IMG/VR virus record: IMGVR_UViG_3300042359_000621
Source: a virus
Direction: 5' to 3' (one strand)
DNA: 64,000 nt
In this document: piece by piece, positions 1-64,000 of the stretch
How the letters are laid out: each line of letters begins with the position of its first letter
How positions within the stretch are numbered: the first letter of the stretch is position 1
Position numbers and translations under genes: made by a program
The notes under the pieces: generated by a model
Seen by the model: only the letters and a program-made list of their open reading frames with translations
Database searches by the model: none
Told to the model about the DNA's origin: nothing

Positions 1-16
1 TTGTTTGAGTATTCAT
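1..16 (-). CDS. 5' end of a leftward gene that runs out of the window (ATG at 16..14)
   Basis: ATG preceded by the same ..CAGAGGACA.. leader seen before three other leftward genes; only 5 codons visible. Confidence 0.25.
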
Positions 17-57
17 TGCGTCGTGTCCTCTGTGCGTTGTGTTTTTACCTTGATCTA

Positions 58-87
58 TTTATATCATAGGGGTTTTAGATTTGTCAA
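58..87 (-). promoter_or_regulatory. sigma70-type promoter: TTGACA (87..82), 18 nt, TATAAA (63..58)
   Basis: Consensus -35 and near-consensus -10 read on minus strand, ~40 nt upstream of ATG at 16. Confidence 0.45.
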
Positions 88-125
88 GCATTAATCTAAA
101 ATTCCTTCTGGGACTGGGTTAGACA

Positions 126-152
126 CCAAAAAACACGGGTTTTGACCCCGTG
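126..152 (-). terminator. Rho-independent terminator after KilA-N gene
   Basis: Stem CACGGG(134-139)/CCCGTG(147-152), followed on minus strand by TTTTTT (complement of 126-133). Confidence 0.6.
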
Positions 153-178
153 CCTTTTGGTTGTTATGTGGCGATCGC

Positions 179-667
179 CTAATTCCCTGACTCAATAGAC
201 CAACTAGAATAAGCCTCGATATCGTAGAAGCGGTCGTCTATTAAGGTTTGATCCTCAATATCCCTATAGTTTTCTGCCATGATTTCAAACATCCGAGCAA
301 ACGGGTCAATGTCTAGGGAAGTTTTGCCGTCCGTCATCAGAACGTAGGAATGGGCATCAAGCCAGTTGGCAAGTTCTGGACTAATCCATCGGGCAACCTT
401 AACCGCCAGTAATGGATGTCCCCATGTTCCCTGCTCCCTATTGTCTGAAAATTTCCCTTTCACAACCTCTAAGAGTGATTCCTCAGATGTGAGGGAATTA
501 GACAGGGCATCCATTTCAGCCTTTGAGGATTTCAGTCGTAACCAGTTATCAAGTCTTGTGTTGTAGGCTTTGCACATTTGAGTCAGGTTCACATACCCAT
601 CTGACTCCCGAACAGAAATCTTAATCCCTTCAAACTGAAGTGGAACAATTTTGCTATTATGATTCAT
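179..667 (-). CDS. KilA-N domain DNA-binding protein
   Basis: N-terminal ..GYVNLTQMCKA.. and ..GTWGHPLLAVKVARWISPELANWL.. resemble the KilA-N signature. Confidence 0.7.
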   Translation of the reverse strand: MNHNSKIVPLQFEGIKISVRESDGYVNLTQMCKAYNTRLDNWLRLKSSKAEMDALSNSLTSEESLLEVVKGKFSDNREQGTWGHPLLAVKVARWISPELANWLDAHSYVLMTDGKTSLDIDPFARMFEIMAENYRDIEDQTLIDDRFYDIEAYSSWSIESGN

Positions 668-766
668 AGTTGACCTGCTGTATAGGTTGGCTCACGTCCC
701 CGAATGTTTCCGCATTGCGGGGACACTTATTATTATAACAATTTTATTAATAGAAATAGTCGATAT

Positions 767-799
767 TAAAAACCCCAGGGGTTGAATCCTGGGGTTTTT
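767..799 (-). terminator. Bidirectional hairpin terminator
   Basis: CCCCAGG(773-779)/CCTGGGG(788-794) flanked by an A-run and a T-run; lies just after stop of 820..1050. Confidence 0.6.
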
Positions 800-819
800 G
801 TCGTTGGGAGTGCGATCGC

Positions 820-1050
820 TTAATCTTTTTCCTTATCTTGCCTGTCTTTCTCCCGTCGCCTTTCGGCGCACAGGCGTTTTTGTTCGCGCCGATTTTCCTT
901 TTGTTCTGGGGTTAAGTTGGCAAGGTAGCGTTTCCGCCGTTCCCTTGCCTTCTCCGTACCCTCGTATTTCAGATCCCGATCCTTGCCCTTCTGGGTTGCC
1001 TTGTATCTTTGTTGGGCTTCCCAGATGGAGGGTTTCCAGTCTTCGGTCAT
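820..1050 (-). CDS. small highly basic K/R/E-rich protein
   Basis: ORF in co-directional array, 4-nt overlap with upstream gene; no motif recognised. Confidence 0.5.
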   Translation of the reverse strand: MTEDWKPSIWEAQQRYKATQKGKDRDLKYEGTEKARERRKRYLANLTPEQKENRREQKRLCAERRREKDRQDKEKD

Positions 1051-1322
1051 GTGATAAACCAGTAATATTTCTTTAACCCTGTACTTCTCCCGTTATTGGG
1101 GCAATCCTCACCCATAACGAGGTTTCCGTCATTGGTGGGATAACCGTCTTCAGTTTCCCCGACTATTGAGAGCATGGCTCTATTTAGTGTGGAGACTGAG
1201 CAAATAACGTCCTTTTCTTCTTTCAGTTTTTGGGCTAATTCTTTGGTAGAAACCCCGTCAATCCATCCGGGGTCGCTGTCAATTATCCCCTTAATTGTTG
1301 TTTTTAATTGCTCTGCTTTCAT
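1047..1322 (-). CDS. hypothetical protein (possible winged-helix)
   Basis: ORF preceded by conserved leader/RBS ..CAGAGGACAG-ATG. Confidence 0.5.
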   Translation of the reverse strand: MKAEQLKTTIKGIIDSDPGWIDGVSTKELAQKLKEEKDVICSVSTLNRAMLSIVGETEDGYPTNDGNLVMGEDCPNNGRSTGLKKYYWFIT

Positions 1323-1380
1323 CTGTCCTCTGTTTGCGTGTTTACTGAATCCCTAGCCGCTTGATGTTTGGCTAGGGTGT
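1323..1380 (-). repeat. intercistronic cassette copy 1 (hairpin CCCTAGCC-N11-GGCTAGGG plus AAACAC..AGGACA leader)
   Basis: ~85% identical to 1884-1946; stem 1351-1358/1370-1377. Confidence 0.7.
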
Positions 1381-1388
1381 GGGGATGG

Positions 1389-1883
1389 TTAATTGTTTAC
1401 AAGACTCATAGCTTCTTTCATGCTAAAGAAATAAGTATCGCGGGGGGATTTCAACCCTTTGATCCAAAACCCGTGTCCTTTATTCCATCCATATAATACG
1501 TTGTAACCCGCTTTACGAAGTGCTAACAGTGCCTTGAGTGCGTGTTGATATCTTTTTTTGTCCTGGTTTTCTTCGAGTCGAATTAAATCTACATCGGGCG
1601 TGAAAACCTCAACTGTTTCTGTTTGCTCAACAACTTCTTTAGGTGCTTCGACAATGTATTGAATCGTCATTGTTTCACCGTCGTATAAATACTCGTCACC
1701 AACTTTTAGATCGGGAAGATGACCAATAAACTGAATGCCTACAAGGTATGTCCGTGATGACATTTTCCAGCTAACCACAGCAACCCTTTTTCCTGCTTCG
1801 GTGGAGAATTTTTTAGCTAGTTCGCCAGCTTCTTGTTTCCGTGTTTCAACCGCTTCTTGAATTTGACTTTTGTAGATTGCCAT
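1389..1883 (-). CDS. hypothetical protein
   Basis: ORF flanked by the two cassette copies; no motif recognised. Confidence 0.55.
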   Translation of the reverse strand: MAIYKSQIQEAVETRKQEAGELAKKFSTEAGKRVAVVSWKMSSRTYLVGIQFIGHLPDLKVGDEYLYDGETMTIQYIVEAPKEVVEQTETVEVFTPDVDLIRLEENQDKKRYQHALKALLALRKAGYNVLYGWNKGHGFWIKGLKSPRDTYFFSMKEAMSLVNN

Positions 1884-1946
1884 TTGATTTGTCCTTTGCT
1901 TGTGTGTTTATTGAATCCCTAGCCGTTTGATGTTTGGCTAGGGTGC
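1884..1946 (-). repeat. intercistronic cassette copy 2
   Basis: Stem 1917-1924/1936-1943 with same 11-nt loop length; leader ..AAACACACAAGCAAAGGACAAATCAA-ATG. Confidence 0.7.
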
Positions 1947-1955
1947 GGGGTTTAA

Positions 1956-2396
1956 TTAATCGTCATCTTCATCTATAAATACAGGAGTTGGGATTAATCC
2001 CCGTTGTGCATCCATCATCACTTTTTCTGCTTTTTCAATTGAATCAAAGCGTTGTTTGCCTTCAATGTTTTTGATTAAAAATCCGGTAGCTCTTTGAACG
2101 ACGTTATACCAAATAGCATATCCATCCTGGTATTCGTCCTCACAAACCTTGTAATCATCGGTTCGGGGTAGTGTTAACTCAGGGTAAGACTCTATTTTTC
2201 CAATGTGACGTTCAATCTCTTGATCAATATTGCCGTGTAGATAAGAAACAAAGCCTTCAAGTGTAAATTCTTTTAATGTATTCCATGCTCCGTACCGCCA
2301 AACTGTAGCCCACTTACTTACAAAATCTTCGCTCATAGCTCCATAGATTTCTGTGTATTTTTGTGTGGATTCTTTCTTGTCAAAGATCGTGGTCAT
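1956..2396 (-). CDS. hypothetical protein
   Basis: ORF preceded by third copy of leader (AAACACGCAAAAGCAAAGGACAAATCAA-ATG). Confidence 0.55.
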   Translation of the reverse strand: MTTIFDKKESTQKYTEIYGAMSEDFVSKWATVWRYGAWNTLKEFTLEGFVSYLHGNIDQEIERHIGKIESYPELTLPRTDDYKVCEDEYQDGYAIWYNVVQRATGFLIKNIEGKQRFDSIEKAEKVMMDAQRGLIPTPVFIDEDDD

Positions 2397-2434
2397 TTGA
2401 TTTGTCCTTTGCTTTTGCGTGTTTCAATAATCTA

Positions 2435-2463
2435 AATATAGTAGACTTACGGCTATATGTCAA
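2435..2463 (-). promoter_or_regulatory. consensus-like promoter: TTGACA (2463..2458), 17 nt, TATATT (2440..2435)
   Basis: Read directly on minus strand; feeds the 2396->179 gene string. Confidence 0.55.
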
Positions 2464-2490
2464 GCGTTTTTATAAAATATTTTTTAGATT

Positions 2491-2523
2491 GACTGAACCC
2501 CTTGCTATGTAAGGAGTTCAGTC
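2491..2523 (-). terminator. hairpin after zinc-ribbon gene
   Basis: GACTGAAC(2491-2498)/GTTCAGTC(2516-2523); A/T-rich tail but no clean T-run. Confidence 0.4.
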
Positions 2524-2529
2524 TTTTGG

Positions 2530-2826
2530 TTAATCCTCAAATTTTGCCTTGAGAGCCAGCATAGCCTTTTTCTTCTTATGCCTTAAATAAGATTCGGCAT
2601 CGGTCAATTTCCTGCCTGGAAAAATAGACGGTCTCCCTATAGGCTTAGGATCAGTTTTGGGATGAATTCTCGGTCTTCCCACGGGCTTAGGATCGGAGGT
2701 TTGGGACGCTCCGCAGGGGGTACAGCGCCACTTTTGCCGACCAGTATGCACCCCATTTTTTTTCATCCTATGCCCACACTTCGGACATGGCGGGTTTTCT
2801 TTATCGCTCATTGATTGATCCTTCAT
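2530..2826 (-). CDS. zinc-ribbon protein with two AT-hook-like GRP motifs
   Basis: CPKCG..x17..CTPCG four-Cys ribbon; tandem KPVGRPRI / KPIGRPSI. Confidence 0.6.
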   Translation of the reverse strand: MKDQSMSDKENPPCPKCGHRMKKNGVHTGRQKWRCTPCGASQTSDPKPVGRPRIHPKTDPKPIGRPSIFPGRKLTDAESYLRHKKKKAMLALKAKFED

Positions 2827-3073
2827 TGATTGATCCTTGATGTTTACCTAATACAATTGCAGCCGGATAAATTGCCATGTAGTCCAATCCTGAAACATTT
2901 ATTTTTTGCTGTTCAATTAAAGTAAAGATTGCAAACCAGAAGATTTTTTCAGTTAGCCCTAAATCTTCTTGAGCTTTTGACGGATTAATAAAAAATACCC
3001 TTTTCCCAACACATTGAGGGATTAGCCAATTTTCCACAATAGCAATCGCATTCTCTAATTCCTGATTGATCAT
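2801..3073 (-). CDS. hypothetical protein
   Basis: ORF at head of leftward string, divergent from 3136 gene. Confidence 0.45.
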   Translation of the reverse strand: MINQELENAIAIVENWLIPQCVGKRVFFINPSKAQEDLGLTEKIFWFAIFTLIEQQKINVSGLDYMAIYPAAIVLGKHQGSINEGSINER

Positions 3074-3135
3074 AATTAATCAACTTAAAACTATTGTTTT
3101 ATTATATAATATAAGTAGTTTTTAAACCGTATATT

Positions 3136-3501
3136 ATGGCACTAGCTGAATCAATAAATATTAGGGTTGAAAATAATTTAACCACACTTTTGAATCCGAC
3201 TCAGGATTATATGCTTATTGGGGGTGTGGCTTCTAATCTTCTATCAACGGACGGCTATCTAACTATTAGACCGTTTCTGTTTAATGCAAAGATTGAACGG
3301 GGTAATCCGTGGCAATTACAAACCAAAGTTTTCTTGTCTAGCGGGTCTAAGCTAGATTGCTTGGTTTCAGATGTTCCTATTAATCTGATCTGGGATTCTG
3401 ACGGGATTAATAATTGGGATTCTGACAATGTTGAGGGATGGAACTCCCCATCTCCTGGATATGGTTCGACTTTGCTAAACTTAACTGTAGCTGCTATTTA
3501 A
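3136..3501 (+). CDS. hypothetical protein
   Basis: First gene of a short rightward trio; TATAAT-like box upstream (~3100). Confidence 0.45.
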   Translation: MALAESINIRVENNLTTLLNPTQDYMLIGGVASNLLSTDGYLTIRPFLFNAKIERGNPWQLQTKVFLSSGSKLDCLVSDVPINLIWDSDGINNWDSDNVEGWNSPSPGYGSTLLNLTVAAI

Positions 3502-3512
3502 GGAATTTAATT

Positions 3513-3992
3513 ATGCACATGGCGACGCAAACTAATATCGCTGCAATCGTGGCATTAAACATCACGACTTTAGAGGATGGGATTATCTTTTGGGCGCGAG
3601 CCGAAAAGACGTGGCTCGGACTAGATAAAACATCCACCGCAACTGCTAATAGTAAATCGTGCTACACAGCAACGGGTGGGACTGGTCGCTGGTTTGTTTC
3701 TAGTGATACTGAAGTTTCTGCTAACACTTTGCCGACGGGTGCGGCTGCCACCGGAACCCGTTGGCGGTATCAGGAGAATAACGCCGTCAATAGTTATGAT
3801 TCAGTTATTAGTTACATCTACAACGGCACAACATGGGTAGAAGTAGACACAAGAATGAGACTCCACACCGGAACCCCCGACAGCTTGAGTAAAACTCCTA
3901 ACTCGAATCGGGAGTCTTGGAAGGATACGTCAACGGGAATAGTTTATACCGCTTTCAATGGCGGTTGGGTGGCAGGAGGTGGCTCTAGTTGA
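3513..3992 (+). CDS. hypothetical T/G/S-rich protein (fibre-tip-like composition)
   Basis: Internal ATG at 3513 with AAGGA upstream preferred over the 3438 start, which overlaps the previous gene. Confidence 0.45.
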   Translation: MHMATQTNIAAIVALNITTLEDGIIFWARAEKTWLGLDKTSTATANSKSCYTATGGTGRWFVSSDTEVSANTLPTGAAATGTRWRYQENNAVNSYDSVISYIYNGTTWVEVDTRMRLHTGTPDSLSKTPNSNRESWKDTSTGIVYTAFNGGWVAGGGSS

Positions 3993-4750
3993 TGCTTCAA
4001 TTCACCTGTGGAAGTTCTTTGGCTTTGGATTTGACCCCGTTTGACGGGGTTGTGATCGGCTATCACTGGCAACCTTTTAATCAAGATGGCACGAAGAACT
4101 CTCTGAATTTCCCTAATAAAATCATCCGAGCGCAGTTTTTATATGGCAACAAACATCACAAACCCTGCCCATTTTCCGGTTGTGATTCAATTATTGAATG
4201 GGTGCATAGAAGGGTTGAGAGATTTCCACAGATCACTGAGTGGGTGTTAGTAAATGAGTGGAGCGATGACCTTGGGGTTCCGTATCCCAACTATTCCCTC
4301 GATAGTTTAAAGCGTTATTGTGAAGCTGCCTATACTGCTAATCCTAGCGCGCGAATAATTTTAGGAGATTTCAGACCACATCTTCTGAATAAATGGCGTG
4401 CGATCGCTAATATCTGCCACGAACTAGCTAAGGATTTTCCGGTAGAAGTTGGGATTCAAACTCACATCAAAAGCTATAACGCTCCCGTTATTTTGGCTCG
4501 TCTCCCTGAAATAATTGGGATGTTTGGCGATATTCCGGTACATTTTATTGAGGCGAGTTTGTGGTATAAGTCGGATCTTGATAAACTCGCCTGTGATTTC
4601 TTATGGAGGGAGTTGGAAGCGATCGCAAATAATCACCAAATCAAATCATTTTGTAATTGGTGGCTGTGTTCTGAGGATGCGGAGGTTGGGCGGCGGATGC
4701 CTACTTTTGAAAACTTGCAGTTATATTCAAGCACTTGGTTGATCAATTAA
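3989..4750 (+). CDS. GH10-like (clan GH-A TIM-barrel) glycoside hydrolase
   Basis: Ordered motifs EWVLVNEW (acid/base NE), ANPSARIILGDF, VEVGIQTHI and VHFIEASLW (nucleophile E) mirror GH10 strands 4-7. Confidence 0.5.
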   Translation: MMLQFTCGSSLALDLTPFDGVVIGYHWQPFNQDGTKNSLNFPNKIIRAQFLYGNKHHKPCPFSGCDSIIEWVHRRVERFPQITEWVLVNEWSDDLGVPYPNYSLDSLKRYCEAAYTANPSARIILGDFRPHLLNKWRAIANICHELAKDFPVEVGIQTHIKSYNAPVILARLPEIIGMFGDIPVHFIEASLWYKSDLDKLACDFLWRELEAIANNHQIKSFCNWWLCSEDAEVGRRMPTFENLQLYSSTWLIN

Positions 4751-6178
4751 ACACATACCATGGGTAGCGTAATATTCTGGTAATTCAGGCTCAATACTAT
4801 AGTCCGACAATTCAATAACCCCATTATTACAAGCTATTATTTTATCTACGCTTGGATATTCTCCTTCTGTCTTATTACCTAGTATTAATACACTGTTTTT
4901 TTGTCCCATTTTAACAATTGAATGTCTCTGTACAATATAATTGTCCATAAAAACACTGTCTAATATATTCATTGATTCAATATCTACCAAGTAAATTCTA
5001 GCGATATTATAATAATCTCCGGTCACTCCATCTATAAATGGTGCATCTCCACCGTTTGCAAGAATAAGTAACTGAGTATCATCTTCTATTAAAAAGGTTT
5101 GAATATTTTTTGACGTGTTACCAGTAGACGAAGGAAATGTGTCAACAAAGTCCCCTGAAATTATATTGGCATTTTCATCAATTACTTGAATAAATAGTGT
5201 GGAAGTAGTACCACCATCTTGTGGCATGGTTTCTGTTAGCCGAGAAAAGTTATATATTAAAATAATTTGACCAGGTTTTTTCTGTATATTAAAATCCATC
5301 AAGCCAACGGCGAAAGCATCGCCAGGAAATTCAGGAAACCCTATTTGAAAACTTCTTAATAATATGGAGTCACTATAAAAAGAATCTTCTGTTTCAATGG
5401 TTGAAATATTGTATATATTTGCTAACACATTTACGATCATATACTTTTTAGTGATATTATCTTCAGGTATCCATTCCCATACAAGATAAATTTCTGTTCT
5501 GATAGCAAGGATATTACCATCATCCAACAATACCTCAAGATGTTTATTGTAAATACCACCATCAACATTTTCGGGAACAAAGCTGCGTGTTGAGTTAAAA
5601 TCTATATCACGGCTTGTAGTAAATTGATAATTGGAATCAAAATATATCAATTTACCTCTTAATGTTTGATATGATTCACCATTTTTTGTATATCTGTTAA
5701 AACCTGAGTTTGGCAACATCAAAAACAATATTGAATTTTGGGAAACAAGATGTGATGTACTCGTTCTATAGGCATAAGAAGTTTGACCATTATCTTCCAA
5801 TCGGACGGGCATAGTAAAACTATCTCCCACTTTTTCAATATTTAATTTTTTTATTTTTAGAAAAATTCCACGCCAAGTAAATTGTTTCACTACACCATTT
5901 TCATCAACTAAGGGTGAATCGTAACATAAAAAGAAATATTCTTTAGACAATTTTATAAAATTTATAGGGTAAAAAAGTTCAGTATAGCCAAACGTATCGT
6001 GCAACCTAGCATCAGGTAAAGGTATTTTTGATTCTATCTTTATTTTTTTGTCACTTGATTGATTTATTATCCTTGTTTCTAAAAAAGTATCTTGCTGCAT
6101 ATAGTTATCAAAAAACAATATGATCCTGTGATACCTTAAAGCTGATGTCTTGAATTTAAAAGCACCATTAATTTTCAT
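4727..6178 (-). CDS. N/I-rich repeat (beta-propeller-like) protein
   Basis: Visibly AT-rich; recurring strand motifs (ILFLML.., IILIYNF.., LLILANGG.., VLILGNK..). Confidence 0.55.
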   Translation of the reverse strand: MKINGAFKFKTSALRYHRIILFFDNYMQQDTFLETRIINQSSDKKIKIESKIPLPDARLHDTFGYTELFYPINFIKLSKEYFFLCYDSPLVDENGVVKQFTWRGIFLKIKKLNIEKVGDSFTMPVRLEDNGQTSYAYRTSTSHLVSQNSILFLMLPNSGFNRYTKNGESYQTLRGKLIYFDSNYQFTTSRDIDFNSTRSFVPENVDGGIYNKHLEVLLDDGNILAIRTEIYLVWEWIPEDNITKKYMIVNVLANIYNISTIETEDSFYSDSILLRSFQIGFPEFPGDAFAVGLMDFNIQKKPGQIILIYNFSRLTETMPQDGGTTSTLFIQVIDENANIISGDFVDTFPSSTGNTSKNIQTFLIEDDTQLLILANGGDAPFIDGVTGDYYNIARIYLVDIESMNILDSVFMDNYIVQRHSIVKMGQKNSVLILGNKTEGEYPSVDKIIACNNGVIELSDYSIEPELPEYYATHGMCLIDQPSA

Positions 6179-7020
6179 ACTACTATTATCTCACTACTGT
6201 CAAAATAGATATATGTTTCTATTGTATCATAAGCTGGAGACAAAAAGATTGGGGCTGTATATCCATGAGCAAAAGCCACTAATGAATCATTGTCTTTGTC
6301 AACAGAAAACAAAAATAATATATTAGCTTTATTGTCATCTCCCCCTACATACTGAACCCCCGTAGATAACTGCATAGACACCCAAGGAGTAAAAGTGGAG
6401 ACTGTGTTAACAACCTGGATATTTGTATAGTCAACCGTAGTAACGGATTTAGTTATAAGTCCAGATAAAAGGTCGCTAGACTTGGTTAATATAATCCCGT
6501 TATCATCTACCACAAACGAAGCTAAAGATTGAGAGGTGACACCAAACCCCGTAAACCAATCAACATCCGAACTAAACCATGTCATGCACTCCCTAGAGAA
6601 GCAGTCCAAAGGGGGAGCCGTGGTAACATTCCGATCTGTTTTATCGTAATTAGAAACGGTTATAATCTCGTTTTGCTCATCTCCAATTCTGAACAAAAAC
6701 AATGACTTTGCTTTATTAATCTTGTTTTTATCTATCTTAACCGAATCATTATAGCCAACATAAACGGGGGATGATTCCGGTCGGGTGTAGGCAAAGGGGT
6801 TCTTAATTGATATTGTCCCTATAGGTGCTTCTAAAAATTCGGCTTCAGTGTTGAGGCATAACCATTCTGAGTTAGTTGTTGAATGAAACATGGGGACAAT
6901 CGTTGATATTCCCAACCCATAACTAGCACTTGAATCCCATTGTTTCTTGGCAACTAACTCCAAAAATTCAATCGTTGGCAGTAGAGAAACCGAGCTAACA
7001 TAATCAGTTGTTGTTGACAT
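6175..7020 (-). CDS. repeat protein, compositionally like 4727..6178
   Basis: 4-nt overlap with downstream gene; motifs SLFLFRIGD / ILFLFSVDKD. Confidence 0.55.
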   Translation of the reverse strand: MSTTTDYVSSVSLLPTIEFLELVAKKQWDSSASYGLGISTIVPMFHSTTNSEWLCLNTEAEFLEAPIGTISIKNPFAYTRPESSPVYVGYNDSVKIDKNKINKAKSLFLFRIGDEQNEIITVSNYDKTDRNVTTAPPLDCFSRECMTWFSSDVDWFTGFGVTSQSLASFVVDDNGIILTKSSDLLSGLITKSVTTVDYTNIQVVNTVSTFTPWVSMQLSTGVQYVGGDDNKANILFLFSVDKDNDSLVAFAHGYTAPIFLSPAYDTIETYIYFDSSEIIVV

Positions 7021-7035
7021 TGCGATCGCCCTCCC

Positions 7036-7311
7036 CTAATTTCTTTTCCACGCTTTCCTGCAATCTTCAGAAGTGAACTTATATAGCGTTCCGTTGTCAC
7101 GAGATGCCTCCCCTCCTTTCTGACCTATTTCAGTTATATGGTCTTTGTTCTGAGATGTTTTTGTTCCGCCTTCACTGCAATCCTCAGAAGTGAACTTATA
7201 TAGCGTCCCGTTGTCACGAGATGCCTTCCCGCCTTTGCTAGAAATCTCTCGACGTTTTTCTGGACTCATAGCAGCAAATCCATATTTCTTTTTCTTATTT
7301 TCTGGTTCCAT
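7036..7311 (-). CDS. KGG-repeat general-stress-type protein (YciG/GsiB-like)
   Basis: SPEKRREISSKGGKAS and EIGQKGGEAS; internal duplication SRDNGTLYKFTSEDC x2. Confidence 0.7.
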   Translation of the reverse strand: MEPENKKKKYGFAAMSPEKRREISSKGGKASRDNGTLYKFTSEDCSEGGTKTSQNKDHITEIGQKGGEASRDNGTLYKFTSEDCRKAWKRN

Positions 7312-7366
7312 AATTAATAAATTTAAGTTAATATTATTTTAACACAAATATTTTATTATAAAAAAA

Positions 7367-7398
7367 AGTATCTGAGTTTGTAGAGCATCTCAGATACT
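7367..7398 (-). terminator. strong hairpin plus T8 on minus strand
   Basis: AGTATCTGAG(7367-7376)/CTCAGATACT(7389-7398), followed on minus strand by TTTTTTTT then TATAAT. Confidence 0.55.
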
Positions 7399-7432
7399 TT
7401 TAAACAACCACACGCACTAGGAGTAAACAACA

Positions 7433-7984
7433 ATGATTATACAACAACTTTGTCTGTTTGAAACACAACCATCACTAATTGATTCAAACGAAAATTATAC
7501 CCCATCTGATTTGATTGATTTAGTCCATAAGTTTTATGGATTTCCTGAATTAGACCCTTTTAGCTGTGAACAAGCTAATCAAATTATTAAAGCTCAAAAG
7601 ATATTTACAATTCAAGATGATGGATTTAAACAGAACTGGAGACGGGCTAAAACACTCTGGTTGAACCCTCCCTACAGCGCGGGATTTATTGAGAAGGTTG
7701 TCGATAAATTGATTGCAACATTGAACGAGACTGAAGCGGAAGCATTCTTGTTAACCAATACCGACAACAGTACGGTTTGGTACAAAAAGGCTTTGAATCG
7801 GTGCGATCGCTTCTGCCTACCGTCAACTCGGTTAACTTTTTATTCCCCAAAACGGGCGCAGGATGGGAAGAAACAAAACCAAAACCGATTCTCCCAAACT
7901 CTATTTTATTTTGGATTGCAACCTCAAAGATTTGAGGAAATTTTTGAGGGTTGGGGAACTGTTTGCCAGACTTCCAAATGGTAA
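7433..7984 (+). CDS. phage-type DNA N6-adenine methyltransferase (Dam family)
   Basis: ..TLWLNPPYS.. catalytic motif and ..LLTNTDNSTVWY.. layout typical of small phage Dam MTases. Confidence 0.85.
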   Translation: MIIQQLCLFETQPSLIDSNENYTPSDLIDLVHKFYGFPELDPFSCEQANQIIKAQKIFTIQDDGFKQNWRRAKTLWLNPPYSAGFIEKVVDKLIATLNETEAEAFLLTNTDNSTVWYKKALNRCDRFCLPSTRLTFYSPKRAQDGKKQNQNRFSQTLFYFGLQPQRFEEIFEGWGTVCQTSKW

Positions 7985-8018
7985 AAAATAACCCCTGTAA
8001 ATTAATTTACAGGGGTTT
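7983..8018. terminator. bidirectional terminator (perfect 24-bp palindrome)
   Basis: CCCCTGTAAATT/AATTTACAGGGG (7992-8015) flanked by an A-run and a T-run, between convergent genes. Confidence 0.65.
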
Positions 8019-8042
8019 AAAGTTTTAGCTATTAATCACTGG

Positions 8043-8255
8043 TTATATATCGCCACGACTGACCTCGCGCCGAAGATCCAGGTCTTTATTTAAAACAAAT
8101 ACTCCATCTTGGAGTTCAATCAAATAGCCTGGTTTCAGTGCTTCAAAGATAGATCCTTGACACCGATCTGCTTTTTTATAATCCCCTGTAGACGCTAACT
8201 TGCCTTCCACGAAATTCAGAAAACCATCTTTGTTAAAGATTTTAATATCTCTCAT
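8043..8255 (-). CDS. hypothetical protein
   Basis: ORF in leftward array. Confidence 0.45.
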   Translation of the reverse strand: MRDIKIFNKDGFLNFVEGKLASTGDYKKADRCQGSIFEALKPGYLIELQDGVFVLNKDLDLRREVSRGDI

Positions 8256-8313
8256 TTGCTTTGTCCTTTATCAATCATTAATTTAGGGTGCTTTTTATTT
8301 GTTGAAACTTAAC

Positions 8314-8511
8314 CTATAAAGTAATCGTTTTTCCTGTTAAAAGATTTTCGAGAGCAACTCGATTTTCCATTAGGTGAATGGACTCTCCATCAAGACACTG
8401 AGATCCTATCTCGCCCTTTCTAATTTTCAAACAGTGGCTTGTTTTATTTGTCATTACCACCACAGGAATAGGGGGATAAGGTGGGGCTACTATGTATGCC
8501 GATAATTTCAT
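8314..8511 (-). CDS. hypothetical protein
   Basis: ORF in leftward array. Confidence 0.4.
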   Translation of the reverse strand: MKLSAYIVAPPYPPIPVVVMTNKTSHCLKIRKGEIGSQCLDGESIHLMENRVALENLLTGKTITL

Positions 8512-8564
8512 AATTATTGATTTAGTCCTCTGCGCTAACTCCTATTATAGTACAAATCAAACCC

Positions 8565-9032
8565 TCAATATCTCCGCCTTAAATATTCTGCCAATAATAA
8601 CGCCTCTGCCCTCCCGTGATGTTTTTCGAGTTTAAGATTGTTAGTTTCACCTGGAAACATCTGCAACGCCATCACCCTTGACGCTTTCTTATCTTTTCCT
8701 ATTAGGCTGTAGTGCTTTTTCCATGCCTGGGGAGTAACAAACTCCATCGGGATTCCTAGCGTTGCAATAATCCCAAGCCAAATCCCAAAACCCATCCCAA
8801 AGTTAAAAGTAGAAGATACCCCTTGCTTGGGCATTGCATGAACATTCTCAATAATTAGGTGAGTATTGATGGTGATCATTTCCTTCAGTCCAGATGCCAT
8901 TAATGTCGGGTTGGGGCGTATCTTTCCACTAATCTTAATCACTGGACAGTCGAGAAATTTAACCTCACCATTAGAAATCCTACACACTGCCCCCGTCGCT
9001 CCGGGGTCAATTCCGATAAATGTTTTAGTCAT
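8565..9032 (-). CDS. RuvC-like Holliday junction resolvase
   Basis: N-terminal FIGIDPGATGAV, later ..ENVHAMPKQGVSSTFNFG.. and C-terminal ..HGRAEALLLAEY.. Confidence 0.75.
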   Translation of the reverse strand: MTKTFIGIDPGATGAVCRISNGEVKFLDCPVIKISGKIRPNPTLMASGLKEMITINTHLIIENVHAMPKQGVSSTFNFGMGFGIWLGIIATLGIPMEFVTPQAWKKHYSLIGKDKKASRVMALQMFPGETNNLKLEKHHGRAEALLLAEYLRRRY

Positions 9033-9345
9033 TATCCGTTGTTGTTTGTAAATAGTTGATAACAGATGGGCTATAGTCAGATATTAAAATTCTTTCAATT
9101 GCCCAAGAGAAGTTGTATTTATCAATTTTTTCACCAAGTCTTCTGCTTAGAATTTTAAATATTATTCTGATTTTATCGCCAATATAAGCAGATCCATAAT
9201 TTAGATTTTTGGCAATCTCAGGATAAGTATTGTCGTTTAATATTCCCTCGAGAATCTTTCTAGTCAAGCTATCAAGATGTTTTCCGGTCTCGGAAAATAC
9301 CAAACTATCAACCAACCAGATATATTCTAACTGTTCCCTAGTCAC
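9025..9345 (-). CDS. HTH protein (LuxR/sigma70-region-4-like)
   Basis: ..LTRKILEGILNDNTYPEIAKNLNYGSAYIGDKIRIIFKIL.. resembles the HTH at N-termini of cyanobacterial signalling proteins. Confidence 0.5.
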   Translation of the reverse strand: MTREQLEYIWLVDSLVFSETGKHLDSLTRKILEGILNDNTYPEIAKNLNYGSAYIGDKIRIIFKILSRRLGEKIDKYNFSWAIERILISDYSPSVINYLQTTTDND

Positions 9346-9628
9346 CTATAAAATCTCCCTCCGCATGGTAGATCCCATTATGAATTTTAAAACCTTCAAT
9401 ATTCTCGGTTTCAATATCCGAAAAACTTACCCGTTCACTAACCATCCAGATTAGTAATTTTTCTAAAGTGTCAAAAGCTGGAAGGTGTGGCAGTTCAAGC
9501 CTTAATCTATCGGGTGTTCCAAAAGCACCTTTAAAGTGAGTGCTGAATTTAAAGATAGAATAATGGCGATCGCTTACCCCTCTTGATATTTTTTCCACTT
9601 CATCGAGTAGGCATCCTAAGTTTTCCAT
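9338..9628 (-). CDS. hypothetical protein
   Basis: ATG at 9628 sits 1 nt after upstream TAG; preferred over the 9670 start. Confidence 0.45.
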   Translation of the reverse strand: MENLGCLLDEVEKISRGVSDRHYSIFKFSTHFKGAFGTPDRLRLELPHLPAFDTLEKLLIWMVSERVSFSDIETENIEGFKIHNGIYHAEGDFIGD

Positions 9629-9644
9629 CCTAAGTTTTCCATCC
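9613..9644 (-). repeat. 14-bp tandem duplication ATCCTAAGTTTTCC x2 (+ATCC)
   Basis: Perfect copies 9613-9626 and 9627-9640 spanning the stop/start junction. Confidence 0.9.
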
Positions 9645-9905
9645 TTTCTTAGCACTGTTGGCATCCGCAAAAGCTATATGATCTCGCGTTACCTGCCACT
9701 TGTAACGAGGTCTTAGTCCCTCTCCAATCCTAACACAATCCGAGTCTGTATCAGTCAAAGGAATCGCGCCGTTCTGATATTTAAACAGGGCTTTTGTTAC
9801 CCAGTTAATATCAGTTAATTGTTGATTTCCCCCGCGCTTTTTTGCTGTCTCAACAACTAATTCCGCGATCTCTGGATAATCTAATTTTAATTTTGCTTTT
9901 GCCAT
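9630..9905 (-). CDS. hypothetical protein
   Basis: ORF in leftward array. Confidence 0.5.
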   Translation of the reverse strand: MAKAKLKLDYPEIAELVVETAKKRGGNQQLTDINWVTKALFKYQNGAIPLTDTDSDCVRIGEGLRPRYKWQVTRDHIAFADANSAKKGWKT

Positions 9906-10068
9906 TAAGACTCCTGTTCGTTATCTATGGTTTTCTTCATTCCTGAGTTAACAGGTGTTAGTCCCTCTCGCCACGCCAACCATCGGGTTTGCTGGTTTAG
10001 TTTGGAGGCGTTATAGTCTTCTAGGGTGATGTTCCAATCCTCAATAGGGGAATAGTTTTAATTTTTTA

Positions 10069-10437
10069 TTATTTTAGATTGGAAAAAGAAATAGCTAATG
10101 TATTTTTTATCCCACCATATAAATCATAAAATTCGACAATTATTGATTCATTTGGTTTCATCACTCGATAACTTCTATCAAAATATCCTGAACAATAGTC
10201 TGTACCGTAATCTTTTTTACAAATAACACGAAAAGGGATATCTGAAGTGATGTTTAATTGTTGAGGTATATCTAAAGGATTTTTTATTATGTATTGTGTT
10301 TTTTTGTTTTTTGATATAAAAACTAGATAATTTCCTGAACGATTAAATATCGTTCTATTTTCATTAGCTAAACATAAATTAGCAAAAGATATGCTCAATA
10401 ATGTAACAGTCAATAGTGATAAAAACAGTTTTTTCAT
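10069..10437 (-). CDS. secreted small protein
   Basis: N-terminal signal peptide MKKLFLSLLTVTLLSISFANLCLA; AT-rich. Confidence 0.55.
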   Translation of the reverse strand: MKKLFLSLLTVTLLSISFANLCLANENRTIFNRSGNYLVFISKNKKTQYIIKNPLDIPQQLNITSDIPFRVICKKDYGTDYCSGYFDRSYRVMKPNESIIVEFYDLYGGIKNTLAISFSNLK

Positions 10438-10481
10438 TATTTTTTCTTGTTTTGTTTTATTGTAATTTTACCATTATTTTA

Positions 10482-12374
10482 CTACATATCAGGTAAAAAG
10501 TTTACACTTCTGAAACCATTAATTTCCTTGATTAGTTTTTGACCTAAACCAAAATTTTGCAATTCATCAAATATTAACTCAGTATTTTCAGCATTCAAAC
10601 CGAATTGAGTTCTGAGTGATGACTTGCGGTAACAGTCACGGGCGGGTATAGGTTCACCCTTAAATATTTCTTTGATAAAATTAAACACCGCTTGAGCTGA
10701 TGGTGAAAGTGTTTTATCCGGCAATACTTTATTGGCTGTACCATTCCACGAAGGTTTATATTTGGCTTGTAATTCAGATTCAAGGCTTAAACGCTTTTGC
10801 TCGTCCCAACCTTTTGTAATATAAAAAGCAACCTTCACAGATAGATTACCAACAGATTCAAGATGTTTCTTGACGTGATGTTCCCAATCACCTCGATTAT
10901 TCCAACGCCTCCAAAGGTCTTTAGATTGACCTATATAGAGGGGATTTTGATAGCCGTCAACAAATACACAGTATACCCCTGCTTCGTGTTGTGGTAGCCA
11001 CTGTAAACCACTGGGATAATCAATAGATTGCCATGTGTTGCAATCTAATGGGTTTATTGATTGCAGTACACTAGGAACATCTTTTTCAATCTTAGGGAGT
11101 GAAACCGTCTTAACGTCTATGGGTTTGTTTAAAAAATTAGGATTCAATAAACCTTCGGGGGCATTGCCTTTTTTCCTATACTCAACATGATGTTTGTGGG
11201 TTGGATGTTCGGCGATTTGATGTTGATTTGATCCACAAACAACAACAGGATAGGGAGCATTTTGGATATATTGAAATTCATGGGTGTCGTGCTTCCATAG
11301 ATTTTGAATTTCATTCCTAGCACTAGCGCCACAGAGGATTAAAAGGAAATTATTTCTAAACTTACCATCAATCCCTATGGCTTCAGTATTATGAGATTGC
11401 ATAAAACCGATTAAACAAATATCAAATTTCCTGGCGTTAGAAAGTTTCCGAATCGCATAAGTAAAGGTCTTAACTCTTTTTTCTTTGCTTTGTAATGGTT
11501 TGATAATATCTAATTGTGCTAACTCGGACATCGTGTCGTTAATCTCATCTAAACAAATTATTATAGAATGCCCGTCTTTTTCTTTCCGGTTTTCAACTTC
11601 TTCAATCAACCAGCACAAAATCTGATAAATTGTTTCAACATCTGATTCAATTCTGGGAAATCCCATCTGTTCCCAAATGGGATTCTTAGAAGCATGAATA
11701 TCCAAAACAATCACTTCGGCGGGTCTATGTTGAGTCAATTTACCAATCACGAAACCAGCGCCTAGAGATGTTTTTGCGCTCCCAGAATTTCCCCCGATCA
11801 ATATTCCCGAAGATTCATCTGCTAATTTATCCCAATTATAAAAGTTTAAGGTATTATCAGAGGGAATTTCACAGGGGACGAACGACAATCCATCAGAAGG
11901 AATATTATAATTATCTTGATTATATTCTGTAGAAATCTCTCGGTCTAAAACCATTAATTGATTCCGGCGAAGATTCCTTTCATTATCTTCTGGTTGGTTT
12001 TGTGGCGATGGTGGTGATGGTGGCAATATTTGATTATGGTTTTTGATTGGCGCGATCGCCTGTTGGCTTTCGTCTAAATATTTAATATCTCTAATTTTTT
12101 CTAATTCATATTCCATACCTAAACGTCGCAAAAATATAGCCTCGGTTTGTTCCTCTAATTTGGCTTGCAACTTAGATGATTTTTCTGCCTGACACCCCAT
12201 CACCCAACCCGCAACAGATAACACCGCACCAGCAGATGTTCCAACTATCCCTAATTGTGGGTTTTTGTTGATTGCCAAAGGTGAGAGAATTGCCAGACTA
12301 CAGCCAGCAATAGTTAGACCTATTGACCATGTTGACAGGTGAGGATTTTTTAAATGTTCAGGGGTGTTATTCAT
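10482..12374 (-). CDS. membrane-anchored FtsK/SpoIIIE-like P-loop ATPase fused to GIY-YIG nuclease
   Basis: Two N-terminal TM helices. Walker A GGNSGSAKTS; VIVLDIH; Walker B IIICLDEIND; FDICLIGFMQSHN. Then GVYCVF..LYIGQS..R..E..N (GIY-YIG). Confidence 0.7.
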   Translation of the reverse strand: MNNTPEHLKNPHLSTWSIGLTIAGCSLAILSPLAINKNPQLGIVGTSAGAVLSVAGWVMGCQAEKSSKLQAKLEEQTEAIFLRRLGMEYELEKIRDIKYLDESQQAIAPIKNHNQILPPSPPSPQNQPEDNERNLRRNQLMVLDREISTEYNQDNYNIPSDGLSFVPCEIPSDNTLNFYNWDKLADESSGILIGGNSGSAKTSLGAGFVIGKLTQHRPAEVIVLDIHASKNPIWEQMGFPRIESDVETIYQILCWLIEEVENRKEKDGHSIIICLDEINDTMSELAQLDIIKPLQSKEKRVKTFTYAIRKLSNARKFDICLIGFMQSHNTEAIGIDGKFRNNFLLILCGASARNEIQNLWKHDTHEFQYIQNAPYPVVVCGSNQHQIAEHPTHKHHVEYRKKGNAPEGLLNPNFLNKPIDVKTVSLPKIEKDVPSVLQSINPLDCNTWQSIDYPSGLQWLPQHEAGVYCVFVDGYQNPLYIGQSKDLWRRWNNRGDWEHHVKKHLESVGNLSVKVAFYITKGWDEQKRLSLESELQAKYKPSWNGTANKVLPDKTLSPSAQAVFNFIKEIFKGEPIPARDCYRKSSLRTQFGLNAENTELIFDELQNFGLGQKLIKEINGFRSVNFLPDM

Positions 12375-12717
12375 TGTTTCCTTGAGGTAAAGAGAAAAAT
12401 ATCCAACATGAAACCGTTATTGTTAATAATAAAATCCACAATAATAATCTTAAGACTATCCAAGATTGTCCTATTCCTAAAGCGTAAAATATGCCAATCA
12501 ATAAAGATATTGCACCGAATATCAACTCATCAGAATCGGTTGATTGTTGATTCTCTGATAACAAATAAACTGCCACGCCACCAACAATTGAACCCAGATA
12601 AAGACAAATTGATAATACTCTAACCTCTGGATAAGTTAGTGCGAAATGTGACAGTAAAAAGGAACAAGATAAACCTGTTCCAAAGATTGAAAACTTTTTG
12701 ACTTTCCATAGTTTCAT
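12367..12717 (-). CDS. multi-pass membrane protein
   Basis: 3-4 hydrophobic helices; 8-nt overlap with ATPase gene. Confidence 0.55.
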   Translation of the reverse strand: MKLWKVKKFSIFGTGLSCSFLLSHFALTYPEVRVLSICLYLGSIVGGVAVYLLSENQQSTDSDELIFGAISLLIGIFYALGIGQSWIVLRLLLWILLLTITVSCWIFFSLPQGNNE

Positions 12718-12723
12718 GTTCTG

Positions 12724-12746
12724 ATTGGGGGATGTTTCACCCCCAA
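12724..12746 (-). repeat. G5/C5 hairpin element, copy 3
   Basis: GGGGG(12727-31)/CCCCC(12740-44); related to copies at 21018 and 21381. Confidence 0.6.
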
Positions 12747-12752
12747 ATAAAT

Positions 12753-13268
12753 TTACAGTTTCATTGAGTTTTCAATTTTGTCCAACTGCTTCATCATCGC
12801 AACAGCCCCCGCATTTTCGTTAGCATAGTTACCAACAGCTTGCATTAAATATACAGCTTGAGTGTCAAGTTGTTTCTGAGTATTCAACTTTTCAGTAAAG
12901 CGTTTTAGAGAACCTTCAGCCACACCTTTAACATATTGTTGGTCAGCTTCGTACCATTCAGTCCGTGCTTTATCAACCTTCAATTGAGCTTCAACAATTA
13001 TCTTTTTATTGGATGCTGCTTTAATCGCATTCTCGGCGATAATCTTAGCTCCCTTAGCCTCATTCTCGGAGGGGTTGACTCGGTCGGGAATGTTGAATTG
13101 TTGGTCAAAATCATCGGTTCCTGCATAGCTGCGTTCACGGGTATAGGGGGTGATATCACCTTTTCCGGTAGGGGTCATCACTTTAGAGAAATTAGCACCC
13201 GTGCCAGCTTCTTTGATAATGTTTCCGGTTGAAAATCGACTGCGTAACCCGTCTAGTTTAGTTGCCAT
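12753..13268 (-). CDS. hypothetical coiled-coil protein
   Basis: Start at MATKLDG (13268) chosen to minimise overlap. Confidence 0.45.
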   Translation of the reverse strand: MATKLDGLRSRFSTGNIIKEAGTGANFSKVMTPTGKGDITPYTRERSYAGTDDFDQQFNIPDRVNPSENEAKGAKIIAENAIKAASNKKIIVEAQLKVDKARTEWYEADQQYVKGVAEGSLKRFTEKLNTQKQLDTQAVYLMQAVGNYANENAGAVAMMKQLDKIENSMKL

Positions 13269-13524
13269 TGATTTTACTCCACTCATTAAGTAATTGTTTT
13301 TTACAACCTTCACCACCTTTAGCTTTTAGGCATTTTTCATACCCTGAAAGATTGGCTACAGCTACAAACTTCTGAAATTCCTCTGTTGGTTTATTTGTTA
13401 ATCTGACAACTTCAGAAGTTATCAAGCCAACTAACAATAAACTCAACAGAGCCATTGACCAATTGAAAACGTGAAACCCTGTTATCTGGGGGGAGGTCTG
13501 GGTTTCAGATTGTTGTAAATACAT
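13258..13524 (-). CDS. single-pass membrane protein
   Basis: TM helix ..WSMALLSLLLVGLI..; abuts rhomboid stop. Confidence 0.5.
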   Translation of the reverse strand: MYLQQSETQTSPQITGFHVFNWSMALLSLLLVGLITSEVVRLTNKPTEEFQKFVAVANLSGYEKCLKAKGGEGCKKQLLNEWSKINGN

Positions 13525-14073
13525 TTAGTTTGTCTCCAATTTCTGACTGTTTGCATCTAAATACCCCGCTATCGCACCACCAATAAACCCTGCCAGATGA
13601 CCTTCCCAACTAATCCCTTGCGCAACCGATGGCAGCATTCCGCCGATTAAACCTTGAAATATTACCCAAGTGATTGTTGCACATACCAAATTAGGGAAAT
13701 CCAACCGGAATATAGCTGACAAAAGGCAAAATCCAAAAAATCCATATATCACCCCGCTTGCTCCTATATGATTTGAACCAGGTTGACCAAAGAACCAAAC
13801 ACCAAAGCCTTCAATTATTGAAATCAGCCAAAAGTTGTAATTAAATTTTCCAGGGGCTTTGAAAATTGTCAAAGTTGCCAATGGCAAATATCCGACTGTG
13901 TTCCCTATCAAGTGTTGGGGATCTCCGTGTAGGAATGGCGAGGTTATAATTCCCAACATTCCTATACCTTCCACTCCTGGTCTGATTCCAAAATAATCAA
14001 ATCCGGGGAAAAACATCTCTAAAGCCCACATTATTCCCAGATAGGTAGCTGCACACTTAAAATCTTTCAACAT
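13525..14073 (-). CDS. rhomboid-family intramembrane serine protease
   Basis: HGDPQHLIGN (HxxxxHxxxN), GASGVIYG (GxSG) and EGHLAGFIGG (catalytic His) in the canonical order. Confidence 0.85.
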   Translation of the reverse strand: MLKDFKCAATYLGIMWALEMFFPGFDYFGIRPGVEGIGMLGIITSPFLHGDPQHLIGNTVGYLPLATLTIFKAPGKFNYNFWLISIIEGFGVWFFGQPGSNHIGASGVIYGFFGFCLLSAIFRLDFPNLVCATITWVIFQGLIGGMLPSVAQGISWEGHLAGFIGGAIAGYLDANSQKLETN

Positions 14074-14077
14074 GGAT

Positions 14078-14230
14078 TTACCAGTCTAAAATTATCGAAC
14101 CCGGTGTTTGATTTTGTGGTGATTGTGTTTGGCGTTGGTTTGGTAAACTTAGTTTTCCAGAATAGAGGAAAAAAGCCAAGGCAACTAACGCAATACCACC
14201 CCAAATTAAATTCTGTTTGTTTTTTTCCAT
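14078..14230 (-). CDS. 50-aa single-TM protein (below ORF-track cutoff)
   Basis: Hand translation MEKNKQNLIWGGIALVALAFFLYSG..; its TAA lies 4 nt before the rhomboid ATG. Confidence 0.4.
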   Translation of the reverse strand: MEKNKQNLIWGGIALVALAFFLYSGKLSLPNQRQTQSPQNQTPGSIILDW

Positions 14231-14592
14231 ATTTTCCTTTGTTGTTTATCTGTTCGTTTTGAATTGTTCATAATATCGGTTACAAACAATGTTGTTATGG
14301 ATTGCAACTAACGGGGGAATTGTTAGGTAAATAAAAATTCCAAAAATCATCCATTGGATAATAAATCTATGGTTTATCGTTATCACAAATCCCCCTCTAT
14401 ATAAGCTCGACAAAAGGCTCCGGTATTGTCTGGGGTGCGATTATCGGTAATATCTGCACCCCCTCTCTTTAGGCAAATAAAATAAGTTAAGAACCAAACT
14501 ACTATCCAAAACATCATTTCTTTGCGTGTGTAAAAATTCCACATTGGTTTCTGTGATGTTTCAATTCTTGTTTAAATCAATAATAAAAACCA

Positions 14593-14844
14593 TCAGTTTC
14601 GATTATTGATAATCACAGGTGGGGATGGTTGACTAGGACGTTCAACATACCTTGCACCCCCCATAACAATCGGAGATATAAAAATCAAAAATATAAATCC
14701 TAGTGGTATCCACAAGATATCTGAAGACCAACCCCCAGATTTAATGTTTTGATTGGGTTGTTGTTGGCAATTATTAAAAGGTTGTTGCTGGTAGTTTTGA
14801 CCAGGAGCTTCATAATAGTTGACTTCGATTTTTGGCTTACTCAT
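14593..14844 (-). CDS. Q/N-rich protein with one TM helix
   Basis: ..ILWIPLGFIFLIFISPIVMGG.. Confidence 0.5.
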   Translation of the reverse strand: MSKPKIEVNYYEAPGQNYQQQPFNNCQQQPNQNIKSGGWSSDILWIPLGFIFLIFISPIVMGGARYVERPSQPSPPVIINNRN

Positions 14845-14871
14845 GATTTTCTCCTTTTAATTATTAAAAAA

Positions 14872-15147
14872 TTAATCGTTTCTGATGTTGTAAACAGTCG
14901 GTGCATTTCCTTGAGGAACAGAATAAGCACCTGAAGGCATTGCAGTAGGATTTATTTGTGGTCTTGCTAAAAAGTTTTGCAAAACTAAGCCTCCAACAAT
15001 TCCTAAAACTAACCACTGCCAACCTTTTAATTTGTCAAAGATATTGTCTTTCATTGTTTCATCCTCTCCTAATAGTTCGTTGATTAATGCTAATTTTTCA
15101 TAATCTTTATCAGAACAAACTTTCTGAGATAAGATTCTTTTTTTCAT
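14872..15147 (-). CDS. C-terminally TM-anchored small protein
   Basis: Start at MKKRILSQ (15147) avoids overlap with upstream gene; TM WQWLVLGIVGGLVLQNF. Confidence 0.45.
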   Translation of the reverse strand: MKKRILSQKVCSDKDYEKLALINELLGEDETMKDNIFDKLKGWQWLVLGIVGGLVLQNFLARPQINPTAMPSGAYSVPQGNAPTVYNIRND

Positions 15148-15157
15148 CTGTTTAAGC

Positions 15158-15478
15158 TCAGAAGAACTTAAAGATGATTGTGTTTTGACTCCCGATGTTG
15201 AATCTGTAACCTGGTAATCCTGAATCACCGTATCCGCGTTCTGCAATCTCTGGATTCTGTTGATACTGATGTGGTTCATATTCTTGAGTTTCTTGAGGTA
15301 ATGTGTACTCGTATTCTTGGGTTACAGTTCTGCGGTTTCGGCATGGACTTTGTGGCATGGTTTCTGTTTGCAAATAAGCATCTTGGTAGGTATACCCTTG
15401 GGGTAATTCAGATGCCATAGCTTGACCTGTCACGGATGTGACCAAGCACAAGACAAGGCTTGTGCCAAGTTGTGCCAT
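15158..15478 (-). CDS. secreted Q/Y/E-rich small protein
   Basis: Start at MAQLGTSLVLCLVTSVTGQAMA gives a signal-peptide-like N-terminus. Confidence 0.4.
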   Translation of the reverse strand: MAQLGTSLVLCLVTSVTGQAMASELPQGYTYQDAYLQTETMPQSPCRNRRTVTQEYEYTLPQETQEYEPHQYQQNPEIAERGYGDSGLPGYRFNIGSQNTIIFKFF

Positions 15479-15546
15479 GTTTTTTACCGGAATCACCGTA
15501 CCACATGACAGGTTGTCGTGAACCAACGGGAGAAGAATTGTATCCA

Positions 15547-15741
15547 TCATTTTGAGTCCTTTTCAATGAGATTAATAAACTGGTTTCTTGCAGAGAGTAG
15601 ACTGCAAATCCCGTTAGCATTTGCTTGAATCATCCAGAGGGCTAACCCGCCACCAATACCTGTTCCAATTATCAAGAGTATGATTGTATTTATCATTGAT
15701 TTCTTGATGTTGTTTGCTGTTTTTACGATAGATGACACCAT
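15547..15741 (-). CDS. single-TM small protein
   Basis: ..NTIILLIIGTGIGGGLALWMI.. Confidence 0.5.
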   Translation of the reverse strand: MVSSIVKTANNIKKSMINTIILLIIGTGIGGGLALWMIQANANGICSLLSARNQFINLIEKDSK

Positions 15742-15820
15742 GATTAAACCCTGATTATTGAACTAACAAATCCCTCCGTGCATAAGAAAAACTACTTCGG
15801 GATATTGTTTTTTAATTGGT

Positions 15821-16366
15821 TTATTTGCCCTCCGGCAATGCAAAGTAACCGAGTACGTTTTCACTTCCGGTAAGTTGAAATCGATCTGCTCTTTCGACCT
15901 CTCGAATCTCGGCATCAATAATCATTCCCACCTGATTGAAACAGGTTGTTACTTTTGCAAATTCAAAGCCTTGGGCAAAATGTTCTAAGACTTTATCCTG
16001 TAGTTTTTCCGCAGCCAGTTCAACAACCTTGGGGGCTATTTGTTCGGCTAGATTGTCAGCCATTTTGTCGATTGTTTCAGCCATTGATCCAGCCGCGTGT
16101 TCGGCTTTTCCGCCCGTTTTCTTTTGCTGTGATTGCAGGTCTTTAACGTACTTTTCAACAGCTTGGGAGACAGATAACGAGTGAGTTTGTTGTATCGCGA
16201 TGATTGAGGAAAGAATCGCTACCATCCCATTTTGAGGAACATTTGTTGCGTCAAAATGGAAATTTTCTACCAGAGAGGAAATGATTAATCTAGCTCTTTC
16301 TGGTTTGACTTTAACCGCAGAGGCGATCGCGTCAAGGTCGTAGTTTTGTTGAGTTTGTGCTGTCAT
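15821..16366 (-). CDS. hypothetical protein
   Basis: 4-nt overlap with upstream HTH gene. Confidence 0.5.
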   Translation of the reverse strand: MTAQTQQNYDLDAIASAVKVKPERARLIISSLVENFHFDATNVPQNGMVAILSSIIAIQQTHSLSVSQAVEKYVKDLQSQQKKTGGKAEHAAGSMAETIDKMADNLAEQIAPKVVELAAEKLQDKVLEHFAQGFEFAKVTTCFNQVGMIIDAEIREVERADRFQLTGSENVLGYFALPEGK

Positions 16367-16620
16367 AGTCCTCTTAATTTAATGTCGTTTAAAATCCGTT
16401 CACGGGTTCGAGTTCTTGCCCTGTTTTTGTACTCGATTAACTTGCTTGCAGCATCAGCCGAAATCATGCCGTCATTGGGTTGAAAATCAAATTCCTCTGG
16501 GCTTAAAACGCCTCGGAGGTCTTGACATAGGGTTCGGAGATAATTAACCGAAACTCCTAAACTCTCGGCTACCTGCTCACGGGTAAAATGGGTAATTTCC
16601 TCAATACTTGCGCTCCGCAT
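16363..16620 (-). CDS. small HTH DNA-binding protein
   Basis: ..FTREQVAESLGVSVNYLRTL.. Confidence 0.55.
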   Translation of the reverse strand: MRSASIEEITHFTREQVAESLGVSVNYLRTLCQDLRGVLSPEEFDFQPNDGMISADAASKLIEYKNRARTRTRERILNDIKLRGL

Positions 16621-16690
16621 AAATGATTACAAATCGTTTGGTTTCTGTTTGTTAAGCGAAATGAAACGCTTGACTAACAACAACAATAAA

Positions 16691-16708
16691 CCCCCTACAG
16701 AGAGGGGG
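16691..16708 (-). terminator. hairpin CCCCCT/AGGGGG plus T-rich tail (minus strand)
   Basis: Read on minus strand: CCCCCTCTCTGTAGGGGGTTTATTGTTG. Confidence 0.45.
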
Positions 16709-16743
16709 TCAATGTCATTTCGTCACTGGATGTCATTCTGTCA

Positions 16744-16959
16744 CTAATTACTCATTGTTTGAGCTAACAAAGATAGGTGACGACGGAAAACAACGTATTT
16801 AGGAGCGTTGTTATTGGAGTTGTTTTGATGTCTAAAAACCGTTCTCCGGTCGGCTCCTGTCTGAATGCAAATCCAATCAATAGATTTATTGTATTTGCTT
16901 ACAAATTCCTGAACCGATAGTTCGGTTGATGTTTGATATACCATTGTAATAGCCTCCAA
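16744..16959 (-). CDS. small HTH-like protein
   Basis: ..IQTGADRRTVFRHQ.. Confidence 0.45.
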   Translation of the reverse strand: MEAITMVYQTSTELSVQEFVSKYNKSIDWICIQTGADRRTVFRHQNNSNNNAPKYVVFRRHLSLLAQTMSN

Positions 16960-17025
16960 GTTGTGCTTAGTCGTGAACTTGTGGGTGGGATTGATCGGCT
17001 GTTATCCGATCAATCCCCTTTAAGT

Positions 17026-17295
17026 TTAAATTCGTGAATTTCGCCACGCTTCTATGCTTTCCCAACCGATAGGGATCAATGGGATTAAGTTGCTTGGTTT
17101 ATAGCATTTCTCATGAATCCGTCCAGCCTCTATACTGAATGACCTGGTACTCGGCGGGATCTCTTTTCCACACTCTACACAAACAACAGACTCGGGTTTG
17201 TAAGCAGTGGGATTCATTAGGTCTTTAAGCTCCTCTGGAGATGGGGTATATTCGTCGATATCCCATTCATCATCGCTATAGTTATCCATGTTCAT
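17026..17295 (-). CDS. acidic small protein with CxxC..HxxC
   Basis: Start at MNMDNY (17295); the longer 197-aa form overlaps the opposite-strand RHH gene. Confidence 0.45.
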   Translation of the reverse strand: MNMDNYSDDEWDIDEYTPSPEELKDLMNPTAYKPESVVCVECGKEIPPSTRSFSIEAGRIHEKCYKPSNLIPLIPIGWESIEAWRNSRI

Positions 17296-17407
17296 TTGAC
17301 TTGTTTTAAGGTGGGGTTGGGATTGAGGTGAGAGGGGTTGGAGCCTTCTCGCCTCTTTTAGCGTGATTAAAATATTGTACACTGAACAGTAACAATAATG
17401 GAACAAT

Positions 17408-17638
17408 ATGGCAAGCGACAAGAAAAACAGAATTAACTCAACGCTCCCGGAATTCCATCGGAAATGGTTAAAGGTATGGGCTTTCCTGAAGTGCACCACG
17501 CCGACCGCATTGGCTGGCAATATTCTCCAGGCTAGGATCGAAGCTAACCTAGACTTGATTAGTCGGATGTTAGCAGAAAGGTCTGAAGATTTGGGGATAT
17601 CTTCAGACGAGTTAATCAATCGGATTTTGGATGAATAG
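17408..17638 (+). CDS. ribbon-helix-helix (Arc/CopG-like) regulator
   Basis: ..RINSTLPEFHRKWLKVWAFLKCTTPTALAGNIL.. has a strand-helix-helix pattern. Confidence 0.5.
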   Translation: MASDKKNRINSTLPEFHRKWLKVWAFLKCTTPTALAGNILQARIEANLDLISRMLAERSEDLGISSDELINRILDE

Positions 17639-17971
17639 CTAAAACAAACTTAATTGACCCTCATTAGCAACCGCTTTACGTTTTGGATTGTTCCACGATT
17701 CCCCACGACTGTTGACACAGTTTCGCCAGTCGGGATAGGTTCTGAATGGTTGTTTCAGAGCCACAAATTTCGGAACGAGTTTCAATTCCTCAAGCCAGAT
17801 TTTATAAGGGGAATATTCTCTGGCTCCGAATGGATACCGCGCATTGACATATTCCCGTGCGTCTTGTGGGTTAATTTCTTGACCGAGGCAAGCGCATTGT
17901 GCTTCATATTCAAGGAGGGAGTTTGCAATCTTTGATATTGAACAATCGCGCCAAGACATTGATTTTTTCAT
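17639..17971 (-). CDS. hypothetical protein
   Basis: ORF in leftward array. Confidence 0.5.
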   Translation of the reverse strand: MKKSMSWRDCSISKIANSLLEYEAQCACLGQEINPQDAREYVNARYPFGAREYSPYKIWLEELKLVPKFVALKQPFRTYPDWRNCVNSRGESWNNPKRKAVANEGQLSLF

Positions 17972-18264
17972 TACTTAACAAGTGTGGGACTAAAATCAAC
18001 CTCACAATCCAAGTCCCAAAATAGATTGGCAGAGGTTCTATATAGGCAAAAAACACGGTCACTCTCAAGATCAATTAAGTAACATTCTTGCCTTTTGTCT
18101 TCCTGGTTCCAATGTTCGCCCGTTGATTGGCAGTCATTGGGGTCAATTAATTGACTTTCTAATTTGCGACGATCCTCTATTCTTAACATCCGAGAATCAA
18201 ACCCTCGTTTTTCAACAGATGACAGCCAATTGTATAATCGTCGAGACCCAGTAACTTTAATCAT
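17971..18264 (-). CDS. hypothetical protein
   Basis: 1-nt overlap with downstream gene. Confidence 0.5.
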   Translation of the reverse strand: MIKVTGSRRLYNWLSSVEKRGFDSRMLRIEDRRKLESQLIDPNDCQSTGEHWNQEDKRQECYLIDLESDRVFCLYRTSANLFWDLDCEVDFSPTLVK

Positions 18265-18417
18265 TTAATTACCCTCCGAACTAGGATAGTTAAGCCAATA
18301 CCAAAACGTGATTAATTGATAGTTGGCTGGGTTTCTGTGGCGGATAATATTACGCCATAGTCTGAAGTTAGTCTTGTAGTCATGTGACCCGTCGCGCCAT
18401 AAGTTAATTAGATTCAT
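18265..18417 (-). CDS. 50-aa protein (below ORF-track cutoff)
   Basis: Hand translation MNLINLWRDGSHDYKTNFRLWRN..; its TAA directly abuts the next ATG and fills an otherwise empty gap. Confidence 0.4.
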   Translation of the reverse strand: MNLINLWRDGSHDYKTNFRLWRNIIRHRNPANYQLITFWYWLNYPSSEGN

Positions 18418-18425
18418 GCTGTCCT

Positions 18426-18686
18426 TTACTTTCTAGGGTTTAGCGATCGCCTATAAATTGCCATCGCTCTAATGTGGTTTGGATCATTGATATTTTCATG
18501 ACACTGAATCCAATTTCTTATCAGCGTCAAATTGTACAAATATCCCGCCCGATTCCCGCCAGGGCGTTTGTAATAATGAATTTTGTCAATCCATTTTTTA
18601 CGATAATGTTTGACGGAATCGGCACTCCTCAGTCCCAAGAGTTGGGCGGCTTCCGTCTTGGAGCCAAATTCGTAGGCTGCAATCAT
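18426..18686 (-). CDS. HTH protein (excisionase/MerR-like)
   Basis: ..SKTEAAQLLGLRSADSVKHYRKK.. Confidence 0.45.
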   Translation of the reverse strand: MIAAYEFGSKTEAAQLLGLRSADSVKHYRKKWIDKIHYYKRPGGNRAGYLYNLTLIRNWIQCHENINDPNHIRAMAIYRRSLNPRK

Positions 18687-19114
18687 AAACCTTGAATCCT
18701 TAACTGAATAGGAACCTCGTTAATCTCCAACAATCCTTTTTTAGAAAGTTTTGCCAATTCAACCTGAACATCTTGCACGTCGAATTTAATTTCTTTCTCC
18801 TTCCCCAATGGAGTTACGCCAGAACAGTCAAGTATTGTGATCAGATTTTCTGGTGTAACTTCTAAATCTTTATTGCAGCCATAAAGAAGACGAAGCATAT
18901 AGAGAATGTAGACAGATTTGTTTATTCCCCCTGCTATTAAATCCGATTGCAAATTATAAACAGATTGGACTAATTTACCCTGTTCATTCATCACTGTCCC
19001 CATATTTTTCTCTGGGAATTGGACAATATTTTCTTCCGTCGCCTCTGCATTTCCTAGCGAATACTCTCCCACAAACATGGTTTTCCTCCTATTTAGTAAA
19101 TGCAATCTTGGCAT
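18683..19114 (-). CDS. hypothetical protein
   Basis: 4-nt overlap with downstream gene. Confidence 0.5.
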   Translation of the reverse strand: MPRLHLLNRRKTMFVGEYSLGNAEATEENIVQFPEKNMGTVMNEQGKLVQSVYNLQSDLIAGGINKSVYILYMLRLLYGCNKDLEVTPENLITILDCSGVTPLGKEKEIKFDVQDVQVELAKLSKKGLLEINEVPIQLRIQGL

Positions 19115-19379
19115 CCCAGAGGGTTTGAAGCCACTGGTTTTGAGTTGGCATTAAGTGTTCGTTATTTTTGAATGGATAGGGGAATATTCTCCTTGCTATT
19201 TTAGACGCTAGGATCGCGTCTTTTTTAGAGTGAAAATACCCTGGGAAACATCGCCCCGATGCCAAGTGAGTGACACCCCAATAATCGTCATCAAGTCGGT
19301 TAACGGCTAACCATTTACGGACTGTTGCCTTTATTTTCCAGCGCCCATAAATAGTATGGGTTACAATCGTTTTTCTCAT
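19089..19379 (-). CDS. hypothetical protein
   Basis: ORF in array. Confidence 0.45.
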   Translation of the reverse strand: MRKTIVTHTIYGRWKIKATVRKWLAVNRLDDDYWGVTHLASGRCFPGYFHSKKDAILASKIARRIFPYPFKNNEHLMPTQNQWLQTLWDAKIAFTK

Positions 19380-19567
19380 GACTCAACCCTTGTTCTTGTG
19401 ATAACTGAAACGGGAACTCCGTCCCAATCTTCCTGGATATAGTATCTACCAGTGCCAGATTTGTTCATTTCCTCGCACTTTTTCCGAGCTTGATTAAATC
19501 TCGGATAAGACGCGATAATAACGCCTTTTCCTAGTTCCCAAATCGCGTAGCCCTTCTGTTTACTCAT
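19376..19567 (-). CDS. hypothetical protein
   Basis: ORF in array. Confidence 0.45.
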   Translation of the reverse strand: MSKQKGYAIWELGKGVIIASYPRFNQARKKCEEMNKSGTGRYYIQEDWDGVPVSVITRTRVES

Positions 19568-19913
19568 TACCTTTCTGTATTCGTCTTAGTGTTAATTTGG
19601 CATATTCAATGGCAAAAAATATGCCCCCCTCATACTGTTCTATGAGGTGTTCTGCAAACTCCTGATTTAGAGTTGGCAATTTGCAAAACAATTGTTGATA
19701 AATTTCCTCCGGTTGTGAGGTTTTTTTTGCTGACCGGAATGATGGGGCGACCCTACCGTAATCGGCAGGGAGTTCCCCGACTCGCTTCCACTGGAAAAGC
19801 GTGGCTCTCCCTATCCCAAGATTTCGAGATATCTCCGTCAGGCTTTTGCCCGACTTAATAGCTTCGTAAGCTATTTTCCTAATTTCTGGAGAATAACGCT
19901 TCGTACTTGACAT
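19560..19913 (-). CDS. HTH protein (IS-OrfA/resolvase-type HTH)
   Basis: ..KSGKSLTEISRNLGIGRATLFQWKR.. Confidence 0.55.
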   Translation of the reverse strand: MSSTKRYSPEIRKIAYEAIKSGKSLTEISRNLGIGRATLFQWKRVGELPADYGRVAPSFRSAKKTSQPEEIYQQLFCKLPTLNQEFAEHLIEQYEGGIFFAIEYAKLTLRRIQKGNE

Positions 19914-20048
19914 CTGGTTTCTGGTTAATGGTTATTGGGTTAAAAAAAGGGTGTAACTAGAGGGCTTTCCACCCCAGGAGATTCTTACTTACAAACACAA
20001 TTAAATGATCTTTGTCTGGACATCACCTCCTTTCTGTCTTAAATTTAT

Positions 20049-20483
20049 TCAACACTCTGAAATATAGGTATAAGCATCATTTTGAAACTGCTCATTTTCC
20101 CGCAAAGATTGATGGTACTCTCCCATCTTTTTCAATGCGTGACCAAAATGTTTTAATGTCCCTCCCTCAAGTTTTATTAAATAAGATCCATTGTTGTTGA
20201 AATAATTAGGAAATCTCGATGAAATTGGACTATACCAATACAAATACATTTCATCATCTCCAATGAGCAGACCGATGTCACCTTGAAACATTTTTTCATC
20301 TTCATCAGAAAAGTCTTCAACCTTTTCTAATGTTTCGGATTTGATCGTGTGACACAAAAACGTAACGTCCGATACTATACTTGTGTCAATCTCTATGTCT
20401 AAAATGCCTGTTGTGGCTTCTAATGTCAGGTTGCTTCCCTGACTTAATAAATTTATTAAAACCTGTAATTGTGGTGTTAGCAT
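20049..20483 (-). CDS. hypothetical acidic protein
   Basis: ORF in array. Confidence 0.45.
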   Translation of the reverse strand: MLTPQLQVLINLLSQGSNLTLEATTGILDIEIDTSIVSDVTFLCHTIKSETLEKVEDFSDEDEKMFQGDIGLLIGDDEMYLYWYSPISSRFPNYFNNNGSYLIKLEGGTLKHFGHALKKMGEYHQSLRENEQFQNDAYTYISEC

Positions 20484-20755
20484 ACATCTCCAAGTGATAA
20501 AACATAAACTTCTGTCCCTTGTTCAATTGTTCCTTCGCTCCATTCAGGCTTGGGGATTCCCTTAGAGATTCCCAACAATTCAACAGTTATCGAGGGGACG
20601 CTGTTGCCGTATCCGTTGGTAAATCGGATATGGGTTAGTGGCTTATTGAATCGGGATTGATAGTAAGGTTTAATCTCCCGATATTCCTCTAGCTTCACGC
20701 CGGAGGCTATCATGTCAAACCACTTTTTCTTGATGGCTAGAGTTAAGGTTTTCAT
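20477..20755 (-). CDS. ASCH-domain-like protein
   Basis: MKTLTLAIKKKWFDMIASGVKLEEYREIKPYY resembles the ASCH N-terminal signature. Confidence 0.55.
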   Translation of the reverse strand: MKTLTLAIKKKWFDMIASGVKLEEYREIKPYYQSRFNKPLTHIRFTNGYGNSVPSITVELLGISKGIPKPEWSEGTIEQGTEVYVLSLGDVC

Positions 20756-20997
20756 AACCCTTTTCCTGCTCTCATAAGTTCATTGATCCAGCGAGTGCGA
20801 TCGCGCCCCGCTTGTTGACCATCTTCATAACACCCTTGATCAAGGTGTGCTATTACTTCATCCCCTTTCAGGAGCCACCATTTCCGGTGATAAGGGACAG
20901 AACCCGTAGCGGTTCCCCAGAGTTCAACGCCTTCGGGCATCGCGTAATAATCTTTGTCGTAATTTGAAGCCACCCGTCTAATTTCTGATGCGTTCAT
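20752..20997 (-). CDS. hypothetical protein
   Basis: 4-nt overlap with downstream gene. Confidence 0.5.
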   Translation of the reverse strand: MNASEIRRVASNYDKDYYAMPEGVELWGTATGSVPYHRKWWLLKGDEVIAHLDQGCYEDGQQAGRDRTRWINELMRAGKGL

Positions 20998-21017
20998 AAT
21001 TCTCTTATTTATGCTGG

Positions 21018-21047
21018 GTTTTGAATTGGGGGAATTTCACCCCCTGA
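21018..21047 (-). repeat. G5/C5 hairpin element, copy 1
   Basis: Minus strand GGGGGTGAAATTCCCCCAATTCAAAAC; intercistronic. Confidence 0.65.
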
Positions 21048-21087
21048 GTTAATCAGTCAAGAACCAAGGCAATTGTTAACCTGAGTT

Positions 21088-21351
21088 TTAGTCTTCGATA
21101 ATTTTGATGCCGAAGTATTTCTCAAAATTTTCGTAGTCGTCAGATTCGCGGATATAAATATCTAATCCGTTACCGTTTTGGACAAAACCTCGGATATCCT
21201 TTGTTCCTTCTGGTAGATCATCCTCACCACCCAATAGGCAGGAATATCGGATTTCCTCTATATATTCGTCTTCGGTTAATTCAGCACCTTTACTTGATTG
21301 ATATTCCCCATCTGTTGATGTAGGAGTAATTGAGTAGAAATATTTCGGCAT
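21088..21351 (-). CDS. hypothetical acidic protein
   Basis: Start at MPKYFYS (21351, AGGAAAG upstream) leaves the hairpin element intergenic. Confidence 0.45.
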   Translation of the reverse strand: MPKYFYSITPTSTDGEYQSSKGAELTEDEYIEEIRYSCLLGGEDDLPEGTKDIRGFVQNGNGLDIYIRESDDYENFEKYFGIKIIED

Positions 21352-21380
21352 AACTTTCCTGGTTTCTTTTGTGTAGAGTG

Positions 21381-21409
21381 GTTTGAATTGGGGGAATTTC
21401 ACCCCCAGG
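21381..21409 (-). repeat. G5/C5 hairpin element, copy 2
   Basis: Minus strand GGGGGTGAAATTCCCCCAATTCAAACC, near-identical to copy 1. Confidence 0.65.
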
Positions 21410-21415
21410 AGTTGT

Positions 21416-22264
21416 TTAGAAATCAATACCCGCAGCCGCCAATGCCTCTAAGTCACTAACAGGGGGTAATGCTGCCATAATTTGATCGGGTTGGATCAAT
21501 GGGCGTTTAGGCTGTAACCCTTGCCAGGTAAATTCTTTAGCCCGTGCATTGTACCCAACAAAATAGTTTTTCCAGGTTTCTAATGTTGGGTTTTCAAATC
21601 CTGCAACTTTACAAGCGGGGGATTTTGTTTCATCGCCTGCCATCTCGCGTTTAACCTCAAAAGCAAAAACGCATAAACTCTTGAATGTCATCGCTTTTTC
21701 ACTAGCAGGAATTTGGTTTTCAATGGCATGACAAGATGTAATTGCCGTTATGAATTTTCCCCATTCAACAGAAAAGGTCGCTTGAGCAGCACCAGTAAGT
21801 TTTAGGCTCAAGGGAATTTGGTGCAGAGGAATGTTTTTTGCATCCAAAAGAAATACATCAAACGCTTGAAAATTAGTGAAGTCTTTATTAGCTTTATGGA
21901 TATTTTTTTTATAATATCCATCAAAAACATTCGTTTGCTGTTCTTTTGTCGCAGTTTTATTGAGTGCCAAAACCGGAGTCCGAGGACACACTAACATCCG
22001 CATCTTTTTAAACGACAAACCTTGTTCAGTCTCACCGCTTGCAAAAACATATTCAATTAAATCTTTTTTGTCAAAATTATTCCATCCGGCTTTTGCGGCT
22101 TGGTTAATTTCGATAAAATACCCGCACTGTTTGGGGTCTTCTCCGCGTAAGGCTTGAATCCGGGGAAGCCGTGCATTAGGGTCTAAATATTCCTCGGATG
22201 CAAATTCATCGCGTTGAACTTGCATTAATTGATCTTGGTCAACATGGTCAATAGTTGAAGTCAT
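21416..22264 (-). CDS. hypothetical protein (largest early gene; function unknown)
   Basis: 282-aa ORF; no motif I can name. Confidence 0.55.
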   Translation of the reverse strand: MTSTIDHVDQDQLMQVQRDEFASEEYLDPNARLPRIQALRGEDPKQCGYFIEINQAAKAGWNNFDKKDLIEYVFASGETEQGLSFKKMRMLVCPRTPVLALNKTATKEQQTNVFDGYYKKNIHKANKDFTNFQAFDVFLLDAKNIPLHQIPLSLKLTGAAQATFSVEWGKFITAITSCHAIENQIPASEKAMTFKSLCVFAFEVKREMAGDETKSPACKVAGFENPTLETWKNYFVGYNARAKEFTWQGLQPKRPLIQPDQIMAALPPVSDLEALAAAGIDF

Positions 22265-22355
22265 TGTTTTAACTTGATTTCTGTGGGTTTATTCGGGCTT
22301 AATCGCACCGCCCCAACGCCTCACAATCGCACTATGAAGCGTAAGGGAAAAACGA

Positions 22356-22592
22356 TTACTGATTACGCTCTTTGTACATATCAAAAGGATAAAAGTCGTC
22401 ATCCGGCATTTCGGGAAAGAAGCCGTCGCTACCATCGGCAAATAGAATAATTCCCCCTGAGTTGTTGGGGTTCTTGATAAAAATGTCCCCTTCTGGATTT
22501 GAGAAATAATCCAGACTTAAACTAGATCCACGATCAGATCCAATCTCATAGGCTCTATCTAAATTTTTTCTGTCCATGTTAGTTTTCTCCAA
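22356..22592 (-). CDS. hypothetical protein
   Basis: ORF in array. Confidence 0.45.
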   Translation of the reverse strand: MEKTNMDRKNLDRAYEIGSDRGSSLSLDYFSNPEGDIFIKNPNNSGGIILFADGSDGFFPEMPDDDFYPFDMYKERNQ

Positions 22593-22782
22593 GAATCGAA
22601 TTAATTAATTCGTTAAACTCATTCATCGTTCCACGGGGAACCTGTGAGATGACTAAAGGAATTAGCTTGTCGTCAATCTCCACACACCGGGCATTTGTTC
22701 CCTGTTTGTGAAAAGGGATCGAATCCCTTTCTTTAATTAATCTGGCAAATTCTTCAGCTAACTGCTTAACATCCACATCCAT
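22579..22782 (-). CDS. hypothetical protein
   Basis: ORF in array. Confidence 0.45.
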   Translation of the reverse strand: MDVDVKQLAEEFARLIKERDSIPFHKQGTNARCVEIDDKLIPLVISQVPRGTMNEFNELINSILGEN

Positions 22783-23303
22783 TACGCCACCTCCTCGTCA
22801 ACCCAAGACTGTTCAACCAAAGCATCAACAGCCAACTGAAAACTCCCATGTCGGGATTGGGAATATTGAAACCCTTTCCCGTGTACCAACATCTCAGAAA
22901 CCGCATAATAATCAGATTTGTAGTTCACTACATAGCCCAGTTTGCAGCCGGTTTCATAGATGGCTGTACCTTTTGATTTTGCTAAGGAAACAATCATTTC
23001 TTGAGTTGGTTGATTCGCGTCGATTAATTCCCGTTTTTGGGAACAGATTAGCTCCCAATAGAATGAGAACTGATCCGCACCAATCAGAATCGCGCCACCA
23101 TCTGCTAACACAAATTTCAAGATGTCGTGATTGGTAAAGATACCTGTTATCTGTTCGGGCGTGGGATTGATTTGTCCGAATGTATCCCAAGCAATGACTT
23201 GGGCAGCGATGGTCTTGTCTAGTGCTAACGCCATGATTTCCCCTGAAATCAGAGGGGCGGGCGCTGTCTGAACTTGACTTGTTTGGACGGTTGTTGCTAT
23301 CAT
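22782..23303 (-). CDS. hypothetical protein (first gene after early promoter)
   Basis: 1-nt overlap with next gene; the nested 22954..23340 ORF was discarded. Confidence 0.5.
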   Translation of the reverse strand: MIATTVQTSQVQTAPAPLISGEIMALALDKTIAAQVIAWDTFGQINPTPEQITGIFTNHDILKFVLADGGAILIGADQFSFYWELICSQKRELIDANQPTQEMIVSLAKSKGTAIYETGCKLGYVVNYKSDYYAVSEMLVHGKGFQYSQSRHGSFQLAVDALVEQSWVDEEVA

Positions 23304-23385
23304 GGTTTAGTTGGGTTTTGACCCGTAAGGCGGTTGGCACTGATGTTGTAGTCGGGTGCTGACCGCTTTTGGCTTTGTACCTACA

Positions 23386-23414
23386 ATCTTATAGTAATCT
23401 AATTACTATGTCAA
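23386..23414 (-). promoter_or_regulatory. early leftward promoter with palindromic operator in the spacer
   Basis: TTGACA (23414..23409), 17-nt spacer TAGTAAT-TAG-ATTACTA (palindrome), TAAGAT (23391..23386). Confidence 0.5.
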
Positions 23415-23522
23415 GGGGTTTCGGAAAAATTCTTGTTACTACACAAAAAGAAGTTTAGGTATTGGCGGCAAGGCTTGTACAGAAAGGCATTTAGCTTATG
23501 CGGTTACAATCGACAATCACTC

Positions 23523-23795
23523 TCATCGCTTCTGACTAAAGGACTTGATTGTCACGGTAGGGAACAGGTCTCGGATATCAGCACCGAGGGTCTTTAAAAC
23601 AAAATCCAATCTTTCACGACTAACAGATGCAACTTTTCCCTGTTCCCATTTGAGGATTGTGTCAAAGGAAACCGTTGGCTCCGTAAGGGTTGCAAGTTTT
23701 TTTTGCGATATGTTTTTGGCATTTCTTACATCTTGCAATCTAGTCCCAACGTCCTTATCCCAAGCAATTTGGACAATACAGTTATATGGAATCAT
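23523..23795 (-). CDS. XRE-family HTH regulator (Cro/CI-like)
   Basis: ..LQDVRNAKNISQKKLATLTEPTVSFDTILKWEQGK..; start at 23795 has GAGGAG upstream, but the N-terminus is uncertain. Confidence 0.65.
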   Translation of the reverse strand: MIPYNCIVQIAWDKDVGTRLQDVRNAKNISQKKLATLTEPTVSFDTILKWEQGKVASVSRERLDFVLKTLGADIRDLFPTVTIKSFSQKR

Positions 23796-24237
23796 AATCT
23801 CCTCTTCTTGATCTTTCGGTATAGTATTGACATTACTACCTTTTTGTTCTAACATAGCAATATTGTAGGAATCTGGCAAGACCAAATCACCAGATTCCTG
23901 CACCCCCTGAAACAACAAGCCTTGGATCGGCTTTGTAAATCGTAAGGGGAAAAACCCGAAAAGGAAAATGCCTATGGGATGAAACTGAACGGGCAGATTG
24001 TAGAACACCTAAATACCAGAGGGAAGATTCAAGCATTCCCTTTGGTTTCCTAAATAATGAAATGAAAAAAATAGCGATAGCGATTGCGATTGCGATTTTT
24101 GCAGTCATAAATTGTTTATTAATTTTCTGTGATGATTCGCAGAAAATCGGGGAAAATTCCCCGTCGGAAGAGCAACCCAAACGGGGAGATGGTCGAAGAA
24201 GCTGATCATCATTTTCCCTAAAAATTTTGAGGAAAAT

Positions 24238-24516
24238 ATGAAGATTTCAATTTCAGAAGAATTGGATGACATTGGAATGTCCGCCGAAGCATTCCGAGTC
24301 TATTTTGCGATCGTTTGCCATATTGCAAATCACGAGACGTTTCCAACGGTTGATCAAATCACATCAAAATGTTTTTCCAGACGACGCGCGTCTGGAAAAA
24401 CGCAGACAAGGCTTGCGTTGCGCGAGCTAATTAAGCTCGGTTTAATTAGCGGTGATATCGAAACGGAAAACTATACCTTAGTTCATCCCAGTAAGTGGGA
24501 AGTGGGGGCTGTATGA
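24238..24516 (+). CDS. winged-helix-like DNA-binding protein, first gene of replication operon
   Basis: ..FRVYFAIVCH..FPTVDQITSKC..LRELIKLGLI.. Confidence 0.5.
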   Translation: MKISISEELDDIGMSAEAFRVYFAIVCHIANHETFPTVDQITSKCFSRRRASGKTQTRLALRELIKLGLISGDIETENYTLVHPSKWEVGAV

Positions 24517-25688
24517 AACCATCTATTCTAGCCGCCTTTGCAGAAGCCGTCCCCTATATCCCCGGACTCAGACAGCAAACAGGGAGCGTAGTAGCCACGA
24601 TTCTTATGATGCAACTTGAGTATCGTTTCGCAAAGTATCCAGACGGGTTTTATAAGTTTTTAGAACCCCCTCAAAACGGACATCAGGACTACAGGCTTGG
24701 GGATAGTTGGGTTGAGGAACTCGCTTTTTCTAAAGAAGAATTTAGGACTGGGTTTGACAAGATTGGAGTCCGTTACAACTCCAAAACCCAGTATGACGAA
24801 GCAAAATCTAGCGGATCGGAATTTGGTTGTAATTACTACTGTTCTTACGTTGACCGGAGGTCGGGGTTAACTTTCTACTTTCGGAATCACAGCAAGGTAG
24901 ATGAGCTAATTTCCGATATCGAACCCAGGCAAAAATCAGTGGGTTTTCGCCCACGGAAAACTAGACCCCAAATGGTAGATCCCAATCTACAGGAAATCGG
25001 GAATCCCAATTTACTGAATATGGTAAATCCCAATTTACCATCATCGGGAATCCCAATTTACCAGAGTGGTGAATCCCAATTTCCTATTCCTTATATAGAT
25101 ATTTCAGAAAAGACTTCAGAAAAGACTCCAGAAAATACCCCCCTTACCCCCCAAGGGGAATCGGAGGAGGGGGGGATTCAGAACGAAGCCGTTTTGATTT
25201 CAAACGAAGACCAGGGGAAAGAGCTTACCGAGGACTCTGCTACACAGCAAAGTCAAAAAGAGAATCACCGACCTGAACAAAATCTTAATCCGGTGATCAG
25301 ACATTCCGCCGCCGTCGAGTCCGATCCTCGATTTCTACCAACGGACGCAACAGCAGACAATATGAAAACTTGGAACGCAATTGTGGCGACCGGAGCCATG
25401 AGAGGTGAGCGATCGCCCGACCCTGAGTTTTTGGAATATTACAGGGGGCTATTAAGCAAATGCACTCATTACAGGGGCAAAGACTGTAATTCAAACCATG
25501 CCAAATCTTCCCTTGCTCAGAAATGGAAATCCGAGCCACTAAAAATCCTTGCCGATGCCGAGTCGTGGTTGAAATCAAAAGCCAAGTTTAGCGGTGGCAA
25601 ATCAACCCAGACCCGCAATATCAGCGAACTTTCTAGGGATGAACGCCTCGCCATCCTGAGAGCCAAACGCGAACAAAAAGGAGCCTAA
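24513..25688 (+). CDS. putative replication initiator (contains its own iterons)
   Basis: ATGA overlap start at 24513; lies upstream of DnaB; five iterons plus an AT-rich tract inside the ORF (lambda O-like logic). Confidence 0.5.
   Translation: MKPSILAAFAEAVPYIPGLRQQTGSVVATILMMQLEYRFAKYPDGFYKFLEPPQNGHQDYRLGDSWVEELAFSKEEFRTGFDKIGVRYNSKTQYDEAKSSGSEFGCNYYCSYVDRRSGLTFYFRNHSKVDELISDIEPRQKSVGFRPRKTRPQMVDPNLQEIGNPNLLNMVNPNLPSSGIPIYQSGESQFPIPYIDISEKTSEKTPENTPLTPQGESEEGGIQNEAVLISNEDQGKELTEDSATQQSQKENHRPEQNLNPVIRHSAAVESDPRFLPTDATADNMKTWNAIVATGAMRGERSPDPEFLEYYRGLLSKCTHYRGKDCNSNHAKSSLAQKWKSEPLKILADAESWLKSKAKFSGGKSTQTRNISELSRDERLAILRAKREQKGA
24977..25084 (+). repeat. five iterons (R)ATCCCAAT(T/C)TAC, spacing 23-24 bp
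   Basis: TCCCAAT cores start at 24980, 25004, 25028, 25051 and 25074. Confidence 0.85.
25103..25138 (+). repeat. 3 x 12-bp tandem repeat TTCAGAAAAGAC
   Basis: Copies at 25103-14, 25115-26 and 25127-38 (third degenerate), just after AT-rich 25081-25102. Confidence 0.8.
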
Positions 25689-25690
25689 CC

Positions 25691-26278
25691 ATGACCGAGC
25701 TTAACGATGAAATCTTTGATCAGGGAATTGAAAACCTGAAAGAAAATTTTTCCGACGCGATTTTCACCGAACTCAAATATGAAATTTGGTTCGACAAACT
25801 CTCTCAGGAGTTATCAGCTGAAGAATTTGAGACTGCAATCCGTGAGGCAATTTTCAACCTTAGCAAGTGTCCCACGGGAAAAGAGCTTGTAAGCCTCGTT
25901 AAAGAATCCGAACGTGAGTTAGTAAGTAACTGTTGGTCAAGATGCCTAGAATCGCTTGCTAAACGCCTCCCGTTGAATAATTTAGACGATGCGAGTCAAT
26001 ATGCAATCGTTCAACTCGGAGGGATGTCTCACCTTGGGTCGATTGAAAGTACCCAACTCAACTACCTGAGCAACGATTTCAAGACTCATTGGCAAGCCTA
26101 CCGAAAAGCCCCGCGAGAATTTGAGCGTCCCACGCAGGTCATCCCCCGTGAGCAAATCGAGTTCAAGCCCAATGGACTCAAGCCACAGATTTCAGAGGAA
26201 CAGAAGTTAAAAAATCAGGAATTTCTAAATAACCTGATCGCCACAAAAATGAATAAAAACTTAAATGGAGCGAAATAA
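25691..26278 (+). CDS. hypothetical replication-module protein (helicase-loader position)
   Basis: Lies between initiator and DnaB; 1-nt overlap with dnaB. Confidence 0.45.
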   Translation: MTELNDEIFDQGIENLKENFSDAIFTELKYEIWFDKLSQELSAEEFETAIREAIFNLSKCPTGKELVSLVKESERELVSNCWSRCLESLAKRLPLNNLDDASQYAIVQLGGMSHLGSIESTQLNYLSNDFKTHWQAYRKAPREFERPTQVIPREQIEFKPNGLKPQISEEQKLKNQEFLNNLIATKMNKNLNGAK

Positions 26279-27591
26279 TGGAAACAATAATCATGCAAAA
26301 CGTTGAGGCAGAACAAGCCGTTTTGGGAGCGATTCTCTTAGACCCCGAAGCTATGGGGCGAGTTGCGGAAACGCTAACTGCTAAATCTTTTTCCCTGCGA
26401 TCGCATCAAACAATCTACAAAGCAGCTTTAGCATTACATTCCGAGGGAATAACCACGGATTTAATGACCGTCACTACCTGGTTATCCGATCAGAAATTAC
26501 TTGAGAAAGCCGGGGGACAATTAGGATTAACCCAATTATTAGACCGCACAGTTTCAGCAGTTAACATTGATCAATACGGGCTGTTAATTGCCGATAAGCA
26601 AACTCGAAGAAACCTAATTGAATCTGCCCATAAAATTATTGAATTGGCAGAAGATACCAGTCAACCTTTAGAGACAATTCTCCAAAAGTCAGAGGAACAA
26701 ATTGCTAATATTTCCCAATCAAAATCACAACAGGATTTAGTTTCGATTGGTGAAACTTTAATTGATACCTTTCAAGAAATTGAAGATCGGAGCGAAAGCA
26801 AGATTCCCCCCGGTGTCCCCTCTGGATTTTATGACCTCGATGCTATGACTGGAGGATTCCAACACACCGACTTAATTATTGTGGCAGGAAGACCTGCAAT
26901 GGGCAAATCGAGTTTGGCTTTAAATTTTGGATATAACATTGCCAAAAAAGGGTTACCCGTCGCGGTCTTCAGTTTAGAAATGTCCAAAGGTCAATTAGTC
27001 CAAAGACTATTATCGAGCGAAACCAAAATTGAAAGTACCCGCATTCGTTCGGGAAACATTCAGCAAGAGGAATGGGAACCTTTGACAACCGCAATTAGTT
27101 CCTTAGCAGAATTACCGATTTTTATTGACGACACCTCGAATCCAACAGTTAACGAAATCAAGAAAAAAGCCCAAAAATTGCAAGCCGAAAACGATGGAAA
27201 ATTAGGATTAATCCTAATAGATTATCTGCAATTAATGGACGGAGGAAGTGATAATCGGGTGCAAGAATTGTCAAGAATTACACGGGGATTAAAGGGAATG
27301 GCAAAAGATTTAAACGTTCCTGTAGTTGCCTTATCTCAGTTGAGTCGTGCCGTTGAACAGCGCACTAATAAACGCCCAATGTTATCGGATTTGAGGGAGT
27401 CGGGAAGTATTGAGATGGATGCGGATTTAGTAATGATGATCTATCGAGATGATTATTATAATCCTAACACTTCGGACGAGGGAATTGCAGAGTTAATTTT
27501 AGCCAAACATCGCAACGGCCCCACCGGAACGGTCAAGTTATTATTTGATTCTCAATTTACCCAATTTAAAAATTTAGCGAGGTCTAACTAG
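26278..27591 (+). CDS. dnaB: replicative DNA helicase DnaB
   Basis: AEQAVLGAILLDPEA N-terminal domain; Walker A GRPAMGKSS; IDYLQLM; SQLSRAVEQR..DLRESGSIEMDAD. Confidence 0.95.
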   Translation: METIIMQNVEAEQAVLGAILLDPEAMGRVAETLTAKSFSLRSHQTIYKAALALHSEGITTDLMTVTTWLSDQKLLEKAGGQLGLTQLLDRTVSAVNIDQYGLLIADKQTRRNLIESAHKIIELAEDTSQPLETILQKSEEQIANISQSKSQQDLVSIGETLIDTFQEIEDRSESKIPPGVPSGFYDLDAMTGGFQHTDLIIVAGRPAMGKSSLALNFGYNIAKKGLPVAVFSLEMSKGQLVQRLLSSETKIESTRIRSGNIQQEEWEPLTTAISSLAELPIFIDDTSNPTVNEIKKKAQKLQAENDGKLGLILIDYLQLMDGGSDNRVQELSRITRGLKGMAKDLNVPVVALSQLSRAVEQRTNKRPMLSDLRESGSIEMDADLVMMIYRDDYYNPNTSDEGIAELILAKHRNGPTGTVKLLFDSQFTQFKNLARSN

Positions 27592-27600
27592 GAGAGTTAA

Positions 27601-27879
27601 ATGGAAAATTCAACAAAACGAGATGAGTTGATTGCATTTCTTGAATTCCATGTACCACTACAACTTTATGAATTAAAATTGCGCGAACTCGAGCCAGGGA
27701 CATCCAGATTTAACAAAGAGTTGCGCGAGTGTGGTCAGGTAGTTTCCGAAAAAGGTGACACCATTCTTTTTCACACCAAAGAAACAGCGAAAAACGTTGT
27801 TAAATTATCCAAAGCAATAGCAATGTTACTACTAATAAACAAGGAAGTAACAGTTTTCGGTACAACCTTTAAACTCTGA
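27601..27879 (+). CDS. hypothetical protein
   Basis: ORF in rightward array. Confidence 0.5.
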   Translation: MENSTKRDELIAFLEFHVPLQLYELKLRELEPGTSRFNKELRECGQVVSEKGDTILFHTKETAKNVVKLSKAIAMLLLINKEVTVFGTTFKL

Positions 27880-27885
27880 CGACTA

Positions 27886-28314
27886 ATGGATAGACTTGGT
27901 TGGGAAGACTTAGGAAGTATTATCAATTGGTTTTACGAACAACAGAGACAAGGCAAAACTTCCTTTAAAGTTCAAGAAATGCGCGATAAGTTTAATTTGA
28001 ATATTCCAAACGCAAACACCAGAATAAAACGGTTTCTTAAGTTTGAAATCATTAAGCCACTAACTTATGGCAGATACAAAATCGAACCACTGTCGGAAGA
28101 AAGAATCCAGGAGATTAAAGACAAAATCATCCCCCCTAATCCCATTTTTAAAACCTATTATTTCAGGGGAAGACAACATACCGTTGAATGGATTTACCAA
28201 AACCAAAACCCCCCGATGACCCTCCAATATTTTGCTCAAAGACTTCAACGGGGTTGGTCACTAAAGAAAGCATTAGAAACACCGACCCGAAAATACAAAA
28301 AAGAGGTTAATTAA
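27886..28314 (+). CDS. DNA-binding protein with C-terminal phage-type HTH
   Basis: ..YYFRGRQHTVEWIYQNQNPPMTLQYFAQRLQRGWSLKKALETP.. is a pattern common in phage HTH modules. Confidence 0.45.
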   Translation: MDRLGWEDLGSIINWFYEQQRQGKTSFKVQEMRDKFNLNIPNANTRIKRFLKFEIIKPLTYGRYKIEPLSEERIQEIKDKIIPPNPIFKTYYFRGRQHTVEWIYQNQNPPMTLQYFAQRLQRGWSLKKALETPTRKYKKEVN

Positions 28315-28318
28315 CGCC

Positions 28319-28897
28319 ATGACCGCAGCAACCAAGAAGATAATTGAAAGAGTCTTAAAAATTGGTGAGTGGGTAGAGATTGACCCTCACAAACACCGCT
28401 CAAACTATTTAATTAAGGGAACAGCTTGGCGGGTTGAGGGATTTAATTCAATAAAACAAACCTGTCAAATAACTAACGAAAAAACAGGGAATTTACATAG
28501 ATCGGAAACCCTAGATTTTGAGGAAGTTTCCGATTCAAGTCCATTCAAAAAAACTGATATTGTCCAACTTAAAAGCGACCATCGATATGTTGGGCGGGTT
28601 GTTAATTGTCGAAGAAATAAAATAACAATTGAATGGGCATGGGGTGGAGTCCGAGAATCCCTAGACTCGGACAAAATAAAGTTATTTGTTCGGATGGTCA
28701 TGGGGGAACAAATATTGTTGGGTGATTATGCTTTTAAAGAAGGCGATCGCGTTCACACCAGTGATAAGAATTTTGGCAATGTGATTCTAACTGTTCGGGA
28801 GTGTTTACCTTCTGGGATGGTGGTTTTAAGTTCATCAAATGATCCTAACTTATTACTCCCCGGCTGTGGCTTAACGATTGTTGAGGAGGATTTCTAA
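28319..28897 (+). CDS. hypothetical protein
   Basis: ORF in array; 1-nt overlap with MTase gene. Confidence 0.5.
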   Translation: MTAATKKIIERVLKIGEWVEIDPHKHRSNYLIKGTAWRVEGFNSIKQTCQITNEKTGNLHRSETLDFEEVSDSSPFKKTDIVQLKSDHRYVGRVVNCRRNKITIEWAWGGVRESLDSDKIKLFVRMVMGEQILLGDYAFKEGDRVHTSDKNFGNVILTVRECLPSGMVVLSSSNDPNLLLPGCGLTIVEEDF

Positions 28898-29928
28898 TGT
28901 TAACATTTGCAACATTATTTACAGGCGGTGGCGGTGCAGATTTAGGCCTAGAGTCAGCAGGATTTAAGTCTATCTGGGGAGTTGAGCGAGATCCTAAAAT
29001 TGCTAAAGTTGCCCAAGTAAATCTCCCTAATACTAAAATATTTAATTCTTGCGTCGGTGAAATTCGCACTCATCTCATGGAACGGGTTGATTTGCTTTGG
29101 ATGAGTCCCCCATGTCAGCAATATTCAATGGCGCGGCGTGGTGATATTCCCGATCACAAAGACAAAGATGCGGGGTTGTATTGTCGGGACTATATAGCTA
29201 CATTAAACCCTCGATGGGTGGTTCTTGAGAATGTACCAGGATATGCTAAGTCGCCGACATTTGAGGCGATATTGCGATCGCTGATTGATTGCGGATATCG
29301 CTACCATTGGTTAATTCTTGACGCGGCGGATTATGGGGTTCCGCAGAACCGGAAACGATTAATCATGTGGGCAGTCAAAAACTCAGAACCCCTCCCATAT
29401 TTTCCCGAATCAAAGCCTAGAAAGGGATGGTATCAAGCTATTAGTGATTTAATCCCTGAGATGAGTGATTGTGAGCTTGCAGACTGGCAGATTAAGCGAC
29501 TGAATGAATTGGGTTATTTGCCAGAAAAAGCCTTGATTGATATTAGTAAGAATCGACATAAACCAGCTACGGCCAGAGATGGGAACGATCCGAGTTTTAC
29601 CCTATTAACCGATCATAGTGGCTACCATTCACCCGTTTTATTAGTCCCCCGTGCAGGCGCTTGTATCAAAAATATCCTCCCAACCCCCTCGGACAAACCC
29701 TGCCCAACAATTCGAGCTATGAAGGATGTTTCGACCCATTGGGCGGACATTGTAGAGGGAAGTCAAATTAAACGAATTAGTCAAAAAGCGACGGCACGGC
29801 TTCAGACTTTCCCCGACTCCTGTCAATTCCCAGAATCCAAATCTTTAAGCCAACAAATAATAGGAAACGCCGTGCCTCCGTTATTGGCTAAAGAATTAGG
29901 TTTAGCAATCTTAAAATCAATTAACTAA
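28897..29928 (+). CDS. DNA (cytosine-5) methyltransferase
   Basis: Motifs FTGGGG(ADLG), SPPCQQYS, LENVPG, PQNRKRL and GNAVPP in canonical order. Confidence 0.9.
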   Translation: MLTFATLFTGGGGADLGLESAGFKSIWGVERDPKIAKVAQVNLPNTKIFNSCVGEIRTHLMERVDLLWMSPPCQQYSMARRGDIPDHKDKDAGLYCRDYIATLNPRWVVLENVPGYAKSPTFEAILRSLIDCGYRYHWLILDAADYGVPQNRKRLIMWAVKNSEPLPYFPESKPRKGWYQAISDLIPEMSDCELADWQIKRLNELGYLPEKALIDISKNRHKPATARDGNDPSFTLLTDHSGYHSPVLLVPRAGACIKNILPTPSDKPCPTIRAMKDVSTHWADIVEGSQIKRISQKATARLQTFPDSCQFPESKSLSQQIIGNAVPPLLAKELGLAILKSIN

Positions 29929-29930
29929 CC

Positions 29931-30374
29931 ATGAAAACATTAACTAAAGCCAAAACCAAACCCGCTAAAAAAGGATTTCAACCCGCCCAAAAAATTCATG
30001 CCAACGACCTCCACACATTCTCTTGTGAGTGTCTCTGGTATGATGCTGCCACCGACGAGGAACTCCTGACCGAATTGTGGACGATCAAACTCGACAAACG
30101 GCGATTCAGAACAGATGTCCGGCAGGCAATTGTTACGGGGTTGATCTATTGTTTCTTGGAAACCCCCGAAGCAGCAGAGCGACATATTAACCGAGTATTT
30201 TTTTGGAATAATAAATCCCGTGCCTATGAGCCATTAGGGGCAGTGTCTGACGCGCCGATGGACGGATCTAGTCCGGTTGATTTTGAAGCCGATCCGGTGG
30301 TGGCTTATGAGCGATTAAAAGCCCTTTGTGTCGAGATCGAAGTTATCAAGGTTGACGATTGCTTTTGCTCTTGA
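29931..30374 (+). CDS. hypothetical protein
   Basis: ORF in array. Confidence 0.5.
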   Translation: MKTLTKAKTKPAKKGFQPAQKIHANDLHTFSCECLWYDAATDEELLTELWTIKLDKRRFRTDVRQAIVTGLIYCFLETPEAAERHINRVFFWNNKSRAYEPLGAVSDAPMDGSSPVDFEADPVVAYERLKALCVEIEVIKVDDCFCS

Positions 30375-30384
30375 CCTTTTAAAA

Positions 30385-30424
30385 ATACACAAATAAACTT
30401 GTTTTTTTTGCGTTATTTGTGTAT
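30385..30424 (+). repeat. perfect 12-bp inverted repeat ATACACAAATAA / TTATTTGTGTAT with 16-nt loop
   Basis: Arms 30385-30396 and 30413-30424; the right arm overlaps the TATAAT box. Could be a terminator or an IS200/605-like end hairpin. Confidence 0.6.
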
Positions 30425-30427
30425 AAT
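30399..30427 (+). promoter_or_regulatory. promoter TTGTTT, 17 nt, (TGTG)TATAAT
   Basis: Perfect -10 (30422-30427) with extended TG; would start the structured RNA near 30434. Confidence 0.5.
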
Positions 30428-30433
30428 GAAAAC

Positions 30434-30690
30434 AGTCAAGAATCAAGGTTTACCAATGTAGTTTGTTGGTAAATAGTTAACCAGTCTAAGCTCTTTACTG
30501 AGCTACGTTATTGGGAAGTGTTTAAGTTCATACCTTGGGATGCGTTGCCAGTTCCAAGCTCTATAACTAAGTGATTAAACAGATGTACAGCAATTAAGTC
30601 AGTGTCACTTAGATAGTACCGCCCAATAACATTGACGAGGCACACATTACCCGATTTATCGGAGGCTCGAAAGAGTTATTTTTAAATGTC
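30434..30690 (+). ncRNA. IscB-associated omega-RNA / HEARO-like structured RNA (boundaries approximate)
   Basis: ~250-nt non-coding stretch directly 5' of an IscB N-terminus. Long-range pairings: 30507-15/30622-30 (9 bp) and 30567-74/30605-12 (8 bp). Local hairpins: TTTACCAA/TTGGTAAA, CCGAT-tt-ATCGG, CTC-GAAA-GAG. Confidence 0.55.
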
Positions 30691-30910
30691 TAAAGTCTTT
30701 GTGATGGATACCGAAAAGCGTCCATTAAATCCAATCTCACCCGCAAAAGCTAGGATTCTTTTAACTCAAAAGAAAGCCGCAGTTTTTCGGCATCAACCTT
30801 TTACAATCATCCTAAAATATGCTGTCAAATCTTCAACTGAAGACTTGAGGCTAAAGATAGATCCTGGTTCTAAATTTACTGGCATTGCCTTGGTAAACGA
30901 CGACAGTTAA
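30686..30910 (+). pseudogene. iscB: truncated IscB (PLMP domain plus RuvC-I only; RRXRR/HNH/RuvC-II-III missing)
   Basis: MSKVFVMDTEKRPLNPISPAKARILL..PFTIILKY..LKIDPGSKFTGIALV matches the IscB/RRXRR-family N-terminus. Stops after 74 aa and no continuation exists in any frame. Confidence 0.6.
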
Positions 30911-31104
30911 CAATTGTCTTGCTTCTTGACTAATTTGATACTCAAGATGGGATGATCACCCATTATTGTTGATCCAATATCTGACCAATTCCGAGAGGGA
31001 TAGATTTCTTGAGGATGCGATCGCCTCTAGCCTTTCCCTCTCGATTTCCGAAAGCCTTATCCCTATTCGGGTTGAGCAATTTAAAAGTTTTTTCTTTTTA
31101 GGGG

Positions 31105-31133
31105 TTGACATATTTCTATTTTGTTAGTACAGT
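31105..31133 (+). promoter_or_regulatory. promoter TTGACA, 17 nt, TACAGT
   Basis: Read directly; followed by a ~160-nt leader before the ATG at 31297. Confidence 0.4.
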
Positions 31134-31296
31134 TTTAAATGTACAAGATTTTGTATGGCTAGGCTACTGAAGCGAAAATCACCCAAAGAAGTAGCACACA
31201 CAAAGATCGAACTTTGAAAGCGGGGGTGGGCTGGCAGCCGGAAAGACGGCACTTACAAACAGAACAGGGACGCCGCCGTCAAATCGGGCGTAAAAG

Positions 31297-31905
31297 ATGA
31301 AAAACTCCACAACCACTGTCGCTCAACTTTCTAAAAGAATCGCTCAACTAAATAGCTTGATTAGCAAGTTCCCCCGCGTCCGAAGCCTGATTCGGAAGTG
31401 GGCTTTTGAATTGACTATTCTTGAGGGGCGGTTAGAAGCCCTGAAAGCGGTGGCGGTTGTGGAGACACCGAGGCAATTAACAATTTGGGATATGCCACAA
31501 AAAATTGACTGGTTTTTTCCTCCCCTTGTGGGGTCGGAAAAGCAAATTCAGTGGGCGGATAAACTCCGCCGTGATTTTGCTGAATATTATTCTTCTCTGG
31601 GTGGCGAACCTGGAGGTGGCGAAATCAAAATCAAGAAAGCGGTAGGCATTGCAGTTTCAGCCAAGTTCTGGATCGAAAACCGCGATTTTTGCGAAAAAAT
31701 ATCTTGGGAAAATATGACCAAGGTTTTGAGGGAATTGGCTGCCTTGGTTAACGAATGCCAACCTTGGTATAGCGATTCCGATCAGTCGGAATTTAAACAA
31801 ATTCTGAAAGATAAAAAATCAATCCTCAGATTATTGAGGATTGACAAAGCAGGGATCGTCGCCTGTTGCAATCAACAGAGTCAAAACAGACGCTTCAATG
31901 GATAA
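31297..31905 (+). CDS. hypothetical protein
   Basis: 202-aa ORF; contains ..GSEKQIQWADKLR.. but no family assigned. Confidence 0.5.
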   Translation: MKNSTTTVAQLSKRIAQLNSLISKFPRVRSLIRKWAFELTILEGRLEALKAVAVVETPRQLTIWDMPQKIDWFFPPLVGSEKQIQWADKLRRDFAEYYSSLGGEPGGGEIKIKKAVGIAVSAKFWIENRDFCEKISWENMTKVLRELAALVNECQPWYSDSDQSEFKQILKDKKSILRLLRIDKAGIVACCNQQSQNRRFNG

Positions 31906-31967
31906 TTTATGGGCTGGGTGCGATGCCTTAAATCCGCGCAAAAGTTAACGATATAAAGGTAGGAAAA

Positions 31968-32258
31968 ATGAATAAAAAATTGGTTGATTTGATTAAAATT
32001 ATGCCTAATCCTAAAGCTACTTGGTTAGCTCTGGAAATGGGATTGCTAAATGATTCGGATGATAAATTTATTTTAGGGGGCGCGATATTAGAAACCGTCC
32101 CCGAAAACAAGCGAGGCAATCCAAAAATTATTTCTGCGATATATGAAATCGCAGAGATAGCCTTAGAGCGTTATCAAAGCATTTACAAAGGATTGCCCTC
32201 AGAATGGAATAATCATCGCTTACAAGTCAGAAAGTCAGTGTTTGGATGGTTATTATGA
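31968..32258 (+). CDS. hypothetical protein
   Basis: ORF in array. Confidence 0.5.
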   Translation: MNKKLVDLIKIMPNPKATWLALEMGLLNDSDDKFILGGAILETVPENKRGNPKIISAIYEIAEIALERYQSIYKGLPSEWNNHRLQVRKSVFGWLL

Positions 32259-32533
32259 CTCAAAAACTTTTACACGCCCGTTACTGGAAGGCGGACGGTA
32301 CCGGAGAAAACCGAACATCCTACGACCCCCACGGATTCGGGTTAAAAACCCTAGAAACTATGGATGCCCTGATCAATAGCTTAGGCTTAAAACAAGTTGA
32401 GGGAGTGTCTTTGAATGGGGTTCTCGTCAATCATCACAAAGGTGATTCCTTTGGGCATCAGGTTCACATCGCGGCAACCGCCGAACAGTGGGAAGCTGCG
32501 AAACAATATTGGGAATCAGGAGCTTTTGATTAA
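32255..32533 (+). CDS. hypothetical protein
   Basis: ATGA overlap start at 32255. Confidence 0.5.
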   Translation: MTQKLLHARYWKADGTGENRTSYDPHGFGLKTLETMDALINSLGLKQVEGVSLNGVLVNHHKGDSFGHQVHIAATAEQWEAAKQYWESGAFD

Positions 32534-32805
32534 TGTCAAAACATCGATACACAGTTACATACGTTCAGTGTGATATTTGTGGAAAAACTTGTGATCATGT
32601 TTCTTTTGATTACAACTCGGATTGGAACATTGAACACGGAATAGATATCTGTGATGAGTGTTCAGAGAATGGAGAGAACGGGGAAGTGTGGGATTATCGT
32701 GATGTAGACGATGATATGAAAGCCCCAGAAAGAGAAGACTCCAAAATGGCTTTTATGAAAGTCAACCCAGAGGGAGAGGAGTGGAGATTTGCTAAGTGGC
32801 TATAG
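32533..32805 (+). CDS. small zinc-binding protein
   Basis: CDICGKTC .. CDECSE (two CxxC pairs); acidic tail. Confidence 0.5.
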   Translation: MSKHRYTVTYVQCDICGKTCDHVSFDYNSDWNIEHGIDICDECSENGENGEVWDYRDVDDDMKAPEREDSKMAFMKVNPEGEEWRFAKWL

Positions 32806-32894
32806 CTAACAATTGATCAACAATTGGGATCTCAAGTACCCAAACACCCAAAAACCCCACGATATAAGGGTTTAACTACATTGAATATACCTTG

Positions 32895-32933
32895 GGGTGG
32901 TAGGGGTCGCAGGTTCAAATCCTGTCGCTCCGA
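32895..32933 (+). other. tRNA 3'-half fragment (T-arm plus 3' acceptor strand): attP-type core
   Basis: GCAGG-TTCAAAT-CCTGT then CGCTCCG-A; no matching 5' acceptor strand (CGGAGCG) upstream, so not a complete tRNA. Confidence 0.65.
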
Positions 32934-32943
32934 TAGACGCAAA

Positions 32944-32973
32944 AGCCAGATTCTATAAAGGGTCTGGCTTTTT
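32944..32973 (+). terminator. tRNA-style Rho-independent terminator
   Basis: AGCCAGA(32944-50)/TCTGGCT(32963-69) followed by TTTTT. Confidence 0.7.
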
Positions 32974-32998
32974 CCCGTCTGATGGTTGATAATCTTCT

Positions 32999-33036
32999 AT
33001 TAGACAAGATTAGACAAAATTAGACAAGATTAGACT
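32999..33036 (+). repeat. 4 x 10-bp tandem ATTAGACAAR (candidate integrase arm-type sites)
   Basis: Copies start at 32999, 33009, 33019 and 33029, 20 bp upstream of int. Confidence 0.8.
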
Positions 33037-33054
33037 GATTATTGATCATCAATT

Positions 33055-34191
33055 GTGACTCAGAAGAAAGCACCCAAGGGAAGCGTACAGGTCAAAACTA
33101 CCATCAGTTCGGCGGGGGTGGGGTGGCTCCGGCTGGTTTGGAGTCACCAGGGCAAAAGATATTTTTTGAGCTTAGGATTGGAGGATAATCCCCTAAATCA
33201 GATGGTGGCTCAAAGACTCGCGCTACAGATTCAGGGTGACTGCGCCACGGGAAACTTCGATAGCTCCTTGATTAAATACAAACCGCAATCAGAAATAGAA
33301 TTGAAACCCGTCACGGTTTCAGTTGTCGGGCTAATTGAACGGTATTTAATTTTCAAACAGCAACAAATTGAATCAGAAACGCTATACAAATACAATCATT
33401 TCTTGCCTAGAATCCGAGAATATTTTGGTAACAATAGTTTAACTGAAAAATCCGCTTTTGGCTTTCGTGATTGGCTGCTACAACACAACGAACCCGCCAC
33501 AGTTAGGGAAAGAATTGTATTCTTAAATGCTGTTTATGAGTGGGGGATTAAGAAGCAATTAGTTGAGGTCAATCACTGGACTGAAGTATCGGTTAAGGTT
33601 CCCCCAAAAAGAAGATTAAAACCATTCTCAATTGAAGAAATAAAACGGATTTTAGAAGGGTTTGCAACGGATCAATATTATTCCCATTATCTCCCTTATG
33701 TTGAGTTTTTACTGGGTACAGGTTGCCGCCCGGGTGAAGCAAACGGGCTACAGTGGAAACATATATCAGAAGATTGTGGAGAGGTTTTAATTAGCTGTAA
33801 ATTAACGGTATCCGGTGAGCGGAAATCGACTAAAACTAATCGCGATCGCTTAATTCCACTTCCCCCTCGCCTTCAAAATATTCTCAAAGCAATCCGTCCG
33901 ATTGACCCCGACCCGGAGGCTCCGGTTTTTGTCTCCTTGACTGGATTGCCAATTGATTCCCACAACTTCAGGAATCGGGCTTGGAAACAGGTTTTAGCTA
34001 AGGTTGGCGTGGAATATAGAAAGCCCGGAAACTGCCGTCATACTCTGATTTCCCACGGGTTATCGCAAGGGAAAAGCCCTGCTGAAATGGCAGAACTCGC
34101 AGGGAACAGAATTGAGACTATTTACAATAATTATGCTGGGAGCGTGATCCACCGACCATCATTGCCTGAATTATTCGTCGATGACGAATAA
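33055..34191 (+). CDS. int: tyrosine recombinase / phage integrase (GTG start)
   Basis: ..GCRPGEANGLQWKHI.. (Arg), ..CRHTLISHGL.. (HxxR) and ..ETIYNNYAG (Tyr); N-terminal SAM-like region. Confidence 0.9.
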   Translation: MTQKKAPKGSVQVKTTISSAGVGWLRLVWSHQGKRYFLSLGLEDNPLNQMVAQRLALQIQGDCATGNFDSSLIKYKPQSEIELKPVTVSVVGLIERYLIFKQQQIESETLYKYNHFLPRIREYFGNNSLTEKSAFGFRDWLLQHNEPATVRERIVFLNAVYEWGIKKQLVEVNHWTEVSVKVPPKRRLKPFSIEEIKRILEGFATDQYYSHYLPYVEFLLGTGCRPGEANGLQWKHISEDCGEVLISCKLTVSGERKSTKTNRDRLIPLPPRLQNILKAIRPIDPDPEAPVFVSLTGLPIDSHNFRNRAWKQVLAKVGVEYRKPGNCRHTLISHGLSQGKSPAEMAELAGNRIETIYNNYAGSVIHRPSLPELFVDDE

Positions 34192-34240
34192 ATTCCATAA
34201 TCTGTTATAAACTGGTGAATAGTTATATGAGGTTGTTTTT

Positions 34241-34441
34241 ATGGTAAGACCCCACGAACACAGGCAAGAAATCAAAGCCAGACTCAAACCAGAAGATAGG
34301 GAGAAGTTGAAAGCCCTCGTCGTTGGCATGGGTTATCGTTATTGGAGGCAGGACTCACCGGAACCCGCATGGACTGAGTTTTTGGAGGCGATCGCAACGG
34401 GCGATATAATTCTTTACAAAAAAGTCGGGGGAGGGGGTTGA
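34241..34441 (+). CDS. small protein next to int (possible RHH / directionality factor)
   Basis: ..QEIKARLKPEDREKLKALV.. has a strand-helix pattern; the functional idea rests on position only. Confidence 0.35.
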   Translation: MVRPHEHRQEIKARLKPEDREKLKALVVGMGYRYWRQDSPEPAWTEFLEAIATGDIILYKKVGGGG

Positions 34442-34466
34442 CCTTTTGGGATAAGTGGGGTACAGT
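34438..34466 (+). promoter_or_regulatory. promoter TTGACC, 17 nt, TACAGT
   Basis: Same GTACAGTTWTAA -10 context as the promoter at 31105. Confidence 0.35.
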
Positions 34467-34556
34467 TATAAGTGCAGAAGGTTAAAAGTTAAGCAAGTAA
34501 GGTGGCTGCCCTACTTGCTCTCAAGTCAATCATTTTAGGTCAATTAGGAGTATACC

Positions 34557-34898
34557 ATGAAAGTTAAAGTCTATTTCAATCTCCATAAGAGATGTTTTTC
34601 GGTAGTCGCCCTTGAAGGTGAAAATAAGGGGCGGGTAATAGCCCACGAAACAGAAGTTAAATTAATAAATGCTACATTCAAAGTTTCTGAAGCCGGACGG
34701 CAACGGGTGATCCGAGAGCAGCGTAAAAACGTCCACGCTTGCGTTGTAGGAACATTGACTGACACAGTGAAAAACTGTGATCAAGCTGTTACTTACAACC
34801 CCTACAAATACAACTCATTTGTGTTTAAAAAGGATGAATCCCCTGTGTTGACGGCTCAAAACGTTTTGCTAATCAACAAGCAAATTTTTATCAACTAA
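34557..34898 (+). CDS. hypothetical protein
   Basis: AGGAG RBS upstream; 113-aa ORF. Confidence 0.55.
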   Translation: MKVKVYFNLHKRCFSVVALEGENKGRVIAHETEVKLINATFKVSEAGRQRVIREQRKNVHACVVGTLTDTVKNCDQAVTYNPYKYNSFVFKKDESPVLTAQNVLLINKQIFIN

Positions 34899-34911
34899 AC
34901 AGGAGGATATT

Positions 34912-35070
34912 ATGATTTATCGCATTACACGGGTCAAAACTGCGCCCAACAAGGCAAACAGACAAGGGTATTACCTCGAAGCCCTAAATGAACTAGAGGC
35001 TTTGACAAGGTTTTATACCCAATTCCCTGATTTTGTAGGGGAAGAATTAGAGTTAGAGGAATGGAATTAA
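34912..35070 (+). CDS. 52-aa protein (below ORF-track cutoff)
   Basis: AGGAGG 7 nt upstream; hand translation MIYRITRVKTAPNKANRQGYYLEALNELEAL.. Confidence 0.45.
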   Translation: MIYRITRVKTAPNKANRQGYYLEALNELEALTRFYTQFPDFVGEELELEEWN

Positions 35071-35095
35071 AAGACCTCTAATTCAACTTAAAACT

Positions 35096-35125
35096 AACCA
35101 GGGAATATAAACCCCTGGTTTTTTG
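35096..35125 (+). terminator. Rho-independent terminator between convergent genes
   Basis: AACCAGGG/CCCTGGTT stem followed by TTTTT. Confidence 0.65.
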
Positions 35126-35129
35126 CTGT

Positions 35130-35726
35130 TTATCTAATCACAGGGACAGGAATAATCCCCATCAGAATGCCAGATATTTCCTGAGTTATTCGGGTAGTTG
35201 TTTGCGTTGCGTTAATCACAATCCAGTTATTCTCCCTCGCCAATTCAAGATATCCAAACCGAACCCGATCTAAAAAAAGCAAGTCTCGTTCAACCTTGTC
35301 CAGAGGTTTGTCGAGATCGCGGCGCACCGCCACCTCAACAGGACAATCGAACAAAATCACCATATCGGGATCAATTCCCCCCGTCGCCTCGTGATTTAGC
35401 TTCCTTAAATTATCTAAATTAAGCCCGTGCCCATACCCCTGATAAGCAAGAGTTGAATCCGTGTATCGATCGCACAATACCAAATCAGAATCTTCTAACA
35501 AATATCTAATCGTGGGATTGTGTTTAATCCTATCCTTCAGGATTAATTTAAGCTGCTGCTCCGGTGTCAAAAGCCCATTCTTTAATTCAAACCGAACGTC
35601 ATAATCACAGGGTTCTCTTGTGATGTAAAACTTTAACTTTAACGCCGTGAAATGGTCGCAAAGTTTTCTGATTTGGGTTGTTTTGCCACTGCGGTCAATG
35701 CCTTCAAAAGCAATCAATTTACTCAT
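35130..35726 (-). CDS. tmk: thymidylate kinase
   Basis: IAFEGIDRSGKTTQ P-loop, ..DRY..S..AYQG.. and overall dTMP-kinase layout; ATG at 35726 preferred over TTG at 35741. Confidence 0.85.
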   Translation of the reverse strand: MSKLIAFEGIDRSGKTTQIRKLCDHFTALKLKFYITREPCDYDVRFELKNGLLTPEQQLKLILKDRIKHNPTIRYLLEDSDLVLCDRYTDSTLAYQGYGHGLNLDNLRKLNHEATGGIDPDMVILFDCPVEVAVRRDLDKPLDKVERDLLFLDRVRFGYLELARENNWIVINATQTTTRITQEISGILMGIIPVPVIR

Positions 35727-35887
35727 TTCATCCTCATCCAATTTTTAATCAAATCATCTTTAATCATATCTTGCCGTACTAATTGAATTATATATTCTCT
35801 AGCTTCCTCCAGTGTCAATATATCCACATTACGTTTAATTATCGCAAGTTTAAATTCTTGCTCCATTGTTAGCTGTGTTGGTTCCAT
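35723..35887 (-). CDS. nblA: NblA-like phycobilisome degradation protein (54 aa, not in ORF track)
   Basis: Hand translation MEPTQLTMEQEFKLAIIKRNVDILTLEEAREYIIQLVRQDMIKDDLIKNWMRMK. It follows the NblA pattern LS.EQ[EQ]F.L....V..LS.EEA......Y.Q.M; ATGA overlap with tmk. Confidence 0.6.
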   Translation of the reverse strand: MEPTQLTMEQEFKLAIIKRNVDILTLEEAREYIIQLVRQDMIKDDLIKNWMRMK

Positions 35888-35917
35888 TTCCGTTGTTATA
35901 AGAATATCAACACATAG

Positions 35918-35981
35918 ATTATATCAAAAAATATTTTGATTTTTATATCTCTTTAATACAGAATCAAAATATTTTTTTGAT
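35918..35981 (-). promoter_or_regulatory. extended -10 promoter (TGATATAAT) plus two ATCAAAA-N4/5-TTTTGAT palindromes
   Basis: -10 at 35923..35918; palindromes at 35923-35940 and 35963-35981 (~40 bp centre to centre). Confidence 0.45.
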
Positions 35982-36196
35982 TTACCTGTTGCCAATTGCT
36001 CCTGATAATGGATTTAATTTGCCAATGCGTATTCTAATATTGCCTGATAATCAGGAAAGTGATAGGCTATTTGACCCCCAAGGAGTGAGAGTTCTTTTAG
36101 TGCGGATGCGTATCTATCCTTTGTTGGTGAATTCATTTTTTATTAATGCTTACTTAGGTTTAACCCCTCTAAATATTTAGAGGGTTTATTTTTTGA

Positions 36197-36532
36197 TTAG
36201 CTCATGCTCAATATAAACGCCTCTTGTTCCTCAATGACTCGCCATTCCTGTCTATCTTCTTCGAGCCAATTGATATTTTTAGCTAATTCGGCACAGTACA
36301 TCGCCCGTTTTTGTTCAACAGTCCATCTAGGGAGCGCGAAGGCATCCGTAAACAGATCCGCGTCGGATGATAAGGACTGATAAGCTAACAACGCCACGGC
36401 TTTCATTTTGCCCTGTTGCGCGGCGTAAATCTTGAGCCGTTGCCAGTCCGAGAGGGAGATCGTCGTTGCCTTTGTGCCACCGCCGTTGATGGAATCTAGT
36501 TCTGCCTCAACCGGTAAGCCGGTATAACCTAT
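36197..36532 (-). CDS. nuclease-module partner A2 (paralog of 60468..60806), ATA in place of ATG
   Basis: Upstream extension ..LKALQG-I-GYTGLPVEAELDSINGGGTKATTISLSDW.. aligns with ..LKELQG-M-GFTGRTKDTEVKIARGATRSKTISSRDF..; may be decaying. Confidence 0.4.
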   Translation of the reverse strand: MGYTGLPVEAELDSINGGGTKATTISLSDWQRLKIYAAQQGKMKAVALLAYQSLSSDADLFTDAFALPRWTVEQKRAMYCAELAKNINWLEEDRQEWRVIEEQEAFILSMS

Positions 36533-36562
36533 ACCCTGAAGGGCTTTGAGTGGTAGAAACCT

Positions 36563-37255
36563 TTATTCCGGTTCGTAGGTTAAAACAATACCCATATCTT
36601 GACAATGAGACTCTACCAATAAAATAAAATCTGGACTCGCGCATCCAAAGAAGTGAATCCGTTTTTCATGCTCTGGATAATACTTTCCATAACAGAAAAC
36701 CTGTCCTATAGCTTCTTTCCATCGTTTCCAATCTTTGATCTCGATTAATTGAGTGTCGGTTAAAATGTCGATTCTCCCAGCTAATGTTGAGACTTCGAGC
36801 TTTGCATTGAGTAAAGTTTTTGCCAGTTTCTTCTGTATGATCTTCTCGACTTGATTAGGGTTTAATGTCTTTTTAATTCGAGGCTCTAACGATGTTGCAC
36901 GTTCTATCTTTGAGTTTTTTGTTAGTAATCTCATGGCGTCTCTTTTTCCCTCAGATGCAGCAAAAGATATTAAGACATCAAAATCTGACTGTGAAAGCGT
37001 CTGAGCGCACCGACCACCGCCATTAATACTTTCACATACTACAGGAATAAACTCGCCCGTATAACCCATTCTTTCTAATGTCTTCGAGGCTTTGCCAACC
37101 CTGCTAGTGATCTGAGTCAACCAGTTTTCCGCATACCCTAAAGCCAAACTCGCCCCAACCATCCCAACTCGGAACTCGCCATTGGGCATCATGTACCCAT
37201 CAACAGAAATTCCTTCTACATATTCGATAGTTGCCCGTTGTGATTTAATTGTCAT
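36563..37255 (-). CDS. Bro-N/KilA-like N-terminus plus PD-(D/E)XK nuclease (module A1)
   Basis: C-terminus ..GRIDILTDTQLIEIKDWKRWKEAIGQ.. (D..ExK); paralog of 59807..60415. Confidence 0.6.
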   Translation of the reverse strand: MTIKSQRATIEYVEGISVDGYMMPNGEFRVGMVGASLALGYAENWLTQITSRVGKASKTLERMGYTGEFIPVVCESINGGGRCAQTLSQSDFDVLISFAASEGKRDAMRLLTKNSKIERATSLEPRIKKTLNPNQVEKIIQKKLAKTLLNAKLEVSTLAGRIDILTDTQLIEIKDWKRWKEAIGQVFCYGKYYPEHEKRIHFFGCASPDFILLVESHCQDMGIVLTYEPE

Positions 37256-37284
37256 TGTGACTATTTCCTTAATTAATGGTTACG

Positions 37285-37334
37285 GCTCCTGGGTGCGACG
37301 AACACCGCGAGGAGCATTTCTATTATTAATTATA
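37285..37334 (-). promoter_or_regulatory. TGATATAAT promoter plus conserved leader hairpin (copy A)
   Basis: -10 at 37334..37329. Outer stem 37285-90/37310-15, inner 37292-95/37303-06. Covaries with copy B. Confidence 0.55.
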
Positions 37335-37502
37335 TCAATATTTTATTAGTTTGTCTGTTAATTAAGCCACGTCAAACAAACTTAATTGCTTAAATTCCGG
37401 TTGTTTTAACTCCATGATTTCTAACTCTGTTTCTGAATATTCCCTGGGTTGGGAGATGCGATCGTGTGATACAATATAATCAGATTATTGGGTAACAACA
37501 CA

Positions 37503-38144
37503 ATGGAATATTATTTTGACACCGAGTTTATTGAAGACGGAAAAACCATTGACTTAATTTCTATTGGGATTGTCGCGGCTGATGGTAGAGAATATTATGC
37601 AATCAATGAAGACTGTGATTTTTCTAAAGCCCATCCTTGGGTTAAAGAGAATGTAATTACTCAACTACCAGAAAAACACCCTCAACCGCCACGGGAAAAC
37701 GGATCTTCAGATAAGTGGGAAAAATCAAAACTATGGAAACCTAAAAGTCAAATTAAAGAAGATGTTGCTTTATTCCTTGGTTGTCGCCACTCATTCTACA
37801 TTCCCAACCCTAAAAACTGGATCGAAAAACAATACTGGAAACTTCCTTTTGTAAATATAGAAACTAAAGTTGAATATATACTAGAAAAAGACACACCTCA
37901 ACCTGAAATTTGGGCTTATTATGCCGATTATGATTGGGTTGCCTTCTGTCAACTGTTCGGCACTATGATGGATTTACCAAAAGGGTTTCCCATGTACTGC
38001 CGAGATATAAAACAACTCTGTGATGAACTTGGCAATCCAGAAATACCAAAGGACAGAATAGAACACAATGCCCTAGATGATGCCAGATGGGTTAGAAAAG
38101 CCCATTTGTGGTTAAGAGATTATCAAATCAATGGAGTCCGGTGA
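37503..38144 (+). CDS. DEDDh 3'-5' exonuclease (DnaQ-like)
   Basis: YFDTEF (Exo I), ..AYYADYDW.. (Exo II) and ..HNALDDARW (Exo III, DEDDh). Confidence 0.75.
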   Translation: MEYYFDTEFIEDGKTIDLISIGIVAADGREYYAINEDCDFSKAHPWVKENVITQLPEKHPQPPRENGSSDKWEKSKLWKPKSQIKEDVALFLGCRHSFYIPNPKNWIEKQYWKLPFVNIETKVEYILEKDTPQPEIWAYYADYDWVAFCQLFGTMMDLPKGFPMYCRDIKQLCDELGNPEIPKDRIEHNALDDARWVRKAHLWLRDYQINGVR

Positions 38145-38635
38145 TACAGCAAATAACAGGATTCACAAGACAAGAAACAATTCAATTAACTAACTGCACA
38201 TCCAGTCGGATTGCTTATCTGGAAAAGATGGAGTTAATAATTCCCACTCGGTACGGGGCAATTGGAGGCAAGCCAACGGTTATATTTAGCTATGGGCAAT
38301 TGCTAGGGATTCAGGCTATTCGAGAATTAAGACTAGAGGATGTTCCATTGCCAACGGTAAAAAGACTCATTACCTTTTTGGAAAATGCCAGTTATGCCGA
38401 TATTTCAAAAGATAAATTATTGATCGCAATGAACGATGATATTTTTTGGACTCAGAAAGATTGGTCTGATTTTGCCAACAATATGCCAAAAAGCCTCAAG
38501 AAAGCCAGTAAGGAGAATAAGAATATTTCTTGGTACATATTGATAGTGATTCCTATGGGAGATATTATTGATGAAATTTTTAATACAGCTAAAAAAATCA
38601 ATTTTCAGGATTTCCAACAGAGAATAACTTGCTAA
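38108..38635 (+). CDS. MerR-like HTH protein (start uncertain: GTG at 38108 or 38141)
   Basis: ..FTRQETIQLTNCTSSRIAYLEKMELIIP.. Confidence 0.5.
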   Translation: MVKRLSNQWSPVIQQITGFTRQETIQLTNCTSSRIAYLEKMELIIPTRYGAIGGKPTVIFSYGQLLGIQAIRELRLEDVPLPTVKRLITFLENASYADISKDKLLIAMNDDIFWTQKDWSDFANNMPKSLKKASKENKNISWYILIVIPMGDIIDEIFNTAKKINFQDFQQRITC

Positions 38636-38809
38636 ACTTCAAAACAATCACCGTGAATAATTTGATTAAGCATAATAATATTAATTATTTAGTCTATCAA
38701 TATTATAATACAAACCCAATATCTTCACCAATAAAAATAACCCAACAATCAATAAGATTCCTGGGTTAGTATCGTCCAATTTCAATCAGTGTGCATCATT
38801 ATTATAACA

Positions 38810-39235
38810 TCATATTTCATAATCAATCATTGCCGAAACCAAAGGTTTTCTTTCTGGAAATAAATCTTTAATTGACCTGACAGCATCAGTATAACACTGA
38901 CCGAGATATGTCCCATTATCCGTAAAACTAGCGCGGGTCTCGGCAACAGCCCACCATCCAGACCGACTCCTGAACTCAATATACCAATAACCATAGTCGG
39001 TATTTTCTCCCGTTGTTTGGGATATTAAATTATTTAATTGTTCCGTTCTTGTTCGCATTCGCAACATCATTTCCTCTCTAATTTTCCCTTGAAGTTCCCA
39101 GATATCTTTTTTTATCATGTCGTTCATCTGATTAGCTAATCTCATTTTATGCCCTGAATCCGTAATATCCTCGTATTCGCTTATTAACATTTGCAACAAC
39201 TCAATATCCATGTCATCCCACCTCAAAAGTAACAA
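38810..39235 (-). CDS. hypothetical protein
   Basis: ORF at distal end of leftward late string. Confidence 0.5.
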   Translation of the reverse strand: MLLLRWDDMDIELLQMLISEYEDITDSGHKMRLANQMNDMIKKDIWELQGKIREEMMLRMRTRTEQLNNLISQTTGENTDYGYWYIEFRSRSGWWAVAETRASFTDNGTYLGQCYTDAVRSIKDLFPERKPLVSAMIDYEI

Positions 39236-39428
39236 CGTTCCACTTTAATTCTACCTGTTCCCCAATCCATTTGTCCATACACGAATTAACAAAAACTTGA
39301 TAATCTCCCCTAGAATTTAGCCAAAGTTTAGGGTATTTATCCTTCAATTCCTTAATCGTGAAAATCTCCTCAGATGCCGTTACCTCCCTGTTGAGTGCTA
39401 TTAACTTAATTATAGTAGAATTTTTCAT
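39213..39428 (-). CDS. hypothetical protein
   Basis: ORF in array. Confidence 0.45.
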   Translation of the reverse strand: MKNSTIIKLIALNREVTASEEIFTIKELKDKYPKLWLNSRGDYQVFVNSCMDKWIGEQVELKWNVVTFEVG

Positions 39429-39443
39429 AATAAAAAGGATTCT

Positions 39444-39848
39444 TTATTGGTCAGGATGGTGTTTAACACTTTTTTTAAACTTATTAATAACTGCAATAGC
39501 TTTTTTATATTCTAAATTCAACTTCTGATTTTTTTCTTGTAATTCAGCTATTTGATTACTAATACTTGAATTACTCTGCTCTTGTAATATGGTTAACTTT
39601 TCCTTTAAGTTAATATTCTCGGTTTCGATTTTGCGAAGATTGGTTTCTCTGTATTCAATCTCCCTTTCAAGAGTCTTAATTTTCCCTTGAAGTTCCACAA
39701 TTATTTTAGCATTTTTAATATCAAAAATTCGATTAATAGCAATCCCGATCACGCTACTACCACTCAATAAAATACCAGTGAACCCCAGGACAGTTTGGAC
39801 GGTTTGGTCTGGTGGTGTGGTTGTAGTAATCTGAAGAAAGGTCAACAT
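39444..39848 (-). CDS. N-terminal TM plus coiled-coil protein (holin/spanin-like architecture)
   Basis: TM ..VLGFTGILLSGSSVIGIAI.. followed by heptad-rich K/E/L/N sequence. Confidence 0.45.
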   Translation of the reverse strand: MLTFLQITTTTPPDQTVQTVLGFTGILLSGSSVIGIAINRIFDIKNAKIIVELQGKIKTLEREIEYRETNLRKIETENINLKEKLTILQEQSNSSISNQIAELQEKNQKLNLEYKKAIAVINKFKKSVKHHPDQ

Positions 39849-39849
39849 A

Positions 39850-40353
39850 TTAGGACTTATAGGTATACTTTATAGATAACACAATTCCCACAAGAGTTGA
39901 GAAAAAATTTCCGCAAATTAAAGCAGAAATATTCCCGTTTTGTTCAATTCCTATGGCTCCAAAAAAACCGAGAACAAACAACACTGAAAGGATGTGGCAG
40001 ATATTCAATAGCAAATAGCAAGCCACCCAAACCGGAGAACTAACGTAATGATTTTTTTTCAACTTATAAACAAATACCCAACAAATCACACCGCTAATCC
40101 CCACCCCCAACATAAAGGCGTTCAGGAAGTCGATGCTTTCGTTTACGAAATAAATGGAAGTTTTTGGCGGGGTAAATATCACCCCAAAAAACCCCAATAA
40201 AATCATCACCAAGAAATGATGATTAAAAAACAATGCCTGACCGACATACTTAATCTTAAAAACTGGTTTACTGTTGTATCTCTCGTATTCAATCAACGTC
40301 GGGAAAGTCCTGTTTTTTTCTCTTTCTTTCCTTGAGTTTTTTGTTCCGTTCAT
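39850..40353 (-). CDS. multi-pass membrane protein
   Basis: About 4 hydrophobic helices. Confidence 0.5.
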   Translation of the reverse strand: MNGTKNSRKEREKNRTFPTLIEYERYNSKPVFKIKYVGQALFFNHHFLVMILLGFFGVIFTPPKTSIYFVNESIDFLNAFMLGVGISGVICWVFVYKLKKNHYVSSPVWVACYLLLNICHILSVLFVLGFFGAIGIEQNGNISALICGNFFSTLVGIVLSIKYTYKS

Positions 40354-40624
40354 AGTAATGCTCCCACACCAAAAACAACGATAGAAAACTGATAAAAACC
40401 TGAATAACTAAAGTCGAAACTTTGATATATCCAAATTTTTGATAGCCAAATTTATTTAAACTATCAAATATCAGCATTATACCACTGTTAATCAATAGCG
40501 TTGAACTCAAGTATTTATTTAATTTTCTATCATCAAAAAATAAGAAGATGCCATTAACAATAGAAATTAGTCCGGCAAAAAATAGCAGGAGAATATAGCC
40601 AGAATTGTCGATTGTCAATGGCAT
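40289..40624 (-). CDS. three-TM membrane protein with basic tail
   Basis: Hydrophobic helices; 65-nt overlap with next ORF, so one start is uncertain. Confidence 0.45.
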   Translation of the reverse strand: MPLTIDNSGYILLLFFAGLISIVNGIFLFFDDRKLNKYLSSTLLINSGIMLIFDSLNKFGYQKFGYIKVSTLVIQVFISFLSLFLVWEHYYERNKKLKERKRKKQDFPDVD

Positions 40625-40628
40625 ATTG

Positions 40629-40943
40629 TTATTGTACTAACGGGTCGTTGTCCATGGATTCAAGTGCGACTAATTCCGCGTCTAATTTTTCTTGATATTC
40701 CTTCTCAAAGGCATCAATGAAAATAGGGACAAAAGCCTCAATAGCATCGTGCAGCCCTGGATATTTAGCCAACGGAATCCTAATGATTCCGCTTTTATTC
40801 GTTGGGATTGTATGACCCGTTTCATCGTCAACCATGACGATTACATAACAGGCTTCAATATATTCCCTATTAACAATTCCAGTTTGAGGATTTGCAGTTT
40901 CAAACTGTTGACGATAGACAATTCTATGCTCTTGGTAACTCAT
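40629..40943 (-). CDS. hypothetical protein (fibre-adjacent)
   Basis: ORF 2 nt after fibre gene. Confidence 0.5.
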   Translation of the reverse strand: MSYQEHRIVYRQQFETANPQTGIVNREYIEACYVIVMVDDETGHTIPTNKSGIIRIPLAKYPGLHDAIEAFVPIFIDAFEKEYQEKLDAELVALESMDNDPLVQ

Positions 40944-40945
40944 TT

Positions 40946-42973
40946 TTATGCTCCTATTAATCCGTGAGTTGTCAAATCATCAATCAACGCTTTTACTCTT
41001 TCAGCTAATTGTGGAAGAGTTACCGTTGAAGTTGCAAAAGTTGTGCGAGTAGCGGTTCCCGTAGGGGCAGCCCATCCCGTTCTTCGGGCGGAAACAACTT
41101 GATTAGTCCCAACAACAAAAGACGTTGCTTTTGCCGACCCATTAACATCTAATTGTTGCGATGGGCTAATAGTACCAATTCCTACATTATCATTATCTAA
41201 AATAGTGAAGGGTATTGATTTAACAGCATTATTATTATAAGAGTAAATATGAAAACCATTTTGCAAGCTCCCCCCCGCATTTGTTGATTTCATATTATAG
41301 AGAACGTATGAGGTGCTAAGTCCTGCTTCTGTTTTTCCAAGGTTACTGATTTCGATAGCAGCTGTATACTCCAGACTTCGTAACCTTAAAGCACCCGTTA
41401 CAATACCACCAGCCAAAGGAAGGTATGTGTCGGGAAGTCTGGCAGCACTCAAGGTTCCGGTTGAAATATTAGAAGCATTTAAACTGGTTAGTCCGGAGCC
41501 ATTCCCGTTCAACGAACCAGCAAAAATCGCTCCCGTAATCCCCAAACTAGCTGCACGAATCGCGCCTGTAGTGGTAGAAGTTGATTCTGCGGTACTATCA
41601 GTTGACACAACACCTCTAAGGTAAGTGTTGGTAATATTTGAATCACCAAGCGTAACCGTGTTTGAGCCATTCCCTGTGGCGTTAAAACCGAAAACATTTT
41701 CATTGGTTGCATTTTGGGTTCCTTTTGTCGATGCACCTATAAAACAAGAGTTGCTTGATGCCGTGAGACCCGTTACACCATCGGCAATAAAACGCCCTGC
41801 ACCAACTCCAAAACCTACCAAACTACTCCCTGTTGCATTGCTGAAAAGTGCACCAACTCCAACGGCAGTTGAATTATTCCCTGTAGTGTTATTTTGTAAA
41901 CTCCCAACACCAACGGCAGTCAAGTTGCTCCCACTGGTATTGACACGGAGCGAATCCAAACCAACGGCAGTTAAACCATTCCCTGTGGTATTAGCTAAAA
42001 GCGAATTAACACCAACGGCAGTCAAATTAGCCCCTGTGGTATTAGCTAAAAGCGAATTAACACCAAATGCGGAGCAGTTAGTACCTGTGGTATTGGCCTG
42101 GAGCGAATTAACACCAAATGCGGAGCAGTTAGTACCTGTGGTATTGGCCTGGAGCGAACTAGAACCAACAACCGTATTTGAACTTACCCCCCCTGCTCCC
42201 CTCCCAACAGGAATTAGATTATAGGAATTTGCGCTAACAGTATTTGCAAAAATCGCTCCAGTAATCCCTAAACTGGCTGCACGAATCGCGCCTGTAGTGG
42301 TACTGGTAGAAGCTGTTGCACTGGTTGAAACCAAGTCACCCGTTACTGTGCCTCCTGGCAAGGGTAGATAATTATTGTTATCAATCGAATAATTACCATC
42401 ACCCGTTTTCTTTAAGAATCCCGCAGTATCAGCTAATGCTTGAATGGCAATTAATTCATTTCCGATGCTGTTAGTTGAAACGGCTGTTATTTGTCCTTTC
42501 CCGTTGACAGTAACGACAGGAATTGAACCAGCACCGCCAAACGCACCAACATTACTATTAACTGTTGCCAGAGTTATTGCGCTTGAAACATTAGCTGAAC
42601 CATCAAAACTAACAGAATAAGTAGCATCCCCCGTCGTTGAAATTGTCCGGGCGTTTGTTAGTTTTAACGCCTCCCCCGCCGTTGCCGAGCTTGATATTTC
42701 AACATAAACAGAACCTGACCATCGGTAGGTTTTGTTAGTATCTTCGGTGACATAAATTTTGCCAGCATCACCCGCAACCGGAAACGCTGCAAGGTTAGCA
42801 AAATTCAAGACATCATCAACATAGGATGGCAAAACCGATGCTGAAATTGTGCCAGACGCGGCGTTAACAGCCGTTAAGATTGTGTTGCTAGAAGTTAATG
42901 ATTTTGTGAAATTTGCCACCGTTGGATCGGTTTCAGCTGTAATCACATTCCTAATTAATTGTCCAACGCCCAT
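40946..42973 (-). CDS. tail fibre with 17-residue periodic repeats
   Basis: G/S/T/N-rich; about 7 x ..NTTGxNxTAVGVxSLxx..; duplicated STSTTTGAIRAASLGITGAIFA blocks. Confidence 0.75.
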   Translation of the reverse strand: MGVGQLIRNVITAETDPTVANFTKSLTSSNTILTAVNAASGTISASVLPSYVDDVLNFANLAAFPVAGDAGKIYVTEDTNKTYRWSGSVYVEISSSATAGEALKLTNARTISTTGDATYSVSFDGSANVSSAITLATVNSNVGAFGGAGSIPVVTVNGKGQITAVSTNSIGNELIAIQALADTAGFLKKTGDGNYSIDNNNYLPLPGGTVTGDLVSTSATASTSTTTGAIRAASLGITGAIFANTVSANSYNLIPVGRGAGGVSSNTVVGSSSLQANTTGTNCSAFGVNSLQANTTGTNCSAFGVNSLLANTTGANLTAVGVNSLLANTTGNGLTAVGLDSLRVNTSGSNLTAVGVGSLQNNTTGNNSTAVGVGALFSNATGSSLVGFGVGAGRFIADGVTGLTASSNSCFIGASTKGTQNATNENVFGFNATGNGSNTVTLGDSNITNTYLRGVVSTDSTAESTSTTTGAIRAASLGITGAIFAGSLNGNGSGLTSLNASNISTGTLSAARLPDTYLPLAGGIVTGALRLRSLEYTAAIEISNLGKTEAGLSTSYVLYNMKSTNAGGSLQNGFHIYSYNNNAVKSIPFTILDNDNVGIGTISPSQQLDVNGSAKATSFVVGTNQVVSARRTGWAAPTGTATRTTFATSTVTLPQLAERVKALIDDLTTHGLIGA
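42051..42152 (-). repeat. perfect 51-bp tandem duplication inside fibre gene
   Basis: 42051-42101 equals 42102-42152 (encodes NCSAFGVNSLQANTTGT twice). Confidence 0.9.
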
Positions 42974-43462
42974 CTAAAACCCCCTTATTAGTTCAACGGA
43001 TGCCCCTTCTGGAATAACGATTGTGATGGCGGGATGTCGCGCGGGTAAGCATGACTCCAAATTCACAATGTCGTTTATTCCATTTGTTGCTGTTTTTGTC
43101 AGCCCATTAATTGCTACAGTTCCGGTTAAAACAGTCATATAAACATAACAACTACCTGCGGGAATAGTTGTTGTGCCTGCTGTTAAAATCCTCCAATCTG
43201 CTGTTAAGTTGGTCGCGGGCAACTCAACCGGAATCCTGTTATTAGAAAGACTGGGAATCTTGGCGTTTACTGCTTCAAGGGTTGTTTCTTTAGCCAAGCC
43301 AGAGACATCTGTAGACCCCCCTCCCCCTCCCCCTACGCCTTCACTCGATATAGCACGATAAACCTCCCAGTAGGGAAGTGTCTGTGCAGGGTGTTCCAGT
43401 GCTTCTATTTGCTCTCTAATTAAAGCAGCCGCATCCGCTTGTTGTGTACTAATATCAGGCAT
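42974..43462 (-). CDS. hypothetical tail-associated protein
   Basis: Abuts fibre gene; contains a poly-G linker. Confidence 0.5.
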   Translation of the reverse strand: MPDISTQQADAAALIREQIEALEHPAQTLPYWEVYRAISSEGVGGGGGGSTDVSGLAKETTLEAVNAKIPSLSNNRIPVELPATNLTADWRILTAGTTTIPAGSCYVYMTVLTGTVAINGLTKTATNGINDIVNLESCLPARHPAITIVIPEGASVELIRGF

Positions 43463-43591
43463 TTTTCATAAAAATAAGTATTTATAAATAATTTTAACCC
43501 CTCTTTTATTGATTGCATTTTCAATTTAAGAAATTCCCACAAGAAGTGTGATTAGCACTTGACATATAGCGGGTCGGAGTATTTCACGAAA

Positions 43592-45319
43592 TTATCCAAA
43601 TACTAAAGCGTATTTTTTAGCTGAGTTTTCAATAAAACTCAAAATGTCAGAATCCATCTCTAAAATCCCTTGGTGAGAGATGGATGTCACAGTGTTTGTA
43701 TAATAATATGCGACTGTGATCAAATAACTCCCATTCGCAAAACCTGAAGTCCCACTGATGGCAGTTACAGAGTCAATTACAGGGCTATACAATCCCAATT
43801 CTGAAACAGGAACAGTAGTTGCCACTCCGCCAGATCCAGTTAAAGTAATAGTTTGAGTCGCTTCGCCTAACTGCACTGGAGTGGTAAACTTATTCCCCCC
43901 TACCCAAATCCATATATCTGTAGCATTGAAGTTCCCTTTTGAATTTCCTGCTATGACATCAAGATAGTCGGATCTGATATTTGTGGGATGCGTTAATTTA
44001 ATCTGCAATTGTATTGAAGAGCTTAACGTTACATTCCCTGCCACAATTGCTTTTCCGCAACCGTTCAATGTCCCGACCTTAGCTCTTAATGTTTGACCCG
44101 ACCCTAGCTCCGAAACTGCAAAACAAGTCCCATTCCCGTTAATAGCAACGATTTGATTGGCAGTGTTGGCAACCAGCCCAAAGACACCACGCTCTCCCAC
44201 ACCAATAAATGATCTGCCATTTACTATTCCCGATCCTGATAAGGCGATCGCACTTAAACCCGTATCAGGGACAATCCGACGCAGATCCAACCCCGCACTA
44301 ATCAAATTACCAATGATTGCAGCCACACCCGAATAATAGCCAACACGCTCCCCGATTGATAGACTGACTTCTATCTGGGCATTCTCGGCTACTCTCCCCC
44401 CTAAACTTGCCACGTCAACCTGAATCTCCACAGCAACTAGATAGGCATATCCCGATAGCAAATCTTTTTCTAAAATTAATCCCGAATTGTTGTTGGTATA
44501 AGTAATTCTTTGATTAATTCCCGTCATCTCCCCACCTCCAGAGGCGGAGGTATCCAGAGATCCATCGGTCAATTTGACGTATCCTAAAAATGTCAAATTG
44601 ACCGCACCCGCACCAAAAAACAGATCAGTTAAGTCTGTATCCCCCCACGATATCCCTACTGATATGGATCTCCCCGCAAAATAGGGAGATGTCGTTTCGT
44701 TTCTTAGCCAAAATTTGACGGGCTCGGAATAACTTCTGTCAACTGCATAATCGGGACGGATAATAATTTCTTTTTGCTCATCTGTGAACTCAGAAAGCAA
44801 CCTATCACAGCCGTTTACCGAACGAGTTGATGTAACTAAGGTTTGGAATTCTTGGGGATAAACCCTCAGCCACTGACTGTCTTGCCATTCTCTGATTTCT
44901 CCCCATTCGTCAACGTAAACCCGCATCCCGTCAATTTTATTAACAGGGATTTGAGAGGTATTCGCTACGCTTTTTTGGGTAACGAAGTATTCATTTTTGT
45001 TAAGTGTTAGCGTCCCAGGTAAAGTATCTGAAGCTGAGTAAGCGGCTATAACATAAGCAGCTAAATAGGTATTTGTCGGGGAGAATGACAGCACATAGGA
45101 GACTGGATCATACCCATCACAATTACAGTCAGGCACAATTACAGTCACGCCTTGACCTGTTGTTAAACTAATGGCTGTTGGTGGGGAATACAGGTTAAAT
45201 CCTTGGCGGTTCCGCATCTGCCAATATAGAGATCCTGCTACCGAACCCGTTAGGCTTCCCGAAATTACCGAGACAACCGGAGCAGGAATTTGAGAGGGAA
45301 TACCAGCGTAAGTCAGCAT
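43592..45319 (-). CDS. tail / receptor-binding-type structural protein
   Basis: 575 aa, G/S/T/V-rich beta-type composition within the tail block. Confidence 0.5.
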   Translation of the reverse strand: MLTYAGIPSQIPAPVVSVISGSLTGSVAGSLYWQMRNRQGFNLYSPPTAISLTTGQGVTVIVPDCNCDGYDPVSYVLSFSPTNTYLAAYVIAAYSASDTLPGTLTLNKNEYFVTQKSVANTSQIPVNKIDGMRVYVDEWGEIREWQDSQWLRVYPQEFQTLVTSTRSVNGCDRLLSEFTDEQKEIIIRPDYAVDRSYSEPVKFWLRNETTSPYFAGRSISVGISWGDTDLTDLFFGAGAVNLTFLGYVKLTDGSLDTSASGGGEMTGINQRITYTNNNSGLILEKDLLSGYAYLVAVEIQVDVASLGGRVAENAQIEVSLSIGERVGYYSGVAAIIGNLISAGLDLRRIVPDTGLSAIALSGSGIVNGRSFIGVGERGVFGLVANTANQIVAINGNGTCFAVSELGSGQTLRAKVGTLNGCGKAIVAGNVTLSSSIQLQIKLTHPTNIRSDYLDVIAGNSKGNFNATDIWIWVGGNKFTTPVQLGEATQTITLTGSGGVATTVPVSELGLYSPVIDSVTAISGTSGFANGSYLITVAYYYTNTVTSISHQGILEMDSDILSFIENSAKKYALVFG

Positions 45320-45338
45320 ATTTTAACCTTGTACTCAT

Positions 45339-45545
45339 TTAACCTTGTACAACTTGCCATTTTCCATTGTGTTTAAAGGCGATCGCCTTACCAGTAACCA
45401 CGCCTTTGGCTACAAAACTTTTACCCATCCCAGAGAATACAGATCCACTACTCCCTAGGGGGTAAGCCTTGCCAATTAACACTGATTTGTTACGACCATT
45501 TAATCTACTTAAAGTCTGAGATGCGATTTGATTTACCGTCGCCAT
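45339..45545 (-). CDS. small structural-block protein
   Basis: ORF in array. Confidence 0.45.
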   Translation of the reverse strand: MATVNQIASQTLSRLNGRNKSVLIGKAYPLGSSGSVFSGMGKSFVAKGVVTGKAIAFKHNGKWQVVQG

Positions 45546-45706
45546 GCTACTGATTCCCTTAATGTTCTGGTTTGGTTTGTTGCTGTTACTGTTTTCCCTC
45601 TATATCTGCCCGTAATGGAACTTCCTGAAACATTCCAAGTTGGTTGTCCATCAGATAATATTTTAAGTAATTTAGCTGCTAATTCTCTTTCTTTTGGGGA
45701 TGACAT
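45533..45706 (-). CDS. 57-aa protein (below ORF-track cutoff)
   Basis: ATG 2 nt after upstream TAA; fills a 163-nt gap; hand translation MSSPKERELAAKLLKILSDGQPTW.. Confidence 0.35.
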   Translation of the reverse strand: MSSPKERELAAKLLKILSDGQPTWNVSGSSITGRYRGKTVTATNQTRTLRESVAWRR

Positions 45707-45708
45707 TC

Positions 45709-48153
45709 TTAATTTCTCCGACTGGGGACAGTTGGGGGCAAAACCCCTCCTAAAGTAATTATAGTGGCATTATTGTCTACTTTTGGATCTTCTCCTTGAT
45801 TATTGTCCGAACCTTCGTTAGACGGGACGGTATCTTTTCTTGTCTCAACACGAATAGAACGACTTTCCCACAATCCCAGTGTCAACTTCGTGCCGTCCGT
45901 TTTGCAGATTGGATCTAATCCATAGGCATTTTGGCTTCCGTCATATTCCAGTGTGTAGGAAGCCGATAAGACTCTAAATCTCCCCCGAAATCTATCCCCA
46001 CTGAAAGTGCAAAAATCTCCCCCTTCAATGTTCGGGAAGTGCCAGCTAACTGTCCGGGTTTCTTGGGTACTTTGAAGGGTGTTAATTGTAAGTTGAGTTT
46101 TGGCAGCTTTTTCTGCTTGACTAAGTGTAGAGGCAGCCCCAAAATTTAGACTTTCTCCCCCTTCTGATGCCCACTCAGGGATTGAATCAGAATAGACAAA
46201 GTATCGTTTTGTAACCCTACTTGTTATAACCCTACTTAGTGGCGGTTTTGGTTGTTGTTGCTCCCATGTTGTTTTCCTGTATTGAGCTTCTGGTGGCCTC
46301 CCTTGGATCTCTCGATATCGAATATTCTCAACCCCATCAACAAACCCTGCTCCCGATGCGGTTAATTCCACTATCTTCTCGGTTGAATATTCGTCGTTCT
46401 TTTTAGTCCAAATTGATTGATAATAGCTCTCCTCACCCGCCACCAAAGCGGGGAGGGGATCTTCTTCGGTTGAGTCAGGGTGAGCCATTGTTGCAATCGA
46501 AGACGCTTGCCTAGATTCTGTCCACACCAGCATTGGCTCTACAAAATCCATGTCGGCAGTAATTAAGCCCACTTTCAACCTTTGATTAGAACCCTCTCTT
46601 GGGGGTGTAACTTTTGAGAACATCATTCGCTGCATCTGCTCGTCCATTTCATCCCAAAAAACCCACTCAATGCTGTAGGGAACTGCATCCTGTTCATAGT
46701 CTGCGCGCATTGATTTTAGATAAAACTTAGTTTCATCCCACCTGTTTATTCTTTGAAATTTAACTACTTTCCACCAAGGATCAGGGAGTAGCCTTCCTGT
46801 CTTGACCAGCCCCCACTGTAGTCTTTCTTGACCTGGTGGGCCAACATAAACCCATCCCGGTATCATTTCTTCTATCATTCCCTCCCCACCAACAAAAATC
46901 ATCTCACGGGTATCGGTGTCTCCTCCTATTTCTTCTTGTTGAAATCGGCTTAATTTCCATCCAGACGTGACAATACTTGTTAAATATTTAGCCTTTGAAG
47001 CCTTAAACTTAATCCCATCAAACCCCACACTTTCTACATAATCTTCATAATCTGGATGCACAACTAATTCATACTTTATTTCTTGTGTGTTTTGAGGTTT
47101 AGCAAGTGTGTAAATCGGTGAAACCACCTCCTGATAATAATAACGAGTTTCCTGATATTCGATTAGCTTCCAGAAGTTTGCCGGATTATAAATTATCAAT
47201 CCATCGGGCGTTTCCACAAAATCTTTTAAATAATAAGCAAATCCCCACGTCTCGATAACCTCTCTGTCTGTTTGCCCGTCAATTGTATAAGTTGTTCTCC
47301 TGACTTTCTTGGGGCCGGATTGGTCTAAGTTGCTATCTAAACTCCTTAAAATAGTTGTTCCTTTTGGTGGGTTTGTTACGTCTTGGTCGTATTCATATTC
47401 GGTTTTAAGTTCAGGTTCTTTTTCCTCGAATTCGGGAGGTGAATTTGGGTCAACTTGCTCTTTGTTACTTTCCCTTGGAGTCCATGTCAACGCGGCTCCA
47501 TTGTAATAGGGTGCGACTCCTAACTGGTTAGATCCGTCCGCTATTTGTTCTCCCCAACTAAAACTATAAGAAGAGCCAGAATTGATATTCTTCAATCCGA
47601 CAAACTGCCCATAATGGACGTAACAGCCTTGTACTAAGGCATATTCCCCAAGTACGTCATCCAGGGAAATCATAGAGTCTTCGCCAACTTCATCAATGAA
47701 GATGTTAAACCCACCAGACAAATTGACCCCCGCCTTGGATGCCAACCGACTCGCCGATAATGTCCCCGTGGCAATATTAACCAAAGGCTTGATTTTCACC
47801 GACCGTGAACAGTAAACCTTCCACCATCCTTCTAGGTTGATTGAGACAGTATAAACATTTATTTTCTGGGTTCCTTTATATAAATATCCAGTTCTTTCGT
47901 AGCCATAACCGCCATCGGGAGCAACTCTAAATGGAATCCCATCTATGGTGATTCTTGTATTCCTTGAAGGATCATAAACCTGCTCGTAACTGCTAATATC
48001 TTCTTCTGTAATCCCTTCATAGGTAATTGAGGCACTGGGATGATCTTGGAAACTTTTTGTAACAGTTAATGATCCCAGTTTTATCGGAACTGGAAGGTCA
48101 GGGGGATTTTTGACAATATTACTTTTAAATAATGGACGGGAAACAATAGGCAT
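45709..48153 (-). CDS. large tail/baseplate-type structural protein
   Basis: 814-aa ORF in tail block; no motif named. Confidence 0.55.
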   Translation of the reverse strand: MPIVSRPLFKSNIVKNPPDLPVPIKLGSLTVTKSFQDHPSASITYEGITEEDISSYEQVYDPSRNTRITIDGIPFRVAPDGGYGYERTGYLYKGTQKINVYTVSINLEGWWKVYCSRSVKIKPLVNIATGTLSASRLASKAGVNLSGGFNIFIDEVGEDSMISLDDVLGEYALVQGCYVHYGQFVGLKNINSGSSYSFSWGEQIADGSNQLGVAPYYNGAALTWTPRESNKEQVDPNSPPEFEEKEPELKTEYEYDQDVTNPPKGTTILRSLDSNLDQSGPKKVRRTTYTIDGQTDREVIETWGFAYYLKDFVETPDGLIIYNPANFWKLIEYQETRYYYQEVVSPIYTLAKPQNTQEIKYELVVHPDYEDYVESVGFDGIKFKASKAKYLTSIVTSGWKLSRFQQEEIGGDTDTREMIFVGGEGMIEEMIPGWVYVGPPGQERLQWGLVKTGRLLPDPWWKVVKFQRINRWDETKFYLKSMRADYEQDAVPYSIEWVFWDEMDEQMQRMMFSKVTPPREGSNQRLKVGLITADMDFVEPMLVWTESRQASSIATMAHPDSTEEDPLPALVAGEESYYQSIWTKKNDEYSTEKIVELTASGAGFVDGVENIRYREIQGRPPEAQYRKTTWEQQQPKPPLSRVITSRVTKRYFVYSDSIPEWASEGGESLNFGAASTLSQAEKAAKTQLTINTLQSTQETRTVSWHFPNIEGGDFCTFSGDRFRGRFRVLSASYTLEYDGSQNAYGLDPICKTDGTKLTLGLWESRSIRVETRKDTVPSNEGSDNNQGEDPKVDNNATIITLGGVLPPTVPSRRN

Positions 48154-48157
48154 AATA

Positions 48158-48877
48158 TCAAGTGATTAATTTTAAAGATTGAATGGCATCATCCCAGAAA
48201 AACTGACCAGGTGTAAATTCTCCCTGTTGCTCAACAAACCGTCTGCCTCTCCATTCTACATAATCAATAAATCCCAAGTTCTCCCCAATATTAAAAACAT
48301 TGAGTTGACCAATTAGCTCCTGAGGTGCGGTATATTGCCCTGTCATCTCCAAAGTTTCCCCTCCTCTAATCCGACAGCAGGAATTAGAGCAATCAATCAC
48401 AACTCGCTCCCCTACTTGCCCAAAATTAAGAGGGACACCTCTATTTAAAACTTGAGACACAATCATTCCTGAAGGAACGGTAACTATCAACTCACACATT
48501 ACCCTGGGGATAGGGGCGTTAAATTCTATGGTTAAATTAATACTATCAGGAACGGTATTAGTCGCAAAATAGACAGTAGTATTTTGTAAATAGAATCTTT
48601 GCCCAGTCAATCTATCTGGGTTTGTGGCTTGAATAAAATTGTTTATCCCGACCCGTAGAACAGCTAAAAAAGGCAGGTTTATTTTATAAAGGGTAAAGAC
48701 GGCATCAGGGGTTGTTAGCTCTGTTGGGGAAGGGTTAACGCCAGGGTATTTGTGAAATGTTTTAGTTTGAAATAAAGGAGCTAATGTCTGATTTCCTTGT
48801 GCAGACAAAATAGGAGCCGATAAATTAAATGGACTCAGGATTGTTGCGGGTAAGTTAGAATTAGAGAGCGTGAACAT
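48158..48877 (-). CDS. structural-block protein
   Basis: ORF 4 nt upstream of the 814-aa gene. Confidence 0.5.
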   Translation of the reverse strand: MFTLSNSNLPATILSPFNLSAPILSAQGNQTLAPLFQTKTFHKYPGVNPSPTELTTPDAVFTLYKINLPFLAVLRVGINNFIQATNPDRLTGQRFYLQNTTVYFATNTVPDSINLTIEFNAPIPRVMCELIVTVPSGMIVSQVLNRGVPLNFGQVGERVVIDCSNSCCRIRGGETLEMTGQYTAPQELIGQLNVFNIGENLGFIDYVEWRGRRFVEQQGEFTPGQFFWDDAIQSLKLIT

Positions 48878-48908
48878 AAAAAATTAATTTAACTACTAAT
48901 ATTATCCC

Positions 48909-49325
48909 GTGAATTATCGCCAAGAATTAAAACAGACCATAGAATTGTTTGTCCCTCAAGTTGAACAAGCATTTCTCAAAGCATTCTTTCTAAAAGACCT
49001 CGATTTTGGGCGGGATTTAATGGTGGGGGAGCGGACGGGTGCGATAGATTGGTATACCTCTGACCTGGGATCTCTTGTAGGAAACGTGATGATTTCGATG
49101 GGTTGTAGCTCCCGATTAAATGCCGAGATAGAAAAAGCAACCGAGGCGATTTATGCCAGACACGGGATATTTTCCATCAACGAGGAGGTTGTTAGAGCCA
49201 TAGAGCTTTCAACCGCCAAGGTACAGCTAAAAGGGGAAGTTAACGCTACAACAGTGCAACAAACTTCTTCTCGGCTCTGGGTAGCAATTTCCACGTTTCA
49301 AATTGACTGTTTTATTGGGTTGTGA
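48909..49325 (+). CDS. lone rightward ORF between tail block and terL (GTG start)
   Basis: Only a long open frame supports it; non-ATG start. Confidence 0.35.
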   Translation: MNYRQELKQTIELFVPQVEQAFLKAFFLKDLDFGRDLMVGERTGAIDWYTSDLGSLVGNVMISMGCSSRLNAEIEKATEAIYARHGIFSINEEVVRAIELSTAKVQLKGEVNATTVQQTSSRLWVAISTFQIDCFIGL

Positions 49326-49326
49326 T

Positions 49327-50931
49327 CTATTTTTTCATCCAATCAGCCAGTCCTTCTCGGTAAGTTTTAGCAAACGCATAGCATACCGCATCGGCTAAGT
49401 TAGGCGATCGCCCGATAATACTCTTAATATCATCTTTTTTGGTAATCATTATTGTTTTCCCAGACTCCCACCACCGGAATGCACAGAGTTCTTCTTTTAA
49501 TTGATCATCGGGAGGTAAACAGATCGGGATTTGATTCTTGGGGTCTAATAAGTCTCGCAGATTCCAGTACCAATAAGTCCGCATATTAGCAAAAGTCAAG
49601 AGTCCGCTTTTGTCTTTCAAATACTCGCCGTTTCCATCCTTCGCGGCTTCACTTCCTTTCAAGGGAATAACGTGCATTTTCATCCCTCGACAGGTATCGT
49701 GAACCGCAGCACCCACCCCAATTACGTCAATTTGTACCTTTACCCCAATGTTCGCCATACAGGAGGCAATCTGCTGTGCGACAATATTGCTGTCTGGGGT
49801 CTGGCTTCCATCAAATTCCCTGAGTCTATCAAGCCAGTTGTCCCATCGCAGAGCCAACACTGTCTTATCTATCCCACCCCTCGCCACATCCACACCAATA
49901 TGGGACATTTTTAAGGTTTGAGGATAGTCAACCCATCGTTGCATCGCCAAAGTGACCCAATCCCCAGGAATAACTTGATAGGGGTCTGATTCTGGCTCGA
50001 TGGTCATGTCGCCATAGAGAAGCTGCGATCGCAAAGGTTCAGGGAGAGATTGCAGCACCCCTCTATATCCTGAATCTTTCAGGAAAGGATTGTCGTCTAG
50101 TGTCGCTCGAATAAATGTGCGGGATCGGGGTTCTAAGTCTTCGTCTCCAATTCTGATCTTTTTAGGCTTGGGATAATAGAGTTTTCCCTCAACCTTTACA
50201 GGATCAAGAGAAGAAACCTCGTGGATTTCCTTGCCAATCGTGAGATAAAAGCTATCAACATCTACTTCTTGGTCTTTCCCGTTTACCCCCACAAACCAGC
50301 GCAACTCACCTGGTTCGGCAAGGTGTCTTCCCGTCTGAGATTCATATTTTGGATCAAGCCAGGGAGCCAGATAACCAATAATCCATCGCCCACTTACTTG
50401 ACTGGGAGGATTAAACGTAAAGATTACTCGGCATTTTTGATGGGGATCGGGACTTCTGCACCAACCCGTTAAAAAGAGGAATTGCTCAAGGGAGAATTCT
50501 GTCACCTCGTCTACTGCCTTGAGATCGTGTTCAATCCCTCGCCAGTTTTCAATATCACTTTCATGTTGCGCCGCGCCAAACTTTAGAGTTCTCCCTCCGG
50601 GTATTTTCCTCCACAGCTTTTCGTTACTATTGTAAGTAGCCCCACTCCCCCGTAATAATAGCCGTGATTTTTCAATAATATCTAGCAGCCGAGGATACTC
50701 TCGCCGGAAAACAATTGATTTCCGGTGTTGTGTCACCGCCATAATCTGAATGATTGCGGTTTTCCCCCCTCCAGCACTCCCCCCAAACCCAATAATGTCA
50801 GCATGGGAAGACAAAGCCATTCTTTGTGGTTCACTTTTGGGTTCCCAAGGGTTCCAGTTTGCAATACTCTGTCCAGTAAATCCTAATTTGTCTAATACAG
50901 AAGGGTAGCCACTATGTCTTTGTTTTGTCAC
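49327..50931 (-). CDS. terL: terminase large subunit
   Basis: Walker A GFGGSAGGGKT, Walker B ..LKAVDEVTEF.., C-terminal nuclease-type region; divergent from portal. Confidence 0.85.
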   Translation of the reverse strand: MTKQRHSGYPSVLDKLGFTGQSIANWNPWEPKSEPQRMALSSHADIIGFGGSAGGGKTAIIQIMAVTQHRKSIVFRREYPRLLDIIEKSRLLLRGSGATYNSNEKLWRKIPGGRTLKFGAAQHESDIENWRGIEHDLKAVDEVTEFSLEQFLFLTGWCRSPDPHQKCRVIFTFNPPSQVSGRWIIGYLAPWLDPKYESQTGRHLAEPGELRWFVGVNGKDQEVDVDSFYLTIGKEIHEVSSLDPVKVEGKLYYPKPKKIRIGDEDLEPRSRTFIRATLDDNPFLKDSGYRGVLQSLPEPLRSQLLYGDMTIEPESDPYQVIPGDWVTLAMQRWVDYPQTLKMSHIGVDVARGGIDKTVLALRWDNWLDRLREFDGSQTPDSNIVAQQIASCMANIGVKVQIDVIGVGAAVHDTCRGMKMHVIPLKGSEAAKDGNGEYLKDKSGLLTFANMRTYWYWNLRDLLDPKNQIPICLPPDDQLKEELCAFRWWESGKTIMITKKDDIKSIIGRSPNLADAVCYAFAKTYREGLADWMKK

Positions 50932-51023
50932 CTATCTTCCCCGTATAACCAATTGTGATTTTAATTTTTATCCTTCCCTTTGAAGATGGTCTAGTTGCTC
51001 TATTTAGAACAATTCTTTCCATA

Positions 51024-51683
51024 TTAAAACTCCGTAGGAACACTTACCCCAAAATTAATTAACCAGTTATATAACCTAGACCTATCCTTAACAAAATCAT
51101 CGTCCAATGGTTCGTTTTCTAAGTTTTCATCCCCACCTGTTGTTTCCCCTTTGGCTAACTCCTCCGCCTGTTTTAGTCTATCATTTGCTTGTTTACATAG
51201 CTTTGCCAAATCATCTAAAGAGTAATGATTTTCAAGTCCTCCCACCTTAAATATTAAGATAGCATCCGCTATAATATCAAGGGCTAAATCTCCCGTTGTA
51301 ATAAGCTCCTGGGGAAGTAATTTAGAGTCTGTCCCATCTTCGGGATACTTGTAACCTAATAATTGTTCTAGTAAACTCAATCCTGGGATTAGCTGCTCTC
51401 GATAGGTGATTGGCTCCGTTGCTATAAAAAAATGATGGCGTGATTCTTGAGTTAATTGGTCAGGATCAAACTCAAAAAAATGAGCTATTTTTAAATAATG
51501 ATAACGAAACCGAGGGAAAAGGTAATCATCCATTTTCTCTGGGTAAATGTGAAGCCCTGCAATGGACTTCTTTAAATCCAAAAGATATGCAGATAGTTTC
51601 CTAGACTCTCTAATAGCCACAGGGAAAACCAAGATAAAATTCCCAGTCTGATAATTTAATCGGAAGTGCAACATTAAAGCCAC
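51024..51683 (-). CDS. hypothetical protein upstream of terL
   Basis: ORF in array; a TerS role is possible by position only. Confidence 0.45.
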   Translation of the reverse strand: MALMLHFRLNYQTGNFILVFPVAIRESRKLSAYLLDLKKSIAGLHIYPEKMDDYLFPRFRYHYLKIAHFFEFDPDQLTQESRHHFFIATEPITYREQLIPGLSLLEQLLGYKYPEDGTDSKLLPQELITTGDLALDIIADAILIFKVGGLENHYSLDDLAKLCKQANDRLKQAEELAKGETTGGDENLENEPLDDDFVKDRSRLYNWLINFGVSVPTEF

Positions 51684-52315
51684 TCCTCCTGACTATCTTG
51701 CCAATTAACTAACTTGATTCTATTGCCAAATAATGGCTCGAATTCGCATTGTTTTAATTCCAAATATCGCCACCTTCGATTTAGGGATTCCCCTTCCTTG
51801 AAGACAAGATGGGCATCTAATTTTTCTATGGGTTCCTGTAGCTCTTGGGTCGCTTCACGGTAAATCACCTGCGTCCTAATTTTTACCGTTTGCCCAGAAA
51901 GATTGGGAGAAGCATAGATTTTCCCGCCTTCTTCAACCACGATTTGAGATTGACCTGTAATCCTATCTACTAATTCTACTGTTAGAGGCGATTTATTATC
52001 GGCATTTGGGAAGTAATAAGCGATCGCCTCGCTATCTGGTTTAGGGATTTTAATATCATATTTTGAAGCATTGCCAGAGAGGGATAATTGCCCACTATTC
52101 CCCGATAACCTCGCCTCTAAGAGCGTAAAGTCCAGAAATTCAGGGGTAACAGCCCATCGTTTTTTCCTGCACAATGCCGCGACTAATGGATGACCAGCTA
52201 ACTTTAACTCAATTTTATCTTCGTCAACCTTGACAGAAGAAGGCAACACCAAATCAGGAGGGGTGTACAACTCGCCTCCTGACTCCTTTACCCAAGCTCG
52301 GCAAACTTTACGCAT
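51674..52315 (-). CDS. hypothetical protein
   Basis: Start at MRKVC (52315) gives an ATGCGTAA overlap with the upstream stop. Confidence 0.45.
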   Translation of the reverse strand: MRKVCRAWVKESGGELYTPPDLVLPSSVKVDEDKIELKLAGHPLVAALCRKKRWAVTPEFLDFTLLEARLSGNSGQLSLSGNASKYDIKIPKPDSEAIAYYFPNADNKSPLTVELVDRITGQSQIVVEEGGKIYASPNLSGQTVKIRTQVIYREATQELQEPIEKLDAHLVFKEGESLNRRWRYLELKQCEFEPLFGNRIKLVNWQDSQEEWL

Positions 52316-52964
52316 TAACAGAAGCGGAGATCGCCTCCATGCTTGTAGGGTGATTTGCGAGGGTTTCAGTGCCTGTCCGTGAAACAGTAGGAGGGTTTCC
52401 CCCGTCATAAAAAATGGCTTGTGAAACCCCTGCAATATTCCGCCCACCAGAGGGGAGAATGAAGTACGTTTTTATCTCTCCTATTTTTCGCATTTTTGCG
52501 GTTCCCGATGCAGCAGTGGTTTGGGCGACAACAATATTACTAGGCGTGGTAGACCCACCTACATCGTAAGTAATTGTTACCCCAGGCAAGTCAGAAGTAA
52601 GGGTTAAAACATTGGTCGCTGCCGTTCCTGAAACCAAAGCAGATGCAGAAGGAACTCCATTAATCTCCTCTAAAAGTCTTGTTGCAATTGTGGTCGCAGT
52701 ATCACCTGACCTTTGGGTATGGGAGACAATAGCCGAGTTACCCCCGGCAGTGATTCCTATTAGGTAGTCATCCCCTGTACTCCCTGCTGTGATGGTCATG
52801 GTATTCACTTGAGACACCGCGCCACCAAAATCTGCCCAGGCTTCTAACACATCCTTTACCACCCCCCCTTCAGTAATTTGTGTCCGTACCCTTTTAAAAG
52901 GGATTGTTACCGTCAGGTCGGGTTGGGATGCAGGATAACTAATTGAGCCAATTGAAGAAGTCAT
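52308..52964 (-). CDS. hypothetical T/S/G/A-rich protein
   Basis: ATG at 52964 preferred over TTG at 52991. Confidence 0.45.
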   Translation of the reverse strand: MTSSIGSISYPASQPDLTVTIPFKRVRTQITEGGVVKDVLEAWADFGGAVSQVNTMTITAGSTGDDYLIGITAGGNSAIVSHTQRSGDTATTIATRLLEEINGVPSASALVSGTAATNVLTLTSDLPGVTITYDVGGSTTPSNIVVAQTTAASGTAKMRKIGEIKTYFILPSGGRNIAGVSQAIFYDGGNPPTVSRTGTETLANHPTSMEAISASVNA

Positions 52965-53062
52965 TTGTTTTGAGTAATAACTTATTAACAATATTATAAT
53001 TATAATTATGCCTTAAACTCAAAGATAATTCCGCAAAAAAATACCAATAACTTTATATAAAA

Positions 53063-55051
53063 ATGACCGCCCAATCATCCGAGACAACAAAAAAAGAAAC
53101 CACCACAGAGATTGTGAATCGTTATAGAGAAGACTCTCGTGTCATGATGCAAGCGTTAGCGGAGAGTGCCGACGCAAGTTCGATGCGAAATCCTCTCCCT
53201 GTAACGGGAAGAATCCAGCCTTTCTCTCAACAGCAAGTAGAAAACTGTTTAGCAGACGCGATCTTAAAACGAATAGCGTGGAGCCTCCCATCTTCGTCAA
53301 CTCAAAAGATGTGGCAGTTATCCTTGGGAGATGATTTTTCTAGTAAGACGGGTTCTAAATTAGTCCGAGATTATTATGCCTATCACGAAAGATTGAAAAC
53401 CATATCACAATTTAGAAAAGCATTGCAGTTCTCTCGCTCTCATGGTGGGACAGTTATTATTCTCAAGATTAACGATGGAAGACATTATTCCGAACCTGTT
53501 GATGAAGGCAAGATTAAATCAATCTCTGGGTTAATCGTTCGTCACCGATGGCAAGTTGCTCCTTCGGTGAGAACGGCTGCTAGTATATTTGACCTTGATG
53601 ACATTGAACATTATGAAATCCTAACAATTGACCAACAAATAAAACAAAAATTACTATTTAACGGAACAAATTCCAAGCAGGATGATCGCCTGATTCATCG
53701 GTCAAGAATCCTCCGGTTTAATGGGGCATTAATGCCTGATGATTGGATGATTTCCTATAACAATGGATGGGGATTGAGTGTCTTTGACGAGGTTTGGAAA
53801 TATTATAAAAACTATACAAATGGACTCAATGCAGTAGGCGAATTAATTAAAACCCAATCAGTTCTACAGCATTCTTTTGAAGGACTGCGGGAACTGATGA
53901 TGGCATCTGATGAAGAAAGTATCGCAGCTATTAAGCAAACCATGAAATCAATCCGACTAATGTTTGATCTATATGGCATGGTTCTCCACGACTCCCGTGA
54001 ACAATTCAACTGGAATGCCCGCCCCGTCGTCGGGATGGATTCACTCGTGCAAGTACAGAAGGATGGGGTAACAGGAGCCTCTGGGATGCCTCACACGATA
54101 GTTTGGGGAGAAAGCCCTGGGGGTTTGGGGCGTGATGGCAAGGAGACCCAAATCAACTATGCTAACTCGGTGGCAGAGTACCAAGGAGAGAGCTTAGATC
54201 CTAGCGCAGCTATTCTTGATCGTTATATCTTCTTGGCTAAAGACGGCCCCACAAAAGGCAAAATCCCCGACAACTACCAGAGGCAGTACCCTTCTATCTT
54301 GAGGATGACCATCGAGGATCTCCGCTCTGGACGCTCATCTGATATTCAGGCATTGGCTTCAGGTATTCAAGCCGGATTCATCACGACAGATGAAGCTCGG
54401 ACAGTGCCTTCTAACTCCGGTTGGTGGCCAGAGCTTAACCTTGATCAAAAAGCATGGGAAGAAGCCAGGAAAAAAGCAGAAGAACAAGCAAACTTCCTTG
54501 GTGGTTTTGATATGGGAGCATTAGGAGGCGAGGAAGCTGCCCCACCCACTGAAGAACCCGTCGAAGAAGAATCTATAACTCAAATGGACAGTGCTGTTTA
54601 CACCCCAATAAAGCGGGTTCTTAATTGGCACGGGCTATCAATTGGGGTCACTCACGACAAAGGGGATCTTCGCTATAACAAAACGATGAAGGTAGGGTAT
54701 GGGCATATTAGACGCAGCTATGGACACGCGGAGGACGCAAAAGCAATCGACGTTTATATCAAAAATCCAAACTCACCTAGTCTCTGGAAGGTTCGGCAAC
54801 TCAACACAACAACAGGGGAGATTGACGAAACAAAGTATTTCTTGGGTTTTGATTCCCCCAAAGAAGTGCGCGATTGCTATTACTATCATGCCGGATTAGA
54901 TCGTTTTGGAGGAGTGGAGAAGTGCGATCCTACGGAATTAAACCAATACCGCCAAGATGCAGAAGAATTGGAGGGAGTTAATGAAGTTTATCAAAATAAG
55001 ATATTAACAGATGTAGCAAATAGAATCAATCAACAAACTCAATTAGATTAA
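53063..55051 (+). CDS. portal protein with extra C-terminal domain
   Basis: Size and position divergent from terL; ..SHGGTVIILKINDG.. portal-like core. C-terminal ~150 aa ..GYGHIRRSYG..IDVYI..TGEIDETKYFLGF.. Confidence 0.6.
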   Translation: MTAQSSETTKKETTTEIVNRYREDSRVMMQALAESADASSMRNPLPVTGRIQPFSQQQVENCLADAILKRIAWSLPSSSTQKMWQLSLGDDFSSKTGSKLVRDYYAYHERLKTISQFRKALQFSRSHGGTVIILKINDGRHYSEPVDEGKIKSISGLIVRHRWQVAPSVRTAASIFDLDDIEHYEILTIDQQIKQKLLFNGTNSKQDDRLIHRSRILRFNGALMPDDWMISYNNGWGLSVFDEVWKYYKNYTNGLNAVGELIKTQSVLQHSFEGLRELMMASDEESIAAIKQTMKSIRLMFDLYGMVLHDSREQFNWNARPVVGMDSLVQVQKDGVTGASGMPHTIVWGESPGGLGRDGKETQINYANSVAEYQGESLDPSAAILDRYIFLAKDGPTKGKIPDNYQRQYPSILRMTIEDLRSGRSSDIQALASGIQAGFITTDEARTVPSNSGWWPELNLDQKAWEEARKKAEEQANFLGGFDMGALGGEEAAPPTEEPVEEESITQMDSAVYTPIKRVLNWHGLSIGVTHDKGDLRYNKTMKVGYGHIRRSYGHAEDAKAIDVYIKNPNSPSLWKVRQLNTTTGEIDETKYFLGFDSPKEVRDCYYYHAGLDRFGGVEKCDPTELNQYRQDAEELEGVNEVYQNKILTDVANRINQQTQLD

Positions 55052-55076
55052 TTTTAAATTAATTGGTTTTTGAATG

Positions 55077-55120
55077 CAACTTAGTCAACCCATTTTATTT
55101 CACTAGGGTTGGCTAAGTTG
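55077..55120 (+). terminator. 15-bp stem hairpin after portal (no T-run)
   Basis: CAACTTAGTCAACCC / GGGTTGGCTAAGTTG. Confidence 0.4.
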
Positions 55121-55395
55121 TCTAAACTGTTACATCAAATCTTTGTCGGTTCCTGATTTACGGGCTGCGTAAATCTATGTATAGGTTAAGGTAGTTTGGC
55201 AACAATTGGCACTTCGGACAGTAAGGACACCCCAGACCCACTGCAACGGTCTGTCTCCCGCCTATTCACCAAGAAATCAATACAATAAAAAAGGTGTGAT
55301 TTTCTTATATAGAAATTATTTTGTAAAGTCCTGTTGATCTATAAGAATTTAACCTTAAAATTATAGTGATAACTTCTGATCAGAAGGGTTTTATC

Positions 55396-55788
55396 ATGCC
55401 AATTCCTGTTAGTTTTTTCAATCTTACAAGAGCCGGAAAGGTTTACGCCTTCAAGCCCGAAGACATCTCGTTTGGGGACGACGACACTCTTGAGGTTAAA
55501 TTAAATCAAGGGGGAGATATAGCGGTCATCCCTCTTGTAAAAAAATCCGTGACATTAACAATTCAGGGTGCTGTTGACACTGATCTTGATACGTTTGAAA
55601 CCGAGAGAACCCAAAATGTCCAAAACTTAATTGACAATCAGCCGGTTGGCGCAAACATGGCTTTTGCAAACTATATTATTTACAGTGCTTACTTGCGAAA
55701 AGTAACCCCCACTGCCCCAATTACCGTGTCAGGGAAGACCTTGTTTGACACGATTGAACTAGAGTTTGCCTCTCGCGTTTACGTTTAA
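55396..55788 (+). CDS. hypothetical head-region protein
   Basis: ATG at 55396 with AAGG upstream. Confidence 0.5.
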   Translation: MPIPVSFFNLTRAGKVYAFKPEDISFGDDDTLEVKLNQGGDIAVIPLVKKSVTLTIQGAVDTDLDTFETERTQNVQNLIDNQPVGANMAFANYIIYSAYLRKVTPTAPITVSGKTLFDTIELEFASRVYV

Positions 55789-55850
55789 ATTTATACTGCC
55801 TAAGCCAATCAAGGTTTAGGTAGTAGCCCCTAAAATCTATGTATAAAAAG

Positions 55851-55967
55851 ATGACATTTATACTTTATAGACAAAGATTAAGATTTGATGCTCCGCCAAC
55901 AGAAATCCAAGCGAAGTTAGCGATCGCCAAAGTACATCTCAATATTGGCAAAAGTGAACTTAATTAA
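55851..55967 (+). pseudogene. 38-codon orphan stub of the paralog-family N-terminus
   Basis: MTFILYRQRLRFDAPPTEIQAKLAIAKV.. aligns with ..LLRFDAAPTEVQMKLAIAQV.. of the three full genes, then diverges and stops. Confidence 0.55.
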
Positions 55968-56016
55968 GCAAAAACAAAGTACAATAGACTCATCGCATTA
56001 AAAAGGAAAATCAATT

Positions 56017-56241
56017 ATGAAAGCTAAAAAAACTGCTGTTGAAGGACAGAAGAAAATTAAAACCGTTCCCCCTGCTGTTGTAGATGAAGATGAGGATGTT
56101 TTAGGGGAAGGGGAGACATTGCAGGAATTTGACAAGAGAATGGAGAAAAAATATCCGAAAAGAAGTTATGACGATTTGACAGAAGAAGAAAAACGCGAAC
56201 GTGCCAAACGTTTTGTAGCTCAAGGGCCGGAAGACTGGTAA
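56017..56241 (+). CDS. small charged protein
   Basis: AGGAAAA RBS upstream; K/E/D-rich. Confidence 0.5.
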   Translation: MKAKKTAVEGQKKIKTVPPAVVDEDEDVLGEGETLQEFDKRMEKKYPKRSYDDLTEEEKRERAKRFVAQGPEDW

Positions 56242-56283
56242 GTTTGCAATCCGCACCCGTACAGAAAGATTTAACTCAAAACA

Positions 56284-57372
56284 ATGGTCACCACCTTAAA
56301 CCGTCAAAATCTCCTTCGCTTTGATGCTGTTCCTACCAAGGAACAGATGCGGTTGGCGATCGCTCAAACACTATCCCTCCCCTCAATTTATAATTCTCCA
56401 GTTATCATACTGGACTTTGAAGTGGGTGATGATGGTAAAATTACGGGGCGGTTTAAGGATGCTGATCGTCCTCGTGTGTTTAGCTTCGAGATTTTGGACG
56501 ATATCCGTTTTAGCCCTTTTAAGTCTGGGCGACTGGACAATGAGGAGGAATGGGAGGATTTTTCCCTTGGTTATAGCTTTCGCTTTGATACACCCGGAGG
56601 GGCTAAAAAAAAGCCGCAGTGCGTGAAACCCACGTCTTATAATTGTGGTAAATCTTGCATAAATATTAAGAAAAATTGCAGGTGCAATCCCGATGATGCT
56701 CAGTCAAAAGATAGAATAGATAAATTAAAGTCTCTGGCGAAGGATTTTAAAAAGGGGCAAGAAGGGGGAGGAAAGCAGAAGGAATCAAAAGTTTCTGAAT
56801 CAAAGGACAAGAAACTTTCTTACTCTAATTTTGAGAGTGACTTTGAAGACCTTTATTTTGAGGAGAAAAGGAAACAAGAGTTAAAAGGTGTTGTAGCAAT
56901 TAAACGCCGACAGATGTTAGATATTGCCGAAGGAAAGTACAATGTTCCCCGTGAACAGTTAGAGGATTATTTCGAGAAGTTAAAAGATAATAAAAAAATA
57001 TTCTCAGTAATAGAGAAAGGGGAAGAATTATTATCTTGGGTTGGAGGACAGACACCCAAAAAGCAGGGAAAACAACCTAAAGCCAAATCTTCTAAAACAA
57101 AAGACTTAGTTGCAGGACAAAAAGCAATCAAGGAAAAACAGATATCTTATGCTAAATTCGAGAAAGACTTTAAAGAATTCTATAACGAAGAAAAAAGAAA
57201 GCAGGAACTACAGGGGGTTGTAGCAATTAAACGCAATAAGTTGTTAGATGATTATGCTAAAAAAAATGGGATTTCTCGACAGCAATTAGATAATCATTTT
57301 GAAAGTCTTAAAACCAATGGTAAGATATTCTCTGTCAAAGAGAAAGGGGAGGAGTTGTTTCAGTGGAACTAG
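56284..57372 (+). CDS. family member 1: shared N-terminal module plus two ~77-aa tandem repeats
   Basis: N-terminus LLRFDAVPTKEQMRLAIAQTLSLPSIYNSPVIILDFEVG..; Cys motif C..SYNCGKSCINIKKNC. Confidence 0.65.
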   Translation: MVTTLNRQNLLRFDAVPTKEQMRLAIAQTLSLPSIYNSPVIILDFEVGDDGKITGRFKDADRPRVFSFEILDDIRFSPFKSGRLDNEEEWEDFSLGYSFRFDTPGGAKKKPQCVKPTSYNCGKSCINIKKNCRCNPDDAQSKDRIDKLKSLAKDFKKGQEGGGKQKESKVSESKDKKLSYSNFESDFEDLYFEEKRKQELKGVVAIKRRQMLDIAEGKYNVPREQLEDYFEKLKDNKKIFSVIEKGEELLSWVGGQTPKKQGKQPKAKSSKTKDLVAGQKAIKEKQISYAKFEKDFKEFYNEEKRKQELQGVVAIKRNKLLDDYAKKNGISRQQLDNHFESLKTNGKIFSVKEKGEELFQWN

Positions 57373-57440
57373 GTTAGTATTTTAAAAGCAAGCTAAAACA
57401 GATCCAAGTAAAAAAATTAGAATTAATTAAATTTTAAAAT

Positions 57441-59672
57441 ATGGTCACAATTTCAAGTTATCAAAATCTCCTTCGCTTTGATGCTGCTCCTACGGAAGTG
57501 CAGATGAAACTTGGTATTTCTCAAGTTTTGTCGATGCCATTTGCCTACAACTCTCCGGTTATCGTTCTGGACTTTGAAGTAGGCAATAAAAACATCATCA
57601 AGGGACGGTTTAAGGATGCCATTAGATCCCGTGTTTTTGAGTTTGAGATTGGGGATTCTATCACGTTCAAGCCGTTCACCTGGAGGCGAACGGATAGCGA
57701 CGTTGACCCGATGGCGTGGGAAGACTTCTCTAAAGGGTATTGCTACCGATTCGATGCAGTTAAGACCGTCAGAAAGGAAAAACCTAAGTGTGGCAATACC
57801 TCCTATAACTGCGGCAAAGCCTGCATTGGCTTAAACAAGAATTGCAAATCAGATCCCCCCGATAAACCGTCCCAGGAGAAAGTCGATAAACTCAGAGCCG
57901 CAGCAGGGGAGTTTAAAGCTGTTCAGGGCGATCCAACCAAGAAGCAAGAGGATAATAAGTTAACGCCAAAACCACAGGAAGTTAAGGCGGTTAAGACCAA
58001 AACTGCTAAGGGCGCGATCGCTAAATCAGAAACACCACCAAAAACACCCAAGACAACTAGACCCAAGGTAGGGACAAAGCAGTATGACGAATGGCTAGAA
58101 ACCGAATCTCAAAAACTCAAGGGTAAAGATGGGGAATATGTAATTAAAACCCGTTCGGGGGATGAGACGGTCAAAGGAACCGTTTATGGCAATGGATTGG
58201 GGATTAATCCAAATAAAGGGTCTTTGTACAACACTCACAGCGTTACGCACATCGGCAGTGGCAGATCGTTGGGTGATTTTGATGATGAAGTTCAGGCTAA
58301 AAAGGCATTAGTTGAGTTGAACCGATCCGGCGTTAATTGGAGCGAACAAGACTTAACAAAAATTCCAGGGATAGAGAAGAAAATAGTCAAAGTTAAGGGC
58401 TTGATAGATAATGCCAAAGACTCGGACTTAAGGGTTAAACGGGATGCTAAAAGGAAGGTGATAGAGGAAAAACGAGCTAAAGACGATGCCAAAATTGAGG
58501 CTGGTATGCAAAGGTTTAGAGAGGAAGAAGCTAAGAAAAAACAACAGGCTGAAATAGACAGAAAAATACAAGAGGAAAAAAATAAGGTAGAGCGTGAAAA
58601 GCAAGTTGAGGCTATGAAAAAGATGGCAGAAGATCAAGCAAAAGTTTATCAAGATTATGAGATCAATAGAACAAATCAACTGATCGGAGAATTGAAATCA
58701 TCCTTTGATGTTAAGTCATTGGAGTCTGAAGTTAGCGTGCTGGAATCGAGGCTAAAGACGGAATCATCTCCCAAGGCAAAAAAAGAGTTAAACCAACGAT
58801 TAAATAATGCAAACATCAAACTAAAGGAGGTTAAAACATTTTTATCTCAGGACAAACTTGAAACCTATCCCGCTTTTTTGAAATCCAGAGTAAAGGGAAT
58901 GGCTAATACTGTTGGGATTGAAAAAACCAGGGAGATTTTACAGGAGCAAATTGACAATTACAAGAAACAAGTAAAGGAGGAGCCAAAGCAAAAAACAATA
59001 AAAGTTCAAGGGGAGCGATCGCAAGAACAAGAATCCCCTCTAATTCCGAAAGAAGAAATAGTTAAAGAGGCTCCTAAGCGAATTGGGGATGGAACCCAAA
59101 AAAGCTCCCCTCTTAATGCTCAGGAATACCACAAAATGATGGTTGAGAGAGGGAATAATATCTCAATAGAAGAAGCTGAGGAAACTGTTAAATCAATCGT
59201 GTCGTGGAAACTTAGAAACGATGCCATAAGAGGAGATCAGCAACAAGGAAAGCCCAATAAAGATGCAGATAACATTGATAACTTTATCAAAAACTCTACA
59301 CCTTATGAGGGAATGGTCGCTAGAGGGCTTAAGTTTTTCAGTAAAGAGGAAGCAGCAAACTTTATCAAAGGGGATGAGAATGGGATATTAAATAACCAGT
59401 CTGCTCATGCTTCATGGACTTCTGATTTTGATCAAGCTAAGAGGTTTGCTGATGTAGAGTCAAAAACAAATCCCTACTGGAAGGAATATTCTGAAAATCT
59501 TTATCCTGTGATTGTCCTTGCCAAAAATAAAACAGGTGTTCCAGCCCAAAATACAGGAGATGGATTACATAGTAACGAAGCCGAGGTTATTGTTTCAAAG
59601 AATACAAGGCATAAAGTTGTTAGGGTGATAGATAGAGATGGAATTATTTTAGTGGAAACCGAAGAAGTGTAA
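57441..59672 (+). CDS. family member 2: shared N-terminal module, K/E-rich coiled-coil middle, C-terminal ADP-ribosyltransferase
   Basis: R-S-E triad: ..GMVARG (R628), ..HASWTSD (S658-S661), ..SNEAEVIV (E713/E715). Confidence 0.7.
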   Translation: MVTISSYQNLLRFDAAPTEVQMKLGISQVLSMPFAYNSPVIVLDFEVGNKNIIKGRFKDAIRSRVFEFEIGDSITFKPFTWRRTDSDVDPMAWEDFSKGYCYRFDAVKTVRKEKPKCGNTSYNCGKACIGLNKNCKSDPPDKPSQEKVDKLRAAAGEFKAVQGDPTKKQEDNKLTPKPQEVKAVKTKTAKGAIAKSETPPKTPKTTRPKVGTKQYDEWLETESQKLKGKDGEYVIKTRSGDETVKGTVYGNGLGINPNKGSLYNTHSVTHIGSGRSLGDFDDEVQAKKALVELNRSGVNWSEQDLTKIPGIEKKIVKVKGLIDNAKDSDLRVKRDAKRKVIEEKRAKDDAKIEAGMQRFREEEAKKKQQAEIDRKIQEEKNKVEREKQVEAMKKMAEDQAKVYQDYEINRTNQLIGELKSSFDVKSLESEVSVLESRLKTESSPKAKKELNQRLNNANIKLKEVKTFLSQDKLETYPAFLKSRVKGMANTVGIEKTREILQEQIDNYKKQVKEEPKQKTIKVQGERSQEQESPLIPKEEIVKEAPKRIGDGTQKSSPLNAQEYHKMMVERGNNISIEEAEETVKSIVSWKLRNDAIRGDQQQGKPNKDADNIDNFIKNSTPYEGMVARGLKFFSKEEAANFIKGDENGILNNQSAHASWTSDFDQAKRFADVESKTNPYWKEYSENLYPVIVLAKNKTGVPAQNTGDGLHSNEAEVIVSKNTRHKVVRVIDRDGIILVETEEV

Positions 59673-59721
59673 CAAGTTAAAAAAATAGTGAATTTATCCT
59701 CTGTTTTGCCCAAAATAAAAA

Positions 59722-59774
59722 TGTTATAATTAATAATAACAAACGCCTCTCGCGGTGCGCTAACACCCAGAGGC
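59722..59774 (+). promoter_or_regulatory. TGTTATAAT promoter plus conserved leader hairpin (copy B)
   Basis: -10 at 59725-30. Outer stem 59745-50/59769-74, inner 59754-57/59764-67. Confidence 0.55.
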
Positions 59775-59806
59775 AGTAAACCTAAAACTTAAAACAGAGG
59801 TTCACC

Positions 59807-60415
59807 ATGTCGGATATTGTAAGATCAATCCGTGCCGAATTGGAACTAGGCAACAGAAGTATTGACTGCTATCTATTCCCAGATGGGGAGAAACGGATCG
59901 GAATTGGTGGCGCGAGTATTGCCATCGGACGGAGTAAAGAGTATTTGGGTCGCTTATTGAAAAGCGAATCAGAGGATCTCGGAAAACTCAAAATCATGGG
60001 ATTCTGTGGAAAAATTGTCGAAACGGAGTTTCTGTTTGGGAGAGGATCTACTCGCTCCAAAACTATTTCTTTGGCTGATTTTGATATTCTGATGATGTTT
60101 TTTGTTGACTTGCGGATGAAAAAAGAAAAGAAAAATCCTGAAGGTATTGTTAGGGATAAGTTATTAGAACAGTCAGGGGGATCTAAAGAGGTTTCTACAT
60201 TGGCAGGAAAGATAGACATATTAACCCCATCGCAAATAATAGAAGTAAAACAGGTTAATGGATGGAAAGGGGCTTTAGGACAAGTTTTAGTCTATGGATA
60301 TTATTACCCGTCTCATCAGAAAAGGATTCATTTGTTTGGAGAGTGCCATAGTAGCTATCTCGATATTATCCAAAAACATTGTCAAGAATTTGATGTTATT
60401 GTTACATGGGAATAA
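59807..60415 (+). CDS. Bro-N/KilA-like N-terminus plus PD-(D/E)XK nuclease (module B1)
   Basis: ..GKIDILTPSQIIEVKQVNGWKGALGQ.. (D..ExK); paralog of 36563..37255. Confidence 0.6.
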   Translation: MSDIVRSIRAELELGNRSIDCYLFPDGEKRIGIGGASIAIGRSKEYLGRLLKSESEDLGKLKIMGFCGKIVETEFLFGRGSTRSKTISLADFDILMMFFVDLRMKKEKKNPEGIVRDKLLEQSGGSKEVSTLAGKIDILTPSQIIEVKQVNGWKGALGQVLVYGYYYPSHQKRIHLFGECHSSYLDIIQKHCQEFDVIVTWE

Positions 60416-60467
60416 GATTTACCAGGTCGGCTAAACGGAGTCTAAAGCCCTCAAAGAGCTACAGGGT

Positions 60468-60806
60468 ATGGGTTTCACAGGTCGCACAAAAGACACTGAG
60501 GTTAAGATAGCCAGAGGTGCGACACGAAGCAAGACCATCTCATCCAGAGACTTTACGAAGTTAATCACATGGGATGCGGTAGTCAATAATAATCAAGATT
60601 CCATTATTTTGTTGGCTGCGTTTGCCGAGACGGGGTTGGATGACATATTGGAAAAAGTCTTCACACGGCAATCGTTGGACTTTCTGTTAGAAAAAATAGT
60701 CCACTATAGCAAATGGACTATGGAAGACTTACAAGAAGCCCTCGATGCAAATAACGATGATTGGAGAGTGATCAGGGAACAAGAGCAGTTTTTATTAGAG
60801 GGCTAA
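60468..60806 (+). CDS. nuclease-module partner B2
   Basis: N-terminus repeats the central MGFTG..T.S..DF domain of B1; C-terminus ..WRVIREQEQFLLEG matches A2 ..WRVIEEQEAFILS. Confidence 0.55.
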   Translation: MGFTGRTKDTEVKIARGATRSKTISSRDFTKLITWDAVVNNNQDSIILLAAFAETGLDDILEKVFTRQSLDFLLEKIVHYSKWTMEDLQEALDANNDDWRVIREQEQFLLEG

Positions 60807-60836
60807 ACATCAAATTTGTTTAACAGGTTAGTATGG

Positions 60837-60885
60837 GATATATGCTACTCTTAACCCCATGCTAACTCTAAAATTCGTTGCTAAC
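60837..60885 (+). repeat. copy 1 of ~49-bp direct repeat (5' end of the downstream morphogenesis gene)
   Basis: GATATATGCTACTCTTAACCCCATGCTAACTCTAAAATTCGTTGCTAAC versus 63809-63857 (about 90% identity); leaves a 14-codon mini-ORF at 60859..60903. Confidence 0.85.
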
Positions 60886-60938
60886 GGCTCCAAAGATTGG
60901 TAAACTAAGAAGATTAGCAAATTAAATTAATTCATATT

Positions 60939-63746
60939 ATGATTACAACTCCCGTCATCAAAGCAAACCAATCTAACATGGCTCCCACCGAAGTTCAGAT
61001 GAAGTTAGCGATCGCGCAAGTCCTATCCCTTCCATTTGCCTACAACTCCCCCGTAATTGTCGTTGATTTTGAGGCAGGTAACGGGAATGTGATCAAGGGT
61101 AGATTTAAGGATGCCTCCCGACCCCGTATATTTGAATTTAAGATTGATGACTCCATAAGTTTTAAGTCATTTACCTGGAAAAGAATAGACAGCGCGGATA
61201 TCGATCCAGTGGTGTGGGAAGAATTTTCTAAAGGGTACACCTATCGGTATGACGCAGTTAAAACCAAGAGGAAGGAAAAACCTAAGTGTGGCAATACCTC
61301 CTACAATTGTGGCAAAGCCTGTATTGGGTTGAATAAAAACTGCAAATCAGATATACCGGATAAACCCTCCCAAGAAAAAGTCGATAAACTCAGAGCCGCA
61401 GCAGGGAAATTTAAAGCCGTTCAGGATGATCCAATCAAGAAGCAAGAAGATAATAAATTAACGCCAAAACCACCGGAAACAAAACCGACACTAGCGAACG
61501 AAGATAAAATGCGCGATACACTAAAGAAAGCTATCGCGGAAAATGAGTTGAATAAAAGTTTAGCAGAAACAGCTTATCAAAAATACCACCAGTATCAAAA
61601 CGGACTAAAAAATGAAGCAGAAGGTTTATCATCTCGGTCTATCGCTAGTTTATATCAAATCCCCCACGCCACTGCTGTAGCTAGAATTAACGGACTTAGA
61701 GAAGCTGTTGGACTAGGAGGGTCTAATGCTGTATCTGTTGACAAAGAATTAGGGGGAAGAATTAACGACCTTTTAAATAATGGGAAACAAATTAAAATTA
61801 ATTCGTCAGGCGGTCAACTAAAAGATCGGAAAAAAGAACCAAGTCAAACAACAATTAATGCTGACAAAAAATGGTCTGACTTTTTAGAATCTAAAAATGT
61901 TACAGAGAAAGGACTTAGAAAACTAGACCCTGAGACTAGAAAGAAAATTACAGAAGAATTTGAAAATACTCGGATTGAAGAAAGGGCTCAGGAGTCAAGC
62001 AAAAGGAAAGGTCTATCACTACCTGAAGACCCCAAACCATCCCCAAATTCAACAGGGGTTAAGGGTGCGGGGGGTAAGACACTTGACCTAAAAGATTTGT
62101 GGCAACAGACAGCCGACGCTGCTTATTCTAAAAATAAAGATGGGGTCTCAAAAAATCTTGAGCAATGGAAAGAAGTTGTTAAAAAACTAGAGTCAGGGGA
62201 GGGAATTTCTAAAGATGTTAACTTAAACGAATACGAAAAGTTGATGGATAATTTAGAAAGAAAATTAGTCCTTAACCCAAAAGATCCGTCTAATGTCGAG
62301 TTTAAAAAAATTACTGGGTCTATTTATAGAACTCTTGACAAGGCTGTAAGATACGATCCGTTAACTCAGGAAGATTTAGAAAAAGCTCACCCCAACTTTA
62401 GACCCATCATGCAACGGATGAAAAAAACCGTTACCAAGGTAAACGAATTATCCGGTAAAAAACAGCAATTACAAAAGGAATTAGACACATTAAAACACAG
62501 ACAATCTTATAACGAGCTTATAGTCAAATCTAATTCAAGGCAATTTCGTGAAACGGCGATTGACAATAATTATAATGAGCTTAGGCTCCTTACGATGCGA
62601 AACCCGAATGACATGATAGAAGTCAGAAATCCAGTATCTAATCTCCCAGAAAGGACAGTATCCATCCCGACAAGGATTAATGAGATCAACAAAGATATTA
62701 GAGATTTGGCAGACGATAAAAAGGCTGTGGAGTCTTCAGATCGTGCTAAGGGCGAAATAGCTAAATTACAGACCAAAATTAAAGATGCTGAAAGTCGGGC
62801 AACTTCCTTAGATGGTGAAATTAAGGCGTTAAGAGAATCGAGAGGAACGGGATCTGTTTTATCAGAACCTAAGTCAGCCCCTATTCCTGCTGTAGCACAA
62901 AGAGCGATCGCTAAAACCAAGACTGACAAACCCCCTGTTAAATCGGTTGATCAACAATACAAGGATATTATTGCCAGTTCTAAAGATCCAAAAGGAACAG
63001 AGGAGGCTTTGTCATCGGCACTCAGAGGCGGTATAGGTGACTTCGAGAGAAAGAATTATAACGAGTATTTAACTGCGATAGCTTCTGGGACAGTCCCAAA
63101 AGGAATGGGAGACTATTATCAAAAGCAAATTGATAAATATAAGCCCGTTATTGATGCCGAAAACTTCATAAACGAGAGACGGCAAAAGGCAAAAGCAGGT
63201 GATTATGAAACAGAATCAGAAGCAGGGGTTTATATTCTTGATAAACTAAAACAAAAAGGCTACAAAGAGCATGAATATTATGATAGTCCAGACTATAAAA
63301 TGGATTATGACAAATTAAAAACCGTAATGAAGTCTATGGAATTACCTCCCCCTCTGTCTGGTAATATTCCTAGTAAGGAATTAAAACAGACACTAACTCA
63401 GGGGGATAAATTGCTAGTTAAAGAAAGCACTTATTCTATGATGGGAGGAAGTTCCCCTGCGGGTTATCGAATTGTTGACGGTGGCGAAGTTCTAAAAGTT
63501 AATGTCAAGAATGTTAAAACAAGAGTCCAGGGCGAGTATATGGGGAAACCTTATAAAAATGAGCCATCCCTTGCCCTTGATACAGTTACCCACGTCATCC
63601 GAGATGGTAAACGTTACAAAGTAGATGATTCTGATAGTTCCCCTAACGACTTAAAGCCTGAAGTTACTCAACCCCAGAAGGCAGTAAAACAAAAGTCAAT
63701 AAAACAAAAGGCGATAAAAGTTCAAGAGGTGCGATCGCAAGGTTAG
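60939..63746 (+). CDS. family member 3: shared N-terminal module plus 750-aa unrelated C-terminal region
   Basis: N-terminal ~175 aa is co-linear with member 2, with DNA stretches near-identical (e.g. AAACCTAAGTGTGGCAATACCTCCTA). Confidence 0.65.
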   Translation: MITTPVIKANQSNMAPTEVQMKLAIAQVLSLPFAYNSPVIVVDFEAGNGNVIKGRFKDASRPRIFEFKIDDSISFKSFTWKRIDSADIDPVVWEEFSKGYTYRYDAVKTKRKEKPKCGNTSYNCGKACIGLNKNCKSDIPDKPSQEKVDKLRAAAGKFKAVQDDPIKKQEDNKLTPKPPETKPTLANEDKMRDTLKKAIAENELNKSLAETAYQKYHQYQNGLKNEAEGLSSRSIASLYQIPHATAVARINGLREAVGLGGSNAVSVDKELGGRINDLLNNGKQIKINSSGGQLKDRKKEPSQTTINADKKWSDFLESKNVTEKGLRKLDPETRKKITEEFENTRIEERAQESSKRKGLSLPEDPKPSPNSTGVKGAGGKTLDLKDLWQQTADAAYSKNKDGVSKNLEQWKEVVKKLESGEGISKDVNLNEYEKLMDNLERKLVLNPKDPSNVEFKKITGSIYRTLDKAVRYDPLTQEDLEKAHPNFRPIMQRMKKTVTKVNELSGKKQQLQKELDTLKHRQSYNELIVKSNSRQFRETAIDNNYNELRLLTMRNPNDMIEVRNPVSNLPERTVSIPTRINEINKDIRDLADDKKAVESSDRAKGEIAKLQTKIKDAESRATSLDGEIKALRESRGTGSVLSEPKSAPIPAVAQRAIAKTKTDKPPVKSVDQQYKDIIASSKDPKGTEEALSSALRGGIGDFERKNYNEYLTAIASGTVPKGMGDYYQKQIDKYKPVIDAENFINERRQKAKAGDYETESEAGVYILDKLKQKGYKEHEYYDSPDYKMDYDKLKTVMKSMELPPPLSGNIPSKELKQTLTQGDKLLVKESTYSMMGGSSPAGYRIVDGGEVLKVNVKNVKTRVQGEYMGKPYKNEPSLALDTVTHVIRDGKRYKVDDSDSSPNDLKPEVTQPQKAVKQKSIKQKAIKVQEVRSQG

Positions 63747-63808
63747 TAGATGTTTCGGACGTTTCCATGTGTTAAAGCCTCCTTTTTTGTTTCGTTATAC
63801 TGAAGTCA

Positions 63809-63857
63809 GATATATTCTACTCTTAACCCCATGCTATCCCTAAAATTCGTTGCCAAC
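63809..63857 (+). repeat. copy 2 of the ~49-bp direct repeat
   Basis: See 60837-60885. Confidence 0.85.
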
Positions 63858-64000
63858 CAAGCCCAAAATTACCTCAATAAATTAATCAGAAAGTTTCAGA
63901 ACCTCACACCTGAACTGCATAAAGTCGGGCAGTTTATGGTGGCATCAACCGACGAGAACTTTCAAAAGGAACAGAGTCCTTACGGGGAGAAATGGGAACA
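63831..64000 (+). CDS. virion morphogenesis protein (Mu gpG-like), 5' partial
   Basis: ..STDENFQKEQSPYGEKWE.. resembles the F..E.sP.G..W motif of that family; runs off the window. Confidence 0.45.
   Translation, partial: MLSLKFVANQAQNYLNKLIRKFQNLTPELHKVGQFMVASTDENFQKEQSPYGEKWE

What the first reader, a model, noticed from the sequence alone, without database searches (positions are those of the whole stretch)
10069..15741. Six-kilobase module of 12 or more small membrane or secreted proteins around the translocase-nuclease
Between the HTH genes at 16.4-16.9 kb and the early genes at 9.9 kb, almost every ORF has a TM helix or signal peptide. Examples are 15547, 15158, 14872, 14593, several ORFs under 55 aa in 14078-14545 that the ORF track omits, 13258, 12367 and 10069. 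No phage structural or lysis signature is visible. One FtsK-like ATPase plus many tiny membrane proteins resembles Streptomyces TraB/Spd dsDNA conjugation-and-spread systems. That would be interesting if the host is filamentous. A superinfection-exclusion or envelope-remodelling island is the alternative.
Basis: inference. Interest (0 to 1): 0.65.

Follow-up and report, generated by a model that had tools for sequence, protein, structure and literature searches.

The report
Membrane DNA-pump operon in Planktothrix phage
A relative of the Planktothrix cyanophage PaV-LD carries a conserved 13-gene operon of small membrane proteins around a membrane-anchored FtsK-like DNA-motor/nuclease, whose relatives sit on plasmids of filamentous cyanobacteria only, so it may be a cyanobacterial counterpart of the Streptomyces cell-to-cell DNA transfer machinery.

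Summary
Window 10069-15741 is one minus-strand operon of 13 genes. Twelve have a transmembrane helix or signal peptide, against 8 of 98 ORFs elsewhere (Fisher p = 4e-10). All are syntenic and under purifying selection in more than 15 environmental contigs.

The window is a PaV-LD-like Planktothrix phage, so the host is filamentous. The 630-aa protein has two TM helices, an FtsK/HerA-fold ATPase (best fold matches TcpA and FtsK), an active-looking GIY-YIG nuclease and a C-terminal winged helix.

A four-gene core recurs in plasmids, integrated elements and other phages: a soluble ~170-aa protein, a 3-4-TM protein, the ATPase and an exported protein. In the plasmid database the family occurs only in filamentous genera, on plasmids typed non-mobilizable. 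In relatives without the nuclease, a lineage-specific array of short repeats follows the ATPase stop codon, as clt follows Streptomyces traB. The window's nuclease-bearing lineage lacks that array.

PaV-LD carries a different FtsK/HerA cassette with peptidoglycan hydrolases at the same locus.

A TraB/Spd-like septal DNA-translocation module is the best reading (about 0.35). Membrane exclusion or defence is the main rival. Function is untested.

The parts
17408..17638 (+). Divergently oriented 76-aa gene, a possible ribbon-helix-helix type regulator. It marks the outer edge of the exchangeable cassette.
   Evidence: It is conserved on the opposite strand in L002 (58%), L001 (51%) and as PaV-LD ORF132R (49%). 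The next gene, ORF133L, is 91% identical. No Pfam hit, so the fold assignment comes from the sequence pattern only.
16987..17017 (.). Perfect 12-bp-stem palindrome (GGGATTGATCGG...CCGATCAATCCC) just upstream of the first operon gene. It could be an operator or a terminator.
   Evidence: Found by the terminator scan and read in the sequence. Function is inferred.
16744..16959 (-). 71-aa first gene of the operon, presumed DNA-binding (Cro-like position). A terminator-like hairpin follows at 16689-16710.
   Evidence: The homologue in L002 (51%) occupies the same position, and JGI lists HTH_3 for the L001 gene at that position. No Pfam hit for the window copy.
16363..16620 (-). 85-aa HTH-like protein.
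   Evidence: Weak Pfam HTH_31 hit, E = 0.002. It is 99-100% conserved in close relatives with dN/dS 0.01-0.13.
15821..16366 (-). 181-aa soluble helical protein of unknown function that always precedes g1.
   Evidence: Syntenic in L001, L002, L005 and the IMG/VR contigs. dN/dS 0.08-0.20. No family or PDB match.
15547..15741 (-). g1: 64-aa single-pass membrane protein.
   Evidence: TM at residues 19-35. dN/dS 0.12-0.24. Weak PHROG holin hit, E = 0.006.
15158..15478 (-). g2: 106-aa exported protein with a signal peptide ending AMA|SE. The longest ORF runs on to 15550.
   Evidence: N-terminal hydrophobic segment. 75-92% conserved. JGI calls a shorter gene in L001.
14872..15147 (-). g3: 91-aa single-pass membrane protein and the fastest-evolving gene of the module. 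The longest ORF runs on to 15279 and overlaps g2.
   Evidence: TM at residues 40-56. 44-57% identity between relatives that are otherwise 88-100% alike. dN/dS of the long ORF is 0.47-0.64.
14593..14844 (-). g4: 83-aa single-pass membrane protein with a Q/N-rich N-terminus.
   Evidence: TM at residues 43-59. dN/dS 0.14-0.25.
14383..14544 (-). g5: 53-aa single-pass membrane protein.
   Evidence: TM at residues 9-25. dN/dS 0.11-0.35.
14246..14413 (-). g6: about 55-aa single-pass membrane protein. It overlaps g5 by 31 nt and its start is uncertain.
   Evidence: TM at residues 22-38. dN/dS 0.05-0.18.
14078..14230 (-). g7: 50-aa single-pass membrane protein.
   Evidence: TM at residues 8-24. pS 0.76 against pN 0.14-0.17.
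13525..14073 (-). g8: minimal 182-aa rhomboid intramembrane serine protease with its catalytic motifs intact (HxxxxHxxxN, GASG, GHLAG).
   Evidence: Pfam Rhomboid at 4.2e-17, above threshold. The closest NCBIfam model is rhombosortase at 8e-11, below its cutoff. Motifs were read in the translation.
13258..13524 (-). g9: 88-aa single-pass membrane protein whose start abuts the rhomboid stop codon. It is a candidate rhomboid substrate or partner.
   Evidence: TM at residues 24-40 and a 0-nt gap. The rhomboid-g9 pair is conserved in L001, L002 and L005.
12753..13268 (-). g10: 171-aa soluble protein with a disordered N-terminal half and a helical C-terminal half. First gene of the conserved four-gene core.
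   Evidence: No TM segment. A soluble protein of 168-202 aa holds this position in every lineage examined. Profile similarity between lineages is only marginal: hhalign E = 0.11.
12367..12717 (-). g11: 116-aa protein with 3-4 TM helices. Its stop overlaps the ATPase start by 8 nt. Second core gene.
   Evidence: TM segments. dN/dS 0.07-0.11. Counterparts of 81-96 aa with 2-3 TM helices sit directly before the ATPase in all lineages and share an N-terminal (K/R)FS..FGTGL motif (hhalign E = 0.027). The same 8-nt overlap occurs in L044.
10482..12374 (-). g12: 630-aa modular protein.
- Two TM helices: aa 17-59, nt 12198-12326.
- Coiled coil plus a P/Q-rich disordered linker: aa 60-171.
- FtsK/HerA-fold P-loop ATPase: aa 172-420, nt 11115-11861. 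Walker A is GNSGSAKT, Walker B is ICLDE, and an HPTH motif is conserved.
- GIY-YIG nuclease: aa 465-545, nt 10740-10982.
- Winged helix: aa 558-628, nt 10491-10703.
   Evidence: AF2 models. Foldseek hits to TcpA, FtsK, EssC and B204, and to the UvrC GIY-YIG domain and winged-helix proteins. Alignments. Weak Pfam FtsK_SpoIIIE and GIY-YIG hits.
10069..10437 (-). g13: 122-aa exported protein with a signal peptide. It is an optional gene in a variable slot after the ATPase.
   Evidence: Signal-like N-terminus. Present in about half of close relatives; L028 has a 582-aa ORF there instead. 35% identical to PaV-LD ORF126L. 98% nt identity to L001, while the adjacent ATPase is 67%.

Best explanation
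The region is a self-regulated operon. Its conserved heart is an envelope-embedded double-stranded-DNA translocation apparatus of the FtsK/TraB kind, used by mobile elements of filamentous cyanobacteria.

**Shown**
- There is a four-gene core: soluble g10, polytopic g11, and the ATPase g12 (two TM helices, FtsK/HerA motor, C-terminal winged helix), followed by an exported or anchored protein.
- This core recurs in phages, plasmids and integrated elements of trichome-forming cyanobacteria.
- In the relatives without a nuclease, the ATPase gene is followed at once by an array of short direct and inverted repeats. The repeat sequence is specific to each lineage.

**Inferred**
- The motor forms a ring in the cytoplasmic membrane at the septum.
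- Its winged helix recognises the element's own DNA.
- With g10, g11 and the small membrane proteins, it pumps that DNA into the neighbouring cell of the trichome. This is what TraB and the Spd proteins do in Streptomyces mycelium.

**Specific to this phage lineage**
- A GIY-YIG nuclease has been inserted between motor and winged helix, and the adjacent repeat array is absent. The nuclease may cut or nick the substrate to give the ring a free end. Alternatively, the function may have shifted.
- The operon has gained seven tiny single-pass proteins (g1, g3-g7 and g9), the exported protein g2, and a rhomboid protease. The protease probably cleaves one or more of them within the membrane.
For: **Fold and architecture**
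- The ATPase core (pLDDT about 90) best matches the pCW3 coupling protein TcpA (1e-5), the FtsK motor (3e-5), EssC/EccC and STIV2 B204.
- Two N-terminal TM helices are followed by a long linker.
- The C-terminal winged helix is conserved in both nuclease-bearing and nuclease-free forms.
- FtsK_SpoIIIE is the commonest Pfam hit among relatives, in 11 of 48. UniRef names one relative an FtsK domain-containing protein.

**Backbone-like distribution**
- 13-17 PLSDB plasmids carry family members, all typed non-mobilizable.
- The gene often lies beside the CyRepA1 Rep gene.
- Hosts include small plasmids of 5.6-12.6 kb and an integrase + Rep + ParA element.
- Several of these elements carry a separate ParA system. 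That argues against the ATPase being the partition motor.

**Cis sites**
- In nine non-nuclease loci that stand for seven distinct lineage-specific motifs, repeat arrays lie within about 150 bp of the ATPase stop. Eight of these loci were tested and each gave a within-locus empirical p of 0.005-0.07.

**Host range**
- Every named host is filamentous: Planktothrix, Lyngbya, Limnoraphis, Capilliphycus, Annamia, Pseudanabaena, Nostoc, Tolypothrix, Moorena and Halotia.
- The CyRepA1 Rep family also occurs on many plasmids of unicellular genera.

**Operon features**
- The operon is tightly packed, with overlapping stop and start codons as in spd operons (PMC4447253).
- PaV-LD's allelic cassette adds membrane-anchored M23 and GH108 peptidoglycan hydrolases.
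- Thoma et al. note SpdB2 homologues on actinophages and suggest they spread phage DNA (PMC4447253).
Against: - There is no experimental evidence of any kind.
- The window's own ATPase gene has no repeat array next to it.
- A nuclease fused to the motor is not a TraB feature and could destroy DNA rather than deliver it.
- The ATPase is below the Pfam FtsK_SpoIIIE threshold, and TM-scores to FtsK and TcpA are modest, about 0.4.
- None of the small proteins resembles a known Spd protein or any other family.
- Homology of g10 and g11 with their plasmid counterparts rests on position, size, topology and marginal profile scores.
- A tailed phage already has a way to spread.
- The link with filamentous hosts rests on about ten genera, dominated by Planktothrix. 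It could reflect phylogeny or shared habitat.
- In the smallest Nostoc plasmids the neighbouring small ORFs are mostly not membrane proteins.
Confidence: 0.35

Rival explanations
1. The module is a membrane-located superinfection-exclusion or defence device. The anchored motor-nuclease would capture DNA entering the cell from a phage, a plasmid or a neighbouring cell and cut it. The small membrane proteins and the rhomboid would sense or gate the envelope. The cassette would be an exchangeable immunity island.
For: - A whole cassette with its own regulators (9906-17638) is swapped for a different FtsK/HerA cassette at the same locus in PaV-LD, between flanks that are 90-95% identical. That is typical of accessory and defence hotspots.
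- The ATPase core itself comes in three unrelated versions within an otherwise conserved protein.
- g3 evolves fast and the slot after the ATPase is variable.
- From general knowledge, HerA-family ATPases paired with nuclease or NADase effectors are known defence systems.
- The nuclease keeps its catalytic residues.
- The nuclease-bearing lineage lacks the self-recognition repeat array.
Against: - PADLOC finds nothing.
- The nuclease-free core is a near-constant backbone feature of Planktothrix plasmids, next to the Rep gene, with cognate cis repeats. That looks like maintenance or transfer, not defence.
- g1-g12 are invariant in content and order across more than 15 contigs, which is unusual for a defence island.
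- Expression in lysogeny is unknown.
Confidence: 0.25
2. The module is a segregation device. The anchored FtsK-like motor would bind the element's repeat array and clear or distribute copies across the closing division septum. That would ensure inheritance by both daughter cells rather than transfer to established neighbours.
For: - FtsK-like fold, membrane anchor and winged helix.
- Centromere-like repeat arrays next to the gene in plasmids.
- Backbone position beside the Rep gene.
- Presence on very small plasmids.
Against: - Several carrier elements already have ParA/ParG-type partition systems.
- It does not explain the exported proteins, the many small membrane proteins, the rhomboid, or the peptidoglycan hydrolases in the PaV-LD version.
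- It does not explain restriction to filamentous hosts, since unicellular cyanobacteria also divide.
- The window copy has no array.
Confidence: 0.12
3. The module is a lysis or envelope-remodelling accessory. The small proteins would be holin, antiholin or spanin-like factors that control the timing of envelope breakdown.
For: - In PaV-LD the allelic cassette contains ORF124 (called a holin), ORF123 (M23 endopeptidase with a TM helix) and ORF122 (GH108 muramidase). ORF123 and ORF124 were toxic or lytic on heterologous expression (PMC9096620).
- g1 has a weak PHROG holin hit, E = 0.006.
- No endolysin was recognised anywhere among the window ORFs that were scanned.
Against: - The window has no homologue of PaV-LD ORF122-124, and no peptidoglycan-hydrolase domain lies in the module.
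- The core genes occur on plasmids that do not lyse cells.
- The operon sits among early, regulatory and recombination genes.
- A DNA motor with a winged helix and a nuclease has no role in lysis.
Confidence: 0.08
4. The ATPase is a type IV coupling protein that hands DNA to a type IV secretion system encoded elsewhere, as in classical single-strand conjugation or mobilisation.
For: - The best fold match is TcpA, the FtsK-like coupling protein of pCW3, which also has two N-terminal TM helices.
- PGAP names one Pseudanabaena homologue a type IV secretory system conjugative DNA transfer family protein.
Against: - No T4CP Pfam or NCBIfam model matches.
- No VirB4-like ATPase or relaxase lies in the window or in the carrier plasmids, all of which are typed non-mobilizable.
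- The part of the Planktothrix Rep that matches MobF-annotated proteins aligns with their C-terminal region, not the relaxase domain.
- A C-terminal winged helix with adjacent repeats is the FtsK/TraB solution, not the relaxase/oriT one.
Confidence: 0.05

Closest known systems
Streptomyces TraB/Spd double-stranded-DNA conjugation and intramycelial spread system (pSVH1, pIJ101, AICEs)
   Same: - A single membrane-associated FtsK-like motor with a C-terminal winged helix.
- In the plasmid relatives, short direct repeats at the 3' end of the motor gene, like clt.
- A translationally coupled operon of small membrane proteins with no database relatives.
- Carriage on small Rep-plus-transfer plasmids and on integrase-plus-Rep elements that lack a relaxase and a T4SS.
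- Multicellular filamentous hosts.
- A divergently transcribed small regulator next to the operon.
- Spd-like genes have also been noted on actinophages (PMC4447253).
   Different: - No detectable sequence similarity to TraB beyond the P-loop, and below the Pfam FtsK_SpoIIIE threshold.
- Two clear TM helices.
- The window copy carries a GIY-YIG nuclease and has no adjacent repeat array.
- The companion proteins include a rhomboid protease.
- The host is a Gram-negative-type cyanobacterium with an outer membrane continuous along the trichome.
- The carrier here is a tailed phage.
- No transfer has been demonstrated.
FtsK/SpoIIIE septal DNA translocases
   Same: N-terminal membrane anchor, long low-complexity linker, RecA-like hexameric-motor fold and a C-terminal winged helix (the gamma-domain analogue). 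Foldseek matches FtsK at 3e-5.
   Different: - Much shorter, with two TM helices instead of four or five.
- No alpha subdomain was recognised.
- Encoded by mobile elements, not the chromosome.
- No skewed recognition motif was tested.
- A nuclease insertion is present.
TcpA, the FtsK-like coupling protein of Clostridium perfringens plasmid pCW3
   Same: It is the best structural match (E = 1e-5). It also has two N-terminal TM helices, and its locus also encodes several small membrane proteins.
   Different: The Tcp locus also encodes a VirB4-like ATPase (TcpF), VirB6- and VirB8-like proteins and a relaxase (TcpM). None of these was found here.
PaV-LD ORF122L-131L cassette (ORF127L is annotated FtsK/SpoIIIE protein)
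   Same: - It occupies exactly the same genomic slot, between the Holliday-junction resolvase group and the ORF132R/133L regulators.
- It has the same logic: an HTH gene, a soluble protein, TM proteins, an FtsK/HerA ATPase with two TM helices, then exported proteins.
- ORF126L is 35% identical to g13.
- Tandem repeats follow the ATPase stop codon.
   Different: - Apart from ORF126L/g13 (35%), the ATPase and the other cassette proteins show no BLAST-level similarity to the window's proteins.
- It has no GIY-YIG nuclease and no rhomboid.
- It carries M23 and GH108 peptidoglycan hydrolases and a protein described as a holin.
HerA-family ATPase plus nuclease pairs (HerA-NurA; HerA-based anti-phage systems)
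   Same: HerA/FtsK-superfamily motor physically coupled to a nuclease. DUF87 (the HerA central domain) is the commonest Pfam hit among distant relatives, in 13 of 95.
   Different: Those systems are cytoplasmic and lack TM anchors, a winged helix and companion membrane proteins. PADLOC models do not match.

Membership tests
Streptomyces TraB (FtsK-like conjugative dsDNA translocase) | FtsK/SpoIIIE-type motor domain | tested here: inconclusive
   Pfam FtsK_SpoIIIE gives E = 0.023 and 14.6 bits against a cutoff of 24. 11 of 48 relatives hit it weakly. The fold search matches the FtsK motor at E = 3e-5 with TM-score about 0.4.
Streptomyces TraB (FtsK-like conjugative dsDNA translocase) | N-terminal membrane association | tested here: met
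   Two hydrophobic helices at aa 18-34 and 43-59, conserved in all relatives.
Streptomyces TraB (FtsK-like conjugative dsDNA translocase) | C-terminal winged-helix DNA-recognition domain | tested here: met
   In the AF2 model (pLDDT about 90), aa 558-628 form three helices plus a beta-hairpin. Foldseek matches winged-helix domains at TM-score 0.65, though E-values are only 0.04-0.17. HTH_24 hits occur in 2 relatives.
Streptomyces TraB (FtsK-like conjugative dsDNA translocase) | clt: an array of short direct repeats at or near the 3' end of the motor gene | tested here: not met
   No array lies next to the window gene or in its nuclease-bearing relatives (p >= 0.45). The feature is met in the nuclease-free relatives L003, L008, L009, L012, L014, L018, L019 and L044 (p 0.005-0.07).
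Streptomyces TraB (FtsK-like conjugative dsDNA translocase) | Transfer of double-stranded DNA between hyphae or cells without a relaxase or T4SS | not testable with these tools
   Indirect only: all carrier plasmids are typed non-mobilizable by MOB-suite.
Streptomyces Spd spread proteins | Sequence relationship to SpdB2, SpdB3 or Spd79 | not tested
   No Spd sequences were compared directly. Pfam, PHROG and PADLOC give no family for g1-g7, g9, g10 or g11. The resemblance is in operon organisation and membrane topology only.
Type IV coupling proteins (VirD4/TraG/TrwB) | T4CP nucleotide-binding domain models and a partner T4SS with a VirB4 ATPase and a relaxase | tested here: not met
   No T4SS-DNA_transf, TraG-D_C or TrwB hits. 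No VirB4 or relaxase in the window ORFs scanned or in the carrier plasmids.
GIY-YIG nucleases | GIY-YIG fold with the catalytic Tyr, Tyr, Arg, Glu and Asn | tested here: met
   Foldseek matches the UvrC GIY-YIG domain at E = 5.6e-4, TM-score 0.65, rmsd 3.2 A. Pfam gives E = 0.004, below cutoff. The motifs GVY...YIG...R...E...N were read in the sequence.
Rhomboid intramembrane serine proteases | Rhomboid domain with the TM2 HxxxN motif, the TM4 GxSG motif and the TM6 His | tested here: met
   Pfam PF01694 scores 63 bits against a cutoff of 22.6. The motifs FLHGDPQHLIGN, GASG and GHLAG are present. The rhombosortase model scores 42 bits against a cutoff of 84, so it is not a rhombosortase by that test.
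Known anti-phage defence systems (PADLOC) | Match to any PADLOC protein model | tested here: not met
   No significant hit for the ten proteins scanned: the upstream 181-aa protein, g2-g4 and g8-g13. The only hits were two weak ones (E = 0.0045 and 0.031) to the 181-aa protein.
Phage holin-endolysin lysis cassette | A peptidoglycan hydrolase next to a holin | tested here: not met
   No hydrolase domain lies in the module, and there is no homologue of PaV-LD ORF122-124. The only signal is a weak holin-family hit for g1, E = 0.006.

The most novel reading that the evidence does not exclude
Filamentous cyanobacteria have their own FtsK-type, relaxase-independent system for moving double-stranded DNA of plasmids, integrated elements and temperate phages from cell to cell through the septum. 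It would be the first counterpart of Streptomyces TraB/Spd conjugation outside the actinomycetes. PaV-LD-type phages would use a nuclease-armed version either to spread their genome along the trichome without making virions, or to intercept the DNA that rival elements send by this route.
Probability: 0.25. Interest if true: 0.9.

Novelty: new variant of a known kind. Interest (0 to 1): 0.7.

Why it matters
**Conjugation outside the actinomycetes.** Conjugation driven by a single FtsK-like motor is regarded as a peculiarity of mycelial actinomycetes. A second, independently evolved version in the other large group of multicellular filamentous bacteria would link this transfer mode to the filamentous body plan.

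**Plasmid biology.** It would explain how the many apparently non-mobilizable cyanobacterial plasmids move and persist. These include a 6.4-kb Nostoc PCC 7524 plasmid (from memory, possibly the pDU1 replicon used in Anabaena vectors) and pCC7120zeta.

**Phage ecology.** It would give a new way to think about how temperate phages and plasmids spread or compete inside blooms of toxic Planktothrix.

**Value even if the transfer idea is wrong.** An uncharacterised branch of the HerA/FtsK superfamily has been delimited: about 1,900 cluster representatives, mostly without any Pfam domain. It has a fixed four-gene neighbourhood and cognate repeat arrays. It also shows domain-level shuffling, with three ATPase cores in one scaffold and an optional nuclease insertion.

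Tried and rejected
- **INPHARED phages.** DNA and protein searches of the module found nothing. The link to PaV-LD appeared only through the terminase.
- **PDB sequence search.** A profile of the ATPase family gave only generic P-loop matches with E >= 0.003. g10, the 181-aa protein and the 141-aa ORF at 38810-39235 gave nothing.
- **PADLOC.** No significant hit; only two weak ones (E = 0.0045 and 0.031) to the upstream 181-aa protein.
- **Core homology.** hhalign between phage-lineage and plasmid-lineage g10, g11 and g13 counterparts was inconclusive (E = 0.03-0.11 with very shallow alignments). Conservation of the core is therefore claimed by position, size and topology, not as proven homology.
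- **clt-like repeats near the window's ATPase.** The search was negative with exact 7-8-mers and with a more sensitive 6-mer test, including relatives that lack g13.
- **Relaxase in the Rep protein.** The Planktothrix Rep N-terminus matches proteins annotated as MobF relaxases, but the match falls in their C-terminal part, about aa 1020-1335 of 1644. The idea was dropped.
- **PRD1-like packaging ATPase with virion membrane proteins.** Rejected, because the window encodes a terminase large subunit and a portal and the core also occurs on plasmids.
- **Look-ups that failed.** The look-up of encoding contigs had no record for P0038. The original PaV-LD genome paper is not in the library. Literature searches found no work on this ATPase family or on PaV-LD ORF127L.
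- **Not attempted.** A KOPS-like skewed-motif analysis was not done, because coding strand changes four times in the window and would confound it.

Full report
**1. What the window is**

The window is part of a tailed, integrase-bearing phage. Pfam and PHROG find the following:
- a portal protein fused to an inorganic pyrophosphatase domain (53063-55051);
- a terminase large subunit (49327-50931);
- a DnaB helicase (26278-27591);
- a C5 DNA methylase (28897-29928);
- a tyrosine integrase (33055-34191).

The terminase is 99.4% identical to that of Planktothrix phage PaV-LD. About 69% of window 25-50 kb aligns with PaV-LD at 93% nucleotide identity, and window 667-7982 aligns at 91%. NblA, thymidylate kinase and integrase are 90-96% identical. 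The host is therefore a Planktothrix-like filamentous cyanobacterium.

**2.

All ORFs named in the finding lie on the minus strand. With starts refined by comparison with relatives, there are 13 genes (g1-g13) between 15741 and 10069. Gaps run from -31 to +68 nt, and three gene pairs overlap.

Twelve of the 13 have a hydrophobic TM segment or an N-terminal signal. Elsewhere in the window the figure is 8 of 98 ORFs, giving Fisher p = 3.8e-10. Only g10 is soluble.

The tiny ORFs are genuine genes:
- Each is present, in order, in relatives whose ATPases are 44-80% identical (L001, L002, L005).
- Each is also present in the IMG/VR contigs that are long enough.
- Nei-Gojobori dN/dS is 0.05-0.35 for g1, g4-g7, g9 and g11.

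Two long overlapping ORFs (15158-15550 and 14872-15279) are better read from internal ATGs. This gives an exported 106-aa g2 and a single-pass 91-aa g3.

Topology rests on hydropathy only, because no dedicated predictor was available.

**3. What the proteins are**

g8 is a minimal rhomboid protease with its catalytic motifs intact (Pfam 4e-17). Its nearest NCBIfam model is rhombosortase, but below cutoff.

g12 (630 aa) is modular:

| Residues | Domain | Evidence |
|---|---|---|
| 17-59 | Two TM helices | |
| 60-171 | Coiled coil and P/Q-rich disordered linker | |
| 172-420 | P-loop ATPase (pLDDT about 90) | Best structural matches: TcpA of pCW3 (1e-5), FtsK motor (3e-5), EssC/EccC, STIV2 B204 |
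| 465-545 | GIY-YIG nuclease | UvrC N-terminal domain, E = 6e-4, TM-score 0.65; catalytic residues present |
| 558-628 | Winged helix | TM-score about 0.65 to ScpA, MarR and PerR winged helices |

At sequence level the ATPase is below all Pfam thresholds. Among 48 relatives, FtsK_SpoIIIE is the commonest weak hit.

An exhaustive HMM search finds 1,902 cluster representatives at E <= 1e-3 and 113 at E <= 1e-30. Most have no Pfam domain. Among 95 of them, DUF87/HerA hits 13 and FtsK_SpoIIIE hits 3. This is an undescribed branch of the HerA/FtsK superfamily.

The remaining proteins match no family in Pfam, PHROGs or PADLOC (g5-g7 were not scanned), and NCBIfam or the PDB sequence search gave nothing for the few that were tried there.

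**4. A conserved core that travels between kinds of mobile element**

Close and distant relatives of g12 all sit in the same local arrangement:
- a soluble protein of 168-202 aa;
- a 2-4-TM protein of 81-121 aa whose stop overlaps the ATPase start;
- the ATPase with two TM helices;
- in most lineages, a protein of 120-217 aa with an N-terminal TM helix or signal (the Halotia locus L046 has a 192-aa protein with no predicted TM segment there).

This arrangement is seen in:
- the window's phage lineage;
- a second temperate-phage lineage with integrase, Bro-N, RusA and Rad52 (L003, L004, L012);
- Planktothrix plasmids (L019, L021);
- a Planktothrix element with integrase, a DUF3854/CyRepA-type Rep and ParA (L008);
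- a plasmid-like metagenomic contig with a Prim-Pol Rep, ParA/ParG and type I restriction-modification (L044);
- the Halotia branconii chromosome (L046).

Sequence similarity of the two flanking proteins across lineages is marginal. A shared (K/R)FS..FGTGL motif gives hhalign E = 0.027 for the TM protein and 0.11 for the soluble one. I therefore claim conservation of architecture rather than proven homology.

In PLSDB the family occurs on 13-17 plasmids:
- Planktothrix, 8-10 plasmids, including three of strain NIES-204;
- Annamia;
- Pseudanabaena, including a 12.6-kb plasmid made of a CyRepA1 Rep, this cluster and a ParA-like gene;
- Nostoc PCC 7120 pCC7120zeta (5.6 kb) and a 6.4-kb Nostoc PCC 7524 plasmid;
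- Tolypothrix and Moorena.

Every one is typed non-mobilizable, and every host is filamentous. The genome scan adds Lyngbya, Limnoraphis, Capilliphycus and a Microcoleaceae MAG.

As a control, the CyRepA1 Rep family is found on 225 plasmids. Many of these belong to unicellular genera such as Synechococcus, Synechocystis, Acaryochloris, Cyanobacterium, Geminocystis and Rippkaea. The restriction to filamentous hosts is suggestive, but it rests on about ten genera and is not corrected for phylogeny.

**5. Repeat arrays at the 3' end of the motor gene**

In the nuclease-free lineages the ATPase stop codon lies in, or is followed within about 150 bp by, an array of a short motif. Typically there are four to eight direct copies followed by inverted copies:

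| Locus | Motif |
|---|---|
| L019, L009 | CGTCGTAA |
| L008 | GGATG |
| L003 | GTCGTCAACG |
| L012 | CTACAACAC |
| L014 | GTCACA |
| L018 | TGTCTTG |
| L044 | GTCAAA / TTGACA |
| L013 | AGGTGTC |

These are often the only such arrays in loci of 16-21 kb. The within-locus empirical p is 0.005-0.07 for each. By my own hand calculation, Fisher's method over seven independent lineages gives about 1e-6.

The motif differs between lineages, as expected for a cognate protein-site pair. This is the arrangement of clt relative to traB in Streptomyces plasmids, where 8-bp repeats are bound by the TraB C-terminus (PMC4447253). PaV-LD ORF127L is likewise followed by a 23-bp tandem repeat.

The GIY-YIG-bearing lineage shows no array at this position (p >= 0.45). 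That lineage comprises the window, L001, L002, L021, L028, L030 and L036. Array presence and nuclease presence are mutually exclusive in this sample.

**6. Mosaicism**

Three levels of exchange are visible.
- *Whole cassette.* The region 9906-17638 is replaced in PaV-LD by ORF122L-132R. The flanks, ORF119L-121L and ORF133L-135L, are 87-95% identical. The PaV-LD cassette follows the same logic:
  - an HTH gene;
  - a soluble 167-aa protein;
  - a 2-TM protein and a 1-TM protein;
  - a 475-aa FtsK/HerA ATPase with two TM helices;
  - a g13 homologue.

  It then adds a TM protein described as a holin, a TM-anchored M23 peptidase and a GH108 muramidase (PMC9096620).
- *ATPase core.* Within g12 orthologues, the N-terminal anchor and the GIY-YIG/winged-helix tail are conserved. 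The ATPase core comes in three unrelated versions. The window's version is 75-80% identical to the Planktothrix plasmid ATPases.
- *Single genes.* The rhomboid is 98% identical to its counterpart in L001, while the ATPase is 53% identical. g13 is optional, and the slot after the ATPase is variable.

**7. Interpretation**

The core combines a membrane anchor, an FtsK-fold motor, a winged helix and cognate adjacent repeats. It has a backbone position next to Rep on plasmids that lack a relaxase and a T4SS. It co-exists with separate ParA systems. Its companions are membrane and exported proteins, and in PaV-LD also peptidoglycan hydrolases. Its hosts are filamentous. This combination is best explained by a TraB/FtsK-like apparatus that moves the element's double-stranded DNA across the septal envelope.

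That is an inference, and no step has been tested. For the window's own copy, the nuclease insertion and the missing array leave two possibilities open. The nuclease may provide an entry point for threading DNA. Alternatively, this version may have been turned into a weapon or exclusion device against DNA arriving by the same route.

I give the translocation reading 0.35. The rivals are:
- membrane exclusion or defence, 0.25;
- septal segregation, 0.12;
- lysis or envelope accessory, 0.08;
- T4SS coupling protein, 0.05.

The rhomboid and the seven tiny single-pass proteins are specific to the phage lineage. The simplest idea is that the protease processes one or more of them, with g9 as the first candidate because it is translationally coupled to the rhomboid. 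This too is only inference.

**8. Comparison with known systems and novelty**

The module works most like Streptomyces TraB/Spd, but it is not a member of that family by sequence. The window copy fails the clt test. It is not a type IV coupling protein by any model, and no known defence system matches.

I found no paper that discusses this ATPase family, PaV-LD ORF127L or FtsK-type transfer in cyanobacteria. Thoma et al. do mention SpdB2 homologues on actinophages and speculate that they spread phage DNA.

I rate it a new variant of a known kind. The case for interest rests mainly on the family-wide pattern (sections 4 and 5) rather than on the window's copy alone.

Noticed in passing
L019:13072-13175; L009:11065-11175; L003:11450-11560; L018:9820-9915; L044:9378-9480; L008:11100-11230; L012:4395-4450; L014:11070-11230: Arrays of a lineage-specific 5-10-bp motif lie directly at or after the stop codon of the nuclease-free FtsK-like ATPase genes. 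Direct copies are followed by inverted copies. No such array accompanies the GIY-YIG-bearing genes. The arrangement resembles clt.
   Followed up: yes
window 9906-17638 versus PaV-LD 84689-91605 (L022): A whole regulated cassette is exchanged between two phages that are otherwise 90-99% identical. Each version carries a different membrane-anchored FtsK/HerA ATPase. The PaV-LD version holds the published 'holin' and M23 endopeptidase plus a GH108 muramidase, and the window has no homologue of those.
   Followed up: partly
window 11115-11861 (ATPase core of g12); alignment A1: Orthologues share the N-terminal anchor and the GIY-YIG/winged-helix tail, but they carry three unrelated ATPase cores (Walker A contexts GNSGSAKTS, GDQGSGKTT and SQPGTGKTT). 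This is domain-level swapping inside one gene.
   Followed up: partly
window 24979-25095: Five copies of GAATCCCAATTT(A/C)C at 23-24-bp spacing lie inside the 397-aa ORF 24495-25688. They are probably origin iterons within a replication-initiator gene. The PaV-LD initiator ORF005R has no BLAST match in the window, so this module also appears to be exchanged.
   Followed up: partly
window 32999-33038: Four tandem copies of ATTAGACAA(G/A) at 10-bp spacing follow a terminator-like hairpin and end about 17 bp before the integrase start (33055). They could be arm-type binding sites or part of attP.
   Followed up: no
window 53063-55051: The portal protein (Phage_portal_3) carries a C-terminal inorganic pyrophosphatase domain (InPase, 5e-26).
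   Followed up: no
window 39444-40624: A second, small cluster of membrane proteins lies next to the head and tail genes and is conserved in PaV-LD (ORF040L, ORF042L). The 167-aa four-TM ORF at 39850-40353 conflicts with PaV-LD ORF041R on the other strand. These may be the real lysis-related genes, but no endolysin domain was recognised among the ORFs scanned.
   Followed up: partly
window 10069-10437 and L028:9971-11719: The slot just downstream of the ATPase is variable. It holds the exported g13 in about half of close relatives, a 109-aa gene in others, and a 582-aa AT-rich ORF in L028. g13 is 98% identical in DNA to L001 although the adjacent ATPase is only 67% identical, which points to recent exchange.
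   Followed up: partly
window 35726-35887: A 54-aa NblA (phycobilisome degradation protein) homologue, 96% identical to that of PaV-LD, lies next to thymidylate kinase.
   Followed up: partly
window 56284-57372, 57441-59672, 60939-63746: Three neighbouring large ORFs all hit the same PHROG (16619, minor head protein) with similar N-terminal regions. They look like a paralogous series.
   Followed up: no
L021:15397-16356 and L047:5408-6352: The N-terminal ~300 aa of the Planktothrix CyRepA1-type Rep are about 38% identical to a C-terminal region (about aa 1020-1335) of proteins annotated as MobF relaxases on Nostoc, Tolypothrix and Acaryochloris plasmids. The shared domain has no known role and is not the relaxase domain.
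   Followed up: partly
L002:3345-4523 and 12785-14523: IS605/IS200-family transposase genes (OrfB/TnpB and Y1 TnpA) are inserted in the related 81-kb phage contig on both sides of the module.
   Followed up: no

Follow-up and report, generated by a model that had tools for sequence, protein, structure and literature searches.

A virus that puts a membrane anchor, an FtsK-like ATPase and a nuclease domain into one polypeptide raises the question of which DNA such a protein would move and cut, and to what end. The gene occupies positions 10482-12374, on the minus strand, of a 64,000-nt stretch of viral DNA (IMG/VR record IMGVR_UViG_3300042359_000621), here called the window, which is the genome of a cyanophage resembling PaV-LD, a cyanophage of Planktothrix (the DNA match to PaV-LD covers 17639-19988). 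We give a probability of roughly 0.45 to the reading that it encodes an ATP-driven, membrane-anchored translocase of double-stranded DNA with a tethered endonuclease, acting in conflict between mobile elements or in exclusion. Literature searches on PaV-LD together with FtsK, and on the conjugation of Planktothrix plasmids, turned up no earlier work on the protein.

Architecture of the 630-residue protein

The gene is an intact open reading frame of 630 amino acids with an ATG start, and its start and the stop of the preceding gene overlap by 8 nt. An earlier note on this DNA had read from its letters two N-terminal transmembrane (TM) helices, a coiled coil, an FtsK/SpoIIIE/TraB-like P-loop core, a GIY-YIG domain and a small winged helix-turn-helix (wHTH)-like tail. 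Hydropathy, the AF2 monomer model of the protein, and profile and fold searches supported each of these parts, the coiled coil at the level of predicted helices, and every motif quoted in that note was located in the reading frame, among them VIVLDIH (residues 221-227), FDICLIGFMQSHN (317-329), GVY (466-468) and LYIGQS (479-484). The parts follow one another in the order of two TM helices, helical stalk, disordered linker, P-loop motor, second linker, GIY-YIG domain and winged-helix tail.

The two TM helices, at residues 17-36 and 41-59 (12198..12326, on the minus strand like all features below), were found by a Kyte-Doolittle hydropathy scan and have counterparts in the N-terminal helices of the AF2 model (11-35 and 39-84). 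Basic residues past the second TM helix suggest an N-in/C-in topology with a cytoplasmic motor. The helical stalk that follows (residues 60-107; 12054..12197) is covered by AF2 helices 39-84 and 88-107, with a pLDDT of just 55-69, and is a candidate coiled coil. It ends the conserved N-module, in which homologues are 65-96% identical, and gives way to a stretch of predicted disorder at residues 108-169.

The motor spans residues 170-421 (11112..11867). It carries a Walker A motif, GGNSGSAKTS (G194-S203; 11766-11795), and a Walker B stretch, IIICLDEIND (I271-D280, with IIICLDE at 271-277; 11544-11564). G198, K201, T202 and D276 are unchanged in the three motor types of the family, described below as A, B and C; R315 is also invariant over all of them and is a candidate arginine finger. 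When the profile of the core was searched against the PDB, TcpA (6o1x, E=1.6e-3) came first, followed by FtsK (2iuu, 6e-3). Foldseek with the AF2 core (pLDDT ~90) again placed TcpA (1.3e-6) and FtsK (2e-5) on top, with RecA, DnaB, KaiC, EccC and Rho lower. By profile as well as by fold, the proposed FtsK/SpoIIIE/TraB-like core therefore holds, and no non-translocase P-loop family fitted better in either search. These matches are modest, with a sequence E of ~1e-3, a target-normalised TM-score of ~0.4 and small margins over other families, and identity to TcpA is just ~14-18% across the structural alignment. A single-sequence scan with the Pfam model FtsK_SpoIIIE (PF01580) reached 14.6 bits, short of the cutoff of 24, and the same model matched only 7 of 44 family members, the best at E=9e-4. 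We take the family to be a divergent branch. The PDB profile search with motor types B and C gave no FtsK match, probably because of shallow alignments, and these two types reach FtsK only transitively.

The GIY-YIG domain lies at residues ~449-546 (10737..11030). The putative catalytic residues Y468, Y480, R490, E532 and N544 are invariant in the 13 aligned full-length homologues, and the Pfam GIY-YIG model (PF01541) matches all 13 of them at E=0.001-0.004, below its threshold; the window protein scores 17.8-19.7 bits against a gathering score of 22.6. A family profile built from this domain only finds P0083 (E=6e-14) and P0087 (6e-7), whose own domains clear the same gathering score with 29.1 and 27.0 bits. 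Because these two proteins, linked to ours by profile, pass PF01541, we accept GIY-YIG membership of the window protein transitively. An alignment with UvrC of T. maritima (1ycz) runs over the whole domain and matches the GVY, YIG, R, E and N positions, and is not significant on its own (E=0.66). The full-length AF2 model gives the order beta-beta-alpha-alpha-beta-alpha with a pLDDT of ~84 over the domain; in a domain-only model of the C-terminal region the GIY-YIG part was poor (pLDDT ~50) and the Foldseek output was dominated by the wHTH. The catalytic Y...Y...R...E...N pattern and, in the full-length model, the predicted topology are those of I-TevI- and UvrC-type GIY-YIG enzymes, from which the window domain differs in being embedded in what appears to be a membrane translocase. 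This branch is rare and divergent, with just 19 matches in 1.84 billion representative proteins.

The tail, at residues ~558-628 (10491..10703), is modelled with a pLDDT above 90, and its Foldseek matches are all winged helices, with a target-normalised TM-score of ~0.65, which bears out the wHTH-like tail. FtsK-gamma was absent from its top 50 Foldseek matches, where generic winged helices were found instead. By sequence, the tail is common to plasmid ATPases (see below), to the T5orf172 nuclease P0081 and to a 106-aa ORF in the related locus L005. The T5orf172/MUG113 domain of P0081 was considered as a relative of the GIY-YIG module and rejected, since hhalign found nothing and only the linker and the wHTH tail are shared.

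Several known pumps have part of this plan. In TcpA of plasmid pCW3 (Clostridium perfringens), as in the window protein, a membrane anchor at the N-terminus precedes an FtsK-type motor, and TraB of Streptomyces consists of TM segments, a motor and a C-terminal winged helix that reads DNA sequence. In contrast to both, the window protein carries a GIY-YIG domain between motor and tail, and its gene belongs to a phage that forms virions. Cellular FtsK and SpoIIIE have in common with it the motor fold, the Walker A and B motifs and an ARxx...Q...N region alignable with TcpA and FtsK, as well as the order of membrane anchor, linker, motor and C-terminal wHTH (in their case N-terminus, linker, alpha-beta motor and gamma). 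Unlike in cellular FtsK, no alpha domain was detected, the disordered linker abuts the motor, and there are two TM helices, not four or five. The window protein is not an orthologue of cellular FtsK/SpoIIIE.

Conservation of the fusion and exchange of its motor

The whole arrangement of membrane-anchored FtsK/TcpA-like ATPase, GIY-YIG domain and wHTH tail is kept in at least 18 full-length homologues. Since these come from independent assemblies, the fusion is no assembly chimera, a possibility that the earlier note had raised together with relatives lacking the fusion. The same architecture is found in more distant lineages (P0082/P0083, P0091 and P0099). None of the 13 aligned full-length homologues lacks the GIY-YIG module, which has diverged in parallel with the N-module.

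The motor behaves differently from its flanks. DNA homology of the window gene to a type-B locus (L008) and a type-C locus (L009) ends at 12020/12027 and restarts at 11081/11086. Together with per-domain identities, these breaks delimit a cassette of residues ~119-430 (11082..12019) that comprises the disordered linker and the ATPase motor. Both breakpoints fall inside disordered linkers, the 3' one in the second linker (residues 422-434; 11073..11111), where the AF2 pLDDT is below 50. The three motor types are 18-21% identical to one another, between flanks that are 90-100% identical. P0002 and P0004, for instance, are 96% identical in the N-module, 20% in the core, 97% in the GIY-YIG domain and 100% in the tail, and the corresponding values for P0006 and P0017 are 99%, 19%, 100% and 92%. 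All motor types are nevertheless homologous (hhalign probability 92-96%). The motor is an exchangeable cassette, recognised here for the first time, and these comparisons indicate that it has been replaced repeatedly by distant homologues, in the manner of "HerA/FtsK capture".

This bears on the claim that the architecture is unusual. The fusion is real, and proteins in which a nuclease and a wHTH accompany captured HerA/FtsK motors have already been published (PMC10853773), so that "unusual" says somewhat too much; the published cases have neither a GIY-YIG domain nor a membrane anchor. In the DndH/DptH and Orc/Cdc6-REase-wHTH neighbourhoods described there, nuclease and wHTH stay constant and the HerA/FtsK translocase is repeatedly replaced from different sources, which is the pattern of motor swapping seen in the window family. 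The window protein differs from those systems in having a GIY-YIG domain instead of an REase, and in being small (630 aa), membrane-anchored and phage-encoded. Small membrane proteins and a rhomboid are encoded next to it, in place of Dnd, Orc or PT-modification partners. In addition, exchange is seen here among near-identical genes, with the DNA breakpoints mapped to linkers.

Nuclease-less relatives and genomic setting

The type-A motor of the window is 75-82% identical to that of ~480-aa Planktothrix plasmid proteins that have the same motor type and the wHTH tail and are without the GIY-YIG domain. This nuclease-less version is present in 10 Planktothrix plasmid records and also on plasmids of Pseudanabaena and Annamia. 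The plasmids carry par and rep genes, have no recognised conjugation genes and are typed "non-mobilizable". In PaV-LD, the same genome place is taken by ORF127L, annotated as an "FtsK/SpoIIIE protein"; its N-terminus has two TM helices, and its motor is homologous to that of the window protein (hhalign 92%). Both ORF127L and the plasmid proteins differ from the window protein at their N-termini, and ORF127L likewise has no GIY-YIG domain. BLAST detected no homologue of the window protein in PaV-LD, ORF127L included, or in the INPHARED phages. In the phage lineage, the GIY-YIG domain sits between the motor and the tail of a TM, motor and wHTH pump design. The identified hosts, and that of a Nodularia phage found as a fold match, are filamentous cyanobacteria.

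Two apparent correspondences between phage and plasmid loci were rejected. A 177-aa protein of the plasmid operon had come up in tblastn and BLASTP as a possible split-off GIY-YIG domain; the match is just a YIGxSxDLxRxW-like stretch, with no Pfam GIY-YIG match and no profile homology. The upstream partners of the phage and plasmid genes share their layout alone, with an hhalign probability of homology of 0.2%.

In the window, the ATPase gene comes last in a conserved operon that also encodes small membrane proteins and a rhomboid protease. Directly upstream (12367..12717), and overlapping the ATPase start with its stop, is the gene for a polytopic membrane protein of 116 aa that has a similarly laid-out counterpart in every lineage. 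It is preceded by a conserved partner, a soluble protein of ~171-187 aa without family match (12753..13316; the true start is probably M17), by an operon-conserved 88-aa single-pass membrane protein (13258..13524), and by a rhomboid-family intramembrane protease with GASG and H motifs (13525..14073; PF01694, E=4e-17), which is conserved in loci L003, L005, L008 and L009. The upstream part of the operon (14078..16620) holds about eight small ORFs, of which four or more encode single-pass membrane proteins, together with genes for a helical protein of 181 aa and an HTH protein of 85 aa. PHROGs gave nothing useful for the operon partner proteins.

The phage DNA-metabolism genes around the ATPase gene include a RuvC-like resolvase and a methylase, and the equivalent PaV-LD module includes an endolysin and a peptidase. 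In a related element, the neighbour of the endolysin is a free-standing T5orf172 nuclease that ends in the wHTH tail seen here. Related loci have type IV CRISPR-Cas genes, methylases and IS elements in the variable region adjoining the gene. Elsewhere, the window encodes its own canonical large terminase (TerL) and portal. A clt- or KOPS-like repeat array was sought at 9.5-17.7 kb, where repeats were at chance level only, and no relaxase or VirB4-like gene was seen in the operon; in both respects the locus differs from TcpA and TraB elements. PADLOC v2 matched neither the window protein nor any of its four nearest partners; its only matches were weak ones (mad8, AriA and IetA, E>=5e-4), to P0055 and P0010. 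The cyanophage source, the membrane-protein operon, the nuclease-less plasmid versions and the motor swap had all been overlooked in the earlier note.

Possible functions

The protein is best read, by analogy, as a GIY-YIG and membrane variant of the HerA/FtsK capture systems. The two TM helices and the stalk would tether the FtsK/TcpA-type motor, presumably a hexamer, to the cytoplasmic face of the inner membrane, and the C-terminal winged helix would bind DNA. The motor would then reel in this bound DNA, and the GIY-YIG domain, on its flexible linkers, would cut it, so that competing DNA may be excluded or destroyed at the membrane, for instance the genome of a superinfecting phage or plasmid DNA on which plasmid-type pumps act. 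The small membrane proteins of the operon probably work with the translocase-endonuclease. Its origin would lie in a TM, motor and wHTH pump, still nuclease-less in Planktothrix plasmids and in PaV-LD itself. A role in conflict is favoured by the occurrence of HerA/FtsK capture in systems that counter invaders (PMC10853773) and by the variable region that adjoins the gene. Against it count the missing PADLOC match to a known defence system, the position of the gene as a fixed member of a conserved membrane operon instead of a stand-alone accessory gene, and the role in conjugation of TcpA, the nearest relative of solved structure. The nuclease-less plasmid relatives suggest, moreover, that the ancestral pump served not defence but a core function of its element, for example transfer or segregation.

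The main rival explanation, which we regard as possible if rather doubtful, is TraB/TcpA-like transfer, in which the pump would move the element's own DNA between trichome cells or between filaments. The small membrane proteins would resemble the Spd proteins of Streptomyces plasmids, the wHTH would select the DNA and the GIY-YIG domain would make the nick or end for threading. It would fit the first rank of a conjugative coupling protein, TcpA, in profile and fold searches, the TraB-like plan of TM segments, motor and C-terminal wHTH, the nuclease-less version on plasmids without recognised conjugation genes, the filamentous hosts and the many small membrane proteins that precede the gene. 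However, TraB-type transfer needs no nuclease, and we know of no GIY-YIG enzyme that forms a covalent intermediate of the relaxase kind. A virion-forming phage with terminase and portal has no evident need of conjugation, neither clt-like repeats near the gene nor a relaxase or VirB4-like gene in the operon were seen, and the partner proteins of phage and plasmid have no detectable homology. We hold it unlikely that the protein serves the phage's own lytic programme, by clearing host DNA, by processing replication intermediates at the membrane, or as a nuclease held inactive until its release by the rhomboid. The resolvase and methylase around the gene, the endolysin and peptidase of the PaV-LD counterpart module, the tailed T5orf172 nuclease beside an endolysin and the conserved rhomboid would agree with such a programme, whereas bulk DNA degradation accounts neither for a motor nor for its swapping, a nuclease-less homologue suffices in PaV-LD, and cleavage of the ATPase by the rhomboid is hypothetical.

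The C-terminal unit could be a selfish homing endonuclease, fused in frame and functionally uncoupled from the ATPase, given that I-TevI is itself laid out as a GIY-YIG domain, a linker and a DNA-binding domain and that the same wHTH tail is found on a stand-alone T5orf172 nuclease. We consider this very improbable: the module is not patchy, being in every full-length homologue and co-diverging with the N-module, the fusion recurs in distant lineages, and the plasmid ATPases without a nuclease have this tail at their end too, which makes it part of the pump, with the GIY-YIG domain between motor and tail. We rejected a role in filling capsids with DNA, such as FtsK-HerA-type ATPases have in giant viruses and in tailless phages that contain a membrane, since the window encodes a terminase and a portal of its own. 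Matches in a viral fold library do include A32-like packaging ATPases of giant viruses, and PMC10343443 describes PaV-LD as tail-less, which would count for packaging; PaV-LD is, on the other hand, annotated with a tape-measure protein, the window protein is membrane-anchored, and TcpA and FtsK stand above packaging ATPases among solved structures.

If the translocase-endonuclease model is right, the protein would pump and cut DNA at the membrane as one compact polypeptide, uniting conjugative FtsK-like pumps with nuclease-translocase defence proteins, which are usually studied apart. The clean exchange of motors offers a natural experiment on selection, whether for escape from inhibitors, matching of partners or compatibility of oligomers. 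The nuclease-less version on "non-mobilizable" Planktothrix plasmids raises the possibility that bloom-forming filamentous cyanobacteria have an unrecognised non-T4SS route of DNA transfer or plasmid maintenance, which, if real, would matter for how toxin and other accessory genes spread. A more speculative idea, which we think improbable, is that plasmids of filamentous cyanobacteria and PaV-LD-like phages share a minimal TraB-like membrane pump that carries DNA from cell to cell in a trichome, to which the phage adds a nuclease and whose motor it swaps for those of co-resident elements so as to co-assemble with, hijack or sabotage their transfer channels; the motor domain of the translocase would then be the object of an arms race. 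The domains described here also give a first functional handle on a conserved, unannotated block of PaV-LD-type cyanophage genomes.

Domain layout of the 630-aa protein

The earlier note had described one 630-aa protein, the ATPase-nuclease, encoded at window 10482-12374 on the minus strand, in which a membrane anchor, an FtsK-like motor, a GIY-YIG nuclease and a small winged-helix tail are joined. This architectural reading proved correct and the finding is real. The ORF is intact and ATG-initiated, and all of the quoted motifs were recovered in it: Walker A (G194-S203), VIVLDIH (221-227), Walker B (I271-D280), the FDICLIGFMQSHN motif (317-329), GVY (466-468) and LYIGQS (479-484). Judged by sequence, the catalytic motifs of both enzymatic domains are intact. 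Scans with the single sequence were all sub-threshold (GIY-YIG E=0.004, FtsK_SpoIIIE E=0.023, KaiC-type ATPase E=0.076), so the domain claims needed homologues, profiles and predicted structure.

In an AF2 model based on a 44-sequence alignment (mean pLDDT 75), helices at aa 11-35 and 39-84 span the two N-terminal TM segments found by hydropathy (aa 17-36 and 41-59), as had been claimed, and an additional helix is predicted at aa 88-107; the "coiled coil" reported there before is a plausible candidate for a helical stalk. A first disordered stretch (aa 108-169) leads to a confident alpha/beta core (aa 176-420, pLDDT ~90), and a second disordered linker (aa 422-434) to a beta-beta-alpha-alpha-beta-alpha module (aa 449-545, pLDDT ~84) and a helix-rich tail with a beta-hairpin at its end (aa 558-628).

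A core profile (A3) was built from 16 diverse homologues and searched against PDB. TcpA of pCW3 ranked first (E=1.6e-3) and FtsK next (6e-3), with an alignment that spans Walker A, Walker B and the "aRk...Q...N" region. Foldseek on the AF2 model placed TcpA at the top (E=1.3e-6) with FtsK motor domains at 2e-5 to 1e-4, while RecA, DnaB, KaiC, Rho and EccC ranked below both. Profile and fold searches thus agree in favouring TcpA/FtsK over non-translocase P-loop families, as expected of the proposed FtsK-like core, with motor match scores that are modest and below the Pfam threshold.

A sub-threshold Pfam GIY-YIG match was obtained in 13 of 13 full-length homologues, and Y468, Y480, R490, E532 and N544 are invariant in their alignment. 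Along the whole T. maritima UvrC GIY-YIG domain, these residues fall opposite its GVY, YIG, R, E and N, in an alignment that by itself lacks significance (E=0.66). With a GIY-only profile, an HMM search run exhaustively over 1.84 billion representative proteins gave 19 matches in total and detected P0083 at E=6e-14. P0083 and P0087 score 29.1 and 27.0 bits against the Pfam GIY-YIG gathering score of 22.6, and most remaining matches score slightly under it. Because of this transitive link to two proteins that pass the gathering score, which is the decisive evidence for the claimed nuclease, we accept the predicted aa ~449-545 module as a GIY-YIG domain.

The tail, modelled separately, reached pLDDT >90, and its structure matches were all winged-helix (Z-alpha, ScpA C-terminal WH, MarR, PerR and similar), in agreement with the wHTH-like tail described in the earlier note. 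The same tail (52% identity over aa 516-627) is carried by P0081, a stand-alone T5orf172/MUG113 nuclease encoded at L007:3300-3986 on another PaV-LD-like contig, right after Peptidase_M23 and GH108 endolysin genes, and also by a 106-aa ORF in L005. Its presence on this stand-alone protein beside endolysin genes marks it as a DNA-binding module that is shuffled between proteins.

Exchange of the motor cassette

The main new finding is a cleanly delimited exchange of the motor cassette. The first homologue search gave 18 full-length proteins, drawn from JGI, ENA, Logan and NCBI assemblies, and also ~50 proteins of ~480 aa with the core alone in common. Across these full-length proteins, identity to the window is 58-100% in the N-module (aa 1-105) and in the GIY-YIG plus tail (aa 434-630), and the core exists in three types (A in the window, B in locus L008, C in locus L009) with mutual identity of just 18-21%. 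The mosaicism is evident in pairs such as P0002 and P0004 (N-module 96%, core 20%, GIY 97%, tail 100%) or P0006 and P0017 (99%, 19%, 100% and 92%); P0017 and P0010 are 83% identical in their type C core, and 70%, 72% and 56% identical in N-module, GIY and tail. By profile comparison (hhalign probabilities 96%, 96% and 92%), the three core types and ORF127L of phage PaV-LD are genuinely homologous. DNA homology between the window and L008 or L009 stops at window 12020/12027 (aa ~116-118) and restarts at 11081/11086 (aa ~430), both breakpoints lying inside the two AF2-disordered linkers.

The fusion is not an assembly chimera, given full-length homologues across all these assembly sources and in further lineages. 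P0082 (658 aa) and P0083 (716 aa) differ at the N-terminus and combine TM helices with a type-C-like motor, GIY-YIG and a wHTH-like tail; in P0091, TM helices and a motor precede a C-terminal GIY-YIG. P0099 (413 aa, ENA contig) carries a type-B-like motor, a wHTH tail and a GIY-like module with degenerate motifs, in which GIF replaces GIY and the catalytic Arg or Glu is not clear, and from these motifs its nuclease may be inactivated.

The nuclease-less ~480-aa proteins contain TM helices, a type-A motor 75-82% identical to that of the window and a tail with 40% identity to its wHTH. Ten Planktothrix plasmid records encode them, three of these being P. agardhii NIES-204 plasmids, with more distant relatives on Pseudanabaena and Annamia plasmids, and MOB-suite typed every one of these plasmids as non-mobilizable. 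Genes for ParA, RHH, ParB, an integrase and a large DUF3854 protein are found near the plasmid ATPase genes. The layout is phage-like, in that the ATPase is preceded by a soluble 177-aa protein and by a polytopic membrane protein of 90 aa, the latter overlapping the start of the ATPase, and no homology between phage and plasmid partner proteins was detected by hhalign (probability 0.2%). Over aa 177-406, the window's type-A cassette and the plasmid genes share ~70% nucleotide identity, so the event that brought the cassette in, whether it was captured from the plasmid family or exchanged with it, was not very recent. We consider the clean motor exchange and this link between the putative pumps of phage and plasmids in bloom-forming filamentous cyanobacteria to be of most interest.

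A HIP1 palindrome (GCGATCGC) is located at window 12052-12059 (codon ~107 of the gene), where it coincides with the end of DNA homology to L003 and L005 (12054) and lies ~30 nt from the L008/L009 breakpoints; as there are 30 HIP1 sites in the 64-kb window, this may be a coincidence.

Genome setting and the membrane-protein operon

On sequence grounds the window is a relative of the Planktothrix phage PaV-LD: window 22780-44000 has 92% DNA identity with PaV-LD 294-26257, and protein-level collinearity connects window 1-9905 with PaV-LD 74.6-84.7 kb and window 17026-20997 with 91.2-94.3 kb. Between collinear flanks of 83-98% protein identity, ~7 kb (window ~10.0-17.0 kb) stands in place of the PaV-LD endolysin/peptidase/ORF124-131 block (84.7-91.2 kb), to which it has no homology, the sole likeness being a weak one, at 32% identity, between a 122-aa ORF (window 10069-10437) and the ORF126L region. 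The replaced block contains ORF127L, annotated "FtsK/SpoIIIE protein", which has two N-terminal TM helices, lacks GIY-YIG and matches the PHROG "FtsK/SpoIIIE-like protein" family. BLASTP similarity between ORF127L and the ATPase-nuclease is absent, and hhalign identifies it as a distant motor homologue (92%, E=7e-7). No BLAST-detectable relatives of either protein were found in other sequenced phages of the INPHARED collection, and a literature search found no paper on either. A 91-aa ORF at window 7036-7311 (minus strand), 94% identical to the PaV-LD 82257-82526 region, has an internal duplication (ASRDNGTLYKFTSEDC twice), and a stretch of 14 nt is perfectly duplicated in tandem (CATCCTAAGTTTTC twice) at the overlap of two small ORFs (window 9612-9639).

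Upstream of the ATPase-nuclease, the same gene order on the same strand was observed in five independent loci (the window, L003, L005, L008 and L009). It begins with an HTH protein (85 aa) and a helical protein (181 aa), continues with a run of small ORFs, most of them single-pass membrane proteins, a rhomboid intramembrane protease (window 13525-14073, minus strand; PF01694, E=4e-17), an 88-aa single-pass protein and a soluble protein (171-187 aa), and ends with a polytopic membrane protein (113-121 aa) whose gene runs into the start of the ATPase gene, overlapping it by 8 nt in the window; an extra ORF (73-81 aa) separates the soluble and polytopic proteins in L008 and L009 only. The rhomboid motifs HxxxN, GASG and GHLAGF were seen by eye, and the protease is kept in all five loci, surrounded by six or more small ORFs for single-pass membrane proteins, which could be candidate substrates. 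Partners other than the rhomboid had no match in Pfam, PHROGs or PADLOC. Upstream of the operon, a bpMoxR AAA+ ATPase/VWA-domain gene pair is present at L009:1-2819 and L011:1192-4286, both of them related elements.

The downstream side differs among loci, with type IV CRISPR-Cas genes in L005 and Dam plus IS605 in L003. Directly 3' of the gene in both loci of homologue P0055 (L005:12862-17873 and L006:3599-8610), Csf3, Cas6, PAPS_reduct (CysH-like) and weak Csf1 matches are followed by a DnaN sliding clamp, which by gene content resembles a type IV-like CRISPR-Cas cluster carried by a PaV-LD-like element. On the 82-kb contig L003, IS200/IS605-type elements (Y1_Tnp plus OrfB/TnpB-like; L003:12785-14523 and L003:3345-4523) adjoin the gene.

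Possible roles and known systems

A membrane anchor, a linker, an FtsK-type motor and a C-terminal winged helix form the plan of FtsK and, above all, of Streptomyces TraB; among solved structures, the conjugative coupling protein TcpA matches best. A ring-shaped motor would be anchored at the cytoplasmic membrane face, the winged helix would bind DNA, the motor would translocate it, and the tethered GIY-YIG domain would cut what is translocated. We give this pump-and-cut model, jointly with a role in mobile-element conflict or exclusion, a probability of about 0.45. Three considerations favour it: the fusion of a nuclease to a translocase with a captured motor is a hallmark of conflict systems, the turnover of motors within nearly identical flanks resembles diversifying exchange, and incoming or transferring DNA appears at the membrane.

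The TcpA match, the distribution of relatives on plasmids, hosts that are filamentous and an operon rich in small membrane proteins would also fit TraB-like cell-to-cell DNA transfer, the main rival; the presence of a nuclease, the failure to find clt-like repeats near the gene and the complete virion machinery of the phage speak against it, and we regard it as rather unlikely. A part in the phage's own lytic programme appears less likely still. A selfish homing-endonuclease fusion is hard to reconcile with a module that is uniformly present and a tail common to nuclease-less pumps, which makes it very improbable, and capsid packaging can be practically discounted: the large terminase, portal and head proteins are all encoded in the window, so the FtsK-like protein would not be the packaging motor.

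The ATPase-nuclease is best classed as an FtsK-type translocase-nuclease "capture" protein on a predicted TraB/TcpA-like membrane pump, a variation on a kind already described. In DndH and related counter-invader neighbourhoods, the HerA/FtsK motor has been repeatedly replaced within a constant nuclease and wHTH scaffold ("HerA/FtsK capture"; PMC10853773). Unlike those systems, the present protein has GIY-YIG where they have REase, is small and membrane-anchored, and is phage-encoded within a membrane-protein operon, and here the exchange is seen among near-identical genes with mapped breakpoints. In a viral fold library, the best full-length matches to the AF2 model were proteins of 641, 525 and 384 aa (E~1e-10), and a 712-aa protein of Nodularia phage vB_NspS-kac65v161 was also matched; because of these predicted-fold matches, similar multi-domain proteins may occur in other phages of filamentous cyanobacteria.

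Follow-up and report, generated by a model that had tools for sequence, protein, structure and literature searches.

OMEGA IscB, exemplified by OgeuIscB, is encoded directly downstream of its omega RNA, carries a PLMP-type N-terminus and RuvC-I, and uses NNRR on the 3' side of the target as its TAM (PMC9640706). The phage locus described here contains the same RNA and protein families with the RNA directly upstream of iscB, and the flank motif deduced for its closest relatives coincides with the OgeuIscB TAM. It differs from OMEGA IscB in having no transposon ends, in occurring as one copy per genome at a fixed locus, and in the position of the cis guide, which is filled by promoter and candidate anti-repeat sequence; the copy examined here, moreover, ends at residue 72.

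CRISPR-associated IscB is a further described arrangement (Altae-Tran et al. 2021, via PMC11610941; DelIscB, PMC12660989). As far as the accounts in these two sources extend, it shares with the sibling loci of the present phage, which retain an intact iscB at the same position, the placement of IscB beside a CRISPR array and the absence of adaptation genes. The same accounts suggest two further, candidate likenesses to the siblings, namely a repeat-complementary stretch in the non-coding RNA and a TAM on the 3' side. In DelIscB, repeats and spacers lie upstream of the ORF, in one non-coding RNA together with the anti-repeat (PMC12660989), whereas in the siblings the array follows iscB and has a leader of its own, with the omega RNA encoded separately upstream; the siblings would therefore need a two-RNA guide. 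Their carrier differs as well, being a phage whose spacers match host plasmids. The copy under study departs further from this group, having lost both nuclease and array while keeping one terminal and one upstream degenerate repeat.

Three other systems invite comparison. Stand-alone omega RNAs of cellular genomes likewise have no adjoining intact iscB (Altae-Tran et al. 2021, via PMC11610941); set against those outlined in PMC11610941, the present orphan is a fresh deletion product, identical to the sibling copies, and no partner nuclease was found for it in the presumed host. The crRNA:tracrRNA pair of type II Cas9 follows the logic proposed for the siblings, in which an RNA made of spacer and repeat anneals to an anti-repeat at the 5' terminus of the scaffold and the flank motif is on the 3' side. 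The siblings, however, encode a 430-aa IscB without a REC lobe and a 216-nt HEARO scaffold, with no evidence of cas1, cas2 or RNase III. The type V-U2 system of cyanophage vB_AphaS-CL131 (PMC6293099) also combines one small nuclease with an array, without adaptation genes, on a cyanophage; its nuclease is a TnpB-derived Cas12 rather than an IscB with RuvC and HNH, and its PAM lies on the other side.

A truncated iscB behind a complete omega RNA

The window, a 64,000-nt stretch of the IMG/VR virus record IMGVR_UViG_3300042359_000621, shows 90.7% identity to Planktothrix phage PaV-LD in the region of the locus. Nine IMG/VR contigs (L003-L011) have this omega RNA at the corresponding locus together with a full-length IscB (428-434 aa) and a CRISPR array, and are referred to below as siblings. 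The features of the window copy are as follows.

30351-30388, plus strand: degenerate copy of the 36-nt CRISPR repeat (pattern match at 30351-30375; aligns to sibling repeats)
30371-30399, plus strand: promoter-like site TTGACC-17-TAAACT (consensus scan, 9 of 12 matches)
30385-30396 and 30413-30424, no strand assigned: arms of a perfect 12-bp inverted repeat (direct reading)
30399-30427, plus strand: promoter-like site TTGTTT-17-TATAAT, with TTGTTT at 30399-30404 and TATAAT at 30422-30427 (direct reading)
30433-30446, plus strand: candidate anti-repeat of 14 nt, pairing with repeat nt 14-27 through 13 Watson-Crick pairs and one G-U pair
30435-30650, plus strand: complete omega RNA scaffold (HEARO; Rfam RF02033)
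30686-30910, plus strand: truncated iscB, 74 aa (Pfam RRXRR, PF14239)
30902/30903, no strand assigned: deletion junction (alignment to L003 and L005, and direct reading of the flanks)
30903-30905, plus strand: ACA, the final 3 nt of the spacer that closed the lost array, directly 5' of the terminal repeat (L003 6262-6264)
30906-30941, plus strand: terminal degenerate CRISPR repeat, the only array repeat left (identical in sequence to the repeat that closes the L003 and L118 arrays)
30946-30964, plus strand: terminator-like hairpin (consensus scan; 6 pairs, then a T-rich tail)

The omega RNA is the best preserved component of the locus. The first-pass annotation had read the approximately 250 nt upstream of the ORF as an omega/HEARO-like RNA, and a search with the Rfam covariance models bears this out: RF02033 scores 126.9 bits (gathering score 83; E 1.9e-27), aligns from model position 1 to 211 of 211, and is the sole Rfam family in the 64-kb window. 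The self-complementarity described earlier is also present, with a fold of the 251-nt RNA at -61.9 kcal/mol compared with -51.9 +/- 4.3 for shuffled sequences (z -2.3), and this fold includes the small GAAA-capped hairpin before the start codon. The scaffold is 100% identical to the copies adjoining intact IscB in L003 and L005, and 35 nt separate its end at 30650 from the start codon of the RRXRR N-terminus at 30686 on the same strand. Each phage record holds one HEARO copy, and the first helix of the phage RNA itself is weakly paired in the cmscan alignment.

The 74-aa ORF contains the N-terminus of IscB and nothing more, as had been claimed. It aligns to RRXRR (PF14239) at 86.8 bits (cut-off 25; E 2.1e-24), covering positions 1-70 of the 174 in the profile, and is 96% identical to residues 1-74 of the 428-434-aa sibling IscBs. 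Residues 1-72 are authentic and comprise the PLMP-type N-terminal domain and RuvC-I, whose IDPGS motif occupies residues 58-62; codons 73-74 and the stop codon are products of the junction, and the stop lies inside a CRISPR repeat. When the window was searched by tblastn with a full-length sibling IscB, residues 1-74 alone were recovered, the next best matches having E values above 5, and the Arg-rich bridge helix, RuvC-II, HNH, RuvC-III and the TAM-interacting domain were found in none of its six frames. Because this copy lacks every domain beyond RuvC-I, it is a gene fragment and not an IscB. The view that iscB is truncated here while the omega RNA is complete and promoter-like sites persist is thus supported, and it withstood both outcomes named in advance as refuting it, the lack of a covariance-model hit and a peptide that does not align to IscB N-termini.

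The 36-nt CRISPR repeat directly past the ORF (30906-30941) and the degenerate copy before the RNA were absent from the first-pass annotation. The upstream copy overlaps the stop codon (30372-30374) of the preceding ORF at 29931-30374, and the degenerate repeat pattern has 3 matches in the window, where 0.03 would be expected.

Sibling loci and the deletion that produced the stump

Comparison with related phages reveals that the locus is found in four states. PaV-LD has no cassette: its homology to the window ends at 30360, inside the degenerate repeat copy, and resumes at 30965, and the intervening segment holds an unrelated 106-aa ORF, ORF012R. In the nearest virus record (G001, a complete 96-kb genome), the RNA is kept up to the equivalent of window position 30602 and then diverges. 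The siblings L003-L011 possess RNA and IscB, while the window has the RNA and 72 codons. The siblings share a layout, all on one strand, of degenerate repeat, promoter, omega RNA, iscB, short leader and an array that ends in a degenerate repeat. Both sibling IscBs that were scanned (L003 and L005) contain the full RRXRR domain (1-174) and HNH. The parts that the window copy lacks, from the Arg-rich bridge helix to the TAM-interacting domain, are present in the siblings, with the motifs SQELVRFD, EIEH, CHKCN and HWIDAA, and none of six siblings compared has lost its RuvC-I, RuvC-II, HNH or RuvC-III motif. The pN/pS ratio of sibling iscB is 0.02-0.19 in 10 of 15 pairs and 0.39-0.60 in the other five. 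Given the kept catalytic motifs and these ratios, the intact sibling iscB is under purifying selection.

Relative to its closest sibling, L003, the window lacks L003 4218-6261, or 2,044 bp, which contains IscB codons 73-432 and the array save for the terminal degenerate repeat, itself 6 mismatches from the consensus repeat of the L003 and L118 arrays. The two sequences are 100% identical over 30383-30682 (promoter region and RNA) and over 30903-31352, with 95-99% identity in the adjoining bins and 74-90% further out. None of the nine sampled siblings has the junction of the window. Such identity to L003 on both sides of the junction shows that the deletion is recent, and in turn the intact RNA is no evidence of kept function, since an unmutated RNA would be expected without selection. 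The earlier description of a decayed iscB therefore stands as to truncation and not as to slow decay, a single recent 2-kb deletion having taken its place, and what was lost is a phage CRISPR-associated IscB locus rather than a usual transposon copy.

One deletion of some 2.04 kb fused codon 73 of iscB to the final 3 nt of the spacer closing the array. It took away the bridge helix, RuvC-II/III, HNH and the TAM-interacting parts along with every functional repeat-spacer unit, leaving behind the promoter region, the complete omega RNA, the 74-codon ORF and the terminal repeat. Sequence comparison establishes the anatomy of the locus, its homology and the recency of the deletion. We consider it highly probable that what remains is inert and represents the recently truncated vestige of a CRISPR-associated IscB locus carried by phages. 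The stump probably continues to be transcribed and, as it has neither nuclease nor spacers, probably has no activity of its own; it would be intact only because too little time has passed for decay.

CRISPR arrays of the siblings and a candidate two-RNA guide

The sibling repeat is 36 nt long (L003:5398-5433) and separates spacers of 20-56 nt, mostly 34-45, behind a leader that measures about 98 nt between iscB and array in most siblings. Seven distinct arrays adjoin iscB, with 9-19 repeats in six and a stump of 3 in L005. The repeats number 13 in L003, 19 in L004 and L007, 14 at regular spacing in L006, L009 and L011, 11 in L008, 9 in L010 and 13 in L118. Arrays hold 8-18 spacers each (67 unique spacers) and exhibit turnover: L003 and L118 have only the last spacer in common, and L004 and L006 share most of theirs and differ chiefly close to iscB. 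At the opposite end of the array is the degenerate repeat, an arrangement that fits a leader beside iscB and transcription on the iscB strand.

Matches of the spacers indicate the probable targets. Seven sibling spacers match Planktothrix agardhii plasmids and two match PaV-LD-like phages; four spacers, each from a different array, fall within or beside the CyRepA1 replication gene on plasmid p1 of P. agardhii strain No.66, and among GenBank phages PaV-LD is the only one matched by array spacers. The sibling systems thus appear to be aimed at host plasmids. In iscB-strand orientation, 7 of 9 protospacers, among them each of the six good plasmid matches, have a 3' NNRR flank, a motif that was framed after the data had been seen and equals the published IscB TAM; one spacer with a 100% match in its own genome is followed by CATA.

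A helix between repeat and omega RNA may explain how the arrays could be used. The candidate anti-repeat includes the first 12 nt of the scaffold, and its 14-bp helix with the repeat exceeds the longest found for cellular IscB upstream regions (maximum 13; 0 of 73 reach 14), in a longest-helix test that was likewise framed after the data were seen. Predicted duplexes also join repeat nt 1-6 to 30476-30481, which is the 3' strand of the first scaffold helix, and nt 7-18 to approximately 30452-30463. By analogy, the first of these would place the spacer directly 5' of a helix, like the guide in a normal omega RNA. In L008, the omega RNA carries an insert with the sequence of repeat nt 1-14 from the same contig. 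Duplex energy was tried as a test and set aside in favor of helix length: the value of -23.8 for repeat and omega RNA lies at z about -3 against shuffled repeats, but it does not discriminate the phage RNA from cellular HEARO regions (-20.0 +/- 2.3; best control -24.9). For this reason, an anti-repeat at the 5' end of the omega RNA is graded as likely and no firmer. The Cas9 repeat:anti-repeat duplex is held to correspond to the guide adaptor hairpin of IscB (PMC9640706).

From adjacency, one 14-bp helix, nine protospacers and negative searches for other partners, we infer a link between array and IscB in the siblings. Array transcripts, each a spacer followed by a repeat, would use their repeat to base-pair with the omega RNA in its 5' domain, that RNA would serve a tracrRNA-like role, and IscB would cut DNA in which a matching protospacer is followed by NNRR, mostly on P. 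agardhii plasmids.

An alternative account is that an ordinary IS200/605-type IscB transposon copy decayed in the phage and that the sibling array serves another effector, unrelated to IscB. IscB with HEARO is normally transposon cargo, and the cyanobacterial background is rich in it: RRXRR matches occur in 127 of 144 Microcoleaceae genomes, often many per genome, and four Microcoleaceae genomes checked have 12-42 HEARO matches each. The cassette also sits between two repeat copies, as though it had inserted into an array. As to another effector, protospacer 5' flanks are mildly T-rich, with T at -3 in 6 of 9 and enrichment at -2 as well, and would suit a Cas12-type effector; a 5' PAM reading was rejected since T at -3/-2 is inconsistent, and the T-richness is counted as evidence for the rival effector. 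No Cas12-type domain was found, however, in the array-bearing records G002 and G003, both only about 80% complete, even though they show spacer turnover, and the 3' NNRR flank and the anti-repeat fit IscB. Cas1 was found in none of four phage records (G001-G003 and PaV-LD), the sibling repeat was not found in the 144 Microcoleaceae genomes at up to 3 mismatches, and it is unlike the published I-D and III-B repeats of P. agardhii (PMC9398003).

The transposon part of this account is opposed by the position and ends of the phage cassette. The nine intact copies occupy a single fixed position in the phage genome, each iscB being followed immediately by the array, whereas none of 80 cellular IscB loci fetched with flanks of up to 4 kb has an array beside it; Tandem Repeats Finder detected no arrays with a period of at least 50 nt at the cellular loci, and two candidates flagged by a k-mer finder (L036 and L048) were rejected as plain tandem repeats. 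One cellular genome (G037) has nine near-identical IscB elements whose common sequence starts at HEARO position 1 and stops some 105 nt beyond the iscB stop codon, with unrelated flanks. The right end of these cellular elements contains GC-rich hairpins; the phage loci do not have this right end, their leader and array being there instead. The phage locus thus displays neither IS200/IS605-type ends nor multiple copies, and we regard the transposon account with its separate effector as unlikely. The preferred reading remains that of a truncated CRISPR-associated IscB locus.

Promoter-like sites, host partners and biological meaning

Two promoter-like sites precede the RNA. The first-pass annotation had named TTGTTT-17-TATAAT as the promoter; this sequence is present, but the consensus scan did not list it, because its first hexamer matches at just 3 of 6 positions, and listed TTGACC-17-TAAACT (30371-30399) instead. 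The -35 box of the latter lies inside the degenerate repeat copy, and its hexamers and spacing are identical in all ten aligned phage loci. In lineage 2 of these loci, the other site has TACAAT in place of TATAAT as its -10 box, and a T-run alters the spacing from TTGTTT by +1 nt in L004, L007 and L008 and by +5 nt in L010. A start about 7 nt past TTGTTT-17-TATAAT would coincide with the first base of the omega RNA, which would then have no cis guide, and a start from the better-conserved TTGACC-TAAACT site would yield about 28 nt more RNA.

The 12-bp inverted repeat is perfect, as described before, and flanks the -10 box of the TTGACC-17-TAAACT site. Its interpretation as an end hairpin of IS200/605 type fails. 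In the nine cellular copies, conservation begins exactly at scaffold position 1, and since HEARO position 1 is the left boundary of the element, the inverted repeat lies outside any transposon. In lineage 2, 4 of 12 arm pairs differ (2 mismatches and 2 G-T pairs) with no compensating change.

A different possibility is that the orphan omega RNA remains in use, with an IscB from the host or from a co-infecting sibling phage loading it in trans. Nothing is missing from the RNA, its sequence is the same as that of copies that look functional, and neither promoter-like site is damaged. Omega RNAs that stand alone have also been described and, in the account of PMC11610941, proposed to interact with OMEGA systems, and freshwater metagenomes contain sibling phages with intact IscB. 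The recent deletion, however, explains the complete identity of the RNA, and a co-infecting sibling would bring its own identical RNA, to which the orphan adds nothing. Searches of host-type genomes speak against a cellular partner. One cellular genome (G124) shares 379 nt with a P. agardhii plasmid at 100% identity and, on this basis, is taken as a representative of P. agardhii. It shows no RRXRR match and no match to the phage IscB, which makes a host IscB partner unlikely; it holds two HEARO copies above the cut-off, and the one examined (L143) has no adjoining iscB. The closest cellular IscBs elsewhere are just about 65% identical to the phage IscB (64-68%).

The guide position of the orphan RNA yields no target either. 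The 16 nt 5' of the scaffold (30419-30434) overlap the -10 box and part of the candidate anti-repeat, and matching them to the host, as the earlier suggestion of loading in trans by a host IscB implied, gave no hit at up to 1 mismatch in five Planktothrix-like genomes; nor was there one in PaV-LD at up to 3 mismatches. Within G001-G003, the same search returned the guide locus itself and chance-level matches with 3 mismatches, and within the window its own locus alone. A homing-type target in the cassette-free PaV-LD was also considered and rejected, because PaV-LD homology ends before the guide. Taken with the lack of an RRXRR match in G124, these results run counter to the suggested loading by a host IscB, and continued use of the orphan in trans is very improbable.

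A related idea concerns co-infection with an IscB-bearing sibling. The guide-less, promoter-driven omega RNA, if made during infection, could act in trans either by adding to the pool of tracr-like scaffold or as a decoy that titrates the IscB or crRNAs of the sibling, so that a phage without the weapon would blunt or borrow the weapon of its relatives; we consider this idea very improbable. The inert remnant of a CRISPR-associated IscB locus remains the favored reading of the stump.

On its own, the stump would be a dead gene, and its value lies in being a pointer and a natural knock-out. It points to PaV-LD-like phages of bloom-forming Planktothrix, in which IscB, its own array and a separate omega RNA form a cassette that is gained and lost, and in which, to judge from the pairing with the repeat, the separate RNA may work as a tracrRNA. 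No description of this layout, a phage IscB with a downstream array and a separate omega RNA, was found in the literature searched. The window type without IscB, L005 with IscB and an array stump, G001 with half of the RNA, and PaV-LD without the cassette constitute an allelic series for tests of function. The sibling layout stands between the OMEGA systems of transposons and type II CRISPR-Cas9, and if the two-RNA reading is true, it would show, in a system that still exists, how one omega RNA could give way to a crRNA with a tracrRNA, and would be an instance of a phage that uses RNA-guided cleavage against the plasmids of its host.

Decay of the IscB locus in related phages

In related phages the IscB locus has decayed independently. 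The related virus genome G001 retains only the first ~168 nt of the omega RNA, and PaV-LD holds an unrelated 106-aa ORF (ORF012R) in place of the cassette. The sibling contig L005 retains IscB, its array being down to three degenerate repeats.

G001:C1:53522-53737 (L001): locus with the omega RNA remnant
PaV-LD 7867-8218 (L002): equivalent of the locus, carrying ORF012R

Repeat sequence outside the arrays and the terminal repeat

In sibling L008, about 240 nt ahead of the iscB start (1855), the omega RNA contains a 13-14 nt insertion with the same sequence as nt 1-14 of this phage's own CRISPR repeat, which suggests recombination between the repeat and the homologous part of the omega RNA. Three copies of repeat nt 1-25 occur in the window, against 0.03 expected. 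The third lies isolated in an intergenic gap with a minus-strand ORF on either side, and a GC hairpin follows it. This copy may be a stray repeat, or else a promoter or operator motif that gave rise to the repeat.

Just past the terminal repeat, a 51-aa ORF with ribbon-helix-helix-like sequence is conserved in L003, and its product may be a small regulator. The last spacer of the L003 and L118 sibling arrays, a short one of 20 nt, repeats in inverted orientation a phage sequence that lies 25 nt past the terminal repeat, so that a 15-nt inverted repeat brackets the terminal repeat in these siblings; in the window, its left arm is reduced to 3 nt.

Window 21056-21080 (-): third copy of CRISPR-repeat nt 1-25
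Window 30956-31111 (-): 51-aa ORF
L003 6250-6264 (within the last spacer) and window 30966-30980: inverted-repeat arms

Spacer matches in phage and plasmid DNA

A small conserved phage gene, located downstream of integrase, contains the match to spacer 2 of the L004/L007 array, and the NNRR 3' flank is absent at both matching sites.

Window 34247-34283 (-): protospacer, 2 mismatches
G002 29748-29784: protospacer, a 100% self-match in the genome that carries the array

In one P. agardhii plasmid, NZ_LR882964.1, a 2-kb stretch at 2918-4839 (L145, L157), within and beside the CyRepA1-family replication gene, is matched by four spacers, each of a different phage array (L003, L004/L006, L008 and L010).

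Omega RNAs in the presumed host genome

No RRXRR/IscB gene is detectable anywhere in G124, the cellular genome presumed to represent P. agardhii. This genome contains two HEARO RNAs that score 130.6 and 106 bits, above the Rfam cut-off, and these copies are orphan omega RNAs of the presumed host.

G124:C1:2787006-2787247 (L143): HEARO RNA, by Rfam score
G124:C1:319403-319692: HEARO RNA, by Rfam score
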